Positions 1 through 64,000 of a DNA stretch of 64,000 nt are shown here, piece after piece (position 1 is the first letter of the stretch; each line of letters opens with the position of its first letter). Location: positions 8,839 to 72,838 of the forward strand of contig CALLDL010000148.1 in the NCBI GenBank assembly GCA_937998305.1, in the 5' to 3' direction. The notes beneath the pieces are model-generated. The model ran no database searches. It saw only the letters and a program-made list of their open reading frames with translations, and was not told where the DNA came from. Both the position numbers and the translations under genes were made by a program. This stretch comes from an uncultured Desulfobacterales bacterium. GTDB taxonomy: Bacteria; Desulfobacterota; Desulfobacteria; Desulfobacterales; UBA11574.

Positions 1-931
1 AAGATTCAAGAGCCGCCAATTTTAAAGACCTTTTTTTACGTATATCATCAAGTAGTTGTGAACGATTCTGTCTCTCACGAGACATAATTTTAATCTCTTT
101 TTTTAAATCTGTTTCAACAGTAAGCTTTTCCCTTTTTTTTGCATTCAACTCGATCAGTAGCTGCCCAAGCTTCTCTTTATTGTCCAGAAGATTTTGCCAA
201 ATATTTTCATCATACGCCAGTACCTGTTCCAAAACCTTTTTTCGATGAAAAAGTTCATACATGGATTGAGCCGAGGCCAAAACATATATTTGGCCCAGCC
301 AGTTCAGCTTATAAAGAGCGACCAGGCGCTTTGATGAATATTCTTCGCTGGTTTTAATCCTTTTTTGAAGTTCTTTGGATGTATTTATCGCCTTCTTTAT
401 TTCTTTTTCAAAGTCAGCAAGCTCTGTTTTGAGCGACGAAGCATTTTTTCTGGCTTTGTCAAGTATCAGATCAATATCGTTCAAGCTGTTGACAATCGAG
501 GTTTCCCTTTTGGTAAACCTCAAGAGCTCGGCCGTCCCCTTTTCTATCTCACGGTCGATACTTCTCGCCTCTTTCCCGAAACCTTCAATGTCGCCATTGT
601 TATTTTCTGTTTTTGCTGTTTTCTTTGTACCGTCCTCAGATATAATGTGTACATATTGTTTTAAATTTCGAATATAACCGATCTGGCCTTCATGTAAAAT
701 TTTAAGCCATTTATTATGACGCTCGAGGATCCTGACTTTCGTTCCTTTTGAAATCAATACCAGAGAGGGACTTTCAATGCCGGGTTGGGACCGAACGTTC
801 AGCTTGTTGGCGGTCACAATTCCGATTTCATCGGATTGTGCAACACAAACATCGGGGGATTGCAGTATGATAATGACACCGACTGCAGCATATGCTATTG
901 TTTTAAGAACTGTTTTAGAGAAAGAAAGCAC
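1..931 (-). CDS. SH3b plus coiled-coil secreted protein, EnvC-like murein-hydrolase activator / M23 family (3' end outside window)
   Basis: Absent from the ORF track because it runs off the window edge. The minus-strand frame is open from 931 to 1. A GTG at 931-929 follows GGTGGA. The predicted N-terminus MLSFSKTVLKTIAYAAVGVIIILQSPDVCVAQS looks like a signal peptide. It is followed by an SH3b-like segment (GIVTANKLNVRSQPG...GTKVRILERHNKWLKILHEGQIGYIRN) and a long K/E-rich coiled coil. The position directly after ftsEX is typical for envC. Confidence 0.55.
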   Translation of the reverse strand, partial: MLSFSKTVLKTIAYAAVGVIIILQSPDVCVAQSDEIGIVTANKLNVRSQPGIESPSLVLISKGTKVRILERHNKWLKILHEGQIGYIRNLKQYVHIISEDGTKKTAKTENNNGDIEGFGKEARSIDREIEKGTAELLRFTKRETSIVNSLNDIDLILDKARKNASSLKTELADFEKEIKKAINTSKELQKRIKTSEEYSSKRLVALYKLNWLGQIYVLASAQSMYELFHRKKVLEQVLAYDENIWQNLLDNKEKLGQLLIELNAKKREKLTVETDLKKEIKIMSRERQNRSQLLDDIRKKRSLKLAALES

Positions 932-1773
932 CCCATCCACCCTACAAACATGCTGCAAATCAATATTCCAAGGAAAGCCCCCCAAGAAAGAAATCTGATC
1001 GCAAACAGACTTGAAGTTAAACTTTTATCGACGTTCGATGAAATGAACACAAAAAGAACAAATAATGCTGCCAGCCCGATAATTCCGCCCAGTGCTCCCT
1101 GGATAAGGCCTTCTATATAGAAAGGGGCTCTGATGAAACCGTCGGTTGCACCGACCAGCCGCATGATTTCAACCTCTTCACGCCTTGAATAAAGCACCAA
1201 GCGAATGGTGTTGGCGACAATTAAAACAGTTGCCGCAAAAAAAAGAGCCCCCATTGCATATCCTGTTAATCTGAACAGATTGAGAATGTTCGTAAATCGT
1301 CCCAGCCAAACTTGCCCATACTCGACTTCATCCACCTGCGAAAGCGATTCCAGGCGAGCAGCAAGCGTTTCGACTTTATCCTGGTTTTGGAAATCGTCTG
1401 TAAGCCGAACTTCAAAGGCATCCGGCAAGGGGTTTTCTTGCAAGTCGTCCAGTAACGAGGACTGCCGTTTCATCTGATTTTTTAACCGTTCCAACGCCTC
1501 TATGTTTGAAATAAATCGAACATTATTTACACCTTTCATACCCTCAATTTTTCTTTTGATATCAGCAACTTTTAATTCAGAGGAGTTGGGCTTAAGATAG
1601 ACCATTATCCGGATTCCCTGTTTCCAGGAGTTCACAATAGCGTTTGCATTTACAAAAAAAAGAGCAAAAGCACTGGCAATAAGTATGGCGATCGAAATGG
1701 TAGCGATGGTCACAGCATTCAAAAACCTGTGATCAAGAATATCCTTTATGGCCCGCTTAAAATAAATAATCAT
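895..1773 (-). CDS. ftsX: cell division permease-like protein FtsX
   Basis: 292 aa. N-terminal FKRAIKDI...LNAVTIATISIAILI, a periplasmic loop, then three C-terminal TM helices. Lies 13 nt downstream of ftsE. Confidence 0.85.
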   Translation of the reverse strand: MIIYFKRAIKDILDHRFLNAVTIATISIAILIASAFALFFVNANAIVNSWKQGIRIMVYLKPNSSELKVADIKRKIEGMKGVNNVRFISNIEALERLKNQMKRQSSLLDDLQENPLPDAFEVRLTDDFQNQDKVETLAARLESLSQVDEVEYGQVWLGRFTNILNLFRLTGYAMGALFFAATVLIVANTIRLVLYSRREEVEIMRLVGATDGFIRAPFYIEGLIQGALGGIIGLAALFVLFVFISSNVDKSLTSSLFAIRFLSWGAFLGILICSMFVGWMGCFLSLKQFLKQ

Positions 1774-1786
1774 CAGAACACGTTCT

Positions 1787-2476
1787 CTAATTGTTTGATA
1801 TGGTTTGGATTCGACCCTGCTTCAGATGAATGACCCGGCCCCCTGTTTTGCGGATAAGTTCTTTGTCGTGGGTTGCAATAATAACCGTAGCACCTCGAAT
1901 ATGAAATCTTTTGAGCAGGTTAAGGATAATATCGGCAGAGTCCTCGTCCAAGTTGCCGGTCGGTTCATCTGCAAGTATAATCTTTGGGTCTCCGACGATG
2001 GCCCTGGCAACGGCGATTCTTTGCTGTTCCCCACCGGATAGGGTCGGGGGCAAGGAATGGATGCTGTTTTCCATACCAACAGTTCTGAGCACACTCCTTA
2101 CTTTTTTTTCAACAAATCGCCGTTTTTTTCCCATTGCTTCAAGTACAATGGCAATATTATCAAATACAGTCTTTGTACGAATCAGCTTGTAATCCTGAAA
2201 TATTACTCCGAACTTTCGTCGAAGAATCGGTATTCGATTATGTGAAATCCTTGATAGATTCATACCGTCGATCAACACCTGTCCTTCTGATGCAGCTTCT
2301 CCAAAATACAAAAGCTTCAGCAGAGAAGTTTTGCCTGCCCCGCTGGGGCCGCTGATAAAAAGGAGTTCGTTTTTTGGAACATCAAGTGTGATATCGATGA
2401 GCGCTTTAACGGCGCCGTAATTTTTGTGGACGTGAAACATCCGAATTATTGAACTTTTACTCTGTTTCTCAATCAT
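1787..2476 (-). CDS. ftsE: cell division ABC ATPase FtsE
   Basis: 229 aa. Walker A GPSGAGKTS, ABC signature LSGGEQQR, Walker B ILADEPTGNLD. The start overlaps the upstream gene's stop (ATGA). Confidence 0.9.
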   Translation of the reverse strand: MIEKQSKSSIIRMFHVHKNYGAVKALIDITLDVPKNELLFISGPSGAGKTSLLKLLYFGEAASEGQVLIDGMNLSRISHNRIPILRRKFGVIFQDYKLIRTKTVFDNIAIVLEAMGKKRRFVEKKVRSVLRTVGMENSIHSLPPTLSGGEQQRIAVARAIVGDPKIILADEPTGNLDEDSADIILNLLKRFHIRGATVIIATHDKELIRKTGGRVIHLKQGRIQTISNN

Positions 2477-3798
2477 TCAATAACTTCCTGGCCGATAGAT
2501 CGATACAGCGTCGCCTTAGAAATTTTAAATGCGTACAAGGCGTTGTAATAATTTGTCTCGGTTCTTGTGAGAAGTGTTTGGGCAATGAGCACATCGGTTT
2601 GCGTGGAGATTTGTTCTTTATAACGTTCCTGGTTGATTCTGTAATTTTCTTTTGCCTGCTCAATGGCTGTTTCCACCGTTTTGATCGCCCTTTCCGCTTC
2701 CTGAGTCCTCAGGTATGCTGTTTTTACTTCCAAGTGGATATTATCAAATATCTCTTTTTTTTGGAGCTGTGCCTGAGCGAGTCGGGAATGTTTTTCTTCA
2801 ACGCCATATGAGGTTCGACCCCATTCCCAGAAATTCCATTTTGCCACAGCTTGTATATTCCATCCACTGGGATCATATATGCCTTCGCCCCCATCTACAT
2901 CCCATTCCGTTCCGTAGTTAAAATAATTCCCTTTTAGATCAACTGATGGATAATAGTCTTTTTTTGCAAGTTGTATTTCCTTTTGTGATATTTCAATTTC
3001 CATATCGGCAATTTTTATTTCAATTCGATTTTTTTCAGCTTCGGACAGGCAATACTCAAGGGTTTCTTCAAAGGGGGAATAATCAAGAATGTCCTTCAGA
3101 ACGACAGGTGTATTTATAGGCCTTCGAAGCAGTGTATTAAAATTCGACTCGGCATTATCCAAATTGTTTTTAGCAACAATAAGCCCCTGTTTGGCATTGG
3201 CCAGTTCAACCTGTGCCTGGAGCAGATCGTTCAACGGCGTCATGCCGACCTGGTAAAAATTGTCGGCCACTTCTTTTTGAGCCCTGATCTGTACAACGGT
3301 TTTTTGCGCGATGTCATGCAGCTTTTGAGTCTGCAGGATTTGAAAGTAAGCATTTTTTGCGTCCAGAATAATATCCTGACGAACAAGTCGTTCCTTAACT
3401 TGGGCTCTATCCAGTCCAAGTTTGGCGATGTCGTACTGTCTCAGTAAAGAAAAACCCGTAAATATCGGTTGACTGAATGAAGTTACAAAATTGTATTGTT
3501 CTTTTGGAACCGCCGTAATGCCGCTTGTTACTGTTTCGGCGTCAAACCGATTATACTCATAGGATGCGCTAAGTGTAGGGAAAAATTGCGTCCGTCGGGC
3601 TTTTTTTACAGCCAAGGCCGCTGCTGTTTCTTCTTTGGACGATTTCAGCCTGAGATTTGCCTTAACAGCACTTTCAATGGTCTGTTTGAGGGAAAAAATT
3701 TCTACAGGCTCCTGGGCTTTTGAAAAAACGGGAAATAGTATCGGTTGAATGAAGACAAAACACAAAAATAGTCCAATCCATTTTTTTTTAATCATCAT
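2473..3798 (-). CDS. TolC-family outer membrane efflux protein
   Basis: 441 aa. Signal peptide MMIKKKWIGLFLCFVFIQPILFPVFSKAQE, followed by a duplicated coiled/beta-repeat architecture typical of OEP/TolC. Confidence 0.85.
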   Translation of the reverse strand: MMIKKKWIGLFLCFVFIQPILFPVFSKAQEPVEIFSLKQTIESAVKANLRLKSSKEETAAALAVKKARRTQFFPTLSASYEYNRFDAETVTSGITAVPKEQYNFVTSFSQPIFTGFSLLRQYDIAKLGLDRAQVKERLVRQDIILDAKNAYFQILQTQKLHDIAQKTVVQIRAQKEVADNFYQVGMTPLNDLLQAQVELANAKQGLIVAKNNLDNAESNFNTLLRRPINTPVVLKDILDYSPFEETLEYCLSEAEKNRIEIKIADMEIEISQKEIQLAKKDYYPSVDLKGNYFNYGTEWDVDGGEGIYDPSGWNIQAVAKWNFWEWGRTSYGVEEKHSRLAQAQLQKKEIFDNIHLEVKTAYLRTQEAERAIKTVETAIEQAKENYRINQERYKEQISTQTDVLIAQTLLTRTETNYYNALYAFKISKATLYRSIGQEVIE

Positions 3799-4213
3799 AT
3801 CATTTTGTCCTTACATTGTTGAAAGATATAGAACCTTTAAGTAACTCCATCTTCAAATAGCAAATAACAATCAATCCTTCAATTGAGCGTTTTCGATCAC
3901 TATGAGCATAAAATTTCAAGGATTTTCGATTGACCCACACAGGGTTTATTGATATTTATTTTTTCGAGTTGAAGGAGTGCTGTCACCAGTTTTCCTTACT
4001 CAAAGCCTCCACTGAATCCCATTAAACAGGCTTCTTCCATTTCGGTGGAGGCTTTTCTATATCGAATCAATACGTTAAAATCAATAGTTTCTCATCAATT
4101 TAACGTTCACATTATGATAGTGTTTCTATCTTTTGAAAATATATGGCGATTGCCACTTTCATCGATATTCACTTGAATGAGACCTATCCAAGTAACATTA
4201 AATAAGATTTCAG

Positions 4214-4245
4214 CCTCCGGCTCGTAGAGCCTACGCCTCGGAGAG
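4214..4245. repeat. solo copy of the 32-nt CCTCCGG...CCGGAGG-type hairpin module
   Basis: cctccggctcgtagagcctacgcctcggagag resembles the module nested in MITE copies A1 (20715-20746) and A2 (40210-40241). No family-A terminal repeats flank it. Confidence 0.55.
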
Positions 4246-4271
4246 CAGAATTAAAGAGTTCTAAACTTGAG

Positions 4272-5363
4272 TCAAACTTTTTCCAGTACATCGTCAATAA
4301 CACGTAGTGCCTGTTTGACAAGTTCCATATCCGCCTGGGTACCCATATGCCCCAGTCTAAAGACTTTGCCGGCCATGGGCCCATAACTGCCGCCGACTAC
4401 AAGCCCGTGCTGTCGCAGTTGTAAGTTAAATTCCGTCCAGTCAACTCCGTCAGGGACGTTGACGGCTGTAACCGTCGGAGACGGTACAGCATCCGAAGCC
4501 GGAAAAAGCGACAATCCCATCTTTATTATTTTGTTGCGGCAAAATTCTGAAACCTTTTCATGCCTGGCATAGCTGTTGAGCAGTCCTTCATTCAGAATCA
4601 ACTCGGCTCCGGCGTTAAGACCCGCAACTCCTTGCCAATTCGGCGTATAAGGAAAATAATGTGTTGCCTGTGCCTTATAAAAAGGTTTCAAGGCATCATA
4701 CCCCACATAATTGACGTTGTGAATGATGTCCCATGCTGATTCACTCACCGATAAAAAGGCCATGTCCGGCAAAGAAGACAAACATTTTTGTGATCCTCCC
4801 AGACACAGGTCGATGTTCCACTCATCACTTAAAACGGGCGTACCCCCTGCACTGGCCACGGCATCCACATACAGGAGGGGAACGTTATGGCGTTGCTTCA
4901 GTTTTCCCAATTCAGCAATGGGATTTAAGGTGCCGGATGGCGTTTCGCAGTGAACCACGGTAATCATTTTCGGCTTGAATTGAACAATGGCTGCCTCAAT
5001 TTCGGACATATCCGAAATGGTTTCCTTATACGGCAAACGTATTTTATTTACGTCGGCACCAATGGAGTGCGCCATGTCGCCGATTCCGTCGCCAAAAACA
5101 CCGGTGGCGATGGCCAGTACGCCGTCTCCAGGAAGAAGACAGCTTTTCAAAGCACTCCACAATGCCAGCATGCCTTCCCCGGATTGAATGACGACCCGGT
5201 TATCGGTGCCGAGAATCATTTTCAGATTGACTTCTGCTTTGTTGTAAAGTTCCAAAAAATCGGCTTCCAAATCCGCCGAGCCAAAATTGGTCTGGTATGT
5301 GTCCAGAACAGCCTGGGGTAGTTTAACCGGCCCGGGAACCATTGGAATAGGATATGTTTTCAT
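4272..5363 (-). CDS. class V PLP-dependent aminotransferase (serine-pyruvate / alanine-glyoxylate type)
   Basis: 363 aa. Family-typical N-terminus IPMVPGPV and a GGSQKCL motif with the PLP lysine. Confidence 0.85.
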   Translation of the reverse strand: MKTYPIPMVPGPVKLPQAVLDTYQTNFGSADLEADFLELYNKAEVNLKMILGTDNRVVIQSGEGMLALWSALKSCLLPGDGVLAIATGVFGDGIGDMAHSIGADVNKIRLPYKETISDMSEIEAAIVQFKPKMITVVHCETPSGTLNPIAELGKLKQRHNVPLLYVDAVASAGGTPVLSDEWNIDLCLGGSQKCLSSLPDMAFLSVSESAWDIIHNVNYVGYDALKPFYKAQATHYFPYTPNWQGVAGLNAGAELILNEGLLNSYARHEKVSEFCRNKIIKMGLSLFPASDAVPSPTVTAVNVPDGVDWTEFNLQLRQHGLVVGGSYGPMAGKVFRLGHMGTQADMELVKQALRVIDDVLEKV

Positions 5364-5383
5364 GGTTTAATCCTTAATTTTTG

Positions 5384-5457
5384 TAATAGTTTAGTCCTTT
5401 GAAACAAATCGATTTCAAAGGAGCTTCAGGTAATGCTTTCAAAAGGCTAAAGTGCTA
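5384..5457. repeat. mini palindromic repeat, family C, copy 1
   Basis: taatagtttagtcctttgaaacaaatcgatttcaaaggagcttcagg...aaaaggctaaagtgcta is nearly identical over about 50 nt to 44271-44349. The ends form an inverted repeat (tttagtcctttgaaa / tttcaaaaggctaaa). Inner hairpin: cctttgaaa-N8-tttcaaagg. Confidence 0.7.
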
Positions 5458-5487
5458 CAATTTTTTCTGGTTTCGTCAATTGTCTGT

Positions 5488-8313
5488 TTAAAATCTAAAC
5501 CCTATTGTGAAATGAAACCGTCCCTCGCTTTCGCTCGGCTTTCTATCCAGTTTGTGGCCGTAATAAATCCCGATGGGTCCGATGGGCGTAAAATAGTGCA
5601 GCCCTGCTCCGACTGAAGAACGAAACTCATCCGAACCTTCGTCGACAATAGCGTTCCTGACGCTGCCGATGTCGTAAAATAAAGAAAACTCAAAATTAGG
5701 TCCCAAATCAATTCTTGTCTCTATATTACCCAAGATTGCAGTTAAGCCCCCTACAGCCTTGTCGAACACGTCAAATCGAAGCAGGTTTTCGTCAAAACCT
5801 CGAACAGTGGATGTGCCGCCCAGGAAAAAAAGCTGGTCTTCCGGTATGGTGCTGGCGTCCTCGAAGGGGGTAATATCCCCTATCCGACCCCGCAGGGCAA
5901 AACTTAAGTTTTCTATGGGGGTATAATATTTTCGAACCTCGAAACGATATCTAAAAAAATCATCCAGAGAGTTATTGATCCCTTTAGAAACATCCAAGAG
6001 TAAAGAAGAAAAAAGTCCTTTTCTGGGCCGTATATAGGAATCTATTGCATTATAAAAAAGTGAGGGGCTTATCGTCAGAATTTCTCTGGGCTCAAATCTA
6101 TTTTCTTCATTGACAATAATGGGTTCAGAATCGCGCGGGTAGTCCTTCTTGTAGGAATAAACAAAAGAAAGGGCTGCGTTAAACTTTTTAAGAAACCTTC
6201 GGTTAAATGATAATGAAACACCCCTTTCTCTGGTGCCGAAATCCGTATTAAACTCTTCCCTATTTTCAGCAAACATGTTTATTGTCGACTTGATTCGAGT
6301 CCCCAGAAATCTGGGTTCAGAGATGCCCAGGTCGCCCCGGTAACCTATCTGGCTGATTTCACCACCCGCCCAAACATCCTTGTTTAATCCAAAAAGGTTG
6401 CGGTCGCCGGCCAGAACGTTTGCGAAAAACCCCCTTTCGGTGTCATATCCTCCGCCAGTTTGAATATAATAAGGCTTTTTCTCTTCTAATTTCAAAGATA
6501 GATTTACTTTGTCCGCTTTTTCTTTTAATCCGAAAGTATTAAAACGAACCGAATCAAATGCTTCGATGTCGCGAATATTGCGCTGGGATCTCAAAAATTT
6601 ATTCAGAGAAAACGGCTCTCCCGGATCGAGCTCAAGTTCATTTTGCATAACACGCTTTTTGGTGAGAAAATTCCCTGTAAAAGCCACTTGCCCCATTTTC
6701 ACAAAAGGCCCTTCATCAACTTCATAAGTCACAGCAGCTTCGGTTTTGTCCTTGCTGATAGCCGCAGTTCCCTTTACCTTGACATGGGGATAACCCTTTT
6801 CAGAAATTAAAGAGGATAGACTGTTTTCATCGCTGCGAATCATATAGTTACGAAAAACAGATCCTTTTTTTAAAGTGATGGCTTCAATGGCCTGAACGTC
6901 TGATAACACCTTCAACCCATGGATTGTTAATGATTTTACGTGTGTCTGAACCCCCTCTTCAATTTCAATTTTGACGTCCACATTGTGTTTTCTTTTTTTA
7001 ATGTCTTTATCCGGTTTTACCTGATCCTTCACGACCGTGTTCATATAACCTTGTTTGAGATAAAGAGACGTTATGACGCGTTTATCCTCTTCCAAGGTTT
7101 CCTGAACAAGCGCACCGTTTGCGATAATTCCCGGTGTTCGGGTCAAGATCTGTTTTTTGATCTTTTTTGAATCAAACGCATTATTTCCTTTAAAATTGAC
7201 GGAATTTACAACGTACTGTGGCCCCTCTTCAATAAGCAGGTCTATTTTACGAACCAATTGACCTGCTTCTTGTTTTCTTTCAGATTTCATCTCTATCCGG
7301 CATTCCATATATCCTGCTTTAAGGTAGCGTTCCTTTATTTTACGTATACTTTTTCTTAGACCAAAATCCCTCTTATTCCCCTCTTTAAACAGGATTAGAT
7401 CTTTCTTTAACCTAAAATCCCAAAATGCCTTGTTGCCTTCAAATTCAATGTCATACCTGGGTCCTTCATCAATGTTTAAAGAAATAGAAACATTTTGAAT
7501 TTTAGCATCTTTATCAACAACAGTGTTCACGACAACGTCCGGATACCCTTTTTTCCGGTAAAACTGAATTAGATTTTTGATGTCTTTATCAAATTCTTTT
7601 TTCTTAAAACGCCTCATAAAATCTGGAATAAACCACGATTTATACGTTTTGATCCGCAATTTAAGACGCGTCTTAGAAAAAGCGCGGGTTCCTTTGACTT
7701 CAAAGCGCCGGATATGAAAAAAATCACCTTTGTCGATATTGATATAAACCACCACGTTTCCGTCAGCAGGATCTTCTTTAGCGTCTAAATCAACAATCGG
7801 GGCAATATATCCTTCTTTCTTGAAAAGCTGGACAATGGCAGCCTCTTTGGCGGAAAACGTTTCCGGATTATATTCATCTCCGGGACGGAGCTGCATGGCG
7901 TTGAGGATTTCTCGTTCCAAAAGGGGAAATCCACCGCTGATTTTAATATCTTTAACTCGAGGATAGGGCGTTACTTGAAAATGAAGTACCAATTGATCTT
8001 CTTTTACAGATTTTTCGAAAACATGGATGGCTTTAAATATTTTCGACGATTTCAAAGCTTCAAGTGAATCCTGGAACCGTTTCGTCGAAAAGGGTTCCCC
8101 TTCCTGGATAAAAATTAGATTCTTTACCAAATCAACCCATCGGCTCACATCCCCTTTTATCCCCTGAACATCGACAATAACCCGTGACACTATGGGCCCG
8201 GGTTCATCTGCTTTCTCCTGTTGTGCATATACGGCGTCTTTGGCAATAGGCATCATTAGAATCCACAACAATACGGTTATCTTTATCCAGTCTTTCTGCT
8301 TTGGCTTTGTCAT
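5488..8313 (-). CDS. bamA: outer membrane protein assembly factor BamA (Omp85)
   Basis: POTRA-like repeats followed by an Omp85 barrel ending in GRFHFTIGFRF. The ORF-track start at 8403 is probably too long. ATG 8313 gives the signal peptide MTKPKQKDWIKITVLLWILMMPIAKDAVYAQQ. Confidence 0.9.
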   Translation of the reverse strand: MTKPKQKDWIKITVLLWILMMPIAKDAVYAQQEKADEPGPIVSRVIVDVQGIKGDVSRWVDLVKNLIFIQEGEPFSTKRFQDSLEALKSSKIFKAIHVFEKSVKEDQLVLHFQVTPYPRVKDIKISGGFPLLEREILNAMQLRPGDEYNPETFSAKEAAIVQLFKKEGYIAPIVDLDAKEDPADGNVVVYINIDKGDFFHIRRFEVKGTRAFSKTRLKLRIKTYKSWFIPDFMRRFKKKEFDKDIKNLIQFYRKKGYPDVVVNTVVDKDAKIQNVSISLNIDEGPRYDIEFEGNKAFWDFRLKKDLILFKEGNKRDFGLRKSIRKIKERYLKAGYMECRIEMKSERKQEAGQLVRKIDLLIEEGPQYVVNSVNFKGNNAFDSKKIKKQILTRTPGIIANGALVQETLEEDKRVITSLYLKQGYMNTVVKDQVKPDKDIKKRKHNVDVKIEIEEGVQTHVKSLTIHGLKVLSDVQAIEAITLKKGSVFRNYMIRSDENSLSSLISEKGYPHVKVKGTAAISKDKTEAAVTYEVDEGPFVKMGQVAFTGNFLTKKRVMQNELELDPGEPFSLNKFLRSQRNIRDIEAFDSVRFNTFGLKEKADKVNLSLKLEEKKPYYIQTGGGYDTERGFFANVLAGDRNLFGLNKDVWAGGEISQIGYRGDLGISEPRFLGTRIKSTINMFAENREEFNTDFGTRERGVSLSFNRRFLKKFNAALSFVYSYKKDYPRDSEPIIVNEENRFEPREILTISPSLFYNAIDSYIRPRKGLFSSLLLDVSKGINNSLDDFFRYRFEVRKYYTPIENLSFALRGRIGDITPFEDASTIPEDQLFFLGGTSTVRGFDENLLRFDVFDKAVGGLTAILGNIETRIDLGPNFEFSLFYDIGSVRNAIVDEGSDEFRSSVGAGLHYFTPIGPIGIYYGHKLDRKPSESEGRFHFTIGFRF

Positions 8314-8486
8314 CTGAATCAATCTTGACGACTTCGTAAAAAGTCCAATTTCTGCGTTGCGCTTCATCTCGTGTTCACTGCGGCGTACATAAGTACTCCT
8401 CATTCCACGAAATTCGCGACGCCTTGAACTTGAACTTTTTACTTTGCCGTCTCAATTTTGATTTTTTACGAGTTCATCAATCTTTT

Positions 8487-11400
8487 TTATCGAAATTCAA
8501 GTCTGAATTGAATCCCACCGCCATAATTTCCCTCGGTATCCTGGAAGGTATTCATTAACAGTTTTTCAAGAAATTTATATTCCGTGATTACTTTCTGGAT
8601 GACCTTGGCGTTTTTTGTCTGCATACCGTATTTGACCGTTACCCTTCGGGAAAGTTCTTTGCCCACAGTAACTTTTACTTCATCTGACTCATCAGCATCT
8701 TCTGCTTCATTATATTCCAACGCCACAACATCCAGACCGGTGGCATCCTTGATTTCTTTTTGAACGCTTTCAGCAAGAACATCGGCGAGCATCTGTTCTG
8801 GAGATAAAGATGAACCGCCTACTCTTGCAATCAGTTCCTGAGTTGTTTTTCCTGAAATCAGCAAGGAGAGAATATCCTCCTCCCTCTCTGACGGATCGGA
8901 AGTCATATCAAACCTTAGGGTATCCGGTGTGCCGGAAATTTTTAAAAATACGGTCCATTTACGAATTTTTACGTCACTTTGGATATCAATGGTCGGCTCA
9001 ATTTTATACGGGTTTATAAAATCAACGACACCTTTTATGACATTAAATTCATTTCTTTGGAAATATACGGTTCCGGATTCGACTTCTGCCCTTCCGCTGA
9101 TAAGGGGTTGGTTTACCGTCCCGTGTATTTTAAGATCAGGCTTGATCGACAATAAAGTAATATTATTATCAACCACAAAAGGGTCTCTGGATCTGATTCT
9201 GCATTCAAGAGCCATGTTGTTAAAAATGGACCAGGAAATCTTCGAGGTCACCAAAGGTTCCTCCCGTGATTCTTGACCAATGCTTTCGATGATATTCAAA
9301 CGGACATCTTTATAATATGTCCCCTCAAGAAGCTCAACGTCTCCTATTATCAGAGACTTTTCCGGTGAGCCCCGAATATCCAGTTCAGAGTTCAACCGGA
9401 CGTCCAATAGATCAGGAATCGAAATGGGAAGGTTATCAACTTTTAATTTGAGTCCAATTTTTGACGGTTGATATCGGTCAAGATCGATGGCGCCATTAAA
9501 TTCAAATTTTCCGGTATCCAGCATCCCTTTGATGCTATCCAGAACGATAGCGTTGGATGTTATCCGAACACCTCCGTTTATGTTGTGCAGTTTTTGAAAT
9601 AAGCCCGGAATGGTCATTCCTCCGTCCTTGATATCCGCATTAATGATCAAGTTCGGTGTTGACAGGTTTCCATTCATTTTGAGCGAAAAGCGTGTTTCAC
9701 CGGTAGCGTCGGAGAACGCTTTCGTAAGCATCGGAAGTATTTTAAAAGGAATGTTTCCATCGGCTTCTAACTTAAGATCTTTGTTTAATTTTCCGGAACC
9801 CTTGATGGTAAAATATCCTTGATCGACCAGAGATAGTCGCATACCGGGGATCGACATTTCATCATTGTTGACGAAAATCATAAGATCGTCACCCTTGATC
9901 AATGGTATATCCTTCCAGAAAATTGCCAGTTGAGAAATACGGGTGGTCCCTTCTATCTGGATCGGTGTGCCGAGATTCCCCTTTGCATCAACACTTCCGG
10001 TGATGGCGCCGTTTAATTCTTTTTTGCCAACAAGTTGTAAATAAGGGGTCAAATCGGTGTGGTCAAAACGAGCGGATGTTGAAAAAGAACGGGATTGAAG
10101 ACCGTATGTTGCATCCAGGGTAAAGTTTTGTCCTCCAGATATATACGCGGTCTGATTCTCAACGCCGATGTTAAAGGGAATTTTTTCCAGCTTTTTGTTG
10201 TTAAACGTCAGATCGTCAAGAACCGCCTTCCCTTTGAATTGGGGATTTGAAAATTCGCCCTTTCCGGCCAAATCAAAAGATATCTTTCCCCTGTCCATTT
10301 TCAGGGACGTCAATTTTTGAATATTTTTTATTGAAATATCACTCGAAGCTATGTTGAGTTCATAATGTTTGTCCATGGAAACCCAGCCATTCAATACGAT
10401 TTTCTCACCCGATACGATGACAAGAGATAAAGGATCGATATGAATTTGACGGCCGTCAATCGTTGATGCAAGTTTAATTTCATTAAGTTTCTGTATGTTG
10501 AGATCAATATTTTTGCCACTAAGATCAATTTGTCCTTTGGGATGATCCGTACTCCCGTTAACACGGCCATTTAAGACGAACTTGCCCTTCATCCCCTGGA
10601 CAAAATCTTCCAGAAACAGGGTGTCTCCTTTTAATGCAACATCAAAAACAGGGTTTTCTACAAGTTTATAATCTCCCGGATCAAATATTCGAGCAGAGCC
10701 GGAAATATCGAGTCCGGAATTACCGTTAAGGATTTTTCCATGCTCCAGGGAAAAACGCCCGTTTGAAAACCGGATATTCCCTTCAGCCTTGCCGAACCTA
10801 ATGTTCTCAAAACCCAGGTTTTCCCCTTTCAATCGAGCATCCATAGACGGCTCCTTAACCGTTCCGGAGACTTCTCCGCTCATATTCATGCTGCCCAGCA
10901 CGCCGTTTATTCCCAAGCTCGTCATGACTTCAGTCAGATCGGGAGTTTTGAGTTTAAAATGAGCCGCCACCTGATGGGAGGAAACATAATAATCGCCGTT
11001 CATCTCAAGCCGGGACTCGCCTGCACCGGCGGTCAGATTCCCAATGGTAACCCGTCCCTTTTTCATATCTGCCTGTGCACTCACATGGACATTAAGGGGT
11101 GAACGTCCTTCTTCGGCGGACAATTTTTTTATATAAATTTCAAGTGCGGTTTTAACCCAAAGCGTGTTTGGATAAACACCTTTGCCTTCAAGCTCAATTT
11201 CAGCACTTGCGACGCCTTTAAAACCGGATATTCCCGGCGGTAAATCAGCAAGCTGCGAGTCTTTCTGATGGATGGAAAATTTGTAGAAGATTGCATTTAA
11301 ATCAGGATCCGAGGTTAACAGCCCCTCGGCAAAGGCCTTTTTAAAGTCCACATCACCTTTAATATTGAATTTGCCCAAAGGAGTATATAAATCGACGTCG

Positions 11401-12407
11401 TCGATGTTTAGATTTTTTTCTTTTAGACGGCAATTCAAATGAATCTGGCCGATCCTGTTTCCGGCAACCTTTCCTCCTTCGTAGTCGAGCATTAAATCGA
11501 TATTGGGATTGTCTAACGCCCCCTTTAGGGTCGAGTTTACCTGGACTGCTCCTGAAAAATCGGATCCAAGCGTCATTAAATCTTTGATTTTGGAAAGAGA
11601 GGCCCGGCTTTTTAAACTAAGATCCAAAATGGGTTTGTCTGTAAAAAGATTTTCGATAGTTCCGGTGATGCTGGCATTAAGACCATCCATGTTCACGTCA
11701 AGGAGCAGTGCATCGATTCGGTCTTTTTGAACATCTGCTTTTAAAGATAATTGATCGATGATGGTTCGAACACCTTTGCTTTGAATCTTCCCCCCGGTAA
11801 TCTGACAAACAAGCCGGCCGCTCTGTTTTAATAGATTCCCATCTTTGATCGTGAGGTTCACGTTTTTAAACACCACTTGATCTGTTTGGTTCTCGGCAGT
11901 TTCTTCGGCTCTATTGTACTGAACGAAACCATTCATGACTCTTAGCTGACGGATAAGAATATTAAACGGAAGACCGCCATTTTTACCAGATTCTGATGGT
12001 TTACCCCCTGGAGTGTAAAGTGCCTGAATCAGATTGAGATTTCCAGAACGATCTTTAACCAAAGATACATTTGGATTTTCCAGAAACAGGTCATGAATGG
12101 TCAATTCCCCTTTTAAAAACCCGGTCCAGGATATGCGAATTGAAAATCGCTCCAATTCAATCAATTTATCATTTTCAAGTCCCATTAACAGCACATGGTT
12201 CAATTCCGCTTTTCCGCCTAAAACGGAAAATCTGTTTTGGCTCCATGTTAATGTGCCGGGAATCGCCTGGTTCACTTTTGCCTGAATTCGCTGCCGAACC
12301 TGTTCTGTATTCAGGTAAAACTGAATCCCGAAAACCGTGAGCAACACAAGGGCAATTACCGAACCGATGCCGATTGAGACCCATTTAAAGTATTTCATAA
12401 TGATCAT
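8487..12407 (-). CDS. tamB: translocation and assembly module protein TamB (DUF490 / AsmA-like superfamily)
   Basis: 1306 aa. Single N-terminal TM helix, a very long beta-rich body, and a DUF490-like C-terminus ...GGGIQFRLEFR. Lies directly downstream of bamA. Confidence 0.85.
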   Translation of the reverse strand: MIIMKYFKWVSIGIGSVIALVLLTVFGIQFYLNTEQVRQRIQAKVNQAIPGTLTWSQNRFSVLGGKAELNHVLLMGLENDKLIELERFSIRISWTGFLKGELTIHDLFLENPNVSLVKDRSGNLNLIQALYTPGGKPSESGKNGGLPFNILIRQLRVMNGFVQYNRAEETAENQTDQVVFKNVNLTIKDGNLLKQSGRLVCQITGGKIQSKGVRTIIDQLSLKADVQKDRIDALLLDVNMDGLNASITGTIENLFTDKPILDLSLKSRASLSKIKDLMTLGSDFSGAVQVNSTLKGALDNPNIDLMLDYEGGKVAGNRIGQIHLNCRLKEKNLNIDDVDLYTPLGKFNIKGDVDFKKAFAEGLLTSDPDLNAIFYKFSIHQKDSQLADLPPGISGFKGVASAEIELEGKGVYPNTLWVKTALEIYIKKLSAEEGRSPLNVHVSAQADMKKGRVTIGNLTAGAGESRLEMNGDYYVSSHQVAAHFKLKTPDLTEVMTSLGINGVLGSMNMSGEVSGTVKEPSMDARLKGENLGFENIRFGKAEGNIRFSNGRFSLEHGKILNGNSGLDISGSARIFDPGDYKLVENPVFDVALKGDTLFLEDFVQGMKGKFVLNGRVNGSTDHPKGQIDLSGKNIDLNIQKLNEIKLASTIDGRQIHIDPLSLVIVSGEKIVLNGWVSMDKHYELNIASSDISIKNIQKLTSLKMDRGKISFDLAGKGEFSNPQFKGKAVLDDLTFNNKKLEKIPFNIGVENQTAYISGGQNFTLDATYGLQSRSFSTSARFDHTDLTPYLQLVGKKELNGAITGSVDAKGNLGTPIQIEGTTRISQLAIFWKDIPLIKGDDLMIFVNNDEMSIPGMRLSLVDQGYFTIKGSGKLNKDLKLEADGNIPFKILPMLTKAFSDATGETRFSLKMNGNLSTPNLIINADIKDGGMTIPGLFQKLHNINGGVRITSNAIVLDSIKGMLDTGKFEFNGAIDLDRYQPSKIGLKLKVDNLPISIPDLLDVRLNSELDIRGSPEKSLIIGDVELLEGTYYKDVRLNIIESIGQESREEPLVTSKISWSIFNNMALECRIRSRDPFVVDNNITLLSIKPDLKIHGTVNQPLISGRAEVESGTVYFQRNEFNVIKGVVDFINPYKIEPTIDIQSDVKIRKWTVFLKISGTPDTLRFDMTSDPSEREEDILSLLISGKTTQELIARVGGSSLSPEQMLADVLAESVQKEIKDATGLDVVALEYNEAEDADESDEVKVTVGKELSRRVTVKYGMQTKNAKVIQKVITEYKFLEKLLMNTFQDTEGNYGGGIQFRLEFR

Positions 12408-12660
12408 TCACCTATGACTCATTTAAGGGAAACAGCGTATAATGTATACATCTTTTCGCAGATAGATCCAAGTTTCAAATCTGTTTCATCTGTTTTAACC
12501 GTATTGGTTAAGTAAGGAGTACCAAAAAAAATCAGGTCAAGGAAAAAAAGAATAATGCCCTGTAATTTAACGTAGGCAAGCTTTTTTATTGACTTTGTAC
12601 GATGGAATTGTTGAATTTTATAATATTTTAACAGAAAAATGGTGAGCTTCATAAACATAT

Positions 12661-12874
12661 GTACGTGTTCACGGGGTTTGCTTCCCCGTATAACGATATT
12701 GGCGGAGTGACCTCGTCATTTCAATGACTTAGCAGTGGGGGAGACCGCGGCTCCCGCATGTTTTTCGCGGGAGAACGCGGAGGGGGCAGGAATGCCACCG
12801 ATGCTAAGTCATTGAAATGACCGGACACGTAGACACCGGAGTGAAGCGGGGGAGCAAACCCCGAGAACACGTAC
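12661..12874. mobile_element. nested-palindrome MITE-like element, family D, full copy
   Basis: 28-bp terminal inverted repeat gtacgtgttcacggggtttgcttccccg / cgggggagcaaaccccgagaacacgtac (2 mismatches). Perfect 18-bp inner stem at 12716-12733 / 12803-12820. Innermost hairpin ctcccgc-N9-gcgggag. Copies at 36488 and 44160. Confidence 0.75.
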
Positions 12875-13024
12875 AAGCATGTTCCGTATTGGTAAAATGA
12901 TTTTTTCATGTTATGCTCATGAATATGAAAGGCATAATAAATTGGCCACATGGAATTGGCATGAATACAATTTGGATTTTTCCAACCGAAAAGTCCGGTT
13001 TTCCCCGGAAAATACCATTGAAAG

Positions 13025-13576
13025 GTGGAACTCATGAGAACTTCTATGAAAATTGTTTTTATTTTAATGTTTGGTTTTACGCTAACTATAACAACAGGGT
13101 GTGCGCCGACACTGATTTCCATCAGCACCCCTGAAATTCAAACTGTCGCAAATTCTCATTATACCGCCCAATTTGAACCTTTGGCAGAAAATAAAAATTA
13201 TTTCGACAGTTTTCGACTCAAGGTGGTAAACAAGACTCGTCAAGATCTGGAAATCGATTGGAATAAAACCCGATACCTTTATAACGGAAGGGATATAGGG
13301 GTTTTTGTATTTGAGGGAATCAAACCTGAAAACATTAAAAGTTTAACCATATCCCCGGATATCGTTCCTGAGGGGCAATCATTTACAAAAGACATCTCAC
13401 CATTTAAACTCTTGGCTCGAGAACCCCTCACCAACAAGGGTAAGAATGCCGGTAAAATTACCTTCGGCCCAATTCCAAAAGGTGAAAATGGTATTTTCTT
13501 GTTTATCAGACAAAATGGCAACACGATCAAAGAAAAAATGACCGTCAAAATAACGGAAAAGGAAGTCCAAAAGTAA
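13025..13576 (+). CDS. hypothetical lipoprotein
   Basis: 183 aa. Lipobox LTITTGC after a hydrophobic leader. The real start is probably the internal ATG near 13046 (MKIVFILMF...). I recognise no family. Confidence 0.5.
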   Translation: MELMRTSMKIVFILMFGFTLTITTGCAPTLISISTPEIQTVANSHYTAQFEPLAENKNYFDSFRLKVVNKTRQDLEIDWNKTRYLYNGRDIGVFVFEGIKPENIKSLTISPDIVPEGQSFTKDISPFKLLAREPLTNKGKNAGKITFGPIPKGENGIFLFIRQNGNTIKEKMTVKITEKEVQK

Positions 13577-13907
13577 AGATCCAGATTCATTGAAGATCCT
13601 GCCATGCGTAGAAGAACCCGACTTTGGTTTAGTTCTGAGAAAGTTGTTTTATCATGAAATGACAATGACATTGATAAATAAATGCATGGAGAAAAAAGGA
13701 TGGCAACGATAAATAGATACCTTTGAAATATGCAAAATTTTGTTCGAGTTCAAGTCGAAGGTTCAGGGCTTTGAGTCCCGTTGTTAACCGGATGTAACAC
13801 CTGACACAGAAATCGGACAAAAAGGGACATTTTACAAGGATCTAAAATAATGATGACAGACATCTTGTATTTATTACGTTACCGCCATCCATAAGCGACG
13901 TTTATCA

Positions 13908-16900
13908 ATGACCCGATTCAAAAAAATATCTCTCTGGATAACCGCCTGTTTTATCTTCTTTGTTGCACTTATTTTCATCTTGGCTTTATCTTCAGATAAA
14001 CTCATCAATCAAAAACAGATTTTAGATAAAATCCAGGCCGGTGTTTCTGAAGCGATCAACGGCCAAGTAGCCTTTCAACGCATTCATGTTTCTTTTTTTC
14101 CGCGACCTCAACTTGTTGTTCAACAGTGCCGTTTTTCAATTCCCGAAACAATCAAAGGAACTATCGCATCCCTGTCCATCTCTCCGAAACTATTACCCCT
14201 TATCATGGGAGAGTTTCAAAATTCCAAAATTACGTTAAACACGCCTGACATAGAAGTTTATCTCGACCGAAAGCCGAAATCAAAAGACGAACATCTCAAT
14301 TCTTTCTCTTTGGGAACCGTTGAAGAAAAAGTGGGCGCCATGTTGGCCGTTGTATTAGCAAAAACACCAGGGCTGCGTGTCCAGATAAAAAAAGCTCGGT
14401 TGAATATTTTCAAAGAAAAAATGCCGGCTTTTTGGTTCCAAAATATCAACGCCAGTATCAATGTTTTAAAAGACCAAATCAGCCTGGACATGCGTTGCGA
14501 CGCCAGCCTCTGTGAAAATATCTCCCTAAAAGGGACTGTTTATTTGTATAAAGACAAGCTGTCGTTTTCCCTTGCAAATCTCAAATTAAACTATCCCAGA
14601 CTCAATTTGTCCGGCAAATTGGATATCCATCGCGCCTTGCCATCGACGTCGCCAAGAATCAATTTGGAACTGGTGGGAAAAGATGTGGATGTCGGTTCAA
14701 CCCGGAAAGCGGTCCTGGACCTGGTAGGAGAAAATCCCGTCGTTAATGAAATATTTAAAATTATAAAAGGCGGAAAAGTTCCATTCATTCAGTTCACTTC
14801 CCATGGGAAATCAATGGAACAACTGGGAGAATTGGAAAACATCACCATCAAAAGCAAAATAACAAGTGGTGAGATTTTTGCTCCCGAAGTCGATCTGGAT
14901 TTAACGGATGTTGCAGGAGATGTAACGATTTCAAAAGGTATTCTGAAAGGTGAAAACCTTAAAGCACGCATGGGGGCCTCGAAGTGTCTTGAAGGAAGCT
15001 TGGAACTGGGACTTGAAGGCGAAGATGAGCTGTTTCATCTTGACCTAACCCTTGAGGCTGACCTGTCACAACTTCCTCCTATCTTGAAACGTGTGGTTCA
15101 TAATGAGGCCTTCCTTAAAGAGCATTCCCTCGTTGACAACCTAAAAGGAAGGGCAACAGGAAGGCTTGTTTTGGGAGAAAGCATTGCATCGATCAATGTG
15201 TCCGTAGACGTATCTCAATTCAATCTGTCTGCAAATTACCGCCGATTACCACATCCTTTGACAATTAACGGCGGTCAATATTTTTTGAAAGGGAACACAA
15301 CCTCCATAAAAAATGCGAGCGGAAGTATGGGGAACTCGACGTTTACCAAAGTCTCTGCACAAACGAACTGGGATGACATACCTCACCTGAAATTCGCGTC
15401 GGGCAGGGCAAAAATTGATTTTAAAGAGATATATCCGTGGTTGTTGTCTTCTAAAATAATTTCTGAAAAACTCCGGGATCTAAAAAACGTCAAAGGTATT
15501 CTGGCATTATCTTCTATGAGTCTAAACGGCCCGTTTCTCGAACCGGAAAATTATCAGTTTCAAATAGCCGGTGAGGTTCAAAATCTGACATTAGACTCAC
15601 CGCTGTTACCGGGATCTTTAGCAGCTGCTAAAGGAAATTTTAACATAACTTCTGAAAATATTTCAATGACTGATCTTCAAACCCGTATCCATGATACATC
15701 TTTGAAGGTCTCTGGGACCATAAAAGATTATCTGAAAGGGTTAAGCCTTGTTGATATGACATTCCAGGGGGAAATAGGGCCGGATGTAACCCGATGGGCC
15801 CAAGACGCGTTTAACCTATCGCCACTTCTGAGATTAAAGCCACCGATATCGGTTTCAACGGCACATCTTATTTGGAACAATCAACAACAAACGACTTTTT
15901 CAGGAGATCTGTCTGTAAAGAAAGGGCTTAAAATTTCAACAAATTTTTCAGTAATCCCCGAAAAATTGACCATAGAAAAACTGATCATCCAGGATCAAGT
16001 GTCCAACGCATCCATTAAACTGGGTCAAAAAAACCGGATCATGGATGTTTTATTTGCCGGAAATTTACAAAAAGAAACCCTGGATAATATTCTAGAAAAA
16101 AATGCGATCCTCAAAGGACAAATAAAAGGAGATTTTTATGCCCACGTGCTTTTGGATCAACCCTTGAACTCAACTCTTCAGGGTACACTTACAGCAAAAA
16201 ATCTTGTCTTTCCAAGAAAGACCAAACCGTCGTTCGTTGTAAACGACCTTTCTCTGACAACAAAAAAGGACATTGTTCAAGTTAAATCAGCCAGATTGGC
16301 ATTGGCGGACAACTCGTTTGATCTTAAAGGGGATGTGAAGTTGTCGGCTGCTGCACCCAAATTGGATATGGAATTTTTTGCGAATGTTCTAAACCTGGAT
16401 CAACTAAAGCAGGATCTGGGTAAAAACACTATAAAAAGCGACGATCAAACCGCTGAAAAATCATGGATGTATCCGGTTCGGGGCTTGGTAAAAGCAAAAA
16501 TTGAAAATTTAACTTATGATAGTTTAACATGGAAACCCTTTGAGGCCGATATTCGTTTTAGCGACAAGGCCGCAGCAGTTTCCATTACCGATGCCAATGT
16601 ATGCGGTATAACAACTTTAGGAATTTTGAAAATAACACCTCAAGAGTTAACCATCGATTTAAAACCGTCTGCCCAAAATCAAGCGCTAAATCCCAGCGTC
16701 TTATGTTTTTCAGATAGATCCGCAAAAATTGTCGGAGACTTTAACCTTGAAGGAAACATTAAAGCAAGGGGAACCGCCCAAACATTGATGCAGAATATAA
16801 ATGGTGATTTAAAGTTTTATGCCTCAAAAGGCCGTTTCCAAGCCGGCAGGAGTTACAGAATATTGATAAAAATTTTCAGCATTCTTAATGTCACCGAAAT

Positions 16901-17321
16901 ATTCAAAGGAAAACTCTCAAATCCCGAAACCAGTGGATTTGCCTATAATTCCATGCGTGCTAAAGCTGATATCAAAAATGGAAAATTAGTGTTGAATGAA
17001 ATGATCATCGACGGCACCTCCATGAACATCGTGTGCCAGGGGTATATTGATGTGGTCAATAAGCGAATGGATGTGACTGCCCTGGTCGCTCCTTTAAAAA
17101 CCATTGACTTTTTTATTAAAAGAACACCTCTGATAAAAGACATCCTGGGGGAATCGCTAATCTCTATCCCTGTTGGAATAAAAGGCCATCTGGACAATCC
17201 GAGAGTTACGACACTCCCACCTTCCAAAGTGGGATCAGGATTATTGGAAACTGTTAAAAGAACACTCCAGCTTCCAATAAAAATTATTCAACCCATTCCC
17301 CCCCCTGAAGAAAATTATTAG
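13908..17321 (+). CDS. AsmA-family (YhdP-like) envelope biogenesis protein
   Basis: 1137 aa. N-terminal TM anchor plus an AsmA-type N-domain (VAFQRIHVSFFPRPQLVV). Long repetitive body and an AsmA_2-like C-terminus (NGKLVLNEMIIDGTSMNIVCQGYIDV). Confidence 0.8.
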   Translation: MTRFKKISLWITACFIFFVALIFILALSSDKLINQKQILDKIQAGVSEAINGQVAFQRIHVSFFPRPQLVVQQCRFSIPETIKGTIASLSISPKLLPLIMGEFQNSKITLNTPDIEVYLDRKPKSKDEHLNSFSLGTVEEKVGAMLAVVLAKTPGLRVQIKKARLNIFKEKMPAFWFQNINASINVLKDQISLDMRCDASLCENISLKGTVYLYKDKLSFSLANLKLNYPRLNLSGKLDIHRALPSTSPRINLELVGKDVDVGSTRKAVLDLVGENPVVNEIFKIIKGGKVPFIQFTSHGKSMEQLGELENITIKSKITSGEIFAPEVDLDLTDVAGDVTISKGILKGENLKARMGASKCLEGSLELGLEGEDELFHLDLTLEADLSQLPPILKRVVHNEAFLKEHSLVDNLKGRATGRLVLGESIASINVSVDVSQFNLSANYRRLPHPLTINGGQYFLKGNTTSIKNASGSMGNSTFTKVSAQTNWDDIPHLKFASGRAKIDFKEIYPWLLSSKIISEKLRDLKNVKGILALSSMSLNGPFLEPENYQFQIAGEVQNLTLDSPLLPGSLAAAKGNFNITSENISMTDLQTRIHDTSLKVSGTIKDYLKGLSLVDMTFQGEIGPDVTRWAQDAFNLSPLLRLKPPISVSTAHLIWNNQQQTTFSGDLSVKKGLKISTNFSVIPEKLTIEKLIIQDQVSNASIKLGQKNRIMDVLFAGNLQKETLDNILEKNAILKGQIKGDFYAHVLLDQPLNSTLQGTLTAKNLVFPRKTKPSFVVNDLSLTTKKDIVQVKSARLALADNSFDLKGDVKLSAAAPKLDMEFFANVLNLDQLKQDLGKNTIKSDDQTAEKSWMYPVRGLVKAKIENLTYDSLTWKPFEADIRFSDKAAAVSITDANVCGITTLGILKITPQELTIDLKPSAQNQALNPSVLCFSDRSAKIVGDFNLEGNIKARGTAQTLMQNINGDLKFYASKGRFQAGRSYRILIKIFSILNVTEIFKGKLSNPETSGFAYNSMRAKADIKNGKLVLNEMIIDGTSMNIVCQGYIDVVNKRMDVTALVAPLKTIDFFIKRTPLIKDILGESLISIPVGIKGHLDNPRVTTLPPSKVGSGLLETVKRTLQLPIKIIQPIPPPEENY

Positions 17322-17648
17322 CTTTTTATTGAGTTTGTCATGAAAAATAACCATTTAAGCACACACTGGAACTCCGAAATCTTTGAAAGGTAGATGCACT
17401 CGCTGATGCCGGCTCAAGTCCGAATTTAAATTTAGATTGAAAAACTTGATAAACTTTTTTATTGTACATTAACAATTTAGGATCATCTCCCGATTCGTTG
17501 AAGTTAACTATGGTAAAATAAATGGATTATCTCCAATTGAGTAGGTGTGATCCCAAAGGGTACAAGCTTGAATCCTTGGACCCTTTTCTCCAACTAAATT
17601 GGAGAAGAACCATAATAGGCCTGTTTTAGACGAAAGGAGACTTTAAAA

Positions 17649-18326
17649 ATGAAAAGGCGACTCATCGTTATTTTGACCATCATCACCATTACCGCAGCCC
17701 TTGTCACTCCTGTAAACGCGGAAAACCCTGTTAAACAGCAGTTACTTGTAGATCAGGCGAGGATTATTTTTAAAAGTTTCATGATCGATAAAAACATGGC
17801 CTGGTTCCGCGAACACATGCATAAGGCCAAAGGGTTTTTGATCATCCCTGAATTGCTCCAAGGTGCTTGGTTTATCGGTGGCTCCGGAGGACGGGGCGTG
17901 CTGGTTGTTAAGGATAAAACGACAGGAGACTGGAGCCAACCTGCCTTTTATACCATTGGATCGTTGAGTATTGGCATTCAGTTCGGCGGTGAAAAGTCGG
18001 AAATTATCATGATGGTTTTCACCCAAAAAGGACTGAACAGGCTGTATTCATCCTCTTTTAAGTTGGGCGGCGACGCCTCCATCGCTGTAGGGCCTGTGGG
18101 CGGCGGTGCCAAAGCCGATGTCATGGCGGACTTTGTTTCATTCGTACGATCCAAAGGCGCTTTTGCCGGCATGTCCATTGAAGGCGCCATATTGAATGCG
18201 AATTACGATTGGAACGAGGCATATTATGGGAAGAAGGTCAGTCCTCTTGGCATTGTTGAAAAAAAATTGGTCAGCAACCCCGGATCGGCTGAATTGCGGA
18301 AAACGATTCAAAACTCCTTAAATTAA
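17649..18326 (+). CDS. SYLF (Ysc84/DUF500) lipid-binding domain protein, secreted
   Basis: 225 aa. Signal peptide, GGSGGRGVLV and FGGEKSEIIMMVF motifs typical of SYLF. RBS AAGGAGA lies upstream. Confidence 0.8.
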   Translation: MKRRLIVILTIITITAALVTPVNAENPVKQQLLVDQARIIFKSFMIDKNMAWFREHMHKAKGFLIIPELLQGAWFIGGSGGRGVLVVKDKTTGDWSQPAFYTIGSLSIGIQFGGEKSEIIMMVFTQKGLNRLYSSSFKLGGDASIAVGPVGGGAKADVMADFVSFVRSKGAFAGMSIEGAILNANYDWNEAYYGKKVSPLGIVEKKLVSNPGSAELRKTIQNSLN

Positions 18327-18361
18327 CTCCATTTTTTAACGCTGTAACGCAGGAGTACCCT

Positions 18362-18844
18362 ATGGTCAGAACCGAAATATCATTGTTTTTGAAAAACGTT
18401 CCCGGCGAACTCGGGAAACTGGCATCGCTGTTTTCAGATGAACATATCAACATCGATGCCCTCACCATACAGGATGCCTCCAGCTATGTTCAGAATCTCT
18501 TTGAGGCCAGGGGAAAATCACTCAAGCGAATCGCTTCGATTGCCAGCTACAATTCCATGCGAAAGGACTCGGCCCAGTTCGCTCTGATCCGGATGATTGT
18601 TGACCAGACCGACAAGGCCATCGATCTGTTGTCAAAAAACGATTATCTTTTCGATATTATGCCGGTAATGACACTTGAGCTTGAAAACAGACCGGGCTCC
18701 CTTGCCGATATTGCCAATAAGTTCGGGGAGGAAGGTATCAATATCAACTATGTTTACGGCACGGTTTCGTCACCCGATGAAAAATGTCTTTTTGTCTTCT
18801 GCCCGGAAGATATCGACCTGGCAGCCAAAATTTTTAAAGAATAA
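18362..18844 (+). CDS. tandem ACT-domain protein
   Basis: 160 aa. Two ACT-like halves: ISLFLKNVPGELGKLASLFSDEHINIDAL and LELENRPGSLADIANKFGEEGININYV. Confidence 0.75.
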   Translation: MVRTEISLFLKNVPGELGKLASLFSDEHINIDALTIQDASSYVQNLFEARGKSLKRIASIASYNSMRKDSAQFALIRMIVDQTDKAIDLLSKNDYLFDIMPVMTLELENRPGSLADIANKFGEEGININYVYGTVSSPDEKCLFVFCPEDIDLAAKIFKE

Positions 18845-18864
18845 TTTTCGAAAACAGCGTCTTT

Positions 18865-20034
18865 TTAACCGGAACTATGTGAGGGACGGCGTTTGTCCTT
18901 TAATATATGATTGGAAATCACCACCCGCTGTATCTCGGAAGTTCCTTCATATATGGTAAACACCCGGGCATCTCTGTAAAAACGCTCAACCGGGTAGTCT
19001 TTAATAAATCCGTACCCGCCGTGCATCTGAAGCGCTTTTGCCGTAACCCGGTTGACCATCTCGGAAGCAAACAACTTTGCCATGGAAGCCTGTACCGTAT
19101 ACTTTTCTCCCCTGTCCTTCATAGCGGCGGCGGAAAGCATCAACTGTCGAGCCGCCTCAATTTCCGTGGCCATATCCGCAATGATCCATCGCAACCCCTG
19201 GAATTTTGAAATCGACTGCCCGAACTGCTCTCGATTTTTAGCATACTTAACAGCCGCATCGAATGCTGCCTGTGCAACACCCACCGACTGAGCTGCAATA
19301 CCAATACGTCCGCCGTCCAGGGCTTTCATGGCGATTTTGAATCCGTCTCCTTCTTCTCCCAGTATGTTTTCAACGGGAACTATGCAATTGTTAAAGATAA
19401 GATCCGTTGTATCGGAAGCACGAAGCCCCATTTTATCTTCGTCGTTGCCCACGGTAAATCCAGGCGCGCCCTTCTCAACCAAAAACGCACTGATACCATG
19501 GTGACGTTTTGCTTCATCTGTTATGGCGGTTACAATAACCAGGCCGGCATTCCGACCCGATGTAGTAAAACGTTTTGTGCCATTGATAATATATCCATCC
19601 CCTTTTCGAACCGCCGTGGTCGACTGTCTTACCGGATCGGATCCCGCGTGGGGTTCGGTCATGGCAAAAGCGCCGATAATATCTCCTGCTGCAAGGGGTT
19701 TTAAATATCTTTCCTTTTGATCCTCGGTTCCCAACCGGTAAATGCTTTCACACACTATGGAATTGTGGACCGACATAACCACTGCGGTTGAAGCACAGGA
19801 GTAGGCAATCTCTGAAAGGGCCAGGACATAGCTCACAGTGTCGGCTCCTGATCCTTCATATTCAAACGGAACCATCATTCCCATGAGTCCCAATTCTCCC
19901 ATCTTCTTTAGATTTTCAGACGGAAATTCCTTGGTTCGATCGCGTTCCGCAGCGGCAAGGGCCACAACTTTTCTTGAAAACTCCCGGGCCATGGTCTGGA
20001 TCATGATCTGCTCGTCAGTCAGCTTAAAAAACAT
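18865..20034 (-). CDS. acyl-CoA dehydrogenase (short-chain / butyryl-CoA type)
   Basis: ACAD motifs are present (YEGTSEIQR near the C-terminus). ATG 20034 is preceded by AAGGAG, so the ORF-track start at 20052 is probably six codons too long. Confidence 0.9.
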   Translation of the reverse strand: MFFKLTDEQIMIQTMAREFSRKVVALAAAERDRTKEFPSENLKKMGELGLMGMMVPFEYEGSGADTVSYVLALSEIAYSCASTAVVMSVHNSIVCESIYRLGTEDQKERYLKPLAAGDIIGAFAMTEPHAGSDPVRQSTTAVRKGDGYIINGTKRFTTSGRNAGLVIVTAITDEAKRHHGISAFLVEKGAPGFTVGNDEDKMGLRASDTTDLIFNNCIVPVENILGEEGDGFKIAMKALDGGRIGIAAQSVGVAQAAFDAAVKYAKNREQFGQSISKFQGLRWIIADMATEIEAARQLMLSAAAMKDRGEKYTVQASMAKLFASEMVNRVTAKALQMHGGYGFIKDYPVERFYRDARVFTIYEGTSEIQRVVISNHILKDKRRPSHSSG

Positions 20035-20107
20035 GGACGACTCCTTTAACATCTGTATTTCGTGGCTTATAATTTAAAACTCCGGTCCAACCTTATCGTA
20101 TCCCGAC

Positions 20108-20659
20108 TTACGGACCGTAAATAACCACCAACAGCTCTGCTTTTTCTTCTCCGATATTCCTCAACATGTGCCGTATCCCCGAATTAAAGTGCAGCGAATC
20201 TCCAACATCGAGTGTGTTTATATGATCTCCCACAACCACTTCAATCTTTCCGGCCAGGACGTAAACAAATTCTTCACCTTCATGATGGTATCCCACCCCT
20301 TTATGATCCGCCATGGCGTCGATGGAGACCTTGAATGCCTTTAAATGTTTATTCTCAGCACCGGGTGTTAGTGTTGTATACGCATAATTCTCGGTACGCT
20401 TTGTATAGGCTTTAATACGACGTCTTAAGCTCGTTTCCTGTTCTTTCAGGAAAAAGCCCGAGTCTATTTCCATCGCCCTTGCAATCTGCAAAAGGGCGCC
20501 CACCGGCGGAATTTTTTTACCGCTTTCCACAGCTTTAAGATAATCAATGGAAAAGCCGGTTTCATTGGCAACACGATCTAAGGACATCTTCTTTTTTAAT
20601 CGTTCCTTTCTTATCTTCTTCCCTACCGGGACAACAGCCTCGGCTTTCTTTCTGGCCAT
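20108..20659 (-). CDS. XRE-family HTH regulator with C-terminal cupin domain
   Basis: 183 aa. HTH_3 segment (MSLDRVANETGFSIDYLKAVESGKK) plus a cupin_2 segment (GEEFVYVLAGKIEVVV...GDSLHF). RBS AAGGAGG at 20664-20670. Confidence 0.85.
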   Translation of the reverse strand: MARKKAEAVVPVGKKIRKERLKKKMSLDRVANETGFSIDYLKAVESGKKIPPVGALLQIARAMEIDSGFFLKEQETSLRRRIKAYTKRTENYAYTTLTPGAENKHLKAFKVSIDAMADHKGVGYHHEGEEFVYVLAGKIEVVVGDHINTLDVGDSLHFNSGIRHMLRNIGEEKAELLVVIYGP

Positions 20660-20674
20660 ATCGCCTCCTTATTT

Positions 20675-20918
20675 AGTGTTGATCCATAAATGAGGATTTT
20701 TGTTCAAGATCAAGCCTCCGGCCCGTAAGGCCTACGCCCCGGAGGGGCATGCGAAAAAAATAACCACCCCAGTACGATCTGCCGGACCTGCGGGGCAGGC
20801 AGGCATATGTTTAATATTCCGAGGATTATTTTTTGAGCATAACCCCAGAGAAATAGGCTTCGCATTTCACAGGGCAGGCGCAGAGATTGGGCAAAAAGAC
20901 CATTTATGGAGGGACACT
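20675..20918 (+). mobile_element. MITE-like element, family A, copy 1 (244 bp)
   Basis: Imperfect inverted ends of about 37 nt: agtgttgatccataaatgagg... / ...ccatttatggagggacact. Flanked by direct ATTT (20671-20674 and 20919-20922). Near-identical to 41305-41516 except for a 32-nt hairpin insertion. No coding capacity. Confidence 0.8.
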
Positions 20919-21768
20919 ATTTATATTCATAAAATCCCCGCCCCGTCTTTCTGCCCAGCCAGCCGGCCTCAACATATCGTTTGAGCAGCGGACAGGGCCG
21001 GTACTTTGGATCTTTAAATCCATCGAATAGAGTATCCATAATTGCCAGACAGGTATCCAATCCGATGAGATCCGCCAGTGCCAGAGGACCCATGGGATGG
21101 TTCGCGCCCAGTTTCATGACAATGTCGATATCTTCACGGGAACCCACACCATGATACAGGCAATACACCGCTTCATTGATCATAGGCATGAGTATTCGAT
21201 TGATGATAAAACCGGGGTAATCACTCGCTTCAGCCGGTGTTTTACCCAGCTTTACAGCCAAGTTCCATGTGGTCTTAAACGTGTCATCCGTTGTTCGCAA
21301 CCCCCGGATAATCTCAATCAGTTTCATTACCGGAACCGGATTCATAAAATGCATCCCGATAATTTTATCCGGGCGGGATGTATGGGATGCAATCCGTCCG
21401 ATGGGAATGGAAGATGTATTGGTTGCCAGAATCACATGAGATTCACAGATTTTATCCAGGTCTTTAAATATCTGATACTTGATCGCCTCATTTTCTGTGG
21501 CAGCCTCGACAACAAAATCGACAGACCCCATATCTTTGATGTCTACGCTGGTTCTGATCCGTTTAAGAACAGCATTCACCTCTTCATCCGTCATTCTGCC
21601 TTTGTCGACACTTCGTCTTAAATTCTTCTTAATGCCTGCAAAACCTTTTTCGACAAATTCAGTCTTGATGTCGTTCATGATGACCTCAAAGCCGCTCACG
21701 GCAGCAACCTGAGCAATACCGTTTCCCATCTGACCCGCACCAATAACGCCGAATGTTTTTATGTCCAT
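20917..21768 (-). CDS. hbd: 3-hydroxybutyryl-CoA dehydrogenase
   Basis: 283 aa. NAD fold [14 protein letters not shown] and a C-terminal [12 protein letters not shown] end typical of Hbd. Confidence 0.9.
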
Positions 21769-21777
21769 TTTTCTCTC

Positions 21778-22953
21778 CTATCGTTTTACCACCATGGCAA
21801 CACCTTCCCCACCCCCGAGACACAGCGAAGCAACCCCGATCTTTTTGTCCTGTCGAATCATTTCATGCAAAAGGGACACCAGCACTCGACATCCGCTGGC
21901 ACCGATGGGATGCCCCAGAGCGACACTCCCGCCGTTTACATTCACCTTTGCATGATCCAGGTCAAGCTCCTTCAGCACCGCTGCCGTCGAACCGCTGAAC
22001 GCTTCGTTGATCTCAAATAGATCGACATCTGAAAGGGAAATCCCTTCCTTCCTCAAACATTTTGGAATGGCCCAAATGGGTGCCACAAGAAGGTATTTCA
22101 TATCCATGCCAAAAGATGCCTGAGCGCCTATGGTCGCGATGACCCGGCATCCCAATGCCTTGGCTTTGTCTTTTGACATGACCACCACGGCTGCAGCACC
22201 GTCACTGATGATGGATGCATTGCCGGCCGTTCCCCTTCCGTCCTTTTTAAACGCCGGTTTCATTTTTGATAGAGCTTCAAAGGTCGTCTCACGGGGGCAT
22301 TCATCTTGATCAAAAATAACAGGATCGCCTTTTCGTTGGGGGATTTCAACAGGAACGATTTCATCTTTAAATCGACCGTTACGGATGGCTTCAAGCGTTC
22401 GAAGATACGACTCTGCGGCATAACGGTCCTGGTCTTCGCGGCTGATGTCATACTTTTCGGAACACAGCTCATTGGAAACTCCCATGTGAAAATCGTTGAC
22501 AATATCCCAGAGACCGTCATGAACCATGTGATCTTCAAGGGTGCCCGGCCCCATGCGATAACCAAAACGACCTTTTTCAAGATAATACGGTGCCATACTC
22601 ATGTTTTCCATTCCGCCTGCAACCGCCACATCGGCATCGCCAAGCTGGATAGCCTGGGCTGCCAGCATGACCGCTTTTAATGCTGAACCGCAAACCTTAT
22701 TCACGGTGATGCATTCAACCCCAAAAGGCATATCAGCCTTAACAGCCGCCTGTCGGGCCGGATTTTGACCGTAGCCGCAGGGCAGTACCATTCCCATGAT
22801 GATTTCATTTACCGTTTGTTTCTCAATGCCGGCGCGCTGGATGGCTCCTTCAATGACGATGGCGCCCAGTTTGGTCGCTCCAACGTTGCTTAAAGAACCA
22901 TTAAAATTGCCCAAAGGCGTCCGAACGGCACTTACGATTACTGCTTCTCTCAT
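21778..22953 (-). CDS. acetyl-CoA C-acetyltransferase (thiolase II)
   Basis: 391 aa. Active-site context VNKVCGSALKA, NVNGGSVALGHPIGASG and CLGGGEGVAMVV. Confidence 0.92.
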   Translation of the reverse strand: MREAVIVSAVRTPLGNFNGSLSNVGATKLGAIVIEGAIQRAGIEKQTVNEIIMGMVLPCGYGQNPARQAAVKADMPFGVECITVNKVCGSALKAVMLAAQAIQLGDADVAVAGGMENMSMAPYYLEKGRFGYRMGPGTLEDHMVHDGLWDIVNDFHMGVSNELCSEKYDISREDQDRYAAESYLRTLEAIRNGRFKDEIVPVEIPQRKGDPVIFDQDECPRETTFEALSKMKPAFKKDGRGTAGNASIISDGAAAVVVMSKDKAKALGCRVIATIGAQASFGMDMKYLLVAPIWAIPKCLRKEGISLSDVDLFEINEAFSGSTAAVLKELDLDHAKVNVNGGSVALGHPIGASGCRVLVSLLHEMIRQDKKIGVASLCLGGGEGVAMVVKR

Positions 22954-23053
22954 GTCTATCTCCTTTTATTTTCTTTCTATGACCTATTTCAAAACCTTCT
23001 TAGGGGCGATTTTGAAAAAATTTTAGAATAATCATAAATTAACAGCACCAAAC

Positions 23054-23255
23054 ACATTTCCAGCTCATAAATAAGGCATTTATTCGATGAGCGAGTTGAG
23101 TCCCTTTATTTTTTTAAATCAGATACGAAATCCCGTTTGTTTAACGGGGACCGCACAAGAGTTTTCATCCGAGGCGTACTTATCGTACGTTGAGGATGGA
23201 AACTTGCGGAGAACGCTGCTCATCGGAAAAAGGGCTATTTATGCACTGGAAACTT
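23054..23255 (+). mobile_element. MITE-like element, family B, copy 1
   Basis: Ends acatttccagctcataaataagg / ctatttatgcactggaaact are inverted repeats related to the family A ends. An internal block of about 80 nt (gagttgagtccctttatttttttaaatcagatacgaaatcccgtttgtttaacgggg) recurs inverted at 34400-34490. Confidence 0.7.
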
Positions 23256-26200
23256 TACATGCTTCGTCGATACTTCCCCCCCACATCATACAACGCCCGG
23301 GTAATCTGGCCCAGGGTGCACACTTTAACGGCCTCCATCAGTTCTTCAAAAGTGTTTTCCCCTGACAACGCAACGCTCTGAAGACGTCGTAATGCATTAT
23401 CTGTTTCTTTTTTGTTTTGTTTCTTGAATGCCGCCAGACGTTTAAGTTGTGATTTCTTTTCACCTTCGGTGGCCCTGGATAACTCAATGTACTCGCTCAA
23501 TTGTTCCAAATCGGCATCAGGATCTCGAAAGGTATTGACACCGATGATGGGCAACTCGGCGGTATGCTTTAAATTTTCATAATACATCGATTCCTCTTGA
23601 ATCTTGCTTCTCTGATAACCGGTCTCCATGGCTCCCAGCACACCTCCACGTTCGGTGATCCTGTCGAATTCTGCAAGGACCGCTTTCTCCACCAACCGCG
23701 TCAACTCCTCGACAACGAAGCTGCCTTGATTCAAATTCTCATTTTTTGCAAGGCCCCATTCCCGGTTGATAATGAGCTGAATAGCCAAAGCACGTCGGAC
23801 CGATTCATTGCTCGGCGTCGTAATGGCTTCATCAAAGGCATTTGTGTGCAAACTGTTGCAGTTGTCATAAATCGCACAAAGTGCCTGAAGCGTTGTCCGA
23901 ATGTCGTTAAGCTGGATGTCCTGGCTGTGTAAGGAACGGCCGGATGTCTGTATATGATATTTCAGCATCTGAGACCGGGCGGACCCGCCGTATCTATTCT
24001 TCATGGCAATAGACCAAATACGTCTGGCCACTCTCCCGATGACCGTATATTCCGGATCCATGCCATTGGAAAAGAAAAAGGACAAATTGGGTGCAAAGCT
24101 GTCGATGGGCATCCCCCGGGATAGATAATATTCGACATAGGTAAATCCGTTGGCCAGTGTAAGGGCCAGTTGAGTAATCGGGTTGGCGCCGGCCTCGGCA
24201 ATGTGGTATCCTGAAATAGATACCGAATAGAAATTTCGCACGTTGTTTTCTATAAAGTACTTCTGGATGTCCCCCATCATTTTCAGCGCAAATTCAATGG
24301 AGAAAATACAGGTGTTTTGGCCTTGATCTTCTTTTAAAATATCCGCTTGAACCGTTCCGCGAACATCGGACAAGGCCCTGGATCGAATGTCATTGTATTC
24401 TCTCTTCGAAGGTTCTCTTTTTTCTCGGGCTCGAAACAGATCCACTTGTTGATCGACGGCAGTATTTAAAAACATGGCAAGTATGATAGGGGCAGGTCCG
24501 TTGATAGTCATGGAAACAGATGTGTTGGGTGCACACAGATTAAAACCGTCATAAAGCACTTTTATATCGTCGAGGGTACATATACTGACGCCGGAAGTGC
24601 CGACTTTGCCGTAGATATCCGGCCTTATGTCCGGATCGCAGCCGTATAATGTGACAGAATCAAATGCCGTGGACAGACGCTTGGCCTTGGCATCAGCAGA
24701 TAAAAGCTTGAATCGTCTATTGGTCCTTGCAGGGTCCCCTTCCCCTGCAAACATACGTGTGGGATCTTCGTCAACCCGTTTTAACGGAAAAACACCGGAG
24801 GTAAACGGATACCGACCGGGAATATTTTCTTCTCTCAACCAGGTGTAAATTTCTCCGGGGTCCTTGTACTTGGGAAGTACAATCTTCGGAATTCTCATAT
24901 GCGCCAATGACGTTGTGTAAAGTGGAACACGAATCTCCCGGTTCCGAACACGGTATGTAAGCTCGTCTTTCGTGTAAGTCTTTTGGATATCTTCCCAGTC
25001 ATCGAGTAGACGGGTCGTCTCGGAATACAGTGTGTTTTCACCTCTTTCAATTTCCATTTTGAGCCGATCTATAACCTGTGATGTATCGGCTATAAGACTA
25101 TCCCCGGATAGGGCCGTTGCGGTCTCCTTGAGGTGCCAGACCTTTCGGACTGCATCTGCCTGCTCTTGGGTTTCTCGATGATATTTCCTGATGGTGCCGG
25201 CGATTTCAGCAAGGTAACGGGTTCGCTCCGGAGGAATTATAATGGTTTTGGATGTCGATGTCTTTGTTTTAGGTCTGGAAAGACTCGAGTCCAATACGAT
25301 CTGTGTTCTTTCAGACAATGCATCGATAATCCCATGATACAAGGCCGTAACGCCATCGTCGTTAAATTTGGAAGCAATGGTTCCGTAAACAGGCATTTTC
25401 CCGGGAGATTTGTCCCATGCCTTCCGGTTGCGCTGCACCTGTTTGCGCACATCGCGCACCGCATCCTCGCCGCCTTGTTTCTCATATTTGTTCACGACAA
25501 TAAGGTGGGCAAAATCAAGCATGTCTATTTTTTCGAGCTGGGTGGCAGCCCCGAATTCACTGGTCATCACATAGATCGATAAATCAACAAGGTCGATGAT
25601 ACTCGAATCTCCCTGCCCGATTCCTGCTGTTTCCACAATAACAAGGTCAAAGCCCGCGGCTTTCGCAACGTCTATGGTTTCTGCCAGGGCATGGGGGATT
25701 TCTGTCTGTGATCCTCGGGTAGCAAGGCTCCGCATATAAACCTTTGGATTTTCGATGGCATTCATACGTATCCTGTCACCTAAAAGCGCACCGCCGGTTT
25801 TACGACGGGACGGATCGCTGCTGATGACCGCCAGATGAATATGTTCAAGATCATTTAGAATTCTTAAGATAATTTCATCTGTCAGAGACGATTTTCCGGC
25901 CCCACCGGTTCCGGTAATGCCGATAACCGGTATTTTTCGTTTCCCGATCTTTTTTTTAATTTGAGATCTGAGTAAAGCAAGATGGCCGTCTTCCTGTGCC
26001 TTGGCCTGCTCAACGGCGGTAATCAGATTGGCGACCATGGACATGTTGTCCGGTGACAGCGCTGAAAAGTCAAATTCGGTCTTGTTAACCGTAGAAAAAT
26101 CAATCTGTTTTATCATGTGATGGATCATACCCTGGAGCCCCATTTTGGCGCCGTCTTCAGGAGAATATATTTTAGTGACACCGTATGATTCCAGCTCTTT

Positions 26201-26533
26201 TATCTCTTCAGGTATGATAACCCCGCCGCCGCCTCCAAAAATCTTGATATGCGGAACATTTCTTTCTTTCAAAAGGTCGACGATGTATTTAAAGAATTCC
26301 ATATGACCGCCCTGATAACTTGACACCGCAACCGCTTGAACATCTTCCTGGATTGCAGCATCGACGATTTCATGAACAGAGCGGTTATGTCCCAAGTGAA
26401 TGACCTCAACACCGGCATCCTGGAGTATGCGACGCATGATGTTTATGGATACATCATGACCATCAAAAAGGGATGTTGCGGTGACGACTCTGATGGGGTG
26501 TTTGGGATTGTAAGCTTCAACGTCCATCGTCAT
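23255..26533 (-). CDS. icmF: fused isobutyryl-CoA mutase IcmF (B12-binding domain, MeaB-type GTPase, mutase catalytic domain)
   Basis: About 1090 aa. N-terminal B12 domain ([19 protein letters not shown]). G-domain motifs [30 protein letters not shown] and ETAGIGQGD. The mutase domain has RMFAGEG (Phe) and DQGQNTCIF (Gln), where from memory methylmalonyl-CoA mutase has Tyr and Arg. RBS AAGGAGG precedes ATG 26533/26527. The track start at 26548 is a TTG inside the RBS. Confidence 0.88.
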
Positions 26534-26618
26534 GCATCCTCCTTGCAAAATTTAAGATTTTCGATTGAAGATTGACTATTAAAGGTATCTTCCAATTTTA
26601 TTGATAACCGGTTTGGGT

Positions 26619-27248
26619 TCAAGATATTCCAAGAATAAATTCGGTTTGGAGTTCAATATAATCTTCAATACTGTAATGTCGGGCAAGAAACCAGCGCCGA
26701 AACGTCCACATATGGCCCAGAACAGAAATATTGTGTGCAATAAGTTCCATGGAGCGATCACTTAAATGTGGTAAATCACCGGATGAAATCAAACGTTCAA
26801 GCACTTCCATGAAAATACCGGTAATGCGAACTTCATTCTCGAGTACTTTTTTACGCCATTGGGGTGGAAGAGATTGAGTTTCCTGGTAAATCAGCAGGAT
26901 ATGATCGTTCATTCGGTTGCAGACTAAAAAATATTCACGAATTACTTCAGCCAGTGAACTGCGGCCGTCTGAAGCTCTTGCCATTGCTTCTGAAACCCCC
27001 CGTTCGACCTCGGCATGAATGGCATCGCAAACCAGATACAAAATATCCTCTTTAGAAGCGATATATTCATACAATGAACCAATGGAAATACCTGCGGAAC
27101 GGGCGATCTGTCGTGTTGTGGTCTTGTGAAACCCCTGATTGATGAACAGCGGGACCGCAGCATCGACGATCTGGTGATGACGCTGTTCCACAAGTTCAGG
27201 ATTTTTTATTTGAGTCGGAATTTCTTTTGTTGCATGCCTTTGTTCCAT
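26619..27248 (-). CDS. TetR/AcrR-family transcriptional regulator
   Basis: 209 aa. TetR_N HTH (FHKTTTRQIARSAGISIGSLYEYIASKEDIL). Divergent from the liu-like operon and co-directional with icmF. Confidence 0.88.
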   Translation of the reverse strand: MEQRHATKEIPTQIKNPELVEQRHHQIVDAAVPLFINQGFHKTTTRQIARSAGISIGSLYEYIASKEDILYLVCDAIHAEVERGVSEAMARASDGRSSLAEVIREYFLVCNRMNDHILLIYQETQSLPPQWRKKVLENEVRITGIFMEVLERLISSGDLPHLSDRSMELIAHNISVLGHMWTFRRWFLARHYSIEDYIELQTEFILGIS

Positions 27249-27294
27249 AACAACTCCAAACGTTATTTGACGGATAGGTAGCGCCGGACCAATC

Positions 27295-27312
27295 TGACCG
27301 AGCGCTCGCTCA
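27295..27312. promoter_or_regulatory. 18-bp palindrome TGACCGAGCGCTCGCTCA, candidate TetR operator 1
   Basis: 16 of 18 positions are self-complementary. Lies 47 nt upstream of the tetR start. An identical 18-mer occurs at 27459-27476. Confidence 0.6.
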
Positions 27313-27458
27313 TAATTGGTATCATGTTCCCATCTTTACTGTCAAGATTTTTCCTATGAAAGAAGAAACTTAATAGTATAAAATATGCCATTTAAATCAA
27401 GCAGTAATAAAGCTATTGACAAATTTGGTCATCAAAGGTACACATAAATTTAATCTTG

Positions 27459-27476
27459 TGACCGAGCGCTCGCTCA
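27459..27476. promoter_or_regulatory. 18-bp palindrome TGACCGAGCGCTCGCTCA, candidate TetR operator 2
   Basis: Exact second copy, on the liu-operon side of the divergent intergenic region. Lies about 38 nt downstream of a TTGACA hexamer (27416-27421). Confidence 0.6.
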
Positions 27477-27672
27477 CATTTATTGAACAACCATTGAGGT
27501 TAAATATTTGGAAAATTGTTATGATAAGGCCCTCGTTGATCGATAAAATGAATGATCCTTGATTAATGAAATGTTTTGCCTTAAATTAATTTAGTTATAT
27601 CCCTGTCACTATTTGAAACGCTAAGCTTAGGTATAAAATTTATATAAGGTTTTAAAAAAAGGAGGGTCCATC

Positions 27673-28449
27673 ATGGGAAAAAACCTCGTATTGACCGAAA
27701 AGCAAGACATGATCGGCGTAATTACGCTGAACCGGCCGGAAGCGATGAATACCTTTAACGTTCCCTTTGCCAGAGCATTGAATGATACTCTTTTGGATAT
27801 GGATCAGGATGACGACGTCCGTGTCGTGGTGATCCGTGCAGCAGGCAAACATTTTTCAACCGGCATCTCCCTCCCGGAATTCCAGGGAAAAAATCCCAGA
27901 GAACTCCGAGAATTTCTGAGTTTAATGGATGAATTTTATCACACCCTGCCCCGGATGAAAAAGCCGGTGATCGCCTCGGTCAAAGGCGCCGCAGTGGCCA
28001 ATGGCGCCGGCCTTGTGTTTGCCTGCGATCTGGCGGTGGCCGCCGAAAATGCCAGGTTCGGAACCACTGCTATTAATGTGGGATTAATCTGCTTAGGCCC
28101 GGCCGTACCCCTGGCGCGTCATGTCGGTCGAAAAAAAGCACTTGAAATGATCCTCACCGGAAATATTATTTCAGCTCCTGAAGCCCAGCAACTCGGTTTG
28201 ATAAACAAAGTGGTACCTTCGGACGATCTTGAAGCCGAAACTATGAAGTTTGCTGAAAAAATTGCTGAAAAAAGCCCCCTGGCGGTACAGATTGGAAAAA
28301 CCGGCGTCTACGCTATGTCGGAAATTCCGTATCACCAGGCCGTTGACTATATGGATGAACTATTTGCTTCCCTTTGCGGTACAGAGGACGCCATAGAAGG
28401 AATTAACGCTTTTATGGAAAAACGGAAACCCGTCTGGAAAAACAAATAA
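27673..28449 (+). CDS. enoyl-CoA hydratase/isomerase (crotonase family)
   Basis: 258 aa. Crotonase core VIASVKGAAVANGAGLVFACDLAVA. RBS AAGGAGGG upstream. Confidence 0.88.
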   Translation: MGKNLVLTEKQDMIGVITLNRPEAMNTFNVPFARALNDTLLDMDQDDDVRVVVIRAAGKHFSTGISLPEFQGKNPRELREFLSLMDEFYHTLPRMKKPVIASVKGAAVANGAGLVFACDLAVAAENARFGTTAINVGLICLGPAVPLARHVGRKKALEMILTGNIISAPEAQQLGLINKVVPSDDLEAETMKFAEKIAEKSPLAVQIGKTGVYAMSEIPYHQAVDYMDELFASLCGTEDAIEGINAFMEKRKPVWKNK

Positions 28450-28463
28450 CCAGGAGGGCTACA

Positions 28464-29612
28464 TTGGATTTCGATCTGACCAAAGAACAGGAGATGATCC
28501 GCAGAGAAGTTCGAAAATTTGCACAAAGTGAGATTGCACCGGTGGCTTCGGAACTCGATGAAAAAGAAGAGTTCTCTGCTGAAGTCACACGGAAAATGGG
28601 TGAAATCGGTCTGTTCGGTATGTTTGTCTCAGAAAAATATGATGGCCAGGACATGGACTATCTGTCCTACATCATTGCCGTCGAAGAGATTGCACGAGTG
28701 GATGGATCTCAGGCAGCCACCGTTGCCGCCGGGAACTCCCTTGGAATCGGCCCCATATACTATTTTGGTACAGAGGAACAAAAGAAAAAGTATCTCCCAA
28801 AACTCTGCTCCGGTGAGGGGCTGTGGGGCTTTGGCCTTACGGAACCTACTGCCGGTTCCGATGCCGGCGGCAGTAAAACCACTGCCGTAAAGGATGGTAA
28901 CGAATGGGTTCTCAACGGATCTAAAATTTTCATTACCAATGCAGCTTGCGAGTTAAGCATGGGTGTAACGGTTCAGGCGGTCACCGGTACCCGACCCAGC
29001 GGAAAACCGGAATATACGTGCTTTTTGGTTGAACACGGAACGCCGGGCTTTAAAGCCGTGCCCATGCATAAAAAGATGATGTGGCGGGCTTCAGACACCG
29101 CTGAGCTTTATTTTGATGATGTCAAAATTCCTGAAAATAATATTTTAGGTTTGCCGGGAGACGGTTTTCACCAAATGCTCGCAACCCTTGACGGCGGCAG
29201 GCTCTCCATTGCTGCTATGGGCCTCGGGGGGTCACAAGGAGCTTACGAAGCCGCGCTTAAATATGCCAAAAACAGGGTTCAGTTCGGGCAACCCATTTGT
29301 AAGTTCCAGGCCGTGGCCTTTAAACTGGCAGACTGCGCCCTTGAAATTGAGTGCGCTCGCAATCTCTTATATAAGGCCTGCTGGCTGAAAGATCACCAAC
29401 GGTCTTTTGAAAAGGAAGCAGCCATGGCCAAACTTTACTGTTCTGAACTTATGGGTCGAGTAGCGAATCATGCTGTCCAGATCCATGGCGGATATGGTTT
29501 GATGAAGGAATACAACGTGGAGAGATTTTATCGAGACCAGAAACTTCTCGACATCGGAGAAGGGACTTCCGAGGTTCAGAGAATTGTTATTTCTAGGTAT
29601 ATAGGGTGTTAG
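28464..29612 (+). CDS. acyl-CoA dehydrogenase (isovaleryl-CoA dehydrogenase-like by context)
   Basis: 382 aa. ACAD fold (GLTEPTAGSDAGG, IGEGTSEVQR). TTG start preceded by AGGAGGG. The substrate call rests only on the neighbouring genes. Confidence 0.82.
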   Translation: MDFDLTKEQEMIRREVRKFAQSEIAPVASELDEKEEFSAEVTRKMGEIGLFGMFVSEKYDGQDMDYLSYIIAVEEIARVDGSQAATVAAGNSLGIGPIYYFGTEEQKKKYLPKLCSGEGLWGFGLTEPTAGSDAGGSKTTAVKDGNEWVLNGSKIFITNAACELSMGVTVQAVTGTRPSGKPEYTCFLVEHGTPGFKAVPMHKKMMWRASDTAELYFDDVKIPENNILGLPGDGFHQMLATLDGGRLSIAAMGLGGSQGAYEAALKYAKNRVQFGQPICKFQAVAFKLADCALEIECARNLLYKACWLKDHQRSFEKEAAMAKLYCSELMGRVANHAVQIHGGYGLMKEYNVERFYRDQKLLDIGEGTSEVQRIVISRYIGC

Positions 29613-29777
29613 CCCGAATATTTCATGAAAATCACCTTACGGGCGTGTTCGAGACGCCCATTTGCTTCGTTATCAAGGGCTTGCAGTAGTCTGCGGAGGT
29701 CTATCCCGCTTTGTATAGCGGGGCTGCACCCTTGAATGTCTTGCAAATGAACGCCTCGGACACTTGAAATATCCGGG
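29613..29777. repeat. 165-bp imperfect palindromic element (family G) inside the liu-like operon
   Basis: Ends cccgaatatttca / tgaaatatccggg. Matching arm segments catttgc and tcaaggg. Central hairpin cccgctttgtatagcgggg. Begins at the nucleotide after the acd stop codon and ends 41 nt before the next start codon. Confidence 0.65.
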
Positions 29778-29818
29778 TTAAGATTGTTGATTGATGATTG
29801 AAAATTGAGGGATTGATT

Positions 29819-30601
29819 ATGGATGAAAAAGTCCTTTTGACAGAAGAACGCGATGGCATTGCGATTTTGACGCTAAACCGGGCCGAGGTAATGAATTCTT
29901 TTAACTTTGCATTGCTTCAAGCCCTTGAGAAACAGATTGAAGCCCTTAAACTCAACAATAATATTCGTGTGGTCATCATCACCGGATCCGGACAAAAAGC
30001 CTTTTGCGCCGGAGCAGATTTAAAAGAAAGAACCACCTATAGTGAATCTCAGGTAAAAACGTTCATTTCTACCATCAAAAATCTTTTTACTTCCATTGAA
30101 CACCTGAACAAGCCGGTGATTGCCGCCATAAACGGTGTCGCTCTGGGTGGTGGAACCGAGCTTGCCCTTGCCTGTGACATTCGGATCGCATCCATGAATG
30201 CTTTAATGGGCCTTACAGAAACCCGTTTTGCCATCATACCCGGAGCGGGCGGTACCCAGAGACTTCCGAGGTTGATCGGGCGGGGAAAAGCAAAGGAACT
30301 CATCTTTACCGGACGTCGTGTAGATGCGCAAGAAGCCTTGCAGATTGGACTTGTCAATCAAATATACGAACAGGAATCGCTTCTTGACGAATGTCTCAAA
30401 ATGGCCGCCATGATCTGTGAAGCCGGTCCTATTGCCATTGAACAAGCCAAGTATGCCATCAATTACGGCCTTGAAACCGATCTTCACACAGGCCTGGGCA
30501 TTGAATCCAATGCATACTGGGTCACCGTCCCAACGGAGGATCGTCTGGAAGGCCTGGCCGCTTTTCAGGAAAAACGAAAACCGGTATATAAAGGAAAATA
30601 G
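29819..30601 (+). CDS. enoyl-CoA hydratase (methylglutaconyl-CoA hydratase-like)
   Basis: ATG 29819 (MDEKVLLTEERDGIAILTLNR) follows GAGGG. Crotonase core VIAAINGVALGGGTELALACDIRIA. The track start at 29798 lies inside repeat G. Confidence 0.8.
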   Translation: MDEKVLLTEERDGIAILTLNRAEVMNSFNFALLQALEKQIEALKLNNNIRVVIITGSGQKAFCAGADLKERTTYSESQVKTFISTIKNLFTSIEHLNKPVIAAINGVALGGGTELALACDIRIASMNALMGLTETRFAIIPGAGGTQRLPRLIGRGKAKELIFTGRRVDAQEALQIGLVNQIYEQESLLDECLKMAAMICEAGPIAIEQAKYAINYGLETDLHTGLGIESNAYWVTVPTEDRLEGLAAFQEKRKPVYKGK

Positions 30602-30611
30602 AGGAAATCTT

Positions 30612-32201
30612 ATGGCCGAAAATCGATCATTCTGGGAAAATGAAGAAAAAAAACTGGATGAACGGGTTTACCAGGCCATGTGGCCCGGTGGAAAAAAAGC
30701 TGTGGAAAGGCTGATAAAGCAGGGAAAACAGCCGGTCCGGGAACTTGTCAATAAACTCATCGATCCGGAAACCGAATTTTATGAACTCGGAGGTATCGCA
30801 GGGTTTGGAATGGATTACCCCGGGGTCATGGATGTTCCCTGCGGCGGTCTTGTAACAGGATTGGGGAAAATTCACGGCAACTGGACCATGATTTTTGCCA
30901 ATGACAGTCGTGTGAAAGCCGGCACTTATTTCCCGATTACATTAAAAAAACATATGAGGGCCCAGGCCATCGCCGAGCACTGCGGACTGAACTGTGTTTA
31001 CATTGCGGATTCAGGCGGTGCTTTCCTCCCCATGCAGGCCGAAGTTTTCCCTGACGATCAGCATTTTGGATCCATGTTTTATAATATGGCACGAATGTCG
31101 GCAATGGGACTTAAGCAGATTACTATGAGCACCGGCGGCAATACGGCAGGCGGTGCCTACATTGTTTTTATGGCCTGTCAGTCGGTGATGATCGACAAAC
31201 TGGCTTACTCTTTTTTGGGCGGCCCTCCGCTGGTAAAAATGGCAACCGGCGAAGTTATCTCCGCTGAAGATCTGGGCGGAGCAAAAGTACATACTCAGGT
31301 TTCAGGCGGGGCAGATTATTTTTGCACCCATCAGGATGAGGCCATTGCCCGCGTTCGCGAGATTCTCATGCTGGAACCTCCCCAGAAACTTCATCTCCAC
31401 CGTTATGCCGAAACACCGCCACAAGTATCCGAAGATGCCATTTATGAGATCCTGCCGGCTTCCGTTCATCAGGGAATCAATGTTCATTCTTTTCTTGAGG
31501 CTATTGCTGATGACAGTCTCTTTTCTGAGTATAAAAAGAACTATGCCCCGGGCCGGGGAAATAATATCGTGACCGGCAAGATGCGCCTTAAGGGCATCAC
31601 TGTGGGTGTCGTTGCATCCAACGGTGTGGGCATCATATTTTTTGAAGCAGCATGCAAAGCCACGGAATGGATTATCCGCTGCTGTCAGGAGAAAATTCCG
31701 CTGCTTTTTGTCCAGAGCTCGCCAGGATACATGGTGGGATCAGAATCAGAACATATGGGGATCGGAAAATACGGCGCAGACATGGTAAGGGCGGTTTCAT
31801 GTGCCCAAGTGCCCCGTATTCAGCTCGTCATCGGACCGGACAACGGGGCAGCCAATTATGGAATGTGTGGTAGAGCATACAGGCCCCATTTTCTATTTTC
31901 CACCATGCGGGCAAGAACGTCTGTCATGAGCGGAAGAAGTGCTGCCGGGGTCCTGCTTTCCATTGAAGAGCGAAAACGGGCCAAACAGAATAATCCGATG
32001 ACCGGATCGGAAAAAGAAGATTTCAACCAAGAGATGATCAATAAATATGACGAAGAAGCACATCCGTTCTACTGCGGCGCTCGCCTGTTGAATGACAGGA
32101 TTCTAAAATTTTCTGAAATTCGCAACTGGCTTGCCATGGCACTTGAAGTCAGTCTGTTGAAACCCATCGGTGAGGCTTCTTTTGGGAACTTTCGGTTTTG
32201 A
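30612..32201 (+). CDS. acyl-CoA carboxylase carboxyltransferase (beta) subunit, methylcrotonyl-CoA carboxylase-like
   Basis: About 529 aa from ATG 30612 (MAENRSFWENEEKK), which follows GAGGAAA. Carboxyl_trans family features are present (two crotonase-like halves, GGAYIVFM). The track start at 30417 overlaps the previous gene by about 185 nt and is rejected. Confidence 0.85.
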   Translation: MAENRSFWENEEKKLDERVYQAMWPGGKKAVERLIKQGKQPVRELVNKLIDPETEFYELGGIAGFGMDYPGVMDVPCGGLVTGLGKIHGNWTMIFANDSRVKAGTYFPITLKKHMRAQAIAEHCGLNCVYIADSGGAFLPMQAEVFPDDQHFGSMFYNMARMSAMGLKQITMSTGGNTAGGAYIVFMACQSVMIDKLAYSFLGGPPLVKMATGEVISAEDLGGAKVHTQVSGGADYFCTHQDEAIARVREILMLEPPQKLHLHRYAETPPQVSEDAIYEILPASVHQGINVHSFLEAIADDSLFSEYKKNYAPGRGNNIVTGKMRLKGITVGVVASNGVGIIFFEAACKATEWIIRCCQEKIPLLFVQSSPGYMVGSESEHMGIGKYGADMVRAVSCAQVPRIQLVIGPDNGAANYGMCGRAYRPHFLFSTMRARTSVMSGRSAAGVLLSIEERKRAKQNNPMTGSEKEDFNQEMINKYDEEAHPFYCGARLLNDRILKFSEIRNWLAMALEVSLLKPIGEASFGNFRF

Positions 32202-32213
32202 CAAGGAGAAAAG

Positions 32214-33233
32214 ATGGCACATTTAGAATATCCGAAAAAGGTTGTTTTAGGAGACATAACCGTCAGAGACGGTTTCCAGCATGAAGAAAAATTTATTCCA
32301 ACCGATGCAAAACTGTGGTTGGCTGAAGAGCTTATTCTCGCAGGTTTCAAACGCCTAGAGGTTACCAACTTTGGTAACCCCAAGGTGATGCCTCAGTTTA
32401 AGGATGCCGACGCGCTTTCAAAACGCCTTCATACCAGCAAGAAAGTGGGCCATCTAATAAAAGATGTGGAAATTACCGCCATAACCATCCGGGAAAGGGC
32501 CGTAGAGCGAACCATCCAGGCCCGCAAAGAAGGCTTTGGACCGGACCGAATTCTGTTTATGGTCTCAACCAGCGAATCCCACCATAGAACCAACTCCGGA
32601 CTCTCTTTGGATGAATACTGGAAGATGTGCGAAACATATATTCCAAAAGCCCATGATGCGGGAATGAAAGTCTGTGGAACGGTGAGCACCATATGGGGAT
32701 GTCCCATTGAAGGTCCGACGGAGTTGAAAAAAGCCGTTGAATTTACACAGCGATGGCTGGACATCGGGGCTGATGATATTGAACATGCCGATCATGACGG
32801 ATCTGCACCGCCGAACAAAGTGTATGAGTATTATTCCATGATTCTTGATGCCATCCCGGACCCGTCAAAACATATTGCTCACTTTCATGTGACCCGGGGC
32901 TGGGGTCTAGCCAATGTGCTGGCTGCGCTTCAATCCGGAATCACACATTTCGAATCGACCCTGGGTGGAACCGGCGGCCAGCCCGCCAACTTTATGGACG
33001 GCGTTCCGGTTCCCGGTACCGGAAAATATTATTATGAGGATCCGGGTATTGTGGGACTTGTTTCCACCGAAGACATGGTGGTTATGATGGATGAAATGGG
33101 TATAGATACCGGTATTGATGTGGACAGGGTGCTGAACATCGGCCGTATGTTGGAAAAGATTATCGGCCGACGACTCCGCTCGGAATGTGTGCATACCGGG
33201 AGAATACCTAAAGGGTTGACTGGACGAATATAA
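32214..33233 (+). CDS. hydroxymethylglutaryl-CoA lyase-like (HMGL/DRE-TIM family)
   Basis: 339 aa. N-terminal VVLGDITVRDGFQHE motif and HFHVTRGWGLANVLAAL metal-site context. RBS AAGGAGAA upstream. Confidence 0.82.
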   Translation: MAHLEYPKKVVLGDITVRDGFQHEEKFIPTDAKLWLAEELILAGFKRLEVTNFGNPKVMPQFKDADALSKRLHTSKKVGHLIKDVEITAITIRERAVERTIQARKEGFGPDRILFMVSTSESHHRTNSGLSLDEYWKMCETYIPKAHDAGMKVCGTVSTIWGCPIEGPTELKKAVEFTQRWLDIGADDIEHADHDGSAPPNKVYEYYSMILDAIPDPSKHIAHFHVTRGWGLANVLAALQSGITHFESTLGGTGGQPANFMDGVPVPGTGKYYYEDPGIVGLVSTEDMVVMMDEMGIDTGIDVDRVLNIGRMLEKIIGRRLRSECVHTGRIPKGLTGRI

Positions 33234-33382
33234 CCCGAATTTCTCATGAAAAATATTAAAAGGAAAGGGAAATAACTCGATACCAATAAATTATCTCGAA
33301 AAACAATTCACTAAGGAGTACAAATCCCACTCGACATTTTTTATTGATATAATGACCTTGATATCAAACCAGAAAAAGTTAC

Positions 33383-33629
33383 AAGTGCCTAAAGTGAGCT
33401 AAGGTGGTCTAAAGCCCGCCCTGGTGCGAATTGTTAATATATTGATCTGACTTATATATCAATACAAACATAACTTTTATAATATAAAGTGTTGGTGATC
33501 GGTCTGGGCCAGGGTTAAAAAATTTTTTAGCCAATTATATTTTAATGACAGCGCGTTAGCGCTTCCTCAACTTCCCCGTTTAATACGGGACAAATAGGCA
33601 CTTTAGATCACTTCAAACTTTAGGCACTT
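33383..33629. mobile_element. 247-bp MITE-like element (family F)
   Basis: Terminal inverted repeat aagtgcctaaagt...tctaaag / ctttaga...actttaggcactt. The outer 13 nt are perfect. Lies 30 nt upstream of the second XRE/cupin gene. Confidence 0.6.
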
Positions 33630-33658
33630 TCCCGATTCATCCGGGATGGGAGCGTAAA

Positions 33659-34297
33659 ATGGAACACAACAAAAAGACCCCACACATCAATGTAGATTTT
33701 TTTGAAGATCTGACCGGCGATATTTCTGAAGCGACCTGCGAGGGCGTCGAAGAAATCGGCAAACGGATCAGAATGCTCAGAGAAGAGAAAGGGCTTTCTA
33801 TAGAAGAGCTTTCAAACTTGACAGGATTTGACGTAGAATTTCTGTCAAACATCGAAACCAATAAAGTACAGCCTCAACTCGGAACGGTGATCAAGCTTTC
33901 CAAGGCCCTTGACAGTGCGTTCAGCCGTCTGATTTCAGGAACAGGAGATAAAATCTATTCTGTTACCCGAAAGAACGAACAAAAAATCGTCTCCCGGTCC
34001 ACTGCTCAGAAAGGCAAAAAACAGGTTTATATCTATAAAAGCCTGGCCCCGGAAGTAAAGGGGCGCCACATGGAAGCACTGATCGTTCAGCTTGAGGAAA
34101 ACCCTGACAAAGAAGTTTCCGTACATGACGGCGAAGAATTTATCTATGTGTTAGATGGTACTATTGTGCTGGATATCGGAGAGGATACATACGACTTGGA
34201 ACCCGGAGACAGCGCCTACTATCTGTCCACAACGCCGCATCTGGTCGCTTCGAAAAAAGGGAAAGCGACGATATTGGCTGTGCTTTATGAAGGCTAG
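33659..34297 (+). CDS. XRE-family HTH regulator with cupin domain (second copy)
   Basis: 212 aa. HTH_3 (LSIEELSNLTGFDVEFLSNIETNK) plus cupin (GEEFIYVLDGTIVLDIGEDTYDLEPGDSAYY). Confidence 0.85.
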   Translation: MEHNKKTPHINVDFFEDLTGDISEATCEGVEEIGKRIRMLREEKGLSIEELSNLTGFDVEFLSNIETNKVQPQLGTVIKLSKALDSAFSRLISGTGDKIYSVTRKNEQKIVSRSTAQKGKKQVYIYKSLAPEVKGRHMEALIVQLEENPDKEVSVHDGEEFIYVLDGTIVLDIGEDTYDLEPGDSAYYLSTTPHLVASKKGKATILAVLYEG

Positions 34298-34516
34298 TTT
34301 CCACTTTCTAAACGGATCTTTCTCCAATTGGCGGCGTTCTCAGCGGGTTTTTCGTTTGCAACATACAGAAAGTATGTCTTCCTGTCCCGCTATGCGGGGA
34401 ACGAAAACCCTTGTGCTGCCCCCGTTAAAAACAAACGGGATTTCGTGTCTGATTTAAAAAAATAAAGGCACTCAACTTGCCTATCGAAGAAATCTCTCGT
34501 TTATAAAGTGGAAACT
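34296..34516 (-). mobile_element. MITE-like element, family B, copy 2 (inverted relative to copy 1)
   Basis: Ends agtttccactttctaaacgg / cgtttataaagtggaaact. Its internal block is the reverse complement of the B1 block. Its left end overlaps the TAG stop (34295-34297) of the XRE/cupin gene. Confidence 0.75.
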
Positions 34517-34619
34517 TAGTCAGCCAGCATACTCCGATAAAATGAGTTTCTCCGCATATAGCATCGCTGAAACGAAATCTTTCATTTGATCCGACAAGCT
34601 GTAGAAGAAAAAAGTTCAA

Positions 34620-35399
34620 TTGAAAAGAACTGTCAGGAAAGGAGAAATATTGGACCTAAGCAACGTCAATTCGATAGAAGACCTGGATCACAAACACACC
34701 GCCAAGCTTGTGCTGGACATGTTCCATCGCATCATCATCCATTATGCCTTATGGTTTAACGAAGTCAAACATCAGATGGGAATGGAAAAGGCTCTCGATA
34801 TTCTTAATACTGCATCTAAAAGAGGTTATGACATTCAAATGAAACGGCTTTCAAAAGTTCTTGGGTTTGAAATGAAAGACAACATTCCGCTGCCGCTTTT
34901 GAACATGTCGAAAGAATCACTGACGGCACTTATGGATAGTGTGGCTGCAAACTGGGTGGTCAATGACGGGGTGTGGTTTCAAGCCGTGGAATTTACCAGA
35001 GGTATGAACGATGCCAAGCGATGTAATGATTCATGCTGGGCTCAGTTTTCCCCTTTTGAAGCCTGGGCTGTTAAGAATTTTTTGAACCTTTCCGAAAAAC
35101 CGGGACTCGAGGGTTTAAAAAAGGCCCTCAATTTTCGTGTTCATGCTCGTGTCAACACGCATTCCATTGTAGATGAAGCGTCTGATAGTTTTACCTTTCA
35201 AATGAATGAATGCCGGGTTCAATCTGCAAGAAAACGCAAAGGGCTTGACGATTATCCATGTAAATCCGGAGGACTTGTGGAACATACGTATTTTGCCAGA
35301 TCTGTCGATCCAAGAATCCATACCGAATGTATCGGCTGTCCGCCGGATGATCATCCCGATGAATGGTACTGCGCATGGCGCTTTAGGATTAATACCTGA
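34620..35399 (+). CDS. conserved hypothetical protein, ATC-hydrolase-like / DUF6125-like (family call from memory)
   Basis: 259 aa. C-terminal Cys-rich block CRVQSARKRKGLDDYPCKSGGLVEH...ECIGCPPDDHPDEWYCAW. An alternative TTG start at 34650 follows AAGGAG. Confidence 0.5.
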   Translation: MKRTVRKGEILDLSNVNSIEDLDHKHTAKLVLDMFHRIIIHYALWFNEVKHQMGMEKALDILNTASKRGYDIQMKRLSKVLGFEMKDNIPLPLLNMSKESLTALMDSVAANWVVNDGVWFQAVEFTRGMNDAKRCNDSCWAQFSPFEAWAVKNFLNLSEKPGLEGLKKALNFRVHARVNTHSIVDEASDSFTFQMNECRVQSARKRKGLDDYPCKSGGLVEHTYFARSVDPRIHTECIGCPPDDHPDEWYCAWRFRINT

Positions 35400-35637
35400 T
35401 TTTGCAAGAATGGATATGGTTCTGGCTTTTCCCATCCAGAACCATTTCGATGAACCCTGTTCAAAAATTGTTCGCAGGCACCATGTTCACCCGAGTAACC
35501 TTCAGATTTTTCGATTTTTAAATTATGCCGAACCTATCACATACGCCTTATTGCCAAAGAAGAGGATCGGATTAAATTCATTCAGGATGATTACCGTGTT
35601 TCAAGGGTAAGAACTATTCAGATTTTAAAAAGAATAG

Positions 35638-36255
35638 CTAACCGGAAAGATTTGCTGCGAACATGATAAGCTCAACCGCTTTTTCAATGGAGGTTCGGTT
35701 CATGTTCAACGTCAAGTGAAACCAAAGCGAGTCGTCAAATCCCGCCCCGCAAATTGATCTGCGGAACCAATGCAGATTTCTATCTCTTTTTTCTATAAAC
35801 TTTTGGACGCGATCCGGGCGTATTTTATAGTTTTCCAAAGCATATTTTTTTCGCCAATCCATTGGTGCAACCAAACGAATATGACAGCAATTTTTCATAT
35901 CTTTTAAAAAAAAGTATGCTGCTCGTCCAATAATGACAACATTGTCTTTCCGGGCTGTTTCCAAGATAAGGTTTCCCAAGCTTTTCTGATATTCTTCCTC
36001 TTCTACTACGCTTTTATCGTATCCCACAATTCTCTCTATATAGGATGTGCTGAAAGCCTTGGCGAAAGTGTTGGATATGTGATATTCTCGACTCTTTTCA
36101 AAAGATTCCAATGTTCTTTCCGAGACATTCAGATCTTCGGCAATTTTTTGAAAAAGAGATTTGTCAACGTACTGGTAGTCGAGTCTCCTTGCAAGCAACC
36201 GTCCCAGTTTTCTGCCGCCTGTAGCCATTTCTCTGGTGATCGTGATTACGGCCAT
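35638..36255 (-). CDS. cytidylate kinase-like family protein
   Basis: 205 aa. N-terminal ITITREMATGGRKLGRLLARRLDYQYVDK, typical of the CMK-like AAA_28-type family. Confidence 0.7.
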   Translation of the reverse strand: MAVITITREMATGGRKLGRLLARRLDYQYVDKSLFQKIAEDLNVSERTLESFEKSREYHISNTFAKAFSTSYIERIVGYDKSVVEEEEYQKSLGNLILETARKDNVVIIGRAAYFFLKDMKNCCHIRLVAPMDWRKKYALENYKIRPDRVQKFIEKRDRNLHWFRRSICGAGFDDSLWFHLTLNMNRTSIEKAVELIMFAANLSG

Positions 36256-36487
36256 ATATTTTCTCCTCTGTTATTAACTTGAAATTCTATAGTTCTTCTA
36301 ATCTATTAGAATTATTATAACTGCTGTCTATGTCATCGTCATTACCACCCCGCATCAAGTGCAGAATAAATTGTAGCGCATTCCAGAATATTTTGAGGAA
36401 CCGAAAAGGAGCGTCTACGTTAAAAAGAAGGCCGGCACTAGTAAATATTTTATCACATTTGATTTTATAAAATGCAATAGATTTTAT

Positions 36488-36645
36488 GTACGTGTTAACG
36501 GGGTGTGCTTCCTTGTATAACGATATTGGCTGAGTGGCTTCTTCATTTCAATGACTTAGTAGTGGGGGAGACTGCGGCTCCCGCATGCTTTTTGCGGGAG
36601 AACGCGGAGGGAGCAGGAATGCTATCGCTGCTAAGTCATTGAAAC
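36488..36645. mobile_element. family D element, copy 2 (right terminal repeat missing)
   Basis: gtacgtgttaacggggtgtgcttccttg...tcatttcaatgacttagtagtggggg...gctaagtcattgaaa is collinear with 12661-12820. It is truncated before the right terminal repeat. Confidence 0.7.
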
Positions 36646-36662
36646 GCTCAATTTAAATTATA

Positions 36663-37025
36663 TTAATTGGCGCCTGCTTGCATAGAAAGATGCTGGACCG
36701 AATTCACCAGATCTTCAAGGGGGAAAGGTTTTGTGAAAACAGCATCAAACTGATTTTTCTCGACGAGCCAGGGTGTTCCAGAAAAGCCTATGATCGGAGT
36801 GTACGGTCTATCGGAATTACGGATGTACTTAACAACATCCCGGCCGTCTATTCCTGGCATTAGGATGTCTGTGATGACCAGGTCAGATTGACCGCTATCG
36901 AATTTTTGAATTCCCCTTTGGCCATCCAAGGCAATATCAACCTTAAAACCGGTTCTTGATAATGCCGTCTGAACGACATTCAATATCCCCCTTTCATCTT
37001 TAAAATTCATTTTTTTCTTAAACAT
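36663..37025 (-). CDS. stand-alone response-regulator receiver domain (atypical N-terminus)
   Basis: 120 aa. Phospho-acceptor context DLVITDILMPGIDG, GFSG and the conserved Lys in FTKPF. The usual N-terminal beta1 plus DD pair is reduced to MNFKDE. Confidence 0.7.
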   Translation of the reverse strand: MFKKKMNFKDERGILNVVQTALSRTGFKVDIALDGQRGIQKFDSGQSDLVITDILMPGIDGRDVVKYIRNSDRPYTPIIGFSGTPWLVEKNQFDAVFTKPFPLEDLVNSVQHLSMQAGAN

Positions 37026-37224
37026 TTCAGATAGATCTTCATTAAAACTGAGTTTTGAACAATTTTAAACAAACAGAATATTCTTTGAAAATTTCATGAA
37101 ATCTTTAATTTTCATTAAAATGTAATTCAATAATTATAAAACTACGAATGTCAATCTTTTATATAACGGAAGATGCCGGTGGGCAACGAATTTTGGCGTG
37201 CAAGATTCAGGCGATATAAGATGC

Positions 37225-38511
37225 TTATCTTTGAATCAAAAAAAGGCTCAACGCCGGAAAGTACGTAATGATCAGCAATGCTGCCAGCAGCACGATCATA
37301 AAGGGTATAGCCGCCTTGTAGAGTTCTGTGATGGATTTATCAAATCGGTAGCTTGCAATAAACAGGTTCATGCCCACGGGCGGCGTGAAGTAACCGATTT
37401 GCATGTTGGCCAGAAAAATGATGCCCAGATGAACCGGGTCTATCCCATAATTGACCGCCACAGGGAGTATAATGGGAATCATGATAACCAGCGCGGAAAA
37501 AATGTCCAAAATGGCGCCGAGTATCAACAACAAAATGTTCAACAAAATTAGAAATACGATTTTGTTGGTCACATGGGCCTGAATCAGATTAAATATGCGC
37601 ATGGGCACTTCAGCATCGATCAGAAAGTTGGTAGATGCCAACGCCACACCCAGAATGAGCAAAATCCCGCCCACCATTATCATCGATTCTCGCATAATTG
37701 AGGGAAGCTGAGAAATTTTGATCTCTTTGTATATAAAAACCTCCACAACCATAACATACATGGCCGTCACCGCAGCAGCTTCGGTAATGGCGAAGAACCC
37801 TCCGTAAATACCGCCCAACACAAAAAACGGCAGCGGTATTTCCCATATCGACTCACGCAGGGCAGCAACAGTGTCCTTTGATGAAAATGGCTCACAAGGA
37901 ATGGGATTCCGGCGGTTTTCCCACAGACCATATAATGACAGCATCAATACCATAAGAAGTGCCGGAAAAATACCGGCAAGGAATAAATCACTAATGGCCA
38001 CATTTTTCCCGATGTTCATCTGCTGTGCAATAATTCCATAAAGTATGAGAGGGAGCGAAGGTGGTAAAAGCAGCCCCAGGCTGCCAGACGATGTCACCAG
38101 TCCGATGCTGAATTTATCCCGGTAACCAGCCTCGGTCAATGCCGGATAGAGCAATGCGCCCAAGGCGACGATGGTCACCCCTGATGCACCGGTAAAAGCG
38201 GTGAAAAACGCACAGGCAACAAAGGCGACAATGGCCAGACCCCCTGGCATACATCCAATAATTGCCTTGGTGACCCTTACCAGCCGGTGAGACGTATTGC
38301 TTTCCCCGAGCATGTAGCCGGCAAATGTAAACAACGGTAACGCCAGCAAAACCGGCGTATCGGCAATACGATAAATTTCAATGGCGATCACCGACAGGTT
38401 AACGCCCAGATAGTGAAATCCAAGAATTGAAGCTGCCAGAATGACGGCAAATAGTGGTGTGCCGAAGATGGCAAGAAAAATTAATATTAGAGCGGATATG
38501 TATAGGGTCAC
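37225..38511 (-). CDS. dctM: TRAP transporter large permease
   Basis: 428 aa polytopic membrane protein of the DctM family. The start overlaps the dctQ stop. Confidence 0.9.
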   Translation of the reverse strand: MTLYISALILIFLAIFGTPLFAVILAASILGFHYLGVNLSVIAIEIYRIADTPVLLALPLFTFAGYMLGESNTSHRLVRVTKAIIGCMPGGLAIVAFVACAFFTAFTGASGVTIVALGALLYPALTEAGYRDKFSIGLVTSSGSLGLLLPPSLPLILYGIIAQQMNIGKNVAISDLFLAGIFPALLMVLMLSLYGLWENRRNPIPCEPFSSKDTVAALRESIWEIPLPFFVLGGIYGGFFAITEAAAVTAMYVMVVEVFIYKEIKISQLPSIMRESMIMVGGILLILGVALASTNFLIDAEVPMRIFNLIQAHVTNKIVFLILLNILLLILGAILDIFSALVIMIPIILPVAVNYGIDPVHLGIIFLANMQIGYFTPPVGMNLFIASYRFDKSITELYKAAIPFMIVLLAALLIITYFPALSLFLIQR

Positions 38512-39017
38512 GTTCGGAATTCAATAATGTTTTTGAAGTTTATAAATGATAACAAAAAATAACGAAGCGAAATAACCATAAAGGCAAAGGGAATGATGGA
38601 TTCACACAGCCATATCGGCACTTTTGCAAAAGATTCACCGCCGTAGGCAAATTCACTTTGAACAAACTGCAGGCTGTAATAGGCCACGATTAGACATATA
38701 AAAGCCGTAAAGAGCTCAACGACAAATCTAACTACGACTTTTGCACGTCCCGATAGATACCGATTCATAATGTCAATATTGATGTGATTCCCCTGACGGC
38801 TGGCCACCATTGCTCCTATAAGTCCAACCCACAGCACAAGCACACGCACCAAAACTTCACTCCAGACAATGCCGCTTCCGAAAAAATTACGAAGAAAAAT
38901 CTGAAGAACCGCCATGAAGATCATAAACAGCAGTAACCCCACTAGAATCGAATCTTCTACTCGGTAAATGATCGTCTTCGAACGCTCTAAAAAGGATCTA
39001 CGGGATTGTTTATTCAT
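38508..39017 (-). CDS. dctQ: TRAP transporter small permease
   Basis: 169 aa with four TM helices. Lies between dctP and dctM with overlapping junctions. Confidence 0.85.
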   Translation of the reverse strand: MNKQSRRSFLERSKTIIYRVEDSILVGLLLFMIFMAVLQIFLRNFFGSGIVWSEVLVRVLVLWVGLIGAMVASRQGNHINIDIMNRYLSGRAKVVVRFVVELFTAFICLIVAYYSLQFVQSEFAYGGESFAKVPIWLCESIIPFAFMVISLRYFLLSFINFKNIIEFRT

Positions 39018-40014
39018 GGGTTTTGGACTCCTTTAAACGATATTCCTTAAGAAGATTCTCCAGAGTGTCCACCATTTTCTGGGATAACCTGTTGGCTTTG
39101 ACCAGTCTATTGGGGACTTCTGAAGCGTCATTGCACCATTTCTTTAGAGATTCGGGAGAAGGCTTGATAAATTCTATTCCTTGTTTATGCAGCGCTTTCA
39201 CGGCTTTTATATTGTCTTCTCGGTTGCGCCGGTCCAGGGCTTTAAATACCTCACCCATGATTTCCCGAAAGGTTTGTTGATCGCCGGGTGATATTTTTTT
39301 AAACACTTTGCGATCCACCGCCAGCACACCATAAATGTATAGAAACGGTTCGTCCATCAAATATTTAATCTGTGTATGCCATTGCAGTGCCAAAGCCCCT
39401 ATGGGCGGAGTGGTCACAGTGTTAATGAGGCCGGTTTGAAGACCGGCCCGAACATCGGCAATGGATAAAGGGATGGGTGTAATGTCAAAAGCTTTGATCG
39501 CTTCCAGAATCATCGAATCATTATCTGGAATCCAGACTTTCTGTTGGCGCATATCATCGACTGTGTGTATCGGTACCGTGGACATGACGTAGGCAAAGCC
39601 GCCTTCAGCGATTCCAAAGATGATAAAGCCGCCTTTCTCAAAGCCATCAATAATTTGCTTGTCCAGATACCCACGAACATAATCGATCTCCTTGAACGAT
39701 CTGAAAAACAACGGCAAGCTGTAAATCTGATTGTCAGGATAAAACTGGGATAAGCTGCCACTGACAAAGGCGCCGCCTTGAAGCTGTCCGATACGGATCT
39801 TGCGCAGTACCGCCTTGTCATCTCCCATTACACCACCGGGATAGAATTTTATCTTAACCCGATTATCGGTTTTACGCGCCAGCTCCGTTGCACCTTCCCG
39901 CATTTTCTCCATCCAGACAGACCCTTCCGGCGAGAGGGTAGCGATCTTGAACCTCATGGCCTGAACCTGGCCGGTGAGCATTACAATGAGTATAAACACT
40001 ATGATTCTAATCAT
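39010..40014 (-). CDS. dctP: TRAP transporter DctP-type periplasmic solute-binding protein
   Basis: 334 aa. Signal peptide, then FKIATLSPEGSVWMEKM, typical of the DctP family. Confidence 0.88.
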   Translation of the reverse strand: MIRIIVFILIVMLTGQVQAMRFKIATLSPEGSVWMEKMREGATELARKTDNRVKIKFYPGGVMGDDKAVLRKIRIGQLQGGAFVSGSLSQFYPDNQIYSLPLFFRSFKEIDYVRGYLDKQIIDGFEKGGFIIFGIAEGGFAYVMSTVPIHTVDDMRQQKVWIPDNDSMILEAIKAFDITPIPLSIADVRAGLQTGLINTVTTPPIGALALQWHTQIKYLMDEPFLYIYGVLAVDRKVFKKISPGDQQTFREIMGEVFKALDRRNREDNIKAVKALHKQGIEFIKPSPESLKKWCNDASEVPNRLVKANRLSQKMVDTLENLLKEYRLKESKTHE

Positions 40015-40169
40015 TATTTAAGCACCTTTTGTCATTTTTGGTTAAATTTTCATTTTACATAAATAAATACACCTCAACACCTGACATAAATTGTTCCTAT
40101 GCAAAATTTAATTAGTGTCCATCCACGATTGGGGGAGACATGCTTAAGTGTCCAATGCAGAAATTAGCT

Positions 40170-40380
40170 AGTGTTCAAACGAAAACTAGGATTTTTCGTT
40201 AAGATCAAGCCTCCGGCCTATAGGGCCTGCGCCCCGGAGGGGAAGACGAAAATTTTAACCACAGGAATACTGATAGTATTTCGAGGATTAAAATTTGAGT
40301 CTGACCCCAGAGAAATAGGCTCTGCATTTCACAGGGCAGGCACAGATATTGGCGAAAAAGATGATTTTCGTTCGGACACT
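40170..40380 (+). mobile_element. MITE-like element, family A, copy 2 (diverged)
   Basis: Ends agtgttcaaacgaaaactagg / gattttcgttcggacact. Carries the 32-nt hairpin module (40210-40241) and the conserved core ccccagagaaataggctctgcatttcacagggcaggc. A solo end-like sequence tagtgtccatccac lies at 40113. Confidence 0.75.
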
Positions 40381-40382
40381 GG

Positions 40383-41297
40383 TTAAAAATATTCCTCCCC
40401 ACTCTTCAAAAGTTCCTGAGCCTGTTGCTGAGCAAGGGTGTTACTGAGCGTATATCCAGGCACATCTGTTTCAGCTTCAAGCACCTCGTTCAGAAGCCGG
40501 TCATGTAGCTTTTGATCAAACATTAGGCGAGCGTAATGCTGAGCATACAAGACTTTAACCATGAGATTTTTATCCTTGGAAATCTCCAGGGCACGCTCAA
40601 AATGTCTTCGTCCCACATCGGGTTTGCCGCCCAGTGCCGGTGGGAGGAATGTCGCCAAAACCCCAAGGTACAGATGGGCACCCCCATCCTGATAGAATTC
40701 ATCCAGTTCGATGACTCGCTTCATAATGGCTTCCACCCTGGAGATTTCAGCAACCGCGTTCCAATCATCCCGATGCATCTGAATCCATGCAGACCATGCC
40801 GATCCCAGTGTAAACAGATCCGGAACATCCCTTTTTTCCAATGACAAAAGCGTGTTTTTAAATTCCTGGAAATTTGCCTCTCTAAATCCACACGTCTTTG
40901 GCCTGCGAATACAGATGGCTCGCAATGCATAACTCAACGCTTTTTCAGTCAGCTTTTTTGCCCTGATCTTATCTTTAACAAAAACAGTGGTATATGCGGT
41001 GTATATGTTCGAAGCCCCACGAAGTAGGGATTCATTGTCCGGGTTACGATACAGCAGACTGTCAACCATCAACAGGTATGCGGGTCCTCCGGCTTCTACG
41101 GTGGCAAGATCGTTGTTGTTCAAAATTGCCTGGGACAGATCTTCTGTCATGTCGACCGATGCGGAGGAAATGAAAAAAGAACATCCGGACAGCAGAAGAA
41201 CGCTGATCAGGACATAAAATGATAGTTTAATGGAAAGGATTTTTCTATACCCGACGCGGATAAAGCTATGGCAAAAGACAAACATGCAGCGCACCAC
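40383..41297 (-). CDS. TRAP-associated TPR lipoprotein (TatT-like)
   Basis: 304 aa. Lipobox LLLSGC and an all-helical TPR-like body. Lies upstream of dctPQM as in TPR-protein-associated TRAP systems. The true start is probably an internal ATG (MFVFCH...). Confidence 0.65.
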   Translation of the reverse strand: MVRCMFVFCHSFIRVGYRKILSIKLSFYVLISVLLLSGCSFFISSASVDMTEDLSQAILNNNDLATVEAGGPAYLLMVDSLLYRNPDNESLLRGASNIYTAYTTVFVKDKIRAKKLTEKALSYALRAICIRRPKTCGFREANFQEFKNTLLSLEKRDVPDLFTLGSAWSAWIQMHRDDWNAVAEISRVEAIMKRVIELDEFYQDGGAHLYLGVLATFLPPALGGKPDVGRRHFERALEISKDKNLMVKVLYAQHYARLMFDQKLHDRLLNEVLEAETDVPGYTLSNTLAQQQAQELLKSGEEYF

Positions 41298-41304
41298 CCT
41301 AGTT

Positions 41305-41516
41305 AGTGTCCGTCCATAAATGGTCTTTTTGTCCGATCTCTGCGCCTGCCCTGTGAAATGCGAAGCCTATTTCTCTGGGGTTATGCTCAAAAAATAATCC
41401 TCGGAATATCAACTATATGCCTGCCTGCCCCGTAGGTCCGGCAGATCGTACTGGGGTGGTTATTTTTTTCGCATGCCTTGATCTTGAACAAAAATCCTCA
41501 TTTATGGATGAACACT
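41305..41516 (-). mobile_element. MITE-like element, family A, copy 3 (212 bp, lacks the hairpin module)
   Basis: Reverse complement is near-identical to copy 1 apart from the missing 32-nt module. Flanked by direct AGTT (41301-41304 and 41517-41520). Confidence 0.8.
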
Positions 41517-41638
41517 AGTTAATTCAAAGGAACCGAAATTTTGCCTTGAAAAACCCAATTTGAACCCGAATATTCCTTTTAGCAAAAAATCATAATATAA
41601 ACAACAGGTAAAATATTCAGATTAACCTCGATTGAAGT

Positions 41639-42328
41639 CTAACCTTTAAGCTGAATCGTTTCCACCAATACCCTGGCCGTTCCTTTTTTAAAAAAGCCCA
41701 GCTTTTTGGCCGCTCCGGCAGAAAGGTCGATAATACGGCCTTGTACAAAAGGACCCCGGTCGTTTACCCGAAGAATGATATGCTGATGATTTTCAAGATT
41801 TGTAACGCGAACGTAAGTGGGTAACGGCAGATATTTATGTGCCGCATTCAACCCATTGGGATCAAAAGCCTCACCGTTTGCCGTCATATGCCCGCCTTTT
41901 TGACGAAGTGTCTCGTACCCGTACCAGGAAGCGACTCCCTTTTGCCGATAATTACTGGCCTCTTTTACAGACATGGGCACATACCGTTTGCCTCTGACCA
42001 CATAAGGTGACTTCTTGACTCGGCCCTGGCGGATTGCATCTTTTGGCGGCAAATCATCAATGGACTCGATCTCGCCGCGCATTAACGGCCAGGTAAAGGG
42101 CGCCTTGATCACGATAAAGGTATATTTCCCGATTTGATAAGCGGCTTTCCCTGCAAATTTTGTGACTTTATAGGTGGTCTTTACCGTTCCTTTTGTGATT
42201 TTATAAGTGGTCTTTACGGTTCCCTTTGTAACCTTGTAGGTTGTCTTGAAAATACTGCAGGACCAAAAAAACAAAGCTGTCAATAAGAAAGGAATCGATA
42301 AAAGCTTTACTATTTTTCCAAATCCCAT
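41639..42328 (-). CDS. rlpA: septal ring lytic transglycosylase RlpA-family lipoprotein (DPBB domain)
   Basis: 229 aa. Lipobox FFWSCS and a DPBB core (GVASWYGYE...MTANGEAFDPN...AAHKYLPLPTYVRVTNLEN...VNDRGPF). Four 11-aa K/T/Y repeats sit at the N-terminus. Confidence 0.85.
   Translation of the reverse strand: MGFGKIVKLLSIPFLLTALFFWSCSIFKTTYKVTKGTVKTTYKITKGTVKTTYKVTKFAGKAAYQIGKYTFIVIKAPFTWPLMRGEIESIDDLPPKDAIRQGRVKKSPYVVRGKRYVPMSVKEASNYRQKGVASWYGYETLRQKGGHMTANGEAFDPNGLNAAHKYLPLPTYVRVTNLENHQHIILRVNDRGPFVQGRIIDLSAGAAKKLGFFKKGTARVLVETIQLKG
42116..42247 (-). repeat. in-frame 33-nt tandem repeats (x4) in rlpA
   Basis: Encodes KTTYKVTKGTV / KTTYKITKGTV / KTTYKVTKFAG / KAAYQIGKYTF directly after the lipobox. 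Confidence 0.8.
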
Positions 42329-42377
42329 GATGCCTTTTTGGCCGTTTCATAAAAAAAAAGCATCCGCTTTTCTAAAT

Positions 42378-42553
42378 AGTTTCCATCCACAATTGTAAAA
42401 TGGACACGGTGCGTTTCCTATTAATAAATGAGCAATTTTTGTCGGATCAAGGCCCTACAAGGGTTTACGGTGAGGTGTACCCCCTGTACGCCGTAGCGGA
42501 AAACCCTCGGAGAACGCAGATCCGGGCAAAAAGGGCTATTTATGGATTGAAAT
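42378..42553 (+). mobile_element. MITE-like element, family B-related, copy 3 (composite)
   Basis: Starts with a back-to-back mini end pair agtttccatccacaattgtaaaatggacac, then a second left end gtttcctattaataaatgagcaattttt. The right end is gggctatttatggattgaaat. TAAAT occurs within 1 nt of both ends. The inner hairpin region resembles B1. Confidence 0.6.
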
Positions 42554-42688
42554 TAAATTGAGTTTGGTGAAATATACCACAATTTACATTTCATGGCGAG
42601 AAATGTATTGATTTCAAATTAACCTTCGCGATAAGAACCTTTTTTCGTTCGTAAACGTTAACTTTCAACCTTAGATCGTCTCTGAACA

Positions 42689-43315
42689 ATGGCTTTAAAT
42701 GAATTTCATGAACCGGCTGTCACGTTTCTCAAAACCAATGGTCACAAAACGATTGTCAGTCTGGGATGCGGAAGATGGATCAATCGAATCGATAATCACC
42801 TTCGTCTGATGGCAGGGCTGAACCTGAGCTATTATGTGGGGATTGATTATGCTGACCGGATTGGGCCTGACATGAATGAGGTATTTATGGATCCTGACGG
42901 CATGAACGCCTTGCTGACAAATTATTATCAGGGAAGTCCTAACCGGTTCTGGAAGGCGGCACATTTTTTCCCTGGAACCCACGTAGAAGAACTGATAGGG
43001 GTGAAATGCGCTGCAGTGGTCTGCCAGCGTGTACTGCCCCAACGCCGTTGGGAGGAAGTGATTAAATCCATGAGCCCGAAACTCGTTCTCCAAGAAGATC
43101 TCCACGGATGCGAGCGACAAAAACTCCGGGGCCAAAGGTATGTACGAACCTGGTCCAAAATTCGGCAATACGCTTTAAAACCCTTTCGTCCCTGGCCAGT
43201 TTTTCCGTGGGAAAACAACCTGGTCCTCTGGCAACGCCGGAATTTTGGCAATGAAGACAATAATCGCAGCAAACTCAGTTGGCTTGAACGTATTTTCTCA
43301 TCGTTTATCGGTTAA
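42689..43315 (+). CDS. hypothetical protein, weak class I methyltransferase-like motifs
   Basis: 208 aa. IVSLGCGRW (motif I-like) and YYVGIDYADRI. No clear RBS. Chosen over the antisense ORF 42695..43168, whose product looks random. Confidence 0.45.
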   Translation: MALNEFHEPAVTFLKTNGHKTIVSLGCGRWINRIDNHLRLMAGLNLSYYVGIDYADRIGPDMNEVFMDPDGMNALLTNYYQGSPNRFWKAAHFFPGTHVEELIGVKCAAVVCQRVLPQRRWEEVIKSMSPKLVLQEDLHGCERQKLRGQRYVRTWSKIRQYALKPFRPWPVFPWENNLVLWQRRNFGNEDNNRSKLSWLERIFSSFIG

Positions 43316-43380
43316 TCCTAACCCAGACAAGCCGGTTGTAGCAAAGCGAAAATCCCGATTTATCGGGGAACCATAAATAT

Positions 43381-43453
43381 TTGCCACAAAGGCACTAAGA
43401 CACAAAGGATATATTTATTATTTTTTCTTAGTGCTTTGGTGCCTTTGTGGCAA
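43381..43453. repeat. long hairpin between convergent genes (possible bidirectional terminator or mini-repeat)
   Basis: ttgccacaaaggcac (43381-43395) pairs perfectly with gtgcctttgtggcaa (43439-43453), with an extra cactaag/cttagtg pairing. The AT-rich loop is about 27 nt and there is no clean U-tract. Confidence 0.4.
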
Positions 43454-43501
43454 AATGGAAAAAGTTTTGTCAAAAAAAGCGCGAAATTCAATTTTAAGTA
43501 A

Positions 43502-44101
43502 CTAAATAGAAGACAGGACCGCCTCAAGCTGCTCCAAGTATCCGCCGTAAAAATGATCCGCACCGTCGATAATTTCAAAGCGGGCATTAGGATTCCATGT
43601 AGAAATCATTTTTTCTATCACATCTGCAGGTGCAATATCATCCCTGTTTCCGGTGACCACAAATTTAAGGGTATTCATCGTAACAATTCTTTTAAAATCC
43701 ATAAATCCCACCGGCGGGGAGACCATGATCATCTGTTTTGTCAAGGTATCTTTCTGTAAGGCATGTGCGTTCACCCAGGCGCCGAATGAATACCCTGCCA
43801 AATCTATCCGGTCCATTCCCATATCCGCAAGAAATGAAAGGGCAGACAAAACGTCTTTTTGTTCACCGAAACCGTTGTCATGGGTCCCCTGGCTTCTTCC
43901 GACTCCTCTGAAATTGAACTTTAACGTTGAATATCCTTTCATATGGTAAACATGAACAATGGATTCCACCACCAGATTATTCATGTCTCCCCCATAAAGC
44001 GGATGGGGATGGGTAACCACAACGCCTTTCTTTTCACCCCTTTGATTGAGCAACCCTTCTATTTCATATTCATCTGACAAAAACGTTATTTTTTCGGCCA
44101 T
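43502..44101 (-). CDS. alpha/beta hydrolase (small, dienelactone-hydrolase-like)
   Basis: 199 aa. Nucleophile elbow LAGYSFGAW and HPHPLYGGDMNN. Confidence 0.75.
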   Translation of the reverse strand: MAEKITFLSDEYEIEGLLNQRGEKKGVVVTHPHPLYGGDMNNLVVESIVHVYHMKGYSTLKFNFRGVGRSQGTHDNGFGEQKDVLSALSFLADMGMDRIDLAGYSFGAWVNAHALQKDTLTKQMIMVSPPVGFMDFKRIVTMNTLKFVVTGNRDDIAPADVIEKMISTWNPNARFEIIDGADHFYGGYLEQLEAVLSSI

Positions 44102-44159
44102 TGTGTGTCCTTAATTCAATCCTTTAACTCAGCCATTAACCGCAGATCCCCAAATGGAG

Positions 44160-44243
44160 GTACGTCTTCAAAGGGTGTGATTCCTCGTGTAACGATATTG
44201 GCGGAATGGCTTCGTCATTTCAATGTATACAAGACATTGAAAT
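44160..44243. repeat. family D element, copy 3 (left end plus collapsed inner stem)
   Basis: gtacgtcttcaaagggtgtgattcctcgtgtaacgatattggcggaatggcttcgtcatttcaatg-tatacaaga-cattgaaat. The core is replaced by a short loop. Confidence 0.6.
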
Positions 44244-44270
44244 CGACTGGAGCGAATCTTAAATTTATAG

Positions 44271-44349
44271 TAATAGTTTAGTCCTTTGAAACAAATCGAT
44301 TTCAAAGAAGCTTCAGGTATGATTAAATTTTCAAAAGGCTAAAATGTTT
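44271..44349. repeat. mini palindromic repeat, family C, copy 2
   Basis: taatagtttagtcctttgaaacaaatcgatttcaaagaagcttcaggta...aaaaggctaaaatgttt. Lies 27 nt from the D3 copy. Confidence 0.7.
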
Positions 44350-44383
44350 CAGGCCGGCCAAAAATGATTTTAGCAACCGCCCG

Positions 44384-47140
44384 TTAAGGACCTGTCGTTG
44401 ATCCGGTATCTGATATCAATTCATGATATAGCTTTTCTGTTTCCTCGCTTAGCGGACAATCTAACTCTTTTTCTATATGGTCTTTACACTTTTCAAATGT
44501 TCTTTTTACCATGGCTTTGTTGCCGGTTTGTGAATAGTATGTCATCAGTAATTGATAAATATCCTCGGTGTATTTATCCATCGATAGATATTTTTTTACA
44601 TAACCGATACATTTCTTATAACTTTTTTTCACATGATAGTATTTAATGATTTCCTCCAGCAATTGAAGGTGCTGGTCCTTAAACCTTTCCCTTTCTTCAT
44701 CACACCATTGAACATAAAGATCCTCTTCGAGAAAGTCGCCCCGATAAATCGCTTCGGCCTTCAAAAGATGATCGATTGATTCTTCCGAATCTTTACTTTT
44801 TTTGGCAAGTTTCAATTCTTTTTTGAAATTATCAATATCCACATATCCTTCATCTCCAATATCGATATGATACGAACTTCCGGAGCGTAAGATATATGCA
44901 GAAGGAGTCCCTCTGGTTATCTCAGGCTCCAGTGTCTTTCTCATCGATGCAAGAGCGACATGAAAGCGTTTTGCGGTTTTAACCGGGTCATCTTCCGGCC
45001 ATAAAAGTTCCATCAAAACATCTTTTTTCAAATAACCTTTTTGCCTGTGGTAGAGAAGATATTTGAAAATCATTTGGGCTTTCCTGCTTTTCCATTTTTT
45101 ATCATAAATTTCCTGGTCTCCCTGAAACACCCTAAATTTTCCAAACAAATAAACCTTCAAGGACGGTGTTTGTAATTTCAGAATTGCATTTTGACAATCA
45201 ACAGGAGCATCATTGATCTTATGATGGTTGGGATTTGGCAATAATTTAAGAGACCCCACTGTTTTCGGTTCGCTTTTGTTTAAGCGATGCCAGATTTTTG
45301 AAAACGATTCTGCATCTATGTAATCCGAAATAGCTTCCTTATCTTCATCAAAATTTTCAAGCAGTCCAGCCGCTTGTTTATAGAGTTCTATAACAGTTTT
45401 ACAACCCAGTTCGGTTATGAGCTTTGTCTGAAGAAAATCCCGGAAAAGCTGGTGATAGGTATACCATCTATCAGCGTCATCAAAAGAGTTGGTAAACAGA
45501 TGATTCTCTTCGAGATCTTTTAATATGTCCCGTGAATTATGTATATTCAGTAGTTGATCGCAAAATTCAGCGTTCATCCGGGGCAAAATAGACGTTTTGA
45601 TCAAAAATTCTTTTTTCCCGTCAGTCAGCAAATTATAGACATTTTCTTCCAAATAGCTAAATACAAGCTTCTGTGAACCTTTCAGTGTTAACAGAAGTTT
45701 CTCGATCTCGACAGGTCCTTTCCCTTTTAATACATGATAAAAAAGAATTAAACCCGACACCCATCCTTCTGTTTTTTGGCGAAGAATTTCAAGGCTTTCT
45801 TGTTTTAAAAATATATAGAACAGTTGAGAGTAAAGCCGATTAATTTCATCAGTTGTAAAAGAAAGATCCCCTTCTCTTATGTCAACCGTTTGCCTTGCAG
45901 CTCTTAATCGAGACAGCGGCAGATTAACGTCAAACCGACTAATGAGAATCAAATGAACTTCGGGCGGAAAGTGTGTGATTAAAAAGTCCAGGGATAATTT
46001 TATCTCACGGCTGTATTGTATGTTATGATAATCGTCAAGGACAATAATCAGGTCTTTTTTTGCGATGGTTTCCAACTCCTTTAAAAAAACGGTTAGAACC
46101 GCTTCCCGGCTTTGTTTCAAGTTCTGTTTTTTGACCAGCCACCGGCATGTCTCGGCTCCGAATTTAGGAAAATATTTTTGGATGCCGGCGGTCAGATAAC
46201 TCAAAAAAATGATAAAATCCCCGTCCGATGGTTCCAGACGGTACCAAACAGTATTCAAGTTCAAATAGTTGTGGGCCTGAGCGATAAACGTCGTCTTACC
46301 ATATCCTGCTCCCGCGATGACGGTGGTAAGTCTTTTTTGAGGGATCTCGGCAAACAAGGGATGTAGTCTTTCTCTGGTAACGGTATCAGCTGCTTGAGGG
46401 GCAAGAAGTTTTGAACTCAATATATTGAGGCGACGATATTTACCAATTTTCAGCAGGTTAGGCTTTAGCTCAAAAAGAAACAAAAACACTGCACCATTGA
46501 GGATAAGCAGGCCCATTGCGCCAATAGTGGTTATCGGTCGCGCTTTTCCCAAATTTCTTGGAGACTTGGGGTCCAGGCTCGTAACCTTTAGATTGTCCGC
46601 AAAAGCCTCGGTCTTTCTTCCGATTGCCAGGTAAGATTTGGCCCTCGTTCTATAAGCGTCGGACATGGTTCCAGGATCAGCCCAAATCTCGATAGCTTTG
46701 GTGGAATCACGTATGGCGTCATTATATCTGTCGATCAACCGATACGCTTCGGCACGATCGGCGTATGCATCGGCACAATTCGGTTTCAACTTGATGGCGT
46801 GGGTAAAATTGTCGATGGCCTGATAGTAGATACGGCTTCTTAAAAAGCCCAGTCCCAACATCCGAAAATCTTCGGCTTTTGCCGGCGCAAGTTCAATATA
46901 TCTTTCAAAATCCTGGATGACTGCGTCGTATCTTTCCTGAAAATAATAAAGCAATCCTCGCTTTTCATAGGCTTCGACCAACGCTGGATTCAGCTTCAAG
47001 GCTTCGGTGAAGTACTCTATTTTCTTTGAGGTCATGGTGCTTGAAAGACCAAGATTATAATACTTCATGGCCTCCATATCTTGGGCCTGAGCAGCCACCA
47101 GACCAATGAACATCAAAAAGAAAAACGTCATTTTTTTCAT
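44384..47140 (-). CDS. membrane-anchored TPR / STAND P-loop NTPase / SARP (wHTH + BTAD) transcriptional regulator
   Basis: 918 aa. Signal peptide MKKMTFFFLMFIGLVAAQAQ, about 180 aa of TPRs, TM helix ITTIGAMGLLILNGAVFLFLF and P-loop TTVIAGAGYGKTT. The C-terminus has a winged helix (LKVYLFGKFRVFQGDQEI...ELLWPEDD...FHVALASMRKTLEP) followed by a BTAD-like helical domain. Confidence 0.8.
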   Translation of the reverse strand: MKKMTFFFLMFIGLVAAQAQDMEAMKYYNLGLSSTMTSKKIEYFTEALKLNPALVEAYEKRGLLYYFQERYDAVIQDFERYIELAPAKAEDFRMLGLGFLRSRIYYQAIDNFTHAIKLKPNCADAYADRAEAYRLIDRYNDAIRDSTKAIEIWADPGTMSDAYRTRAKSYLAIGRKTEAFADNLKVTSLDPKSPRNLGKARPITTIGAMGLLILNGAVFLFLFELKPNLLKIGKYRRLNILSSKLLAPQAADTVTRERLHPLFAEIPQKRLTTVIAGAGYGKTTFIAQAHNYLNLNTVWYRLEPSDGDFIIFLSYLTAGIQKYFPKFGAETCRWLVKKQNLKQSREAVLTVFLKELETIAKKDLIIVLDDYHNIQYSREIKLSLDFLITHFPPEVHLILISRFDVNLPLSRLRAARQTVDIREGDLSFTTDEINRLYSQLFYIFLKQESLEILRQKTEGWVSGLILFYHVLKGKGPVEIEKLLLTLKGSQKLVFSYLEENVYNLLTDGKKEFLIKTSILPRMNAEFCDQLLNIHNSRDILKDLEENHLFTNSFDDADRWYTYHQLFRDFLQTKLITELGCKTVIELYKQAAGLLENFDEDKEAISDYIDAESFSKIWHRLNKSEPKTVGSLKLLPNPNHHKINDAPVDCQNAILKLQTPSLKVYLFGKFRVFQGDQEIYDKKWKSRKAQMIFKYLLYHRQKGYLKKDVLMELLWPEDDPVKTAKRFHVALASMRKTLEPEITRGTPSAYILRSGSSYHIDIGDEGYVDIDNFKKELKLAKKSKDSEESIDHLLKAEAIYRGDFLEEDLYVQWCDEERERFKDQHLQLLEEIIKYYHVKKSYKKCIGYVKKYLSMDKYTEDIYQLLMTYYSQTGNKAMVKRTFEKCKDHIEKELDCPLSEETEKLYHELISDTGSTTGP

Positions 47141-47308
47141 AGCACAACCTCTTTTTGGTGAAGCGATCCATTATAGCTATACTTTAAGATGTAATTACCT
47201 TTATTTATTATCTCAAAAGATAACCGAGGTCAATATATAGTATCTCAAGTTTCGCACCCGAATAAAACTAAAAAGTAATTGAAGTTGCAAGCCAAAATAA
47301 CCTTGGGA

Positions 47309-48025
47309 TTATTCATCTTTTTCCGGCGGTTTGAGCTTCAGTTTGAAAATCAGTCCCGCTGCAATACCGATGAGATATATAAGACCCATTTTTCTTGTAT
47401 ATCCCGGATTGTTAAAACTCCCGCTATCTTTTCTCCATATTTGCCAGACTCTGGGATCCAATCTCCATGCATTTCCTAGATCTTCATAAGCCTTATCAGC
47501 CTGACCGAGCTTCCAGTAGATTTTATACCTATTTCGGTAAGCCTCGGACATGGTCAGCTGATCTCCCCCGATACGAATGGCTATAGTGACATCGCGTATG
47601 GCCTGGTCGAGATTACCAATATGTCGATAAGCCTCCGCTCTTTTTGAATAAGCGCCGGCAAATTCCGGCTCCAGTTCGATAGCGCGGGTGAAGCTGGAAA
47701 CAGCCTCCCTGTATAGACCGGTTTTAAGGTAGCCAATTCCCAGCATTTTGAGAGCTGAGGCCTTGGTGGGAAAGAACTCGATGAAACGCTGAAAATCCTT
47801 GATCATCAACTCATACTTTTCTTGGAAATAATAGAGCATCCCCCGTTTTTCATAGGCTTCTGCCAAGGATGGATTTAGCTCAAGAGCCCGGCTAAAGTAA
47901 TTGATCTTTTTGTAAGTCATTCTGTTTTCTATACCAAGGTTGAAGTACGCCATTGCGTCCATGGCATAAGCTCTGGCCATTATCGGCCATAGGAGTATAA
48001 AAACACAGATCGCCATTTTTCTCAT
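47309..48025 (-). CDS. secreted/membrane-anchored TPR protein, paralogue of the sensor module of the STAND-SARP regulator
   Basis: 238 aa: signal peptide, TPRs and a C-terminal TM helix (GLIYLIGIAAGLIF). It aligns gap-free with residues about 20-190 of the 918-aa protein. Roughly half the positions are identical in my hand alignment. Confidence 0.8.
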   Translation of the reverse strand: MRKMAICVFILLWPIMARAYAMDAMAYFNLGIENRMTYKKINYFSRALELNPSLAEAYEKRGMLYYFQEKYELMIKDFQRFIEFFPTKASALKMLGIGYLKTGLYREAVSSFTRAIELEPEFAGAYSKRAEAYRHIGNLDQAIRDVTIAIRIGGDQLTMSEAYRNRYKIYWKLGQADKAYEDLGNAWRLDPRVWQIWRKDSGSFNNPGYTRKMGLIYLIGIAAGLIFKLKLKPPEKDE

Positions 48026-48106
48026 AATTACTCCTTTAATCTTGGTTTGTTAGAAGCCGAAAACCTATACTGTAAGCGCTTCATTTCACAATCTACTCGT
48101 CTGATA

Positions 48107-49636
48107 TTAAAAAGGAAAACCCTTGTTGGACTTCTCTGCCGGCTGCACAGTTGAAGCAGACGGCACATATTTTTGTGCTTTTGAATGAACAATTTTCGAT
48201 GTTACTGTAATCGCCTTTGGCTTGGTAGGGCAAGCGTGCTCGCAGGCACCGCAGCCGATGCAATAATCAAGGTCGATTTCCGGGAATAAGACAAGCCCCT
48301 TTTCCACCGGAAAAATTGCATGGGTAGGACAGGCTTCGCCGCAGGCGCCGCAATGCTTTTTTTTAACATACACGATACATTTCGCCTTATTCAATGATAC
48401 GGTGCCGATTTGGGTCAGTTTCTTTTCTTGTAACAAAAGAGGGGCTATGGCACCGGTGGGGCAGACCTGGCCGCATGCGTTGCAATCAAAATCGCAATGA
48501 CCTTGCAGATAATTGAGCTTGGGCCGCATTATGCCGCAAACACCATATTCTAAATAGGCCGGTACCATTACATTGGTCGTGCAGACGCTCACACAGAGAT
48601 GACAAGCCGTGCAGTGTTGCATAAAATGTGCAGTGCTATTTGATCCTGGTGGTATAATCGGTATCTGTCTGCGTTGCATAGCTTCAAGGGGTGATAAGCG
48701 GATAGGAAACAACGCTGCCAAAAACGTCCCACTAACCGCCGCCGTACTAACCAGAAAGCTTCTTTTAGAAGGTACCCACCGACCCCAAGAGAGGATCGCA
48801 AGTTGTGTCTGATAGTTCAGAGCCGTCTTTTGGCAGGCATCTATGCAATTAAAGCAGGCCACGCAACGACTGGGGTCGATCTCCAACCTATCTATATCGA
48901 TACACCCCGCCTTGCAAACACCTTCACACGATCGGCACGATCGGCATTTTTTTTTGTCGATGACAAATCGAAAAAGAGAAAAGCGGGACACTATGCCCAA
49001 AAGTGCCCCCACCGGGCAGATCGTATTGCAATATGCGCGCCCGGAAATGATTGAAAATGCCAGGACGATGCCAAACGATCCAATGGATACTGTCAGAATG
49101 GAAAAGGGGATATAGTGCTGCTTTCTGACCATCAGGGCATAAATATCGAATTGTTCAAACACATTGACCATCATGTTATTGATCCAAAGAACAAGCGATT
49201 TGAATGGATGGGCTGCGATTCTCCCAAAAAGGCTGTAAGGGTCGAGCAGGTTGACCAAAACAAACGATCCGAGAATAGCGGTGACAACTGTCAGGACCAG
49301 CAAACAATACGGGACCAGGCGATACGATCGTTGAAAAGCGTGCCTTTTTCGAGAGCCTCTGAAAATCCTGATAAAAATATCCTGAAGGATTCCCAAGGGA
49401 CAGAGAAAGGAACAGTAAAACCGACCAAAGATAAAGCTTGCCAGAAGGAGAAGTAAGAAACCAAGACCGAGCAAATGACCCCGGCTGTGTATAAACTGCA
49501 ATAAGGACGGTGTGAATTGAAAATACAGCAACGTGTTGGACAGTGTTGTCGATATCTTTTCATCTCCCTGAAATGCCAGCACAAACAGTATGAACACAGT
49601 GGTAGAGATCGTAATACGAAGCTTTTTGAGATTCAA
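48107..49636 (-). CDS. NapH/NosR-like integral membrane polyferredoxin (multiple 4Fe-4S)
   Basis: 509 aa. TM helices with GRFYCSFLCPLG and RAYCNTICPVG motifs, plus several CxxCxxCxxxC(P) clusters (CRSCRSCEGVC, CVACFNCIDAC, CTACHLCVSVC, CNACGQVCP, CGACGEACP, CIGCGACEHACP). Confidence 0.8.
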   Translation of the reverse strand: MNLKKLRITISTTVFILFVLAFQGDEKISTTLSNTLLYFQFTPSLLQFIHSRGHLLGLGFLLLLLASFIFGRFYCSFLCPLGILQDIFIRIFRGSRKRHAFQRSYRLVPYCLLVLTVVTAILGSFVLVNLLDPYSLFGRIAAHPFKSLVLWINNMMVNVFEQFDIYALMVRKQHYIPFSILTVSIGSFGIVLAFSIISGRAYCNTICPVGALLGIVSRFSLFRFVIDKKKCRSCRSCEGVCKAGCIDIDRLEIDPSRCVACFNCIDACQKTALNYQTQLAILSWGRWVPSKRSFLVSTAAVSGTFLAALFPIRLSPLEAMQRRQIPIIPPGSNSTAHFMQHCTACHLCVSVCTTNVMVPAYLEYGVCGIMRPKLNYLQGHCDFDCNACGQVCPTGAIAPLLLQEKKLTQIGTVSLNKAKCIVYVKKKHCGACGEACPTHAIFPVEKGLVLFPEIDLDYCIGCGACEHACPTKPKAITVTSKIVHSKAQKYVPSASTVQPAEKSNKGFPF

Positions 49637-49641
49637 TGCAT

Positions 49642-50607
49642 CTACCCGCCTATAACATGTCTTCGGATATTCAACTCATTAAGATTCATATTGCCGATAT
49701 TTAGATCGTGTCCCAGTTGGATGTATCGGACTTTTTCCGGTTCCATGCCGTACACCTTAGAGGCCGCAGCATCCACCGCCACAATGTCGTTGGATACCAG
49801 CAATGTTTTCTTAAGGGCCACATTTTCCGGAGTGCTTCCCCGGGGACCGAAGCGCTGCATGACCCGATAGGCATCCACGATGTTCAGGTCGGGCTTTTTG
49901 AACAGGCAGAAATCGGCAATGGATTGTTCCAGATCTAAAGAATGATACTTCATTCGATCCCAGACAACGCCCATCAGGTTTTTCATGGCAATACTCTGAT
50001 AGGTGTAGTGATGGTTTTTCAGTATGGGAACATTGATGAATACATCGGCTTCCAGAACCAATTCATGTACCTCGGTAGAGACCAGCGCCTTGGCACCGGG
50101 TATGGTCACCTTCTGGTAGTATTTTTCATTATCACCCGGTGCCACCAGCGCACCCGCAGATTTGGCAGCTTCTCCAATGCCGCTCTCTTTATAGCATTTT
50201 TGTGCCATGCCGTATGAGCTCGAGGCCACGTTATCGAAAACATAGACCTTTTTTGCGCCTGCCCCAAAGCAATGCGCTACGATGGATTTGACCAGCAGCG
50301 GATTGGTCGTGGCGCCGATTTCAGGTTTCCTGGCAAAGCTGATATTGGGTTTGACAAGCACGGTTTGTCCTTTTTTCACGAACTTTTTCATGCCGCCCAT
50401 CATAAAGATGGCCTGATTGAACATGGCATCGGGCTCACCGTTTTTAACAGCCACAAGGTCCGGTGTCCCGGAGGACGCAGCCTTGGCAAATAGTATCTCT
50501 GGCGTGCCCCAGAGAAATGAGCCACCCACGGCAACCCCGGTGGCCAGGCTTTTTTTCAGAAATTCACGCCTTTCTTTGCTGTTTAGTTTATTCATAATAA
50601 CCGGCAC
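49642..50607 (-). CDS. DUF362 domain protein with twin-arginine signal peptide
   Basis: 321 aa. Tat motif SKERREFLKKSLATGVAVGG and DUF362 core QTVLVKPNISFARKPEIGATTNPLLV. Confidence 0.75.
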   Translation of the reverse strand: MPVIMNKLNSKERREFLKKSLATGVAVGGSFLWGTPEILFAKAASSGTPDLVAVKNGEPDAMFNQAIFMMGGMKKFVKKGQTVLVKPNISFARKPEIGATTNPLLVKSIVAHCFGAGAKKVYVFDNVASSSYGMAQKCYKESGIGEAAKSAGALVAPGDNEKYYQKVTIPGAKALVSTEVHELVLEADVFINVPILKNHHYTYQSIAMKNLMGVVWDRMKYHSLDLEQSIADFCLFKKPDLNIVDAYRVMQRFGPRGSTPENVALKKTLLVSNDIVAVDAAASKVYGMEPEKVRYIQLGHDLNIGNMNLNELNIRRHVIGG

Positions 50608-51064
50608 AAAGGATCGCTTTCTCTCCAGGTATCTTAAGGAAGTAGGTAATTTTTAATTTGGGTACGTCAGCTCCGGAAGGCCGATAGTAGTACTGTACCC
50701 ATCCCTTCTTTTTGGTTTTAATCTCTTCAAGAACCTTAGTAAAAGGCTGCTTGCCATCGGCATCTTTATAATTTTTCATGGGAAAACCGATAAATCTGGG
50801 GATAGGATGCGCCAGCAACTTGCCCATATCATCATCCATGCAAAAAACATAAGAGTCCTTCCATTTATATGGGCCGTTCGTATCCTTGAATTTTTCAAGA
50901 GCGGGCTGTATTCCTATTTTCTTAACCAATTTTGCGGCTTCCTCGACTTTTGCCACACATTCCTCTTTGGTGGCCCCCTCTTGCGCAAAACACGGGTTTA
51001 CAAAAGAAAAGACCGCGAGTATCGACAGCATCGAACCCAGAACTTTAATGAACTTTTTCATCAT
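50588..51064 (-). CDS. secreted single-Cache (sCache_2-like) domain protein with no output domain
   Basis: ATG 51064/51061 follows GGGAGGA. Signal peptide MMKKFIKVLGSMLSILAVFSFVNPCFAQ. Cache-like pattern YVFCMDDDMGKLLAHP...GWVQYYYRPSG...KITYFLKIPGEKAILCAGYY. The track start at 51139 is rejected. Confidence 0.65.
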   Translation of the reverse strand: MMKKFIKVLGSMLSILAVFSFVNPCFAQEGATKEECVAKVEEAAKLVKKIGIQPALEKFKDTNGPYKWKDSYVFCMDDDMGKLLAHPIPRFIGFPMKNYKDADGKQPFTKVLEEIKTKKKGWVQYYYRPSGADVPKLKITYFLKIPGEKAILCAGYYE

Positions 51065-51136
51065 ATCCTCCCTATTTTGTTTACGATCAATTGAAGTTTC
51101 ATATTTGATAACATTTGATACCTTTATATAGCCGTT

Positions 51137-51165
51137 CAACTAACTCAGAACTAAATTTGAACTAA
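51137..51165 (-). promoter_or_regulatory. heptamer direct-repeat array a (3 x TTAGTTC/G at 11-bp phasing), candidate SARP-type activator site
   Basis: The gene strand reads TTAGTTC aaat TTAGTTC tgag TTAGTTG, then aacggc, then TATATA (51130-51125). Lies about 70 nt upstream of the sCache gene start. Confidence 0.6.
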
Positions 51166-51438
51166 TTACTGGTGTATAAGGTTTATTTCTTTGATGTTGA
51201 ACAAGGAGATTAGTAGACAACTTTTGAATGTGTTGCGTTTCTCAGACGATGCCTACAACGTCCCTTTTTACAAATTCTTGCAGCATTTCTAAAAAAGTTG
51301 AAGCTGCCTCTTGTAAGACTTTTAACAAGTCTGGACAAAATGCGACAACAAACAAAAAAAGGAACAATATCACCGTAAAAACAAATTTAACTTTAAAAAA
51401 GAAGTTGTCTTTATGAAAAATCCGTATCATGGGTCAGC

Positions 51439-52083
51439 TTATCCAAAAGTATAAGATTTTGTAAAAAAACCAAATACAGGGCTAAAGATCGGCACCAAAA
51501 AATAATTGACAATTCCGATCTGACTTGATCGCTCTAAAAACAACAGTGTCGCCAAAAGATAAGGACTCACCTGGAAAAATGTCTTTTTAAACCTTTTATA
51601 ACGCTCAGGAATAATAGTCGCCGGTATCTTCCCAAGAGCCAGCGGCGGAAATGGTAAGAGATTCGACACGGCCATCATGAGATTAACACCGAGAACGATT
51701 TTGAACATCCTTGAATCAATGGAAAATTGTTCAACAATCAAACAGAAGCTTGATACGATACTGGCAAGAATAAAATTTGCCGCAGGCCCTGAACATTGAA
51801 CGATAACGCTATAGAGCCTTGGGTGTTTGAATTTACTCGTATCGACATCGACATTCCGCGGCCAGCCGAACCCCGCAATAAAAAAGGCGATGGTACCCAG
51901 AATATCAAGATGTCGAAAGGCATTAAAATGAAAGCGGGTCTTATCTGAAGAACGCACATCACCCAAAATTTGAGCCACAAAAGCCTGGGCTTCGGCATTG
52001 ATGGTAACTGAGAAGAGAATCCCCAGGCAAAAGGCAACCAGATAGTCGAGAGTAACATTTTGTAGATCAAGTATGTATGGCAT
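51439..52083 (-). CDS. site-2 protease (M50, COG1994-type) homologue lacking all three zinc ligands (predicted pseudoprotease)
   Basis: 214 aa membrane protein with family landmarks GFGWPRNVDVD, SGPAANFILA and NLLPFPPLALG. HExxH is replaced by AEAQA (nt 51982-51996). The Asp of the PLDG motif is replaced by Ala (PLALG). Confidence 0.7.
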   Translation of the reverse strand: MPYILDLQNVTLDYLVAFCLGILFSVTINAEAQAFVAQILGDVRSSDKTRFHFNAFRHLDILGTIAFFIAGFGWPRNVDVDTSKFKHPRLYSVIVQCSGPAANFILASIVSSFCLIVEQFSIDSRMFKIVLGVNLMMAVSNLLPFPPLALGKIPATIIPERYKRFKKTFFQVSPYLLATLLFLERSSQIGIVNYFLVPIFSPVFGFFTKSYTFG

Positions 52084-52164
52084 TTTTTTGAGAGAGGCGG
52101 AAAGGTGCTTTGCCTTTCCGCCTCTGGCAAATCGAGTTTATTTCAACGTTTTTCATGAAACATT

Positions 52165-53442
52165 CTACTTGACACGGGCATATGCAGGTCTTTTCGTAAT
52201 AAACGCCAGTACAATGGCCACCATAAGGAGTGCTGCCGACAAATAAAAGGCCATGTTGAAACTCCCGGTTGCGTCCCTGATCGTACCGGCAAGTCTTGGC
52301 ATGAACGCTCCAAATCCCCATCCCAGAAACACCAGTCCGTAATTGAACCCCAGGTTCTTGGGACCGTAAAAATCTGCCGTATAAGACGGCATCAACGCCA
52401 ATCCGCCGCCATACTGCCAATAACCGACTCCGGCCAGCAAGAAGAGTAAAAATACACTCTTAGTCGAAATGGCATAGGGAATCAGAAGCATGGCCAAAGC
52501 GGACACACCGCAATTCAGCATATAGGCTTTGTCCCTGCCGAGGATGTCCGAGTATTTGCCAGTACCCACTCGACCGGCTGCATTGACCAGACCGCCGTAG
52601 GAGGCAAGTATCCAGCCGGCCACCAGACCGGTCGCAGCCTTATTCAACAAGCCAGCTGCATTGGTGATGATAAGAATGCCGGACTGGGTACTGAGGATAA
52701 ACATGGCAACCAAGGCATAAAACTGCCAGGTCTTGGTCATCTCACCGGCAGTCCAGTCATTTTGCGTTGCGACCGGTGCCCCAGATTTATCTTGCTCCGA
52801 TTTTACCGGCGCTGGTTCGGGAACATACCCTTCAGGAGGCCAGGCAAGGACCTGGGCGGCAGCACAGATCACGATAAGATACGCAATGCCCAGAACATAG
52901 AAACTGGCCGAAAGGCCCCAGCCGTCAATAATCCATTTTGCCAACGGCGAGACATAAAGTGCCGCACCGCCGTATCCTGCCACAACCAAACCGGCAACCA
53001 GTCCCCGTTTATGGGGGCCAAACCATTTCAAAGCTGCCGGAGTTGGGGCTGCATAGCCGATTCCCATACCAATGCCGCCCCCGATCCCATAACCGATTAT
53101 CAGACCGGTATAACTTTTCATCATGCCGGCTATGATCAGTCCGAGCCCGATGGCGATACCCCCGATACTGGCCGCAATGGTCGGCCCATATTTGTCTTGT
53201 ATCTTCCCGCCGGGAATCATTAACAAGGCAAAAACTAACATACAAAGCGTTACCGGGGAGGATGCCTGGGCGTGTTTTAGTACTTCCCATCCCTGATTAA
53301 TCGGAAGTTCAATGAATTTAGGATCAACAATTCTGACTTTCCATACGCTCCAGGCATATAAGACACCCAGGCATAAATTGATGGTCGTTCCTGCAAATAC
53401 AACTCGCCACGCCTTTGCCGGCGTTTTGCTTACTGTATTCAT
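52165..53442 (-). CDS. MFS transporter, oxalate/formate antiporter (OFA)-like
   Basis: 425 aa with 12 predicted TM helices. N-terminal WRVVFAGTTINLCLGVLYAWSVW is typical of the OFA family. RBS TAGGAGGT. Confidence 0.85.
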   Translation of the reverse strand: MNTVSKTPAKAWRVVFAGTTINLCLGVLYAWSVWKVRIVDPKFIELPINQGWEVLKHAQASSPVTLCMLVFALLMIPGGKIQDKYGPTIAASIGGIAIGLGLIIAGMMKSYTGLIIGYGIGGGIGMGIGYAAPTPAALKWFGPHKRGLVAGLVVAGYGGAALYVSPLAKWIIDGWGLSASFYVLGIAYLIVICAAAQVLAWPPEGYVPEPAPVKSEQDKSGAPVATQNDWTAGEMTKTWQFYALVAMFILSTQSGILIITNAAGLLNKAATGLVAGWILASYGGLVNAAGRVGTGKYSDILGRDKAYMLNCGVSALAMLLIPYAISTKSVFLLFLLAGVGYWQYGGGLALMPSYTADFYGPKNLGFNYGLVFLGWGFGAFMPRLAGTIRDATGSFNMAFYLSAALLMVAIVLAFITKRPAYARVK

Positions 53443-53626
53443 TATTTTACCTCCTAAATATTTTTATGACCTTTTCCTTTTGGTTCCAGTTCAAAATAAT
53501 GGCGTCGAAGCTGAAACATTCCTGCCGAATATCTATCACCCCCCTTCAAAGCAGTTAGAGTTCACCATCGAAATTGGAGCAAATCGGCGTTTCACTGATA
53601 TCCAACGGTTCTCTTTTATAGGATGG

Positions 53627-53655
53627 CAATTAGATCAGAACTAATTTCCGACTAA
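53627..53655 (-). promoter_or_regulatory. heptamer direct-repeat array b
   Basis: The gene strand reads TTAGTCG gaaa TTAGTTC tgat CTAATTG, then ccatcc, then TATAAA (53620-53615). Lies upstream of the MFS gene, with a leader of about 170 nt. Confidence 0.55.
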
Positions 53656-53880
53656 CAATTTCATATGATAGATATATTTTTCTGAAATGATGAAATCGAG
53701 ATCTTTAGGGGGAATGATACAGTTTTTATAGTTGGTGAAATGTGGAAGACTATCAGCTAAAGCAAGGAAAAATTGGATTTGAAGCCATTTCAAAACCTAC
53801 TAGTGAATGTTTTTTTTAAGTCTTTTGCTGAAAAACGCTTAGCGAAACTAAACGAAAATTCCGACAATGGCGAAAAAAAT

Positions 53881-54351
53881 CTACCCTACGATATAGGTTC
53901 CAGTGCCCACGGTGATTAAGACGTCCTGATCGTTATACAGCTCCATGCGTGTTACACTGACTCGTCTGCCGGCCCGCATAATGGAGCCTGTTGCAATAAA
54001 ATATTTCCCTTTGCCCGGTCTCAGATAGTCGATACGAAGATCAATGGTGCCGATTTTTGCCAAACTTTTTCCGATCTCTTCTGCTGTACGTCTTTTCATA
54101 TTCTGAAGAACACCCAAAGAGGCGGTTAACCCCCCGGTGGTGTCCAGAACTGCGGAGATAACACCCCCGTGAAGAATCCCATGAACGTAGTTCCCGACAA
54201 ACGTTTCTTTCATTTCGAACTTTACGCGCACGTCTTCTATATTTAAAGATTCGATCTTAAGTCCCAAAACCTTGTTAAAGGGAATTTTTTGTTCATACAT
54301 TTTACATAGAATTTGCAACCGGTCATCAAGATCTATTTTTTTATCAGACAT
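53881..54351 (-). CDS. hotdog-fold thioesterase (PaaI/YigI-like)
   Basis: ATG 54351 follows GGAG. HGGVISAVLDTTGG motif. The track start at 54399 is rejected. Confidence 0.8.
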   Translation of the reverse strand: MSDKKIDLDDRLQILCKMYEQKIPFNKVLGLKIESLNIEDVRVKFEMKETFVGNYVHGILHGGVISAVLDTTGGLTASLGVLQNMKRRTAEEIGKSLAKIGTIDLRIDYLRPGKGKYFIATGSIMRAGRRVSVTRMELYNDQDVLITVGTGTYIVG

Positions 54352-54404
54352 AATGAAACTCCAATACAATACCCTATTCCGTAAAAAAATCCGGGCCAAA
54401 AAGA

Positions 54405-55076
54405 TTAAAAAGAATCTGTCTGTTGTTTAAGTATCGTCGCTTCCTCCAGGCAAACATTCACACAAAGACCGCAACCATAACACAATTCGAGTTTATAATG
54501 CATCTTTTCTTCTTGCCAGATGCGGGCGTCGAAAAGACATCTGTCGATACATTCTCCGCAAGCCATACATGCCGCCATGTCGGTTACAGCGACATAGCTG
54601 CTGCGGGCGATGAGGTCAGTTCGATCATACAATCTCATCATTTGAAGATCATGGCAGCAGCAATAACAGCAGCTGCAAAACGCATATATTTTGTTGCCGG
54701 GCATGTAAAAAGTCAAATGCACGAGGCCTTTCTCATTTGCATATCGCAAAACATCTTTTGCCTCTTCAAGAGAAACCTTGCGCCCTCGGCCCTTTTCTAT
54801 ATTTTTTACGGCAACATCGTCTAAAAGAAAACAGACTTTCAACGGATTATCACAACGCTTGTAGTGAGTTCTGCATTCGCAATCGGTTAGTGCAATGGTG
54901 TTAGCAGCGCGAAGTATTTCAAGGGCCTGTTCGCTCGGCATGACCCACTGCTTTGCTTCAACCGACTCACGGACTGGAACAACCCTGGATGCATAGGGTA
55001 TCTCACCCGCTTTTAACCAGTTATCATATTTCTCAAGCCTTTTCTCCAAAAACAAGTCTTTGTTGTTCGGTTTCAT
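54405..55076 (-). CDS. Cys-rich 4Fe-4S dicluster domain protein
   Basis: 223 aa. CMACGECIDRC and CYGCGLCVNVC ferredoxin motifs, plus CECRTHYKRC and CSCCYCCCHD cysteine clusters. Confidence 0.75.
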   Translation of the reverse strand: MKPNNKDLFLEKRLEKYDNWLKAGEIPYASRVVPVRESVEAKQWVMPSEQALEILRAANTIALTDCECRTHYKRCDNPLKVCFLLDDVAVKNIEKGRGRKVSLEEAKDVLRYANEKGLVHLTFYMPGNKIYAFCSCCYCCCHDLQMMRLYDRTDLIARSSYVAVTDMAACMACGECIDRCLFDARIWQEEKMHYKLELCYGCGLCVNVCLEEATILKQQTDSF

Positions 55077-55121
55077 TTTTACAACCTTTCAGTGAGAGAT
55101 ATAATTATTAATAAACCCTAA

Positions 55122-55234
55122 CGTTGAAAAAGTCGAGAATGCCTCAGATCCGAGGCGTCATGGGTGAAGCTGTAGTCGTCTACCGCAAGCCCATGATAAC
55201 AAAGGAGATGAGGTATTATCGGCTTTCTCAACGG
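55122..55234. repeat. 113-bp palindromic element (family H)
   Basis: The arms cgttgaaaaagtcgagaatgcctcagatc and gatgaggtattatcggctttctcaacg are inverted repeats over 27 nt with 5 mismatches. The inner hairpin tcatggg...cccatga begins with ccgaggcgt, as in B1. Confidence 0.6.
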
Positions 55235-55447
55235 GTAAATAACACGGCGAATTTAACTCCCTTTTAAAAATGAACCCTATGAAGAATCCAACAAATGGTT
55301 CGGGAACAGCCCAAACTCTCGAATAATAATATTTTTTTCAATGCTCGACGTGTTATTTATGCAACGATAGGGTAAAATATCTGTGAGTAAGGCCGTTCGG
55401 AAAAAAATGCCGATTAAGCTTGATATTGTGAGCAATAAATCCATTTT

Positions 55448-56173
55448 TTATTCCAAAGCTAAATTTGAATGTATCTGTTTTTTTCCGCAAAGAAAAGTAT
55501 CGTTACCGGTCTTTCGCCACATCTTTTTATTCCCGAATTTCAACCATAAGTTTAGGATGAATCGTGACTCATATCTGAACAAAAAGTGCGAGTTAAGATT
55601 AAAAAGCAGTGCCTGGTCAATATCCGGATATAACTCTGCTGGCCCTGCAATTGACTCGGTATACAAAAGCATGTCATTGGTGCCGTTCCAGTCGATTCCC
55701 CAATCCACATTCCTTGGCAAGAAAAACGTATTGTATGTATTATTGTCCAGTGTCGGATCAATTGCAATCCATGTTCCATCTAAATAAATTTCAGTAAAAC
55801 AATGATAAAACGGACTCGAAACCGTCAAATACGCCGCCCCCATAGCAGGCTTCATAAAATCATTTTTCATTGGATTGGCTTTAAAACGCGAAGGAATTTT
55901 GTAATAACGCAACAGTGCTATCAGAAGCAAGTTCTTGTTCCAACAGGCGCCGTAACCTTTCTCTATAGTTTCCGATGCCTTCACTTGCCAGTGATCTCCG
56001 CCGAATATAATCTTGTCTCTGACAAACATAAAAATATTTTTTGTCAGTCCAATGGGATCTTCTGATGCTCGGACAAGATCATCTGCCGCACTTTGAATTA
56101 CTTTATGATTATAATCGCAGAAAAACGTCTCTTTTAAGTGATTTATACTTTTAGGATCACTATTATAACTCAT
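55448..56173 (-). CDS. transglutaminase-like cysteine protease-fold protein
   Basis: ATG 56173 follows AAGGAG. Candidate Cys-His-Asp triad: GYGACWNKN, FYHCFTEIY and IAIDPT. The track start at 56236 overlaps PhzF and is rejected. Confidence 0.8.
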   Translation of the reverse strand: MSYNSDPKSINHLKETFFCDYNHKVIQSAADDLVRASEDPIGLTKNIFMFVRDKIIFGGDHWQVKASETIEKGYGACWNKNLLLIALLRYYKIPSRFKANPMKNDFMKPAMGAAYLTVSSPFYHCFTEIYLDGTWIAIDPTLDNNTYNTFFLPRNVDWGIDWNGTNDMLLYTESIAGPAELYPDIDQALLFNLNSHFLFRYESRFILNLWLKFGNKKMWRKTGNDTFLCGKKQIHSNLALE

Positions 56174-56192
56174 ATTTTCTCCTTTTCGAAAA

Positions 56193-57095
56193 TCAAATCT
56201 CAATTTCCGTTTTGAATGCAATCGTGGCATGCCCACCTACCTGAACCTTAAACGGTTTTCCGTCCTTGACCTCTACAGTAACTGTCACTATTCCTGGTCT
56301 TTTGATAGCTTCCCCCTGTTTTCCCCGAAAAGTAACAGACCCGTCTGATGTCTTTAAAATGTTGTGGTACACCAAATAACCGCCAAGCGGACCATTTGCA
56401 TTTCCTGTAACAGGATCTTCAGGAATGCCTATTGCAGGTGCAAACATTCTGCCATGGGTAAGTATGTCTTTATCATCAGAATCAAAGGTGAAAACGAAAT
56501 AACCATTGCTGCCAATTGCTCTGCTGATATTCGTTAAACGAAGCAGATCAGGTACGAGTGAGTTCAACTTTTCCCTGCTATTTATCCCAACCATGACTTT
56601 TGAGTGCCCGGTGGAGGCAATCTGAATTGGACATCGATCGCTCAAATCAGATTCAGTTAAGTTTAACGCAGATAAGATATCCGATCTATTTTTACCTGTG
56701 ATTTGTGGAAAAATCTCAAATTTCCCCTGTGTCATAATGATTCTGTAATCAGATTTTTCTTTAATAACATCTACTGGTAAAACACCTATTCCAATCTTTT
56801 GAAGAACGGTGCATGTTTGGATTTTGTTTTCGATAGCACGAACAAAATGGGCAGCTATCGTTGCATGGCCACACGTTGGGACTTCGGTTGTAGGTGTAAA
56901 AAAACGTATCCAAACTTCGTGGCCAGATTCTGTTGGGGAAAGGATAAACGCCGTTTCGGAATTATTTAATTCTCGTGCAATTGCTTGCATTTGAGACTCG
57001 TCAAGCCCATCGGCATTCGAAACAACACCGGCAGGATTTCCTTCAAATCGATTTTTTGTAAAAGCATCTATCTGATAAACGCGATAAATATTCAT
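56193..57095 (-). CDS. PhzF-family isomerase
   Basis: 300 aa. N-terminal YQIDAFT...FEGNPAGVV and ELNNSETAFI motifs. The start overlaps the upstream stop by 1 nt (TAATG). Confidence 0.88.
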   Translation of the reverse strand: MNIYRVYQIDAFTKNRFEGNPAGVVSNADGLDESQMQAIARELNNSETAFILSPTESGHEVWIRFFTPTTEVPTCGHATIAAHFVRAIENKIQTCTVLQKIGIGVLPVDVIKEKSDYRIIMTQGKFEIFPQITGKNRSDILSALNLTESDLSDRCPIQIASTGHSKVMVGINSREKLNSLVPDLLRLTNISRAIGSNGYFVFTFDSDDKDILTHGRMFAPAIGIPEDPVTGNANGPLGGYLVYHNILKTSDGSVTFRGKQGEAIKRPGIVTVTVEVKDGKPFKVQVGGHATIAFKTEIEI

Positions 57096-57523
57096 TATTT
57101 TACACGTGAAACCGCCTGAACTTTGAGCATGACCTCACCATATCCCAAACATTCCACACCGACATCCGGACATCTAACGTAACGCATAAAATGAAAATCG
57201 TCGGGTTCATGCCCTTCACTCAATCTTTCATTAATCAGAGCAACAGGTATAATAAGTTGCGAAACCAAATACACACACATTTTATTCGGACAGTGTCTTG
57301 TTATAAAATTACCGTCTATATCCAGGATAAATTTATGGCCTTCTATATGCCCGGCGTTGCAGTGCCTGGACTTTATGACTTCCGCTTCAATAGAATAAAG
57401 AGGCGCTGCCTTGGACACTCGTTTTACATGTCTTATTCGATGCCCTTTTTCAAGAAATTGCGCCATCTCCTTGTCAGAGTATTTCACTCTGCGCCCGAAC
57501 CGTTTAACGACATTCTCAACCAT
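57095..57523 (-). CDS. TIGR04076-like Cys/His-rich small protein (family call from memory)
   Basis: 142 aa. CNAGHIEGHKF, RHCPNKMCVY and VRCPDVGVEC. RBS AAGGAG lies 9 nt upstream. Confidence 0.55.
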   Translation of the reverse strand: MVENVVKRFGRRVKYSDKEMAQFLEKGHRIRHVKRVSKAAPLYSIEAEVIKSRHCNAGHIEGHKFILDIDGNFITRHCPNKMCVYLVSQLIIPVALINERLSEGHEPDDFHFMRYVRCPDVGVECLGYGEVMLKVQAVSRVK

Positions 57524-57525
57524 AG

Positions 57526-57714
57526 TTATTTCTCCTTTTTATACCAGTCGGCCCGGGGAACGGCTCTGGGTACTTGCCATTTATTACCAGCGTTGCCATC
57601 AATTTCGTCAAATGCTTTTCTAAAGGCCGGAAACCGCATCCATATTTGATATTTTGTAATTTGATCAGCATATTTGTACTTTTCCAGAATCTCTGCTTCT
57701 GCTTTTATTTGCAT
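57526..57714 (-). CDS. possible small protein (62 aa)
   Basis: An ATG ORF that ends 2 nt before the next gene's start. Its last codons contain that gene's RBS. It has no convincing RBS of its own and I recognise no family. Confidence 0.3.
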   Translation of the reverse strand: MQIKAEAEILEKYKYADQITKYQIWMRFPAFRKAFDEIDGNAGNKWQVPRAVPRADWYKKEK

Positions 57715-57862
57715 GTTTTTCAGAATATTCTTCTAAAAAGACCGGTCGGAATCTTTAACAGAACGTTCAAACCTGAAATCACAGCAAGCATTTCCCCATC
57801 CCAATGTTTTTGTTCTTTTATATTCAATGTCTGTTTGTTGAAAATAATCCGGATAAAAAGCA

Positions 57863-58651
57863 TCAGCCGATCAATATCAGTCCGCAAACCGTTTCCATGG
57901 AAACCGCATCAGGATCGACATCCCGTGGAGTTTTGTTCGACATCCAGCCGGCCACCTTCTTTAACTTGAGTACGTTGATTCCAAAACCGGACATGGACGG
58001 CCGAGCGAAAAGTGGATTCCGGCATTCGCCATTTTCCGCTAAAACCCGGCAGTCGGAATGATCCCGGCAAAAAATCTGTTTGCAGGAGCCGCCTGCATAG
58101 GCGTTTGAATCTCGAAGCCCCATCTCTATAGCCAACTGTTCGATATTTGCGGCAATTTCATGAAGCAACTGGAATATGTCACGGCGTTCGTTTGAAAGAA
58201 GGATTTCCGAAGGCACATCGATTTTAAAAACTACTGCATGTTTAAAGGTTTTCAGTAATTTTCGAAATCCGGCCGGTCCTGCAACATGAGGGGGACAACC
58301 GGCCGACAAACCGTGGTTTTCACATCGAGGTTCTTGACACAGTTTCGCCAAATCTTCTTCAACTGAGATTTCGGTTGTAGGAATAGCTCTGGCATCGCTT
58401 GCGCCCAATTGACATGCGAGTTGCGTCAGTTCTTTCAGCACTGACCGTACACTATGCCCTGGTGGCTTTTTCTCTGCCATTTTTAACGCTTTGTCATTCC
58501 AAAATACCCTTTTACAGGATGTACACCTGCCATTAATTTCATCTGTCCATATCTCAACTTCCATTCCGCAATCGGGGCAGATATACAACTCCGGTACAGC
58601 CCTTGAAACAGGGTCATTGCCCGGGCATTTGAAATAAAGTTTAGTTCCCAT
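57863..58651 (-). CDS. zinc-ribbon plus DUF2284 metal-binding protein
   Basis: 262 aa. N-terminal CPDCG...CTSC ribbon. DUF2284-like CQEPRCENHGLSAGCPPH and later Cys clusters. Overlaps the upstream gene by 11 nt. Confidence 0.7.
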   Translation of the reverse strand: MGTKLYFKCPGNDPVSRAVPELYICPDCGMEVEIWTDEINGRCTSCKRVFWNDKALKMAEKKPPGHSVRSVLKELTQLACQLGASDARAIPTTEISVEEDLAKLCQEPRCENHGLSAGCPPHVAGPAGFRKLLKTFKHAVVFKIDVPSEILLSNERRDIFQLLHEIAANIEQLAIEMGLRDSNAYAGGSCKQIFCRDHSDCRVLAENGECRNPLFARPSMSGFGINVLKLKKVAGWMSNKTPRDVDPDAVSMETVCGLILIG

Positions 58652-59342
58652 CGTTTTTTCTCTGATTTAGCCAAATCATCACAGGCTCGATCCAAATATC
58701 TTCCGGCTGAAAAAAGAGCTTGTGTCCTTTATCGCTCTTTAATGTTACTTCCTTATTCGAGATACCAATTATTGCCTTTGAAAATACCTTGTGGCAACTG
58801 CTCGCTATTAAATCTGATGATGCATAGATAGACAGAAAGTCGCCTTTAAGCTGGGTAAAGTCCGGATAAGCTGGTGCAAGCGGTTTGATTTCACAACCCG
58901 CCATTACGATGTAACCGATTTTCGGGTTTCCCAGCTGAGAAGCCACGCAAAGGGTTATAACACCCCCCTTGGAATGTCCTGCGATGGTAATGCGTTCCGG
59001 CGAGACACCGGCGCCCAGAAGTCTCTTGACTTGGCGGACTATTTTTTTTGCATATTCTGAAGGAACAATTTTACCGGACCGAACTTCGCTGATTACTCTA
59101 AAGCCTTTGTCTGCAAAGGATTTCACAATATCATGATACTTGCAGTCGCCGTTGGGACCATGCTTTTCTACATAATAATTATGCAAAAAGAACAAATAAT
59201 GGACGGATCGATCAATGGTGGACGGCATTTCATAAGACACTTGCTCTGCATATAGGTTCGATGCAAAACTAAGCACCAAGAACCCAAGTATCATAGACTT
59301 GAGAAATGTGTTGATATTATTGACCCTAATTGGTCGTTTCAT
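58641..59342 (-). CDS. secreted alpha/beta hydrolase
   Basis: ATG 59342 follows GGAG with a 6-nt spacer. Signal peptide ...GFLVLSFASNLYAEQ and nucleophile elbow IAGHSKGG. The track start at 59510 is rejected. Confidence 0.7.
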   Translation of the reverse strand: MKRPIRVNNINTFLKSMILGFLVLSFASNLYAEQVSYEMPSTIDRSVHYLFFLHNYYVEKHGPNGDCKYHDIVKSFADKGFRVISEVRSGKIVPSEYAKKIVRQVKRLLGAGVSPERITIAGHSKGGVITLCVASQLGNPKIGYIVMAGCEIKPLAPAYPDFTQLKGDFLSIYASSDLIASSCHKVFSKAIIGISNKEVTLKSDKGHKLFFQPEDIWIEPVMIWLNQRKNDGN

Positions 59343-59604
59343 TTTCATCTCCTCTCCCATTGAGGCGTCCCTGAATGATGTATACATAATTTTCCTGTTT
59401 GCCCTTTTACCTCGTAACTTGTAACCACCTATATAGTATAGTTTTACAAAGCTCTCTGCTAAACAAACGACAAATCCAATTGTGTACCTATTGATGACAA
59501 CTTCAGACATACATTTATGTGATGAACCTTAAACTTTTTATATTTTTCAGGACAATAGAGCATCTTGAGTGAAAGAGAGTAGATATAGTTTATAAATATG
59601 AAAC

Positions 59605-59940
59605 CTAAAAGACATGAGTTTTAAAAGGAAACGGAAAAATATTGGTATCTCCGTTTTTTGCTCCCGATGCCCGATGGGTTTGTGTATTGGCATACCATTT
59701 TCTTTTGCTCATTTGAAAAAAAGCGTTGGAAAGAGCCACTATGCAGACCTTTCCTCTAGATGAAACACGAAAGGTTTCACCGCCTTTTAATATTCTTTCA
59801 CCCCTTTTTGGCCAGGTTATCCAAAGGGCGCCATATAAACAATGGATCTGAATATCTTTTCCTATGACAGAAAATAGTTGATTTTCTGTCAACTTAATTG
59901 TTGCTTTTTCAACGCCTTTAAATAAAGAAGTTAGTTTCAT
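59605..59940 (-). CDS. DUF2917-like small protein (family call from memory)
   Basis: 111 aa. GALWITWPKRGERILKGGETF resembles the DUF2917 core. It is the first gene after heptamer-repeat promoter c. Confidence 0.45.
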   Translation of the reverse strand: MKLTSLFKGVEKATIKLTENQLFSVIGKDIQIHCLYGALWITWPKRGERILKGGETFRVSSRGKVCIVALSNAFFQMSKRKWYANTQTHRASGAKNGDTNIFPFPFKTHVF

Positions 59941-59995
59941 ATCAACCGCTTTTATTTAAATAAATTGTGCTATGTACACATTTTTTACGGATCAA

Positions 59996-60024
59996 TGATT
60001 AATTTAGAACTAATTGGGGACTAA
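59996..60024 (-). promoter_or_regulatory. heptamer direct-repeat array c
   Basis: The gene strand reads TTAGTCC ccaa TTAGTTC taaa TTAATCA, followed by an AT-rich CGTAAAAAA. Lies about 55 nt upstream of the DUF2917-like gene start. Confidence 0.5.
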
Positions 60025-60201
60025 TTTTTGAAAAGAATATTTTTCTATATTAAAGCCTCAAAATTAATCCCTCTCACCCAAAATCATAAAAGCAAAATCC
60101 GATCAAAAAAACATCAACCATTTGGGGGACGTCTCATTTTTTTATTATTTTCTTGAAAATTCATGAGCCTGAATTTTCACGAGTTGGATGCTTTTCCATT
60201 T

Positions 60202-60996
60202 TCAAACAAGTTTTATCGCTTCAATCATCCCCGATGTTACAACGTCTTCAAGATTTTTTCCTTTGGCGCAATCATTTCCGCTGCCATCATTTAATTGTAT
60301 TTTAATTTTATAAAAACCTGCCTCCTTTAGCATTTTCTTTAGATCATCAATATAGACTGCACCTGCGACACAACCCACATAAAGCGATAAATCCTTTTTA
60401 ATTTTTTCAGGCAGAGGCGCTGTGGCAATCATATCGGAAACGGTAAAACGTCCGCCGGGTTTTAAAACTCGAAACGCTTCAGCAAACACTCTGGGCTTGT
60501 CAGGAGAAAGATTAATAACACAATTGGAAATTATCACGTCTACAGATGCATCAGCCACCGGTAGATTCTCAATCTCTCCCAATCGAAATTCAATATTTTT
60601 ATACCCGTATTTTATTGCGTCATTACGGGCTTTTCTCAACATCTCCGGCGTCATATCCACCCCAATGACATGTCCGGTGTTCCCCACTTTTTTAGCCGCA
60701 AGAAAGCAATCCATACCGCCCCCGCTTCCCAAATCGAGGACGGTTTCTCCAAATTTAATCACCGCTATTGCACACGGGTTTCCGCAACCGAGCCCCATCA
60801 GGGATTCTACAGGAATATTTGAAATTTCCTGTTCAGAATATCTAAAGATCTCATGATTTTTTGATGGGGCCGGTAAAGGTTTTGTTTCACAGCAGGAGGA
60901 CGCTGTCGAATAACAACCGGGTTTCTTTTGTATAGCTATCTCAGCATAGTGCCGACGTACTTCCTGTATTATTTCATCGTTTTGGATATGTTTCAT
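60202..60996 (-). CDS. ArsM-like SAM-dependent methyltransferase
   Basis: ATG 60996 follows AAGGGGG. SAM motif VLDLGSGGGMDCFLAAKKVG, an N-terminal Cys pair (SSCCETK) and VIISNCVINL. The shared ECF-type promoter lies inside the longer track ORF, so the start at 61077 is rejected. Confidence 0.8.
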   Translation of the reverse strand: MKHIQNDEIIQEVRRHYAEIAIQKKPGCYSTASSCCETKPLPAPSKNHEIFRYSEQEISNIPVESLMGLGCGNPCAIAVIKFGETVLDLGSGGGMDCFLAAKKVGNTGHVIGVDMTPEMLRKARNDAIKYGYKNIEFRLGEIENLPVADASVDVIISNCVINLSPDKPRVFAEAFRVLKPGGRFTVSDMIATAPLPEKIKKDLSLYVGCVAGAVYIDDLKKMLKEAGFYKIKIQLNDGSGNDCAKGKNLEDVVTSGMIEAIKLV

Positions 60997-61034
60997 GATG
61001 CCCCCTTTTAATTCGAATTGTGCTCTTTTATTAA

Positions 61035-61063
61035 TAGACGAAGATTTTTTGTAAAGGACGCAA
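61035..61063 (-). promoter_or_regulatory. ECF-type promoter TTGCGTCC-N15-CGTCTAT upstream of the arsM-like gene
   Basis: The gene strand reads TTGCGTCC tttacaaaaaatctt CGTCTATTAAT. The -10 element ends 38 nt before ATG 60996. The same two boxes with the same spacer length occur at 61829-61857. Confidence 0.65.
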
Positions 61064-61264
61064 CATCTTTCGGACATTTACCTGGATTTTGCACGAGCTT
61101 GAGGCTTTCATATGCAAGTATCTGACAACATGACAAATAAACATCTATGGCTTGCCCGAAAGGTGAAAATATTTAAGTAAAACGAGTCAATTCATTGGGT
61201 GACAAGGTGTGACTTTGAAAAATTAGTCGGTAGTAAAGCCTTGTTATAAAGCGACGGGATTTAA

Positions 61265-61810
61265 TCAACCATTCGTAGAAGATTGTTCTTTAGGTTCATA
61301 ATCGATTATTTTTCCGAACCTATCCAATTCAAAATGACAGCATTCCGTCAACATATTTTTGAGTTTTTCTCTGGCTCTTTGTGACCTGGATTTGGCTCCT
61401 GAAAGAGATAATCCGAGCTTTTCTCCCATCTTTTTCTGGGTTAATCCTTGATATGTTGTTAGAATAACCGCTTGACGGTACTTCTCAGGCAGCCGGTCAA
61501 CCATAGCCTCAATACATGGAAGTACATCAACATCATCGTTAATATCAGAATTTTCTAAACTCGTTATTGTTTCCGGAAGCTCTGCCGTGGTCTTTTGGCT
61601 TCGATAATAATCAATAATTGCATGTCGAGCAATTTGATATATCCAGCCACGCAGCCTGCGGATATCTTTAAGAGTGTCTATTCGAGAATGAATCTTAACA
61701 AATACTTCCTGAAGAATATCGTCAGCAATACTTTCGTCTGAAGTGCGTTTCAGGATAAACTGTCTGAGATTAGCGCTGAATTCTCTCCATATATTTTCTA
61801 TGCTGGTCAT
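61265..61810 (-). CDS. ECF sigma-70 factor, SigZ-type with Cys-containing C-terminal extension
   Basis: 181 aa. Region 2 (DILQEVFVKIH...RGWIYQIARHAIIDYYR) and region 4 (LTQKKMGEKLGLSLSGAKSRSQRAREKL), then TECCHFELDRFGKIIDYEP. Confidence 0.85.
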   Translation of the reverse strand: MTSIENIWREFSANLRQFILKRTSDESIADDILQEVFVKIHSRIDTLKDIRRLRGWIYQIARHAIIDYYRSQKTTAELPETITSLENSDINDDVDVLPCIEAMVDRLPEKYRQAVILTTYQGLTQKKMGEKLGLSLSGAKSRSQRAREKLKNMLTECCHFELDRFGKIIDYEPKEQSSTNG

Positions 61811-61828
61811 TCGCTTTTCCTTTATATA

Positions 61829-61857
61829 TAGACGAATTTTCCTTGAAAAGGACGCAA
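61829..61857 (-). promoter_or_regulatory. ECF-type promoter TTGCGTCC-N15-CGTCTAT upstream of the sigma factor gene (autoregulatory)
   Basis: The gene strand reads TTGCGTCC ttttcaaggaaaatt CGTCTATATAT. It ends 18 nt before the sigma gene ATG (61810). CGTC in the -10 is the hallmark of ECF promoters. Confidence 0.65.
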
Positions 61858-61991
61858 AACAAGTTGTACTTTTTGTTGTCTTCAGGGCAGTTTAACGTCT
61901 TACCCAGGACTTGATATAGCATCCTTCAGTACAATGCGCCACTCTGGGCAGCATAAATCGCGTCACAATCATCACCCCCTTATCATTATCT

Positions 61992-62261
61992 TCATTCGAG
62001 TCTTTTGCAAACCTCCCGGTATTGGTTGAACACCCTGCCAGAGGAAACAGCCATAACAATCGCCTGGATCGTACCCAGTTCTGCTTCTGAAACGCCTTTA
62101 TCTGCGGCGACACCGGTAAGCTTTTCCATACACGGATAACAACCTACGGCCATTGCTGCGCCCATTTCAATCATAAATGTCGTTTTGGGATCTATAACAT
62201 CATTTGATATTATGGACTTATGAAAATCAATAAAACTCTTTTTCAAGTTCTCGGGGATCAT
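61992..62261 (-). CDS. carboxymuconolactone decarboxylase (AhpD-like) family protein
   Basis: 89 aa. FIDFHKSI...DPKTTFMIEMGAAMAVGCYPCMEK, including the CxxC motif. Confidence 0.75.
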   Translation of the reverse strand: MIPENLKKSFIDFHKSIISNDVIDPKTTFMIEMGAAMAVGCYPCMEKLTGVAADKGVSEAELGTIQAIVMAVSSGRVFNQYREVCKRLE

Positions 62262-62688
62262 TACACTCTCCTTTCATTAACCTAAATTGATCGTTTCAAG
62301 TAGTGACAAAACAATAAAAAACCTTATTACCTTAAATCATTACATAACATTTATACTATTATAGGTTCTCACCTGTTAGGTGTAGATTCGCTTGCCTAAA
62401 AAGTCACGATTTGAAACCTTTGGGCTTGCCGATTTTATCAAATCTGCTGCGTTATGAGATATTTGCGGTAGCATACTACAGCTGCATATCTCAATGCCTT
62501 GCATCTTCACCAAACTCGGCAATCGCTCAATTTAGGAATTGGTTACGGGTTTTTGTTGTTGGGTTCATGAACCATACATAGGCTTGACTTTTATTGCCTA
62601 TCGGTATATTCGAATACAAAATATTAGATATCGAGTCAAACGATTTGTTTCGATCGAACCGATCGGAATTAGTGAACGGAGGGAAAAA

Positions 62689-63591
62689 ATGGAAATTCGT
62701 CAGCTTAAAACCTTTCGAACCGTGGCCCAATTGCTGAGCTTTAAACAAGCCGCCCAACATCTTCACTATGCCCAATCCAGCATATCCGCGCAAATTCAGG
62801 CTTTGGAAGAAGAACTGGGCGTACAGCTATTTGACCGCTTGGGAAGAGGCATTTTGCTGACCGAAGCCGGGGTCAGCCTGATGAACTATGCTGAAAAAAT
62901 ATTGGATCTGGCTGATGAAACCCGAACTGAAGTGGCTGCCGCCAAAGAGCTGAAAGGTTCGTTGACCATCAAAGTACCCGAAACTTTTGGCGTTCATCGG
63001 TTGCCGCTTGTTATCAAGCAGTTTCGGTCTCGTTTTCCAAAGGTCCGATTACATTTCACCACCTGTACCCATGAAGGCCTTCAGAAAGACCTTAGAAAAG
63101 GCGTCACCGATCTGGCATTTTTGCTGACAGAGTCGTTTCAGGCTGCCGACCTTGAAGCTGAAGCCTTAGGTGTCGAAACGTTGATACTGGTGGCCCACCC
63201 CGACCACCCGTTGATAAATGAACCAGTGGTTCACACTAAAGATCTTAAAGGTGAAACTCTACTTTTTTCAAAGGTGGATTGCAGTTACAGGAGAACAGTA
63301 GAAGCAGCGTTTAAGATGGAAAAAATTCGATATGATAACACACTCGAATTTAACAGCGTGGAAGCAATCAAACAGTGCGTCATGGCCGGTGTAGGCATTA
63401 GCATCCTCCCCGAAATTACCGTAGCAAAAGATATTTCCAAGGGACGTCTGGCCGCTCTACCCTGGGATGAAGGAGCACTGGAAGTTGCCGCCTTAATGAT
63501 ATGGTACAAAGACCGGTGGCTTTCTCCAACCTTGAGTGCTTTTATGGAGACTGTCAGGAAAGTGTTGACAAAGGCACACGACTTAAACTGA
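62689..63591 (+). CDS. LysR-family transcriptional regulator
   Basis: ATG 62689 follows GGAGGG. HTH segment MEIRQLKTFRTVAQLLSFKQAAQHLHYAQSSISAQIQALEEELG. The track start at 62539 is rejected. Confidence 0.88.
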   Translation: MEIRQLKTFRTVAQLLSFKQAAQHLHYAQSSISAQIQALEEELGVQLFDRLGRGILLTEAGVSLMNYAEKILDLADETRTEVAAAKELKGSLTIKVPETFGVHRLPLVIKQFRSRFPKVRLHFTTCTHEGLQKDLRKGVTDLAFLLTESFQAADLEAEALGVETLILVAHPDHPLINEPVVHTKDLKGETLLFSKVDCSYRRTVEAAFKMEKIRYDNTLEFNSVEAIKQCVMAGVGISILPEITVAKDISKGRLAALPWDEGALEVAALMIWYKDRWLSPTLSAFMETVRKVLTKAHDLN

Positions 63592-63754
63592 ATGATTAGT
63601 TTTATGATAGTTCAAGAAAAAACAATCCTACCCCCCAAATGGGTGATGTTTTTTTATTCTTAATAGGATAAGTATATTTATTATTTTATTCAAAACCTTA
63701 TAATGCACTTGGGTGCGATCAATTTGTATCTGTCAGATTGCCGAGGGGTAAAAT

Positions 63755-64000
63755 ATGCACCAAAATTCAGAGATATTTGAAAAAAATTACATGGAATATT
63801 GCGCTCAAATTGCCAACTTTAACTTTATATCTTTAAAGGAAAAACTTAGGATAAAACAAGATGGAAATCAAATTATTATTCCCTTTTTTGACAATGATTA
63901 TTTTGTTTCAAAAGAGGGCATTGTGGATAAATCAGGTACCAGACCTGGCTACATGGTTTGTGTCATCCTTTCAAAATATCTCCTATTGTGTCCGGAATCA
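63755..64000 (+). CDS. DUF3786-like protein, 5' part only (runs off window)
   Basis: ATG 63755 follows GAGGGG and the frame stays open to the window end. The pattern IIIPFFDNDYFVSKEGIVDKSG...VCVILSKYLL resembles DUF3786 (from memory). Confidence 0.4.
   Translation, partial: MHQNSEIFEKNYMEYCAQIANFNFISLKEKLRIKQDGNQIIIPFFDNDYFVSKEGIVDKSGTRPGYMVCVILSKYLLLCPES

Follow-up and report, generated by a model that had tools for sequence, protein, structure and literature searches.

The question raised by this locus is which protein reads a set of phased heptamer repeats that lie, within a 64-kb stretch of DNA (hereafter the window) from a MAG of a sediment bacterium of the Desulfobacteraceae, in front of three groups of genes. 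The three arrays, whose sequences and coordinates we re-read on the minus strand exactly as they had been given in the original prediction, are the following (the scores are those of a weight matrix described below):

51137..51165, minus strand: array a, TTAGTTC-aaat-TTAGTTC-tgag-TTAGTTG, three heptamers at 11-bp phasing, 32.0 bits
53627..53655, minus strand: array b, TTAGTCG-gaaa-TTAGTTC-tgat-CTAATTG, 28.7 bits
59996..60024, minus strand: array c, TTAGTCC-ccaa-TTAGTTC-taaa-TTAATCA, 32.8 bits

All of them are intergenic and have the same orientation as the genes 3' of them. The heptamer starts are indeed exactly 11 bp apart in every array, and the repeat consensus is TTAGTYC. The third repeat had been described as degenerate, which is true within the window and does not extend to some of the relatives, where it is the first repeat that is weak.

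The pattern TTAGT-N6-TTAGTTC has three exact matches in the 64-kb window and five when up to one mismatch is allowed, against 0.21 expected (none of 100 shuffles reached five). Taken singly, the heptamer TTAGTTC shows no enrichment (6 found vs. 7.8 expected) and four of these six occurrences are inside the arrays, so that the signal resides in the phased arrangement. We also used a weight matrix, 44 bp wide and derived from eight sites all taken from other genomes, for which the best score outside the arrays in the 64-kb window was 6.5 bits and the shuffle maximum 9.9; since the external sites had been collected with the pattern TTAG[TC]-N6-TTAG[TC], only the third repeat, the spacers and a TA dinucleotide downstream are independent columns of this matrix. 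A one-mismatch match at 63596-63613 was rejected as noise, given that the best non-array score remains under the shuffle maximum.

The candidate regulator is a protein encoded on the same strand:

44384..47140, minus strand: 918-aa regulator with a signal peptide, predicted exported TPR domain (residues ~20-190), membrane helix (~205-225), MalT-like STAND NTPase (241-614), linker, and SARP winged helix plus BTAD (~661-910)

Its C-terminus had been singled out as the sole SARP-type DNA-binding domain of the window and, along these lines, no other OmpR-type winged helix was detected among the annotated ORFs of the window. Several approaches agree on the nature of this region: BTAD is recognized by Pfam (E = 3.6e-17), a profile match to AfsR (8hvr_I, E = 2.6e-4) is collinear over both sub-domains, with EmbR also matched, and the AF2 model of residues 651-918 (pLDDT 91.5) has the OmpR-type topology. 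The top six Foldseek matches of this model are AfsR and EmbR (E = 3e-9 to 1e-7, TM 0.66-0.73), and the best PDB match is AfsR in its transcription complex (TM 0.69-0.72). The NCBIfam AfsR match (residues 655-866) is weak, with an E value of 5.1e-5 that is far below the model cut-off. The modeling supports a SARP fold for residues 651-918; the model of the full-length protein is of moderate quality (pLDDT 66.8). The residues W74, P79, R94 and K95, which contact the DNA backbone in AfsR, are conserved in the regulator, and those that read the bases, T88 and R92, differ (PMC10936776). The MalT model matched residues 241-614 (NTPase-WHD) with E = 4.6e-64, far below the equivalog cut-off of 537 bits, and the regulator is therefore MalT-like rather than a MalT. 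From its predicted topology, it appears to be anchored in the membrane with the TPR domain exported, a feature that was absent from the original prediction.

The genes located past the arrays are:

50588..51064, minus strand: sCache_2 protein with a signal peptide (Pfam), first gene past array a
49642..50607, minus strand: DUF362 protein (Pfam, E = 2.6e-48)
48107..49636, minus strand: polyferredoxin (Fer4_5 / Fer4, Pfam)
47309..48025, minus strand: 238-aa TPR protein with a signal peptide and a C-terminal membrane anchor, paralogue of the N-terminal 227 residues of the regulator (46% identity)
52165..53442, minus strand: MFS transporter (Pfam), with a leader of ~185 nt
51439..52083, minus strand: 214-aa membrane protein paired with the MFS gene, weak M50-peptidase similarity (Pfam, E = 5.8e-5, below the gathering score)
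53881..59940, minus strand: gene string past array c, with a 111-aa ORF, esterase-like alpha/beta hydrolase, DUF2284, 142-aa ORF, PhzF, transglutaminase-like, 4Fe-4S protein and 4HBT thioesterase (Pfam)

A mechanical TTG start of the sCache gene at 51139, which overlaps array a, was replaced by the ATG at 51061/51064, a conserved start codon preceded by a GGAGG ribosome-binding site. The MFS leader is conserved in the related locus L017 and had no match in Rfam. The string past array c, a putative single transcript, has internal gaps of 340 and 372 bp and is followed by a terminator-like hairpin (53836-53854). Its first gene (59605-59940) had been called DUF2917, a label that has to be dropped because it falls below threshold (E = 0.014).

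A survey of ~0.39 Mb of loci containing relatives of the regulator down to ~40% identity revealed that arrays recur beside family regulators of 40-99% identity (weaker candidates were found at 33-43%). These arrays are without exception intergenic and, with few exceptions, share the strand of the regulator gene. With the strict dimer pattern, 18 arrays were found in 321 kb of related loci, every one of them intergenic, on the regulator strand and co-oriented with the next gene. A relaxed scan gave no match in 110 kb of control loci with distant SARPs (22-31% identity, some from actinobacterial MAGs) and no further array elsewhere in the window. A search that made no assumption about the motif, for any 5-mer occurring three times in 11-bp phase, retrieved only the known arrays and one more, upstream of a diverged regulator. 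Further arrays appeared in MAGs named Syntrophobacteraceae, Desulfobacterium and 'delta proteobacterium', and some relatives have four-repeat arrays.

The orthologues of all three window operons are preceded by arrays in related loci. Array a is conserved in L001, L004, L016 and L017, with diverged spacers and flanks, and the polyferredoxin gene is syntenic in L001 and L004. Array b has an orthologous site in L017 (position 577), arrays are found 5' of the MFS/M50-like pair in L003, L010, L011, L013, L014 and L047, and the pair itself is kept in L003, L010 and L047. Equivalents of array c precede the esterase-like gene in L050 (9897), where the gene string is syntenic, and in L047 (4682). The DUF362 gene is also 3' of an array in L010 and L011, and in L010 a TPR-TPR gene pair lies directly 3' of one. 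In lineages with regulators 52-53% identical, arrays stand before MFS/M50-like, DUF362, TPR-TPR, CBAH and esterase genes in a rearranged gene order. A sister class of 1100-aa regulators has an array ~30-300 bp from the regulator stop codon, preceding SBP_bac_5, MMPL, MFS or PEMT-like genes that are unrelated to the window targets.

A triple TTAGTYC repeat that follows one activator family across many related genomes is very probably the binding site of that activator. The regulon is real. The comparisons establish the arrays, the fact that they are conserved and found together with members of the regulator family, and the SARP fold; the co-localization of arrays and regulators is correlative. 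The link between regulator and sites, originally an inference, is strengthened by this recurrence beside 40-99% identical regulators with varying targets, and we consider it probable that the three arrays are binding sites of the 918-aa TPR/STAND/SARP protein, a prediction made from sequence.

The promoters provide a second line of evidence. At none of the three arrays did a scan with the sigma-70 consensus detect a -35/-10 pair, in line with the claim that no -35 element is recognizable. In the 11 aligned sites a TA (T38/A39) is invariant and located exactly 8 bp after the third heptamer, and among the relaxed-scan sites 24 of 31 have TA at this distance from the last heptamer (background 4.5%). 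An AT-rich, -10-like hexamer had been placed 6-8 nt past the repeats; the AT-rich element is there, and is better anchored on the invariant TA, giving these candidates:

51123..51128, minus strand: candidate -10 element TATAAA of promoter a, TA 8 bp past the third heptamer
53613..53618, minus strand: candidate -10 element TAAAAG of promoter b, with TATAAA (53615-53620) as an overlapping alternative register
59982..59987, minus strand: candidate -10 element TAAAAA of promoter c, in the TA-anchored register

The TA is often directly preceded by TG (TGTA), in a register shifted by one base from that of a classical extended -10, and most sites do not have T as the final base of the hexamer. According to the published rule for SARP promoters, the repeats are phased at 11 bp and the 3' one is separated from the -10 by 8 bp (PMC10936776), and three-heptamer SARP sites overlapping the -35 region have been described (PMC10972967). 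The geometry of the arrays matches this rule, as originally suggested.

Sites of this architecture are shared by the OmpR/PhoB winged-helix class as a whole, and the arrays could be bound by another direct-repeat regulator encoded outside the window, most obviously an OmpR/PhoB-family response regulator, given that pho boxes have the same layout of 7-bp repeats and 4-bp spacers in place of a -35, with the STAND-SARP gene being a neighbor or a target. Binding by the SARP protein is a prediction and L050 has an equivalent of array c with no member of the regulator family inside 10 kb of it (array c itself and the regulator gene are 13 kb apart). We nevertheless find this unlikely: the arrays accompany the STAND-SARP family in three gene contexts and with two protein architectures, often directly past its stop codon with varying downstream genes, the 8-bp distance to the -10 is the SARP rule, and neither the window nor the gene lists obtained for related loci include a receiver/winged-helix response regulator gene.

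If the STAND-SARP protein is the regulator, each heptamer plus its 4-bp spacer would make up a unit of 11 bp recognized by a single winged-helix SARP domain, and three units (four in some relatives) would set the protomers side by side on one DNA face. Taking the invariant TA as -12/-11 of a putative transcription start, the middle heptamer, the best conserved of the repeats, would fall at about -38 to -32, in the place of the -35 hexamer, the third at -27 to -21 (the spacer) and the first at -49 to -43. By analogy with the AfsR transcription complex, the bound SARP domains might then replace the missing -35, offer docking surfaces to sigma region 4 and to the C-terminal domain of alpha, and thereby recruit RNA polymerase to the weak TAnnnn -10 element. 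Activity is presumably gated by the STAND NTPase, which in the ~900-aa class would be coupled through a single membrane helix to the exported TPR domain. The likely outputs are the sCache/DUF362/polyferredoxin/TPR-paralogue operon (possibly with read-through into the regulator gene), the MFS/M50-like pair and the esterase/DUF2284/PhzF/transglutaminase-like/thioesterase string. One implication counts against this reading, namely that the promoters would have to be brought to the membrane by an activator tethered there.

The direction of the effect is what we infer from this geometry. The arrays overlap the core promoter and the Geobacter REC-SARP GSU1771 reportedly represses certain promoters while activating others (PMC10599522), so the SARP protein might act mainly as a repressor or a dual regulator that occludes the promoter. 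This is improbable for promoters that have no -35 element and a fixed 8 bp to an invariant TA, as for an activator positioned on RNA polymerase; repression needs no strict register, and the BTAD domain and AfsR-like fold point to activation.

Considerably less probable is that TTAGTTC-N17-TAnnnn represents the -35/-10 recognized by an alternative sigma factor. In favor of this, the middle heptamer and the -10-like element are separated by a constant distance, and a SigZ-like ECF sigma gene (61265-61810) is situated 1.2 kb upstream of array c, in a sigma/methyltransferase/esterase synteny found again in L050. However, the in-phase repeats on both sides and the four-repeat arrays would be left unexplained, the motif is devoid of the usual ECF AAC / CGT signature, no array precedes the sigma gene itself, and no sigma gene accompanies the arrays in the regions with a gene list or annotation (L001, L003, L004, L047 and the genes flanking the arrays in L010 and L022). 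Chance similarity or non-functional repeat debris, compatible with the unenriched lone TTAGTTC, is effectively refuted by the five phased matches vs. 0.21 expected, the 29-33 bits of the external matrix vs. a shuffle maximum of 9.9, the conservation across genomes while spacers and flanks diverge, and the strictly intergenic, co-oriented positions.

Under the preferred reading, i.e., activation by the STAND-SARP protein, this would be SARP-type regulation outside its usual actinobacterial setting; to our knowledge, such regulation is known almost only from antibiotic-producing actinobacteria. New here are the C-terminal position of the SARP domain, what appear to be a membrane anchor and an exported TPR domain, and the host, a Desulfobacteraceae MAG. 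The best structural match, the 'large' SARP AfsR of Streptomyces coelicolor (PDB 8hvr, 8k60, 8jke), has the same OmpR-type winged helix and BTA fold, also combined with a STAND NTPase and TPR repeats, and its sites likewise consist of 11-bp direct-repeat units over the -35 position of promoters without a good -35, 8 bp again separating the 3' repeat from the -10. Identity is only ~16%, the domain order is SARP-NOD-TPR in AfsR and TPR-membrane helix-NOD-SARP in the window protein, and the repeat sequence (TTAGTYC in the window) and base-reading residues differ, as does the number of repeats per site (two in AfsR, three or four in the window family). Unlike AfsR, the window protein is predicted to be membrane-anchored and belongs to a Gram-negative host with no RbpA/CarD context. 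ActII-ORF4, DnrI and similar 'small' SARPs share the three-heptamer sites, but they are SARP-only proteins of ~270 aa that act on actinobacterial antibiotic gene clusters, whereas in the window a SARP domain serves as the output module of a sensor of 918 aa, with genes for transport, redox proteins and hydrolases as the likely targets.

GSU1771 of Geobacter sulfurreducens is also non-actinobacterial ('deltaproteobacterial'), with a C-terminal SARP-type winged helix and activator domain, and its promoter binding was demonstrated by EMSA; the paper defines neither a repeat consensus nor a promoter geometry (PMC10599522). Its input is a receiver domain instead of TPR/STAND, and the likeness is at the domain-family level. 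Escherichia coli MalT and the window protein are both signal-gated activators, presumably oligomerization-dependent, with repeated sites. MalT is cytoplasmic, has a C-terminal sensor and ends in a LuxR-type helix-turn-helix instead of a SARP domain, and the 918-aa class has, in place of the TPR_MalT sensor, the N-terminal exported TPR domain and membrane helix. The pho boxes of PhoB likewise consist of direct repeats of 7 bp, separated by 4 bp, which take the place of the -35 element. The window protein, unlike PhoB, has no receiver domain. ToxR and CadC are one-component activators anchored in the membrane, in which a winged helix is combined with a sensor in the periplasm; their winged helix is N-terminal, whereas that of the window protein is C-terminal and followed by BTAD, with a STAND NTPase between the membrane and the DNA-binding domain.

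We have re-read the minus strand of the window and found three arrays of TTAGTYC heptamers exactly where, and with exactly the sequences that, the original prediction had placed them. Their 11-bp phasing is also exact, both here and in more than 20 arrays of related loci from other genomes and metagenomes. The arrays and the genes that follow them (labels from Pfam and NCBIfam, all on the minus strand) are:

51137-51165, minus strand: array a, TTAGTTC-aaat-TTAGTTC-tgag-TTAGTTG; followed by sCache_2, DUF362, polyferredoxin, a 238-aa TPR protein (47309-48025) and the 918-aa TPR/STAND/SARP regulator (44384-47140)
50588-51139, minus strand: sCache ORF as listed, beginning at a TTG inside array a
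53627-53655, minus strand: array b, TTAGTCG-gaaa-TTAGTTC-tgat-CTAATTG; followed by an MFS transporter and a weakly M50-like membrane protein
59996-60024, minus strand: array c, TTAGTCC-ccaa-TTAGTTC-taaa-TTAATCA; followed by a 111-aa ORF, an esterase-like hydrolase, DUF2284, a 142-aa ORF, PhzF, a transglutaminase-like protein, a 4Fe-4S protein and a 4HBT thioesterase

On its own the heptamer TTAGTTC shows no enrichment in the window (6 found, 7.8 expected). The phased pattern TTAGT-N6-TTAGTTC has three exact matches there and, with one mismatch allowed, five matches against 0.21 expected, a number reached by none of 100 shuffles. With a 44-bp weight matrix made from eight sites in other genomes only, the window arrays score 32.8, 32.0 and 28.7 bits; the top non-array match in the window scores 6.5 bits and the maximum over 50 shuffles was 9.9 bits, so that the 64 kb has three such sites and no more. 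Scoring by identity to the three heptamers alone does not discriminate arrays b and c (16-17 is also reached by shuffles); the statistical weight is carried by the phased dimer pattern and the external matrix, and a chance origin of the arrays is excluded. One of the one-mismatch matches, at 63596-63613 on the plus strand after a LysR gene, is absent among the weight-matrix matches and was discarded as chance.

Most of the gene labels originally proposed were borne out by the domain searches; DUF2917 for the 111-aa ORF was not, its match being sub-threshold (E = 0.014). The conserved start of the sCache protein is an ATG at 51061/51064, behind a GGAGG ribosome-binding site, so that the product has ~157-159 aa and carries a signal peptide. 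The MFS start codon is separated from array b by a leader of ~185 nt (53443-53626, minus strand) that is well conserved in the related locus L017; an Rfam scan of 43000-64000 gave no match to a leader RNA, and gene calls put a small ORF of 49-92 aa into the equivalent gap of loci L003 and L010. The mechanical ORF at 58641-59510 (minus strand) has 289 aa, and the real esterase-like protein is probably of ~230 aa, since its homologues are esterase-like alpha/beta hydrolases of 227-234 aa. One such homologue is encoded by the cultured Desulfospira joergensenii, at a locus with an only borderline array (L048:10771). A block of LysR, CMD-like, SigZ-like ECF sigma and SAM methyltransferase genes adjoins the array-c operon in the window (60202-63591) and in the distant locus L050 (L050:6499-9483).

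What ties these sites to the regulator is their distribution among its relatives, all of which are metagenomic. The related loci were obtained by exact look-up, metagenome scan and genome scan; the last of these returned no relative with a single-protein query, and relatives were found with an alignment as query. In the first 321 kb of related loci the pattern TTAG[TC]-N6-TTAG[TC] has 28 matches in 18 arrays, and all 18 are intergenic, on the regulator's strand and in the same direction as the next gene. A relaxed scan of 0.39 Mb of family loci found arrays in nearly every locus with enough flank; it gave no array in 110 kb of control loci with distant SARPs (22-31% identity) and no further one in the rest of the window. 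Array a has counterparts in L001, L004, L016 and L017, in which the heptamers are invariant and the spacers and flanks altered; array b has one at L017:577, and array c is matched by arrays ahead of the esterase gene in L047 and in the syntenic L050, whose esterase is 71% identical. The MFS/M50-like pair is also preceded by arrays in L003, L010, L011, L013, L014 and L047, loci with regulators just 52-53% identical and with rearranged gene order. The arrays are thus conserved at orthologous promoters. Others stand before DUF362 and before a TPR-TPR pair in L010, and before a CBAH hydrolase gene in L003 and L013. In the 1100-aa sister class of the regulator (the orthologues proper form a class of ~900 aa) the array lies 30-300 bp past the regulator stop codon, and the gene after it codes for SBP_bac_5 (four loci) or for an MMPL, MFS or PEMT-like protein. 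Since the target genes vary and the regulator recurs, the constant partner of the motif is, judging from these loci, the regulator family and not any given target gene. The recurrence of the arrays beside this family, together with their absence from the control loci, upholds the regulator-to-site link that had been proposed from the window alone.

An unbiased search for any 5-mer present thrice at 11-bp phase recovered only these arrays and one of GGCTTAA. The latter (L028:9822-9850, plus strand) has three repeats in exact 11-bp phasing and lies ~150 bp upstream of the gene for a 1118-aa STAND-BTAD regulator, 43% identical, whose recognition helix is KSSQRFHVALAAVRK, compared with KTAKRFHVALASLRK in the window regulator. 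This locus may represent a diverged specificity together with autoregulation, and the co-variation of recognition helix and repeat sequence is suggestive, L028 being the single diverged case.

Array b and the array before DUF362 in L010 (L010:14219-14260) have an identical 18-mer, TTAGTCGGAAATTAGTTC, spacer included, and also a downstream AACCGnTnGAT in common, though the next genes differ; it looks as if a complete promoter module had been moved or reused. In L003, L013, L040 and other related contigs, choloylglycine-hydrolase-family (CBAH) amidases, neutral ceramidase, aminotransferases and acetyltransferases are putatively array-controlled or encoded nearby, and several relatives have a TetR gene immediately before the regulator. 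There are hints in these gene contents that the regulon handles an amide-linked lipid or peptide compound.

The regulator itself combines two modules. Residues 241-614 match the NCBIfam MalT model (E = 4.6e-64) with 216.9 bits, far under the 537-bit equivalog cut-off, and by this score the STAND module is MalT-like rather than MalT. It has a NOD with Walker A and Walker B (G279, G281, K282 and D369/D370 are invariant among 24 orthologues) plus the winged-helix domain that characterises STAND proteins, WHD_MalT (PF25873) being precomputed on the identical protein and on homologues. Unlike MalT and the LAL regulators, which have a C-terminal LuxR-type HTH and a TPR_MalT sensor, the 918-aa protein has neither (no GerE/LuxR or TPR_MalT match in the Pfam search); TPR_MalT is present in the 1100-aa class. 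It also differs from the OmpR/PhoB response regulators, whose N-terminal receiver with its phospho-acceptor aspartate is absent from it (no Response_reg match in Pfam).

At the C terminus, Pfam places BTAD over residues 767-908 (E = 3.6e-17). Trans_reg_C of Pfam was unscored on the regulator even at E <= 10, and the winged-helix call rests on a profile, a structure model and a weak NCBIfam AfsR match. The profile, made from the C-terminal 270 residues, is collinear with the entire SARP domain of Streptomyces coelicolor AfsR (8hvr_I, residues 20-249, E = 2.6e-4) and also aligns with EmbR. A profile was needed here, a PDB search with the single sequence having given only a spurious TPR-like match to BUB1. 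The AF2 model of residues 651-918 (pLDDT 91.5) has a beta-sheet, three helices, a wing hairpin and then further helices, which is the OmpR topology, and its six best Foldseek matches in the PDB are to AfsR (in a transcription initiation complex) and EmbR, with TM ~0.7 over ~260 columns. All these lines agree on the SARP-type C terminus originally described: at residues ~661-910 of 918 an OmpR-type winged helix is directly followed by an all-helical BTA/BTAD domain, the arrangement that defines a SARP. Of the AfsR residues in contact with DNA (PMC10936776), the profile alignment shows the backbone-binding W74, P79, R94 and K95 to be conserved, and has V and S in place of T88 and R92, which read the bases; these changes fit a different target sequence. 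The regulator is, as claimed before, the only OmpR-type winged helix found in the window; the other DNA-binding proteins there (TetR, two HTH_3-cupin proteins, LysR and a SigZ-like ECF sigma) are of other types, and the sole receiver protein (36663-37025) is without a DNA-binding domain.

The geometry of the promoters was compared as well. When 11 non-redundant arrays are aligned on the last repeat, a TA at positions 38-39 is invariant, exactly 8 bp past the third heptamer. The same TA is found in 24 of 31 non-redundant relaxed matches, against a background of 4.5%, and most of the matches that lack it are mis-registered or reverse-strand echoes of true arrays. The hexamer containing this TA is our candidate for the -10 element; such hexamers are weak, and the TA is often directly abutted by TG, leaving more than one possible register. 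The lack of a recognisable -35 held up too, a sigma-70 consensus scan giving no -35/-10 pair at arrays a, b and c. With the TA set as -12/-11, repeat units two and three span about -38 to -17; the AfsR box spans -40 to -19 (PMC10936776), and three-heptamer sites overlapping the -35 region are known for ActII-ORF4 and DnrI (PMC10972967). The TTTGTAC-like element after the last repeat was considered as a further degenerate heptamer and rejected, being without the invariant A3 and having an invariant A at position 6 that is never found in the repeats. The putative promoter consensus is TTAGTYC-N4, three or four times, then N8-TA. Promoter a also has a short repeat, GTATCAA-atgt-TATCAAA (51090-51125, minus strand), just past its candidate -10; it is kept in L001, L004, L016 and L017 and may act as a second operator or belong to the 5' end of the transcript.

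The sites are real and conserved and co-occur with the regulator family, and the C terminus of the regulator has a SARP fold; overall, the computational support for the regulon is solid. By analogy with AfsR, one SARP protomer would sit on each 11-bp unit, side by side, and the bound SARPs would stand in for the -35 contact and recruit RNA polymerase, with the STAND NTPase gating the activator function. Repression rather than activation is possible, GSU1771 (a receiver-SARP regulator of Geobacter sulfurreducens) being a dual regulator (PMC10599522), but it fits poorly with the absent -35 and the fixed register. A different binder of direct repeats, for example a PhoB-type response regulator, is less likely, since it is the regulator family that the arrays follow and a gene of this kind is found neither in the window nor in the loci with listed genes. 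An ECF-sigma promoter is rejected, as it would leave the multiple in-phase repeats unexplained, the motif is absent upstream of the sigma gene and sigma genes are absent from the other loci checked. If the STAND-SARP protein is indeed the activator, positive autoregulation is possible in the window, since its gene is the last in operon a and the 81-bp and 168-bp gaps of this operon have no terminator-like site. The 168-bp gap contains sigma-70-like elements (TTGACC-N17-TAATAA). In L010-type loci the regulator is upstream of the arrays, so that autoregulation is not a conserved feature.

A point missed in the original prediction is that the regulator is probably anchored in the membrane and its TPR domain exported. 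Its residues 1-227 and the 238-aa TPR protein next to it are paralogues with 46% identity, and both proteins open with a Sec-type signal peptide (…AQA|QD) and have a hydrophobic helix at ~205-225 (Kyte-Doolittle 2.14) followed by K/R-rich sequence. Of 24 orthologues in the ~900-aa class, 23 have this helix at or above the 1.6 cut-off, and the N-termini have the same signal-peptide-like sequence; the 1100-aa class begins at the equivalent of residue ~238 and is without hydrophobic helix and hydrophobic N terminus. The full-length AF2 model (pLDDT 66.8) separates a TPR domain (25-190), an isolated helix (205-223) flanked by disorder, the NOD (257-597) and the SARP domain (671-909), the last two being joined by a disordered linker. 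The predicted topology is drawn from hydropathy, signal-peptide-like sequence and AF2. In the ~900-aa class a periplasmic cue would be sensed by the exported TPR domain and relayed through the single membrane helix to the cytoplasmic NOD, whose oligomerisation would line up the C-terminal SARP domains on the three or four phased heptamers. The regulon also appears to encode look-alikes of the regulator's own TPR sensor, and these membrane-anchored paralogues could be decoys or co-receptors that exert feedback on sensing. The resemblance to ToxR/CadC-like one-component activators, with a single membrane helix between exported sensor and cytoplasmic DNA-binding domain, is one of analogy only. 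That the ~900-aa proteins constitute an undescribed one-component device, a membrane-tethered STAND NTPase that couples periplasmic TPR sensing to activation of a Gram-negative polymerase by AfsR-like 'sigma adaptation', is a tentative proposal to which we give somewhat less than even credence.

Reviews hold SARPs to be exclusive to actinobacteria, and these proteins and their heptamer-repeat promoters are regarded as an actinobacterial speciality of antibiotic gene clusters (PMC10972967). Outside the actinobacteria, one receiver-SARP protein, GSU1771, has been studied, though no site was defined for it (PMC10599522), and databases already label proteins like ours 'SARP family' or 'BTAD domain-containing'. 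In contrast with the usual circumscription (actinobacterial host, N-terminal SARP), the present regulator has a C-terminal SARP and a Desulfobacterota host; and whereas the AfsR-type 'large' SARPs are cytoplasmic with the order SARP-NOD-TPR, its order is signal peptide-TPR-membrane helix-NOD-SARP. Three things appear to be new, as far as sequence comparison goes: that Desulfobacterota have a defined and conserved SARP-type operator grammar with its regulon, that the architecture is MalT-like and reversed, its C-terminal output being the SARP domain, and that one variant is predicted to be anchored in the membrane and to export its TPR domain. No long-standing question is settled by this, and the mechanism is borrowed from AfsR. 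The findings suggest that the same promoter grammar (11-bp heptamers, no -35, 8 bp to the -10) operates in uncultivated sediment relatives of sulfate reducers and, if true, that a SARP domain can be the output of MalT-like STAND sensors, including a probably membrane-anchored form. The consensus and the predicted targets make the regulon of organisms without genetics testable in vitro or in a heterologous host, and in Desulfobacterota and Spirochaetota MAGs, where several hundred proteins are labelled 'BTAD domain-containing', the consensus could serve to annotate their targets.

The host is a Gram-negative Desulfobacterota (Desulfobacteraceae) MAG and not an actinobacterium, because the window codes for BamA, TamB and an OEP outer-membrane efflux protein, and the 90%-identity cluster mates of its proteins are named Desulfobacteraceae or Desulfobacterales; when the more distant relatives of the regulator are taken in, the names are Desulfobacteraceae, Desulfobacterales or Syntrophobacteraceae. 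Elsewhere in the window, at 23255-26548 (minus strand), there is a gene for a 1097-aa IcmF-like fusion of B12-binding, MeaB-like GTPase and methylmalonyl-CoA-mutase domains, amid genes for acyl-CoA dehydrogenase, thiolase, enoyl-CoA hydratase and carboxyltransferase.

Follow-up and report, generated by a model that had tools for sequence, protein, structure and literature searches.

The sigma factor gene sigZ and the neighbouring arsM-like methyltransferase gene are, judging from their sequences, very likely preceded by two promoters for SigZ-containing RNA polymerase. P_sigZ would provide positive autoregulation and P_arsM would direct transcription of arsM, the two genes forming a self-contained module with neither an anti-sigma factor nor an ArsR repressor. 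A two-promoter ECF regulon comprising the sigma factor itself and an arsenite-methyltransferase-like enzyme had been predicted in the first-pass annotation, and every part of this prediction that could be examined in silico held. Read on the minus strand of the window, as we call the whole stretch of 64,000 nucleotides that was analysed, positions 61857-61829 are TTGCGTCC-ttttcaaggaaaatt-CGTCTA(TATAT) and positions 61063-61035 are TTGCGTCC-tttacaaaaaatctt-CGTCTA(TTAAT), in agreement with the earlier observation that the two sites have an 8-mer, a spacer length of 15 nt and a CGTCTAT box in common. The spacer of P_sigZ is T-rich. In P_sigZ the CGTCTA box ends 18 nt ahead of the start codon of the sigma gene (ATG 61810), and in P_arsM 38 nt ahead of that of the methyltransferase gene (ATG 60996); transcription from P_sigZ would be expected to start at about 61826-61823. 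The sites show the characteristics of ECF-type promoters, namely bipartite -35 and -10 elements with a spacing of about 16-17 nt, a CGTC-type -10 element, and a location on the gene strand 20-60 nt before a start codon, and P_sigZ is positioned upstream of the sigma gene as is the cognate promoter of an autoregulated ECF sigma factor. The pattern TTGCGTCC-N15-CGTCTA has two exact matches in the window plus one with two mismatches, against an expectation of 0.23 from shuffled sequences. A search of the whole 3.35-Mb assembly, as the first-pass annotation had suggested, returned exactly two sites; with up to one mismatch, P_sigZ and P_arsM remained the sole matches and the reversed-pattern control had none. 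Relaxed versions of the pattern added scattered singletons only. A matrix from other genomes gave the two sites the scores listed in Table 1, the next site in the genome 18.5 bits and the reversed genome at most 20.4 bits. A wider σZ regulon in this genome was rejected, as no third site scored above the control in the assembly, which is approximately 88% complete.

Table 1. Features of the sigZ-arsM locus and its surroundings, with positions in the window.
Feature	Position	Strand	Remarks
P_sigZ, predicted σZ-dependent promoter	61829..61857	-	-35 TTGCGTCC 61857-61850; -10 CGTCTA 61834-61829; 34.6 bits
P_arsM, second predicted σZ-dependent promoter	61035..61063	-	-35 TTGCGTCC 61063-61056; -10 CGTCTA 61040-61035; 26.9 bits
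sigZ, 181-aa SigZ-family ECF sigma factor	61265..61810	-	Pfam, NCBIfam, AlphaFold model, ECF fold match
Cys99 codon, end of linker / start of σ4	61514..61516	-	candidate third thiolate ligand
SigZ tail C157-C158-H159-F-E-x-D-x-x-G-x-x-x-x-Y, residues 157-175	61286..61342	-	vicinal Cys pair and β-hairpin
arsM-like gene, 264-aa SAM-dependent arsenite methyltransferase homologue	60202..60996	-	NF008823; ArsM structures; four Cys
AhpD/CMD-like protein, 89 aa, CxxC (C41, C44)	61992..62261	-	PF02627; upstream of sigZ, no σZ box of its own
σ70-like promoter TCTACA-17-TATAAT	62358..62386	-	10/12 matches; precedes CMD gene
LysR-type regulator, divergent	62668..63591	+	start codon as called, provisional; beside CMD gene in close relatives too

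A lack of the motif in front of orthologous sigma and methyltransferase pairs had been named in advance as an argument against the two-promoter reading. We found that the motif keeps its positions in close relatives, and that it is conserved across phyla as well. Both boxes are in place in the close relatives (65-88% sigma identity), while their spacers and the remaining intergenic DNA vary, and in 5 of 7 of them the distance between the P_sigZ box and the ATG is unchanged. Since P_sigZ is missing in two close relatives and P_arsM in one, neither promoter appears to be obligatory. In the indel-rich sigZ-arsM spacers of six loci, P_arsM is the sole long near-invariant block besides the ribosome-binding site and start codon. 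The two copies in the window are identical at 10 of 15 spacer positions as well, as might be expected of a local duplication of AT-rich intergenic DNA. That the copies are such a duplication without a function, or a chance likeness, is extremely improbable, because shuffled sequences give the low expectation mentioned above even at two mismatches, and because it is the boxes, and not the spacers, that are conserved in relatives and across phyla.

The wider comparison covered 37 SigZ-family loci, from which 28 seed sites yielded the consensus tTGCGTCCTTTT-N11-CGTCTaTA. This consensus marks most SigZ-family loci, in many phyla. Matrix matches numbered 45 in 554 kb of SigZ loci, a count that is partly circular as the matrix was built from such loci, versus none in 644 kb surrounding the genes of other ECF sigma factors; the absence from these control loci is not circular, nor are the results for SigZ-less relatives and for later independent loci. 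Most of the 45 matches (40) are on the strand of the sigma gene. Sixty SigZ-less relatives together had one match to TGCGTCCTT-N13-CGTCT, as did the reversed-pattern control. In a sample of 401 genomes from the phylum, drawn with a SigZ model, SigZ was present in 4 other genomes, and the motif with an adjacent arsM in 3 of 3 evaluable loci. The same boxes and the sigZ-arsM pairing recur in at least 10 bacterial phyla, and the box precedes sigZ or target-sigZ operons in many phyla besides that of the window. The genes directly downstream of the motif are sigZ, arsM, and those for DUF2703 proteins, ArsP_1 permeases, ArsI/CadI proteins and Cys-rich peptides of 56-72 residues; 16 of the 37 SigZ loci have an arsM-like gene at a distance of at most 4 kb, versus 1 of 43 other ECF loci. 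The motif is, at the level of sequence, conserved along with its position and orientation, its occurrence is essentially limited to genomes with a SigZ-family gene, and its recurrent putative targets are metalloid- or thiol-related. As a LysR gene is close by and regulator sites can be conserved around gene starts, the motif could conceivably be an operator for another regulator (the adjacent LysR or an ArsR-type repressor) rather than a sigma-specific promoter. We consider this highly unlikely: the motif is non-palindromic and without the T-N11-A form of LysR sites, its spacing is 16 nt throughout the 28 seed sites (17 nt in two more candidate sites), it has an ECF-type CGTC -10 element and is almost always co-directional with a gene 20-60 nt downstream, it tracks SigZ-family genes across phyla irrespective of neighbouring regulators, and it is present at three loci (L091, L097 and L099) with no LysR gene nearby.

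Promoters of the σW, σM and σX type in Bacillus subtilis are bipartite, with TGAAAC-N16-CGTA and similar sequences. The σZ motif TGCGTC-N16-CGTC has the layout of the σW promoters, with the same 16-nt gap and, as in the σW -35 region (PMC6713349), a T-tract right after the -35 box. It differs in having a -35 core of GCGTC instead of GAAAC, and σZ promoters should therefore stay separate from those of other ECF sigma factors. In the SigZ -35 element, position -34 has been described as a C and aligned with G138 and S141 of σ4 (PMC6713349). TGCGTC has this C and the sigma factor in the window has both residues, which favours the assignment of the promoters to σZ.

The classification of the sigma factor as SigZ-like was upheld, since the protein exceeds the cut-offs of both SigZ equivalog models, TIGR02959 and NF007215 (224.5 versus 212 bits and 218.5 versus 168.65 bits). 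It contains only the σ2 (PF04542) and σ4 (PF08281) domains, joined by a linker, as do ECF (group 4) sigma factors, and it is 47-50% identical to members from Bacillaceae and Paenibacillus. In the AlphaFold model (mean pLDDT 77.6), σ2, a disordered linker and σ4 (helices 4-73 and 96-157) are succeeded by a C-terminal extension modelled as a β-hairpin that follows the σ4 recognition helix (residues 158-173, strands 158-162 and 168-173). A structure search with this model returned generic ECF sigma factors only, the best being σH, σW, σL and σE. The tail of the protein has the SigZ-family pattern CC-x-[FI]-[EQ]-x-D-x-x-G…Y, in which C157, C158, D163, G166 and Y171 are invariant across 51 sequences, and none of 117 intact homologues lacks the Cys pair. 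A further Cys, either in the linker at the position of Cys99 or after the hairpin, also occurs in 117 of 117; homologues with neither number 0, versus 15.7 expected under independence, a comparison that overstates independence as the sequences are phylogenetically related. The sigma factor in the window has three cysteines in all (Cys99, Cys157 and Cys158). We also confirmed that no anti-sigma gene is adjacent: the neighbours are the CMD/AhpD-like, arsM and LysR genes, and the 268-nt sigZ-arsM spacer holds no candidate open reading frame. In having no cognate anti-sigma gene nearby, the locus conforms to ECF238.

The ArsM-like nature of the methyltransferase is likewise well founded. The protein scores 343 bits with NF008823 (cut-off 263), keeps all four ArsM cysteines, has a class I SAM methyltransferase fold (PF13847 at 2e-42), and has the ArsM structures 5evj and 4fr0 as its nearest solved structures. 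The four conserved ArsM cysteines, which we take to be Cys44, 72, 174 and 224 in CmArsM numbering, are represented by C35/C36, C71 (GLGCGNP), C159 (ISNCVINL) and C209 (YVGCVAGA); the last three align with 5evj, while the N-terminal pair lies outside the shown alignment and was assigned by position. The choice of ATG 60996 as the start codon also stood: homologues align from residue 1, the gene calls in close relatives are 264 aa long, and an AAGGGGG ribosome-binding site lies upstream. An open reading frame starting at 61077 would include P_arsM, which further supports ATG 60996. The same genome encodes three more ArsM-like paralogues, and for this reason the substrate of the σZ-linked copy is uncertain.

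The locus does not have the adjacent ArsR/SmtB repressor gene of an ArsR-controlled ars operon, and no ArsR-type HTH gene is present on the contig of the window (C148), the five HTH_5 matches of the genome being on contigs C136, C4, C193 and C216. A separate ArsR-ArsM pair is encoded elsewhere in the genome (C216:1600-2784), which indicates that ArsR and σZ wiring coexist in one genome. The CMD-like protein encoded upstream of sigZ resembles the AhpD part of the NCBIfam ‘ArsM/AhpD selenoprotein’ fusion, and its gene has the same position in three relatives (L093, L095 and L096). A promoter scan revealed no σ70-type promoter directly upstream of sigZ or arsM, and a terminator scan no convincing terminator in either the CMD-sigZ or the sigZ-arsM interval. 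An Rfam scan of positions 59500-62800 gave no match, which leaves the sigZ-arsM spacer without a recognized riboswitch or leader. As none of the genes located downstream (DUF2917-like, hydrolase and DUF2284) has a box, they were rejected as σZ targets.

Several known systems can be compared with this locus. B. subtilis σZ (ECF238 subgroup 9) belongs to the same NCBIfam equivalog family as the sigma factor in the window, and has the CC-x-F-E-x-D-x-x-G tail, no anti-sigma factor, and G138 and S141 in σ4. In its Bacillaceae relatives (genomes from the family of Niallia sp. (L037) and a Priestia megaterium plasmid) the same box precedes a yrpG-like aldo-keto reductase gene that is divergent from sigZ, and does not precede sigZ. 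This placement matches yrpG being the sole neighbouring σZ target suggested for B. subtilis, and the lack of sigZ autoregulation in that species (PMC4105308). The B. subtilis gene is also monocistronic and without a known function (PMC4105308), whereas sigZ in the window has its own box and an arsM partner. The best mechanistic analogue is CorE/CorE2 of Myxococcus xanthus (former ECF44, now in or near ECF238), which also lack an anti-sigma factor, and whose activity requires cysteines of a short C-terminal extension and of the σ2-σ4 linker, with direct metal binding (PMC4937300). However, the C-terminal domains of CorE (38 residues) and CorE2 (28 residues) contain six cysteines each, and a CxC in the linker is essential in both (PMC4937300), whereas the sigma factor in the window has only C157, C158 and a single linker Cys (VLPC99IEA). 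CorE and CorE2 respond to Cu and to Cd/Zn, and act on genes for metal efflux and oxidases instead of on arsM. Membership of the CorE-like group ECF44 was rejected because the linker CxC is lacking, although the protein may still work in a CorE-like manner. ECF238 subgroup 2, of which Klebsiella IncF plasmids provide an example, has a related sigma factor with a Cys tail (about 30% identity), followed by TGCATCC-N15-CGTCT ahead of permease and thioredoxin-family genes; this sigma-permease-thioredoxin-like context was noted by Casas-Pastor et al. (10.1101/2019.12.11.873521). Subgroup 2 differs in its Cys layout (C-x-I-R-L-D…CC), in having a permease instead of ArsM as target, and in a matrix score of only 16.6 bits.

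Arsenic genes are the textbook case of ArsR-type repression, and in some ArsR repressors (AfArsR and CgArsR) the As(III) site comprises two vicinal cysteines and a third one, an arrangement that resembles the Cys pair and third Cys of SigZ. As in ArsR-repressed arsM and ars operons, an ArsM-type output would here come from a dedicated signal-responsive promoter, but regulation would be by activation through a sigma factor instead of by repression, and the contig is without an ArsR. The comparisons suggest that, with the poorly understood SigZ family, activation of arsenic-handling genes by the sigma factor may replace the usual repression by ArsR. That the C-terminal cysteines of SigZ/ECF238 form a built-in sensor has been hypothesized before (PMC7826278). 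In the mechanism that we envisage, basal σZ would arise from read-through of the σ70-like promoter ahead of the CMD gene, and would gain activity only when Cys157-Cys158 and Cys99 bind a thiophilic ligand, As(III) or methylarsenite being the most likely. Ligand-bound σZ would then amplify its own synthesis and that of ArsM. More generally, we tentatively put forward, as an idea with somewhat less than an even chance of being right, that the SigZ family are widespread ArsR-independent one-component sensors of trivalent arsenicals, in which binding of As(III) or methylarsenite by the Cys pair and third Cys would enable transcription from TGCGTCC-N15-CGTCTA promoters, leading to self-amplification and to expression of arsM, arsP, arsI, DUF2703 or Cys-rich peptide genes. 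The ligands in such sensors would be the invariant vicinal Cys pair and a Cys from either the σ2-σ4 linker or the segment after the hairpin.

A true σZ promoter does not require an arsenical signal, and it is possible, if less likely than not, that σZ responds to another thiophilic metal (Cd, Zn or Cu), to thiol oxidation or to electrophiles, or is controlled through its own transcription only, for example by LysR via read-through from the CMD gene. ArsM-like enzymes can methylate metalloids besides arsenic, some targets in other genomes encode metallothionein-like peptides, CadI-like enzymes or an aldo-keto reductase, and directly upstream of sigZ lies a conserved LysR-CMD pair with a σ70-like promoter and no intervening terminator. 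The Cys-rich peptide, CadI-like and aldo-keto reductase targets also fit a broader response to thiophilic metals or electrophiles. In addition, Cu and Cd/Zn are the signals of the related, characterized factors CorE and CorE2 (PMC4937300). Against a non-arsenical signal, arsM is by far the commonest target, and ArsP-type permease, ArsI and DUF2703 genes are mostly organoarsenical genes. The likeness of the SigZ cysteines to the As(III) site of certain ArsR repressors points in the same direction, as does the need of an autoregulated sigma factor without an anti-sigma factor for some post-translational gate.

The function of σZ has been described as ‘not yet determined’ (PMC4105308). The present analysis provides the SigZ family with a defined predicted promoter, tTGCGTCCTTTT-N11-CGTCTaTA, with evidence for probable autoregulation outside the Bacillaceae, and with a coherent metalloid- and thiol-related target set in many phyla. 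None of these was given for ECF238 by the largest ECF survey (10.1101/2019.12.11.873521), the supplement of which reports no conserved promoter and no autoregulation, as assessed over the whole heterogeneous group. None of the papers covered by our literature search mentions SigZ and ArsM together, and those with arsM and ECF were judged unrelated by their titles. If σZ were indeed to sense arsenicals directly, this would constitute a novel type of control over arsenic methylation, a process relevant to arsenic cycling in anoxic sediments and paddy soils, and it would provide biosensors with a sigma/promoter pair that is compact, orthogonal and responsive to metalloids. The role of B. subtilis σZ, of which less is understood than of any other ECF sigma factor in this organism, would thereby be explained as well. 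For annotation, the motif fixes the start of arsM at ATG 60996 and marks sigZ-arsM as a portable module, given that it was found in 0 of the 15 same-genus genomes searched and in only 5 of the 401 sampled genomes of the phylum; the two genes were probably acquired horizontally.

On the minus strand, the sigma factor gene sigZ and the ArsM-type methyltransferase gene arsM are preceded by the same box with −35 and −10 elements (predicted promoters P_sigZ and P_arsM), as the first-pass annotation had claimed and as our reading of both sites on that strand confirmed. The window contains three matches to this motif at up to two mismatches, two of them exact, where shuffled sequences predict 0.23. 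The genome search that had been suggested was run on the full assembly (3.35 Mb in 239 contigs, ~88% complete, 43% G+C); at up to one mismatch P_sigZ and P_arsM were the sole matches, a reversed-pattern control gave none, and loosened patterns added only dispersed singletons. Scored with the matrix from SigZ loci described below, the two sites reached 34.6 and 26.9 bits, and since the runner-up (18.5 bits) stays under the reversed-genome maximum (20.4 bits), the detectable regulon in this genome comprises P_sigZ and P_arsM only. As far as sequence comparison reaches, this supports the earlier prediction of a two-promoter ECF regulon made up of the sigma factor and an ArsM-like enzyme, and we consider it very probable that the two sites constitute such a σZ regulon.

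The sigma factor, with domains σ2 and σ4, belongs to the SigZ family, and at 224.5 bits (cut-off 212) and 218.5 bits (cut-off 168.65) it exceeds the curated thresholds of the two SigZ equivalog models. In its AlphaFold model, residues 4-73 form a helical σ2, 75-95 a disordered linker and 96-157 σ4, and a β-hairpin comes next (strands 158-162 and 168-173); a structure search with this model matched ECF sigma factors. The 264-aa methyltransferase scores 343 bits against the NCBIfam arsenite methyltransferase model (cut-off 263), has ArsM as its nearest solved structures, and has a cysteine at each of the four ArsM positions (C35/36, C71, C159, C209). ATG 60996, previously favored from the promoter position, is the right start because homologue alignments begin at residue 1, arsM gene calls in close relatives are 264 aa, an AAGGGGG ribosome-binding site lies 5' of this codon, and the alternative longer ORF from 61077 would span P_arsM. 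A metagenomic protein of 196 aa (P0042) resembles the window's sigma factor at its N-terminus and has the ArsM C-terminus; its probable origin is a gene call, frameshifted or chimeric, that spans a sigZ-arsM unit.

We compared 37 SigZ-family loci from named genomes (Chloroflexota, Bacillota, Verrucomicrobiota, Pseudomonadota, Actinomycetota, Planctomycetota, Bacteroidota, Acidobacteriota, Lentisphaerota, Calditrichota, Ignavibacteriales and Binatia) with 43 control loci of other ECF sigma factors from the same scan. A relaxed pattern matched beside the sigma gene in most SigZ loci, and 28 seed sites with strict spacing gave the consensus tTGCGTCCTTTT-N11-CGTCTaTA. At a threshold of at least 14 bits, the matrix found 45 sites across the 554 kb of the SigZ loci (a count that is partly circular, the matrix having been trained on these loci), with 40 sharing the strand of the sigma gene; the 644 kb of the control set gave none. 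Independent of this training are the zero in the control loci, the SigZ-less relatives and the phylum sample. No SigZ orthologue was found in 60 relatives of the same genus, family or order (top match 34% identity), and in these TGCGTCCTT-N13-CGTCT matched once in total, as did the reversed control. In 401 genomes of the phylum searched with the SigZ model, SigZ occurred in four besides that of the window, with the box and an adjacent arsM in all three evaluable loci; the fourth stops at a contig edge. The comparison shows a predicted promoter ahead of sigZ and arsM that is oriented, bipartite and sigma-specific. Recurrence of the motif upstream of orthologous pairs, on which the first-pass annotation had staked its reading, was thus found across phyla and in close relatives. 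SigZ itself is patchy and rare (5/401 sampled phylum genomes, 0/15 of the same genus), which fits horizontal acquisition of a sigZ-arsM module.

The close relatives are seven metagenomic or MAG loci with sigma identities of 65-88%. P_sigZ lies at an identical distance to the ATG in five of the seven, and P_arsM is present in 5/6 loci with arsM downstream. Spacer letters vary, the intergenic region measures 144-275 nt and contains big indels, and TTGC(G/A)TC(C/T)TTT…CGTCTA is the only long near-invariant block apart from ribosome-binding site and start codon. The order LysR gene, AhpD/CMD-like gene, sigZ, arsM is kept in three loci (L093, L095, L096); in three others (L091, L097, L099) sigZ-arsM sits in different surroundings, which indicates that the two genes move as a module.

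Elsewhere, the genes directly behind the box are sigZ itself (at least 7 loci), arsM or arsM-sigZ operons (at least 9), and genes for DUF2703 proteins (L012, L017, L032, L033, L037), ArsP_1-type permeases (L014, L026), ArsI/CadI-type glyoxalases (L030, L034, L041) and Cys-rich peptides (L022, L023, L024, L040, L044); the assignments in L030 and L032 are based on N-terminal sequence only, and L041 matched just the general Glyoxalase family. Of the 37 SigZ loci, 16 have an arsM-like gene within 4 kb, versus 1/43 control loci, and that lone control locus also has a distant SigZ-like sigma factor. The five genomes with the extremely Cys-rich ORFs (56-72 aa) are unrelated; a Pfam scan of one ORF, that of L024, gave no family match.

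Coordinates of promoters, genes and small ORFs
Feature	Location	Strand	Remark
P_sigZ	window 61857-61829	−	TTGCGTCC-ttttcaaggaaaatt-CGTCTA; 18 nt from box end to ATG 61810 (181-aa ORF)
P_arsM	window 61063-61035	−	TTGCGTCC-tttacaaaaaatctt-CGTCTA; 38 nt from box end to ATG 60996 (264-aa ORF)
σ70-like promoter of CMD gene	window 62386-62358	−	
AhpD/CMD-like gene	window 61992-62261	−	89 aa, CxxC
DUF2284 gene	window 57863-58651	−	
ArsR-ArsM pair	C216:1600-2784		own genome
ArsM-like paralogue	C216:1990-2775		own genome
ArsM-like paralogue	C154:322-1017		own genome
ArsM-like paralogue	C25:17609-18142		own genome; in-frame TGA
Metallothionein-like ORF	L022:2948-3148		Cys-rich
Metallothionein-like ORF	L023:4656-4826		Cys-rich
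Metallothionein-like ORF	L024:7875-8093		Cys-rich
Metallothionein-like ORF	L040:3740-3937		Cys-rich
Metallothionein-like ORF	L044:3741-3923		Cys-rich
SigZ-type box TTGCATCT-N15-CGTC	L129, NZ_CP071475.1, 3927-3963	−	Priestia megaterium plasmid; before aldo-keto reductase gene, likewise L122, L123
Cys-tailed sigma gene, then TGCATCC-N15-CGTCT, permease gene, thioredoxin-family gene	L130 (NZ_CP044029.1) 2843-4787		order in this one record; Klebsiella IncF plasmid

In the window's genome five ArsR-type HTH matches were found, none on the window's contig, and the predicted control of the window's arsM departs from the ArsR paradigm. Another contig carries a classical ArsR-ArsM pair, consisting of a 105-aa ArsR-family gene (…LLASCCIPG…) directly followed by an ArsM paralogue with 53% identity to the window's ArsM, and this genome therefore contains both ArsR-wired and SigZ-wired arsM genes. 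The TGA-containing paralogue is possibly a selenoprotein gene, and such ArsM-like genes also occur in several relatives. The AhpD/CMD-like gene, 5' of sigZ and accompanied by a divergent LysR gene, and the DUF2284 gene flank sigZ-arsM; both lack the σZ box. NCBIfam holds fusion families named 'ArsM/AhpD selenoprotein' and 'ArsM/DUF2284 selenoprotein', and the relative L093 keeps the order CMD, sigZ, arsM … DUF2284 plus a further methyltransferase. The two flanking proteins may be partners of ArsM, perhaps as thiol reductants.

As noted previously, no anti-sigma gene is adjacent; we found no candidate among the neighbors of sigZ. Basal σZ would arise by read-through from the σ70-like CMD-gene promoter, after which the promoter/terminator scan detected no terminator-like site, and σZ would then boost its own synthesis and that of ArsM. 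Positive feedback combined with the lack of an anti-sigma factor would require a post-translational gate on σZ. SigZ and CorE2 both belong to the ECF group ECF238, and the C-terminal and linker cysteines of CorE2 bind its inducing metal (PMC7826278, PMC4937300). σZ may resemble CorE/CorE2 in its working mode, although the window's sigma factor is without one of their defining features, the CxC linker motif. It contains just three cysteines, C99, C157 and C158, the last followed immediately by H159, which makes it a 'linker Cys' type. Of the 120 top-ranking database homologues, 117 are intact, and all of these have the Cys pair and at least one further cysteine, located in the linker in 36, behind the hairpin in 51 and at both sites in 30. 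Independence would predict 15.7 proteins lacking both, and there are zero, a statistic that ignores phylogeny. The linker Cys is present in every homologue that has no tail cysteines, and wherever it is missing, CxC, CC or CxxC follows the hairpin; a more diverse set yielded one exception to the third-Cys rule, from Rubrobacter (L026). In some ArsR proteins the As(III) site is a vicinal Cys pair plus a third thiolate. From this likeness and the target set, a trivalent arsenical would be the most likely candidate ligand, and we tentatively suggest that σZ might sense it directly.

The SigZ/promoter/arsM link appears to be undescribed, as the literature searched yielded no connection between SigZ and ArsM. 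The σZ box shares the architecture of classical ECF promoters but differs in its −35 core. A C at −34 of the SigZ −35 element was previously aligned with σ4 residues G138 and S141 (PMC6713349); TGCGTC carries C at −34 when aligned with TGAAAC of σW, and the window's sigma factor has S141 and the invariant G138. In three Bacillaceae loci the box precedes an aldo-keto reductase gene that diverges from sigZ, and sigZ itself has no such box, which agrees with a review according to which σZ of B. subtilis is not autoregulated and has just yrpG and the σB target gsiB as suggested targets (PMC4105308). This gene pair offers a tractable test system. For ECF238, the supplement of 10.1101/2019.12.11.873521 reports neither a conserved promoter nor autoregulation, and notes conserved gene context only for subgroup 2. 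Its 'permease plus thioredoxin' context corresponds to the arrangement on a Klebsiella pneumoniae plasmid (L130), whose Cys-tailed sigma factor (~30% identity to that of the window) has matches in 1,355 plasmid records, the majority from Klebsiella.
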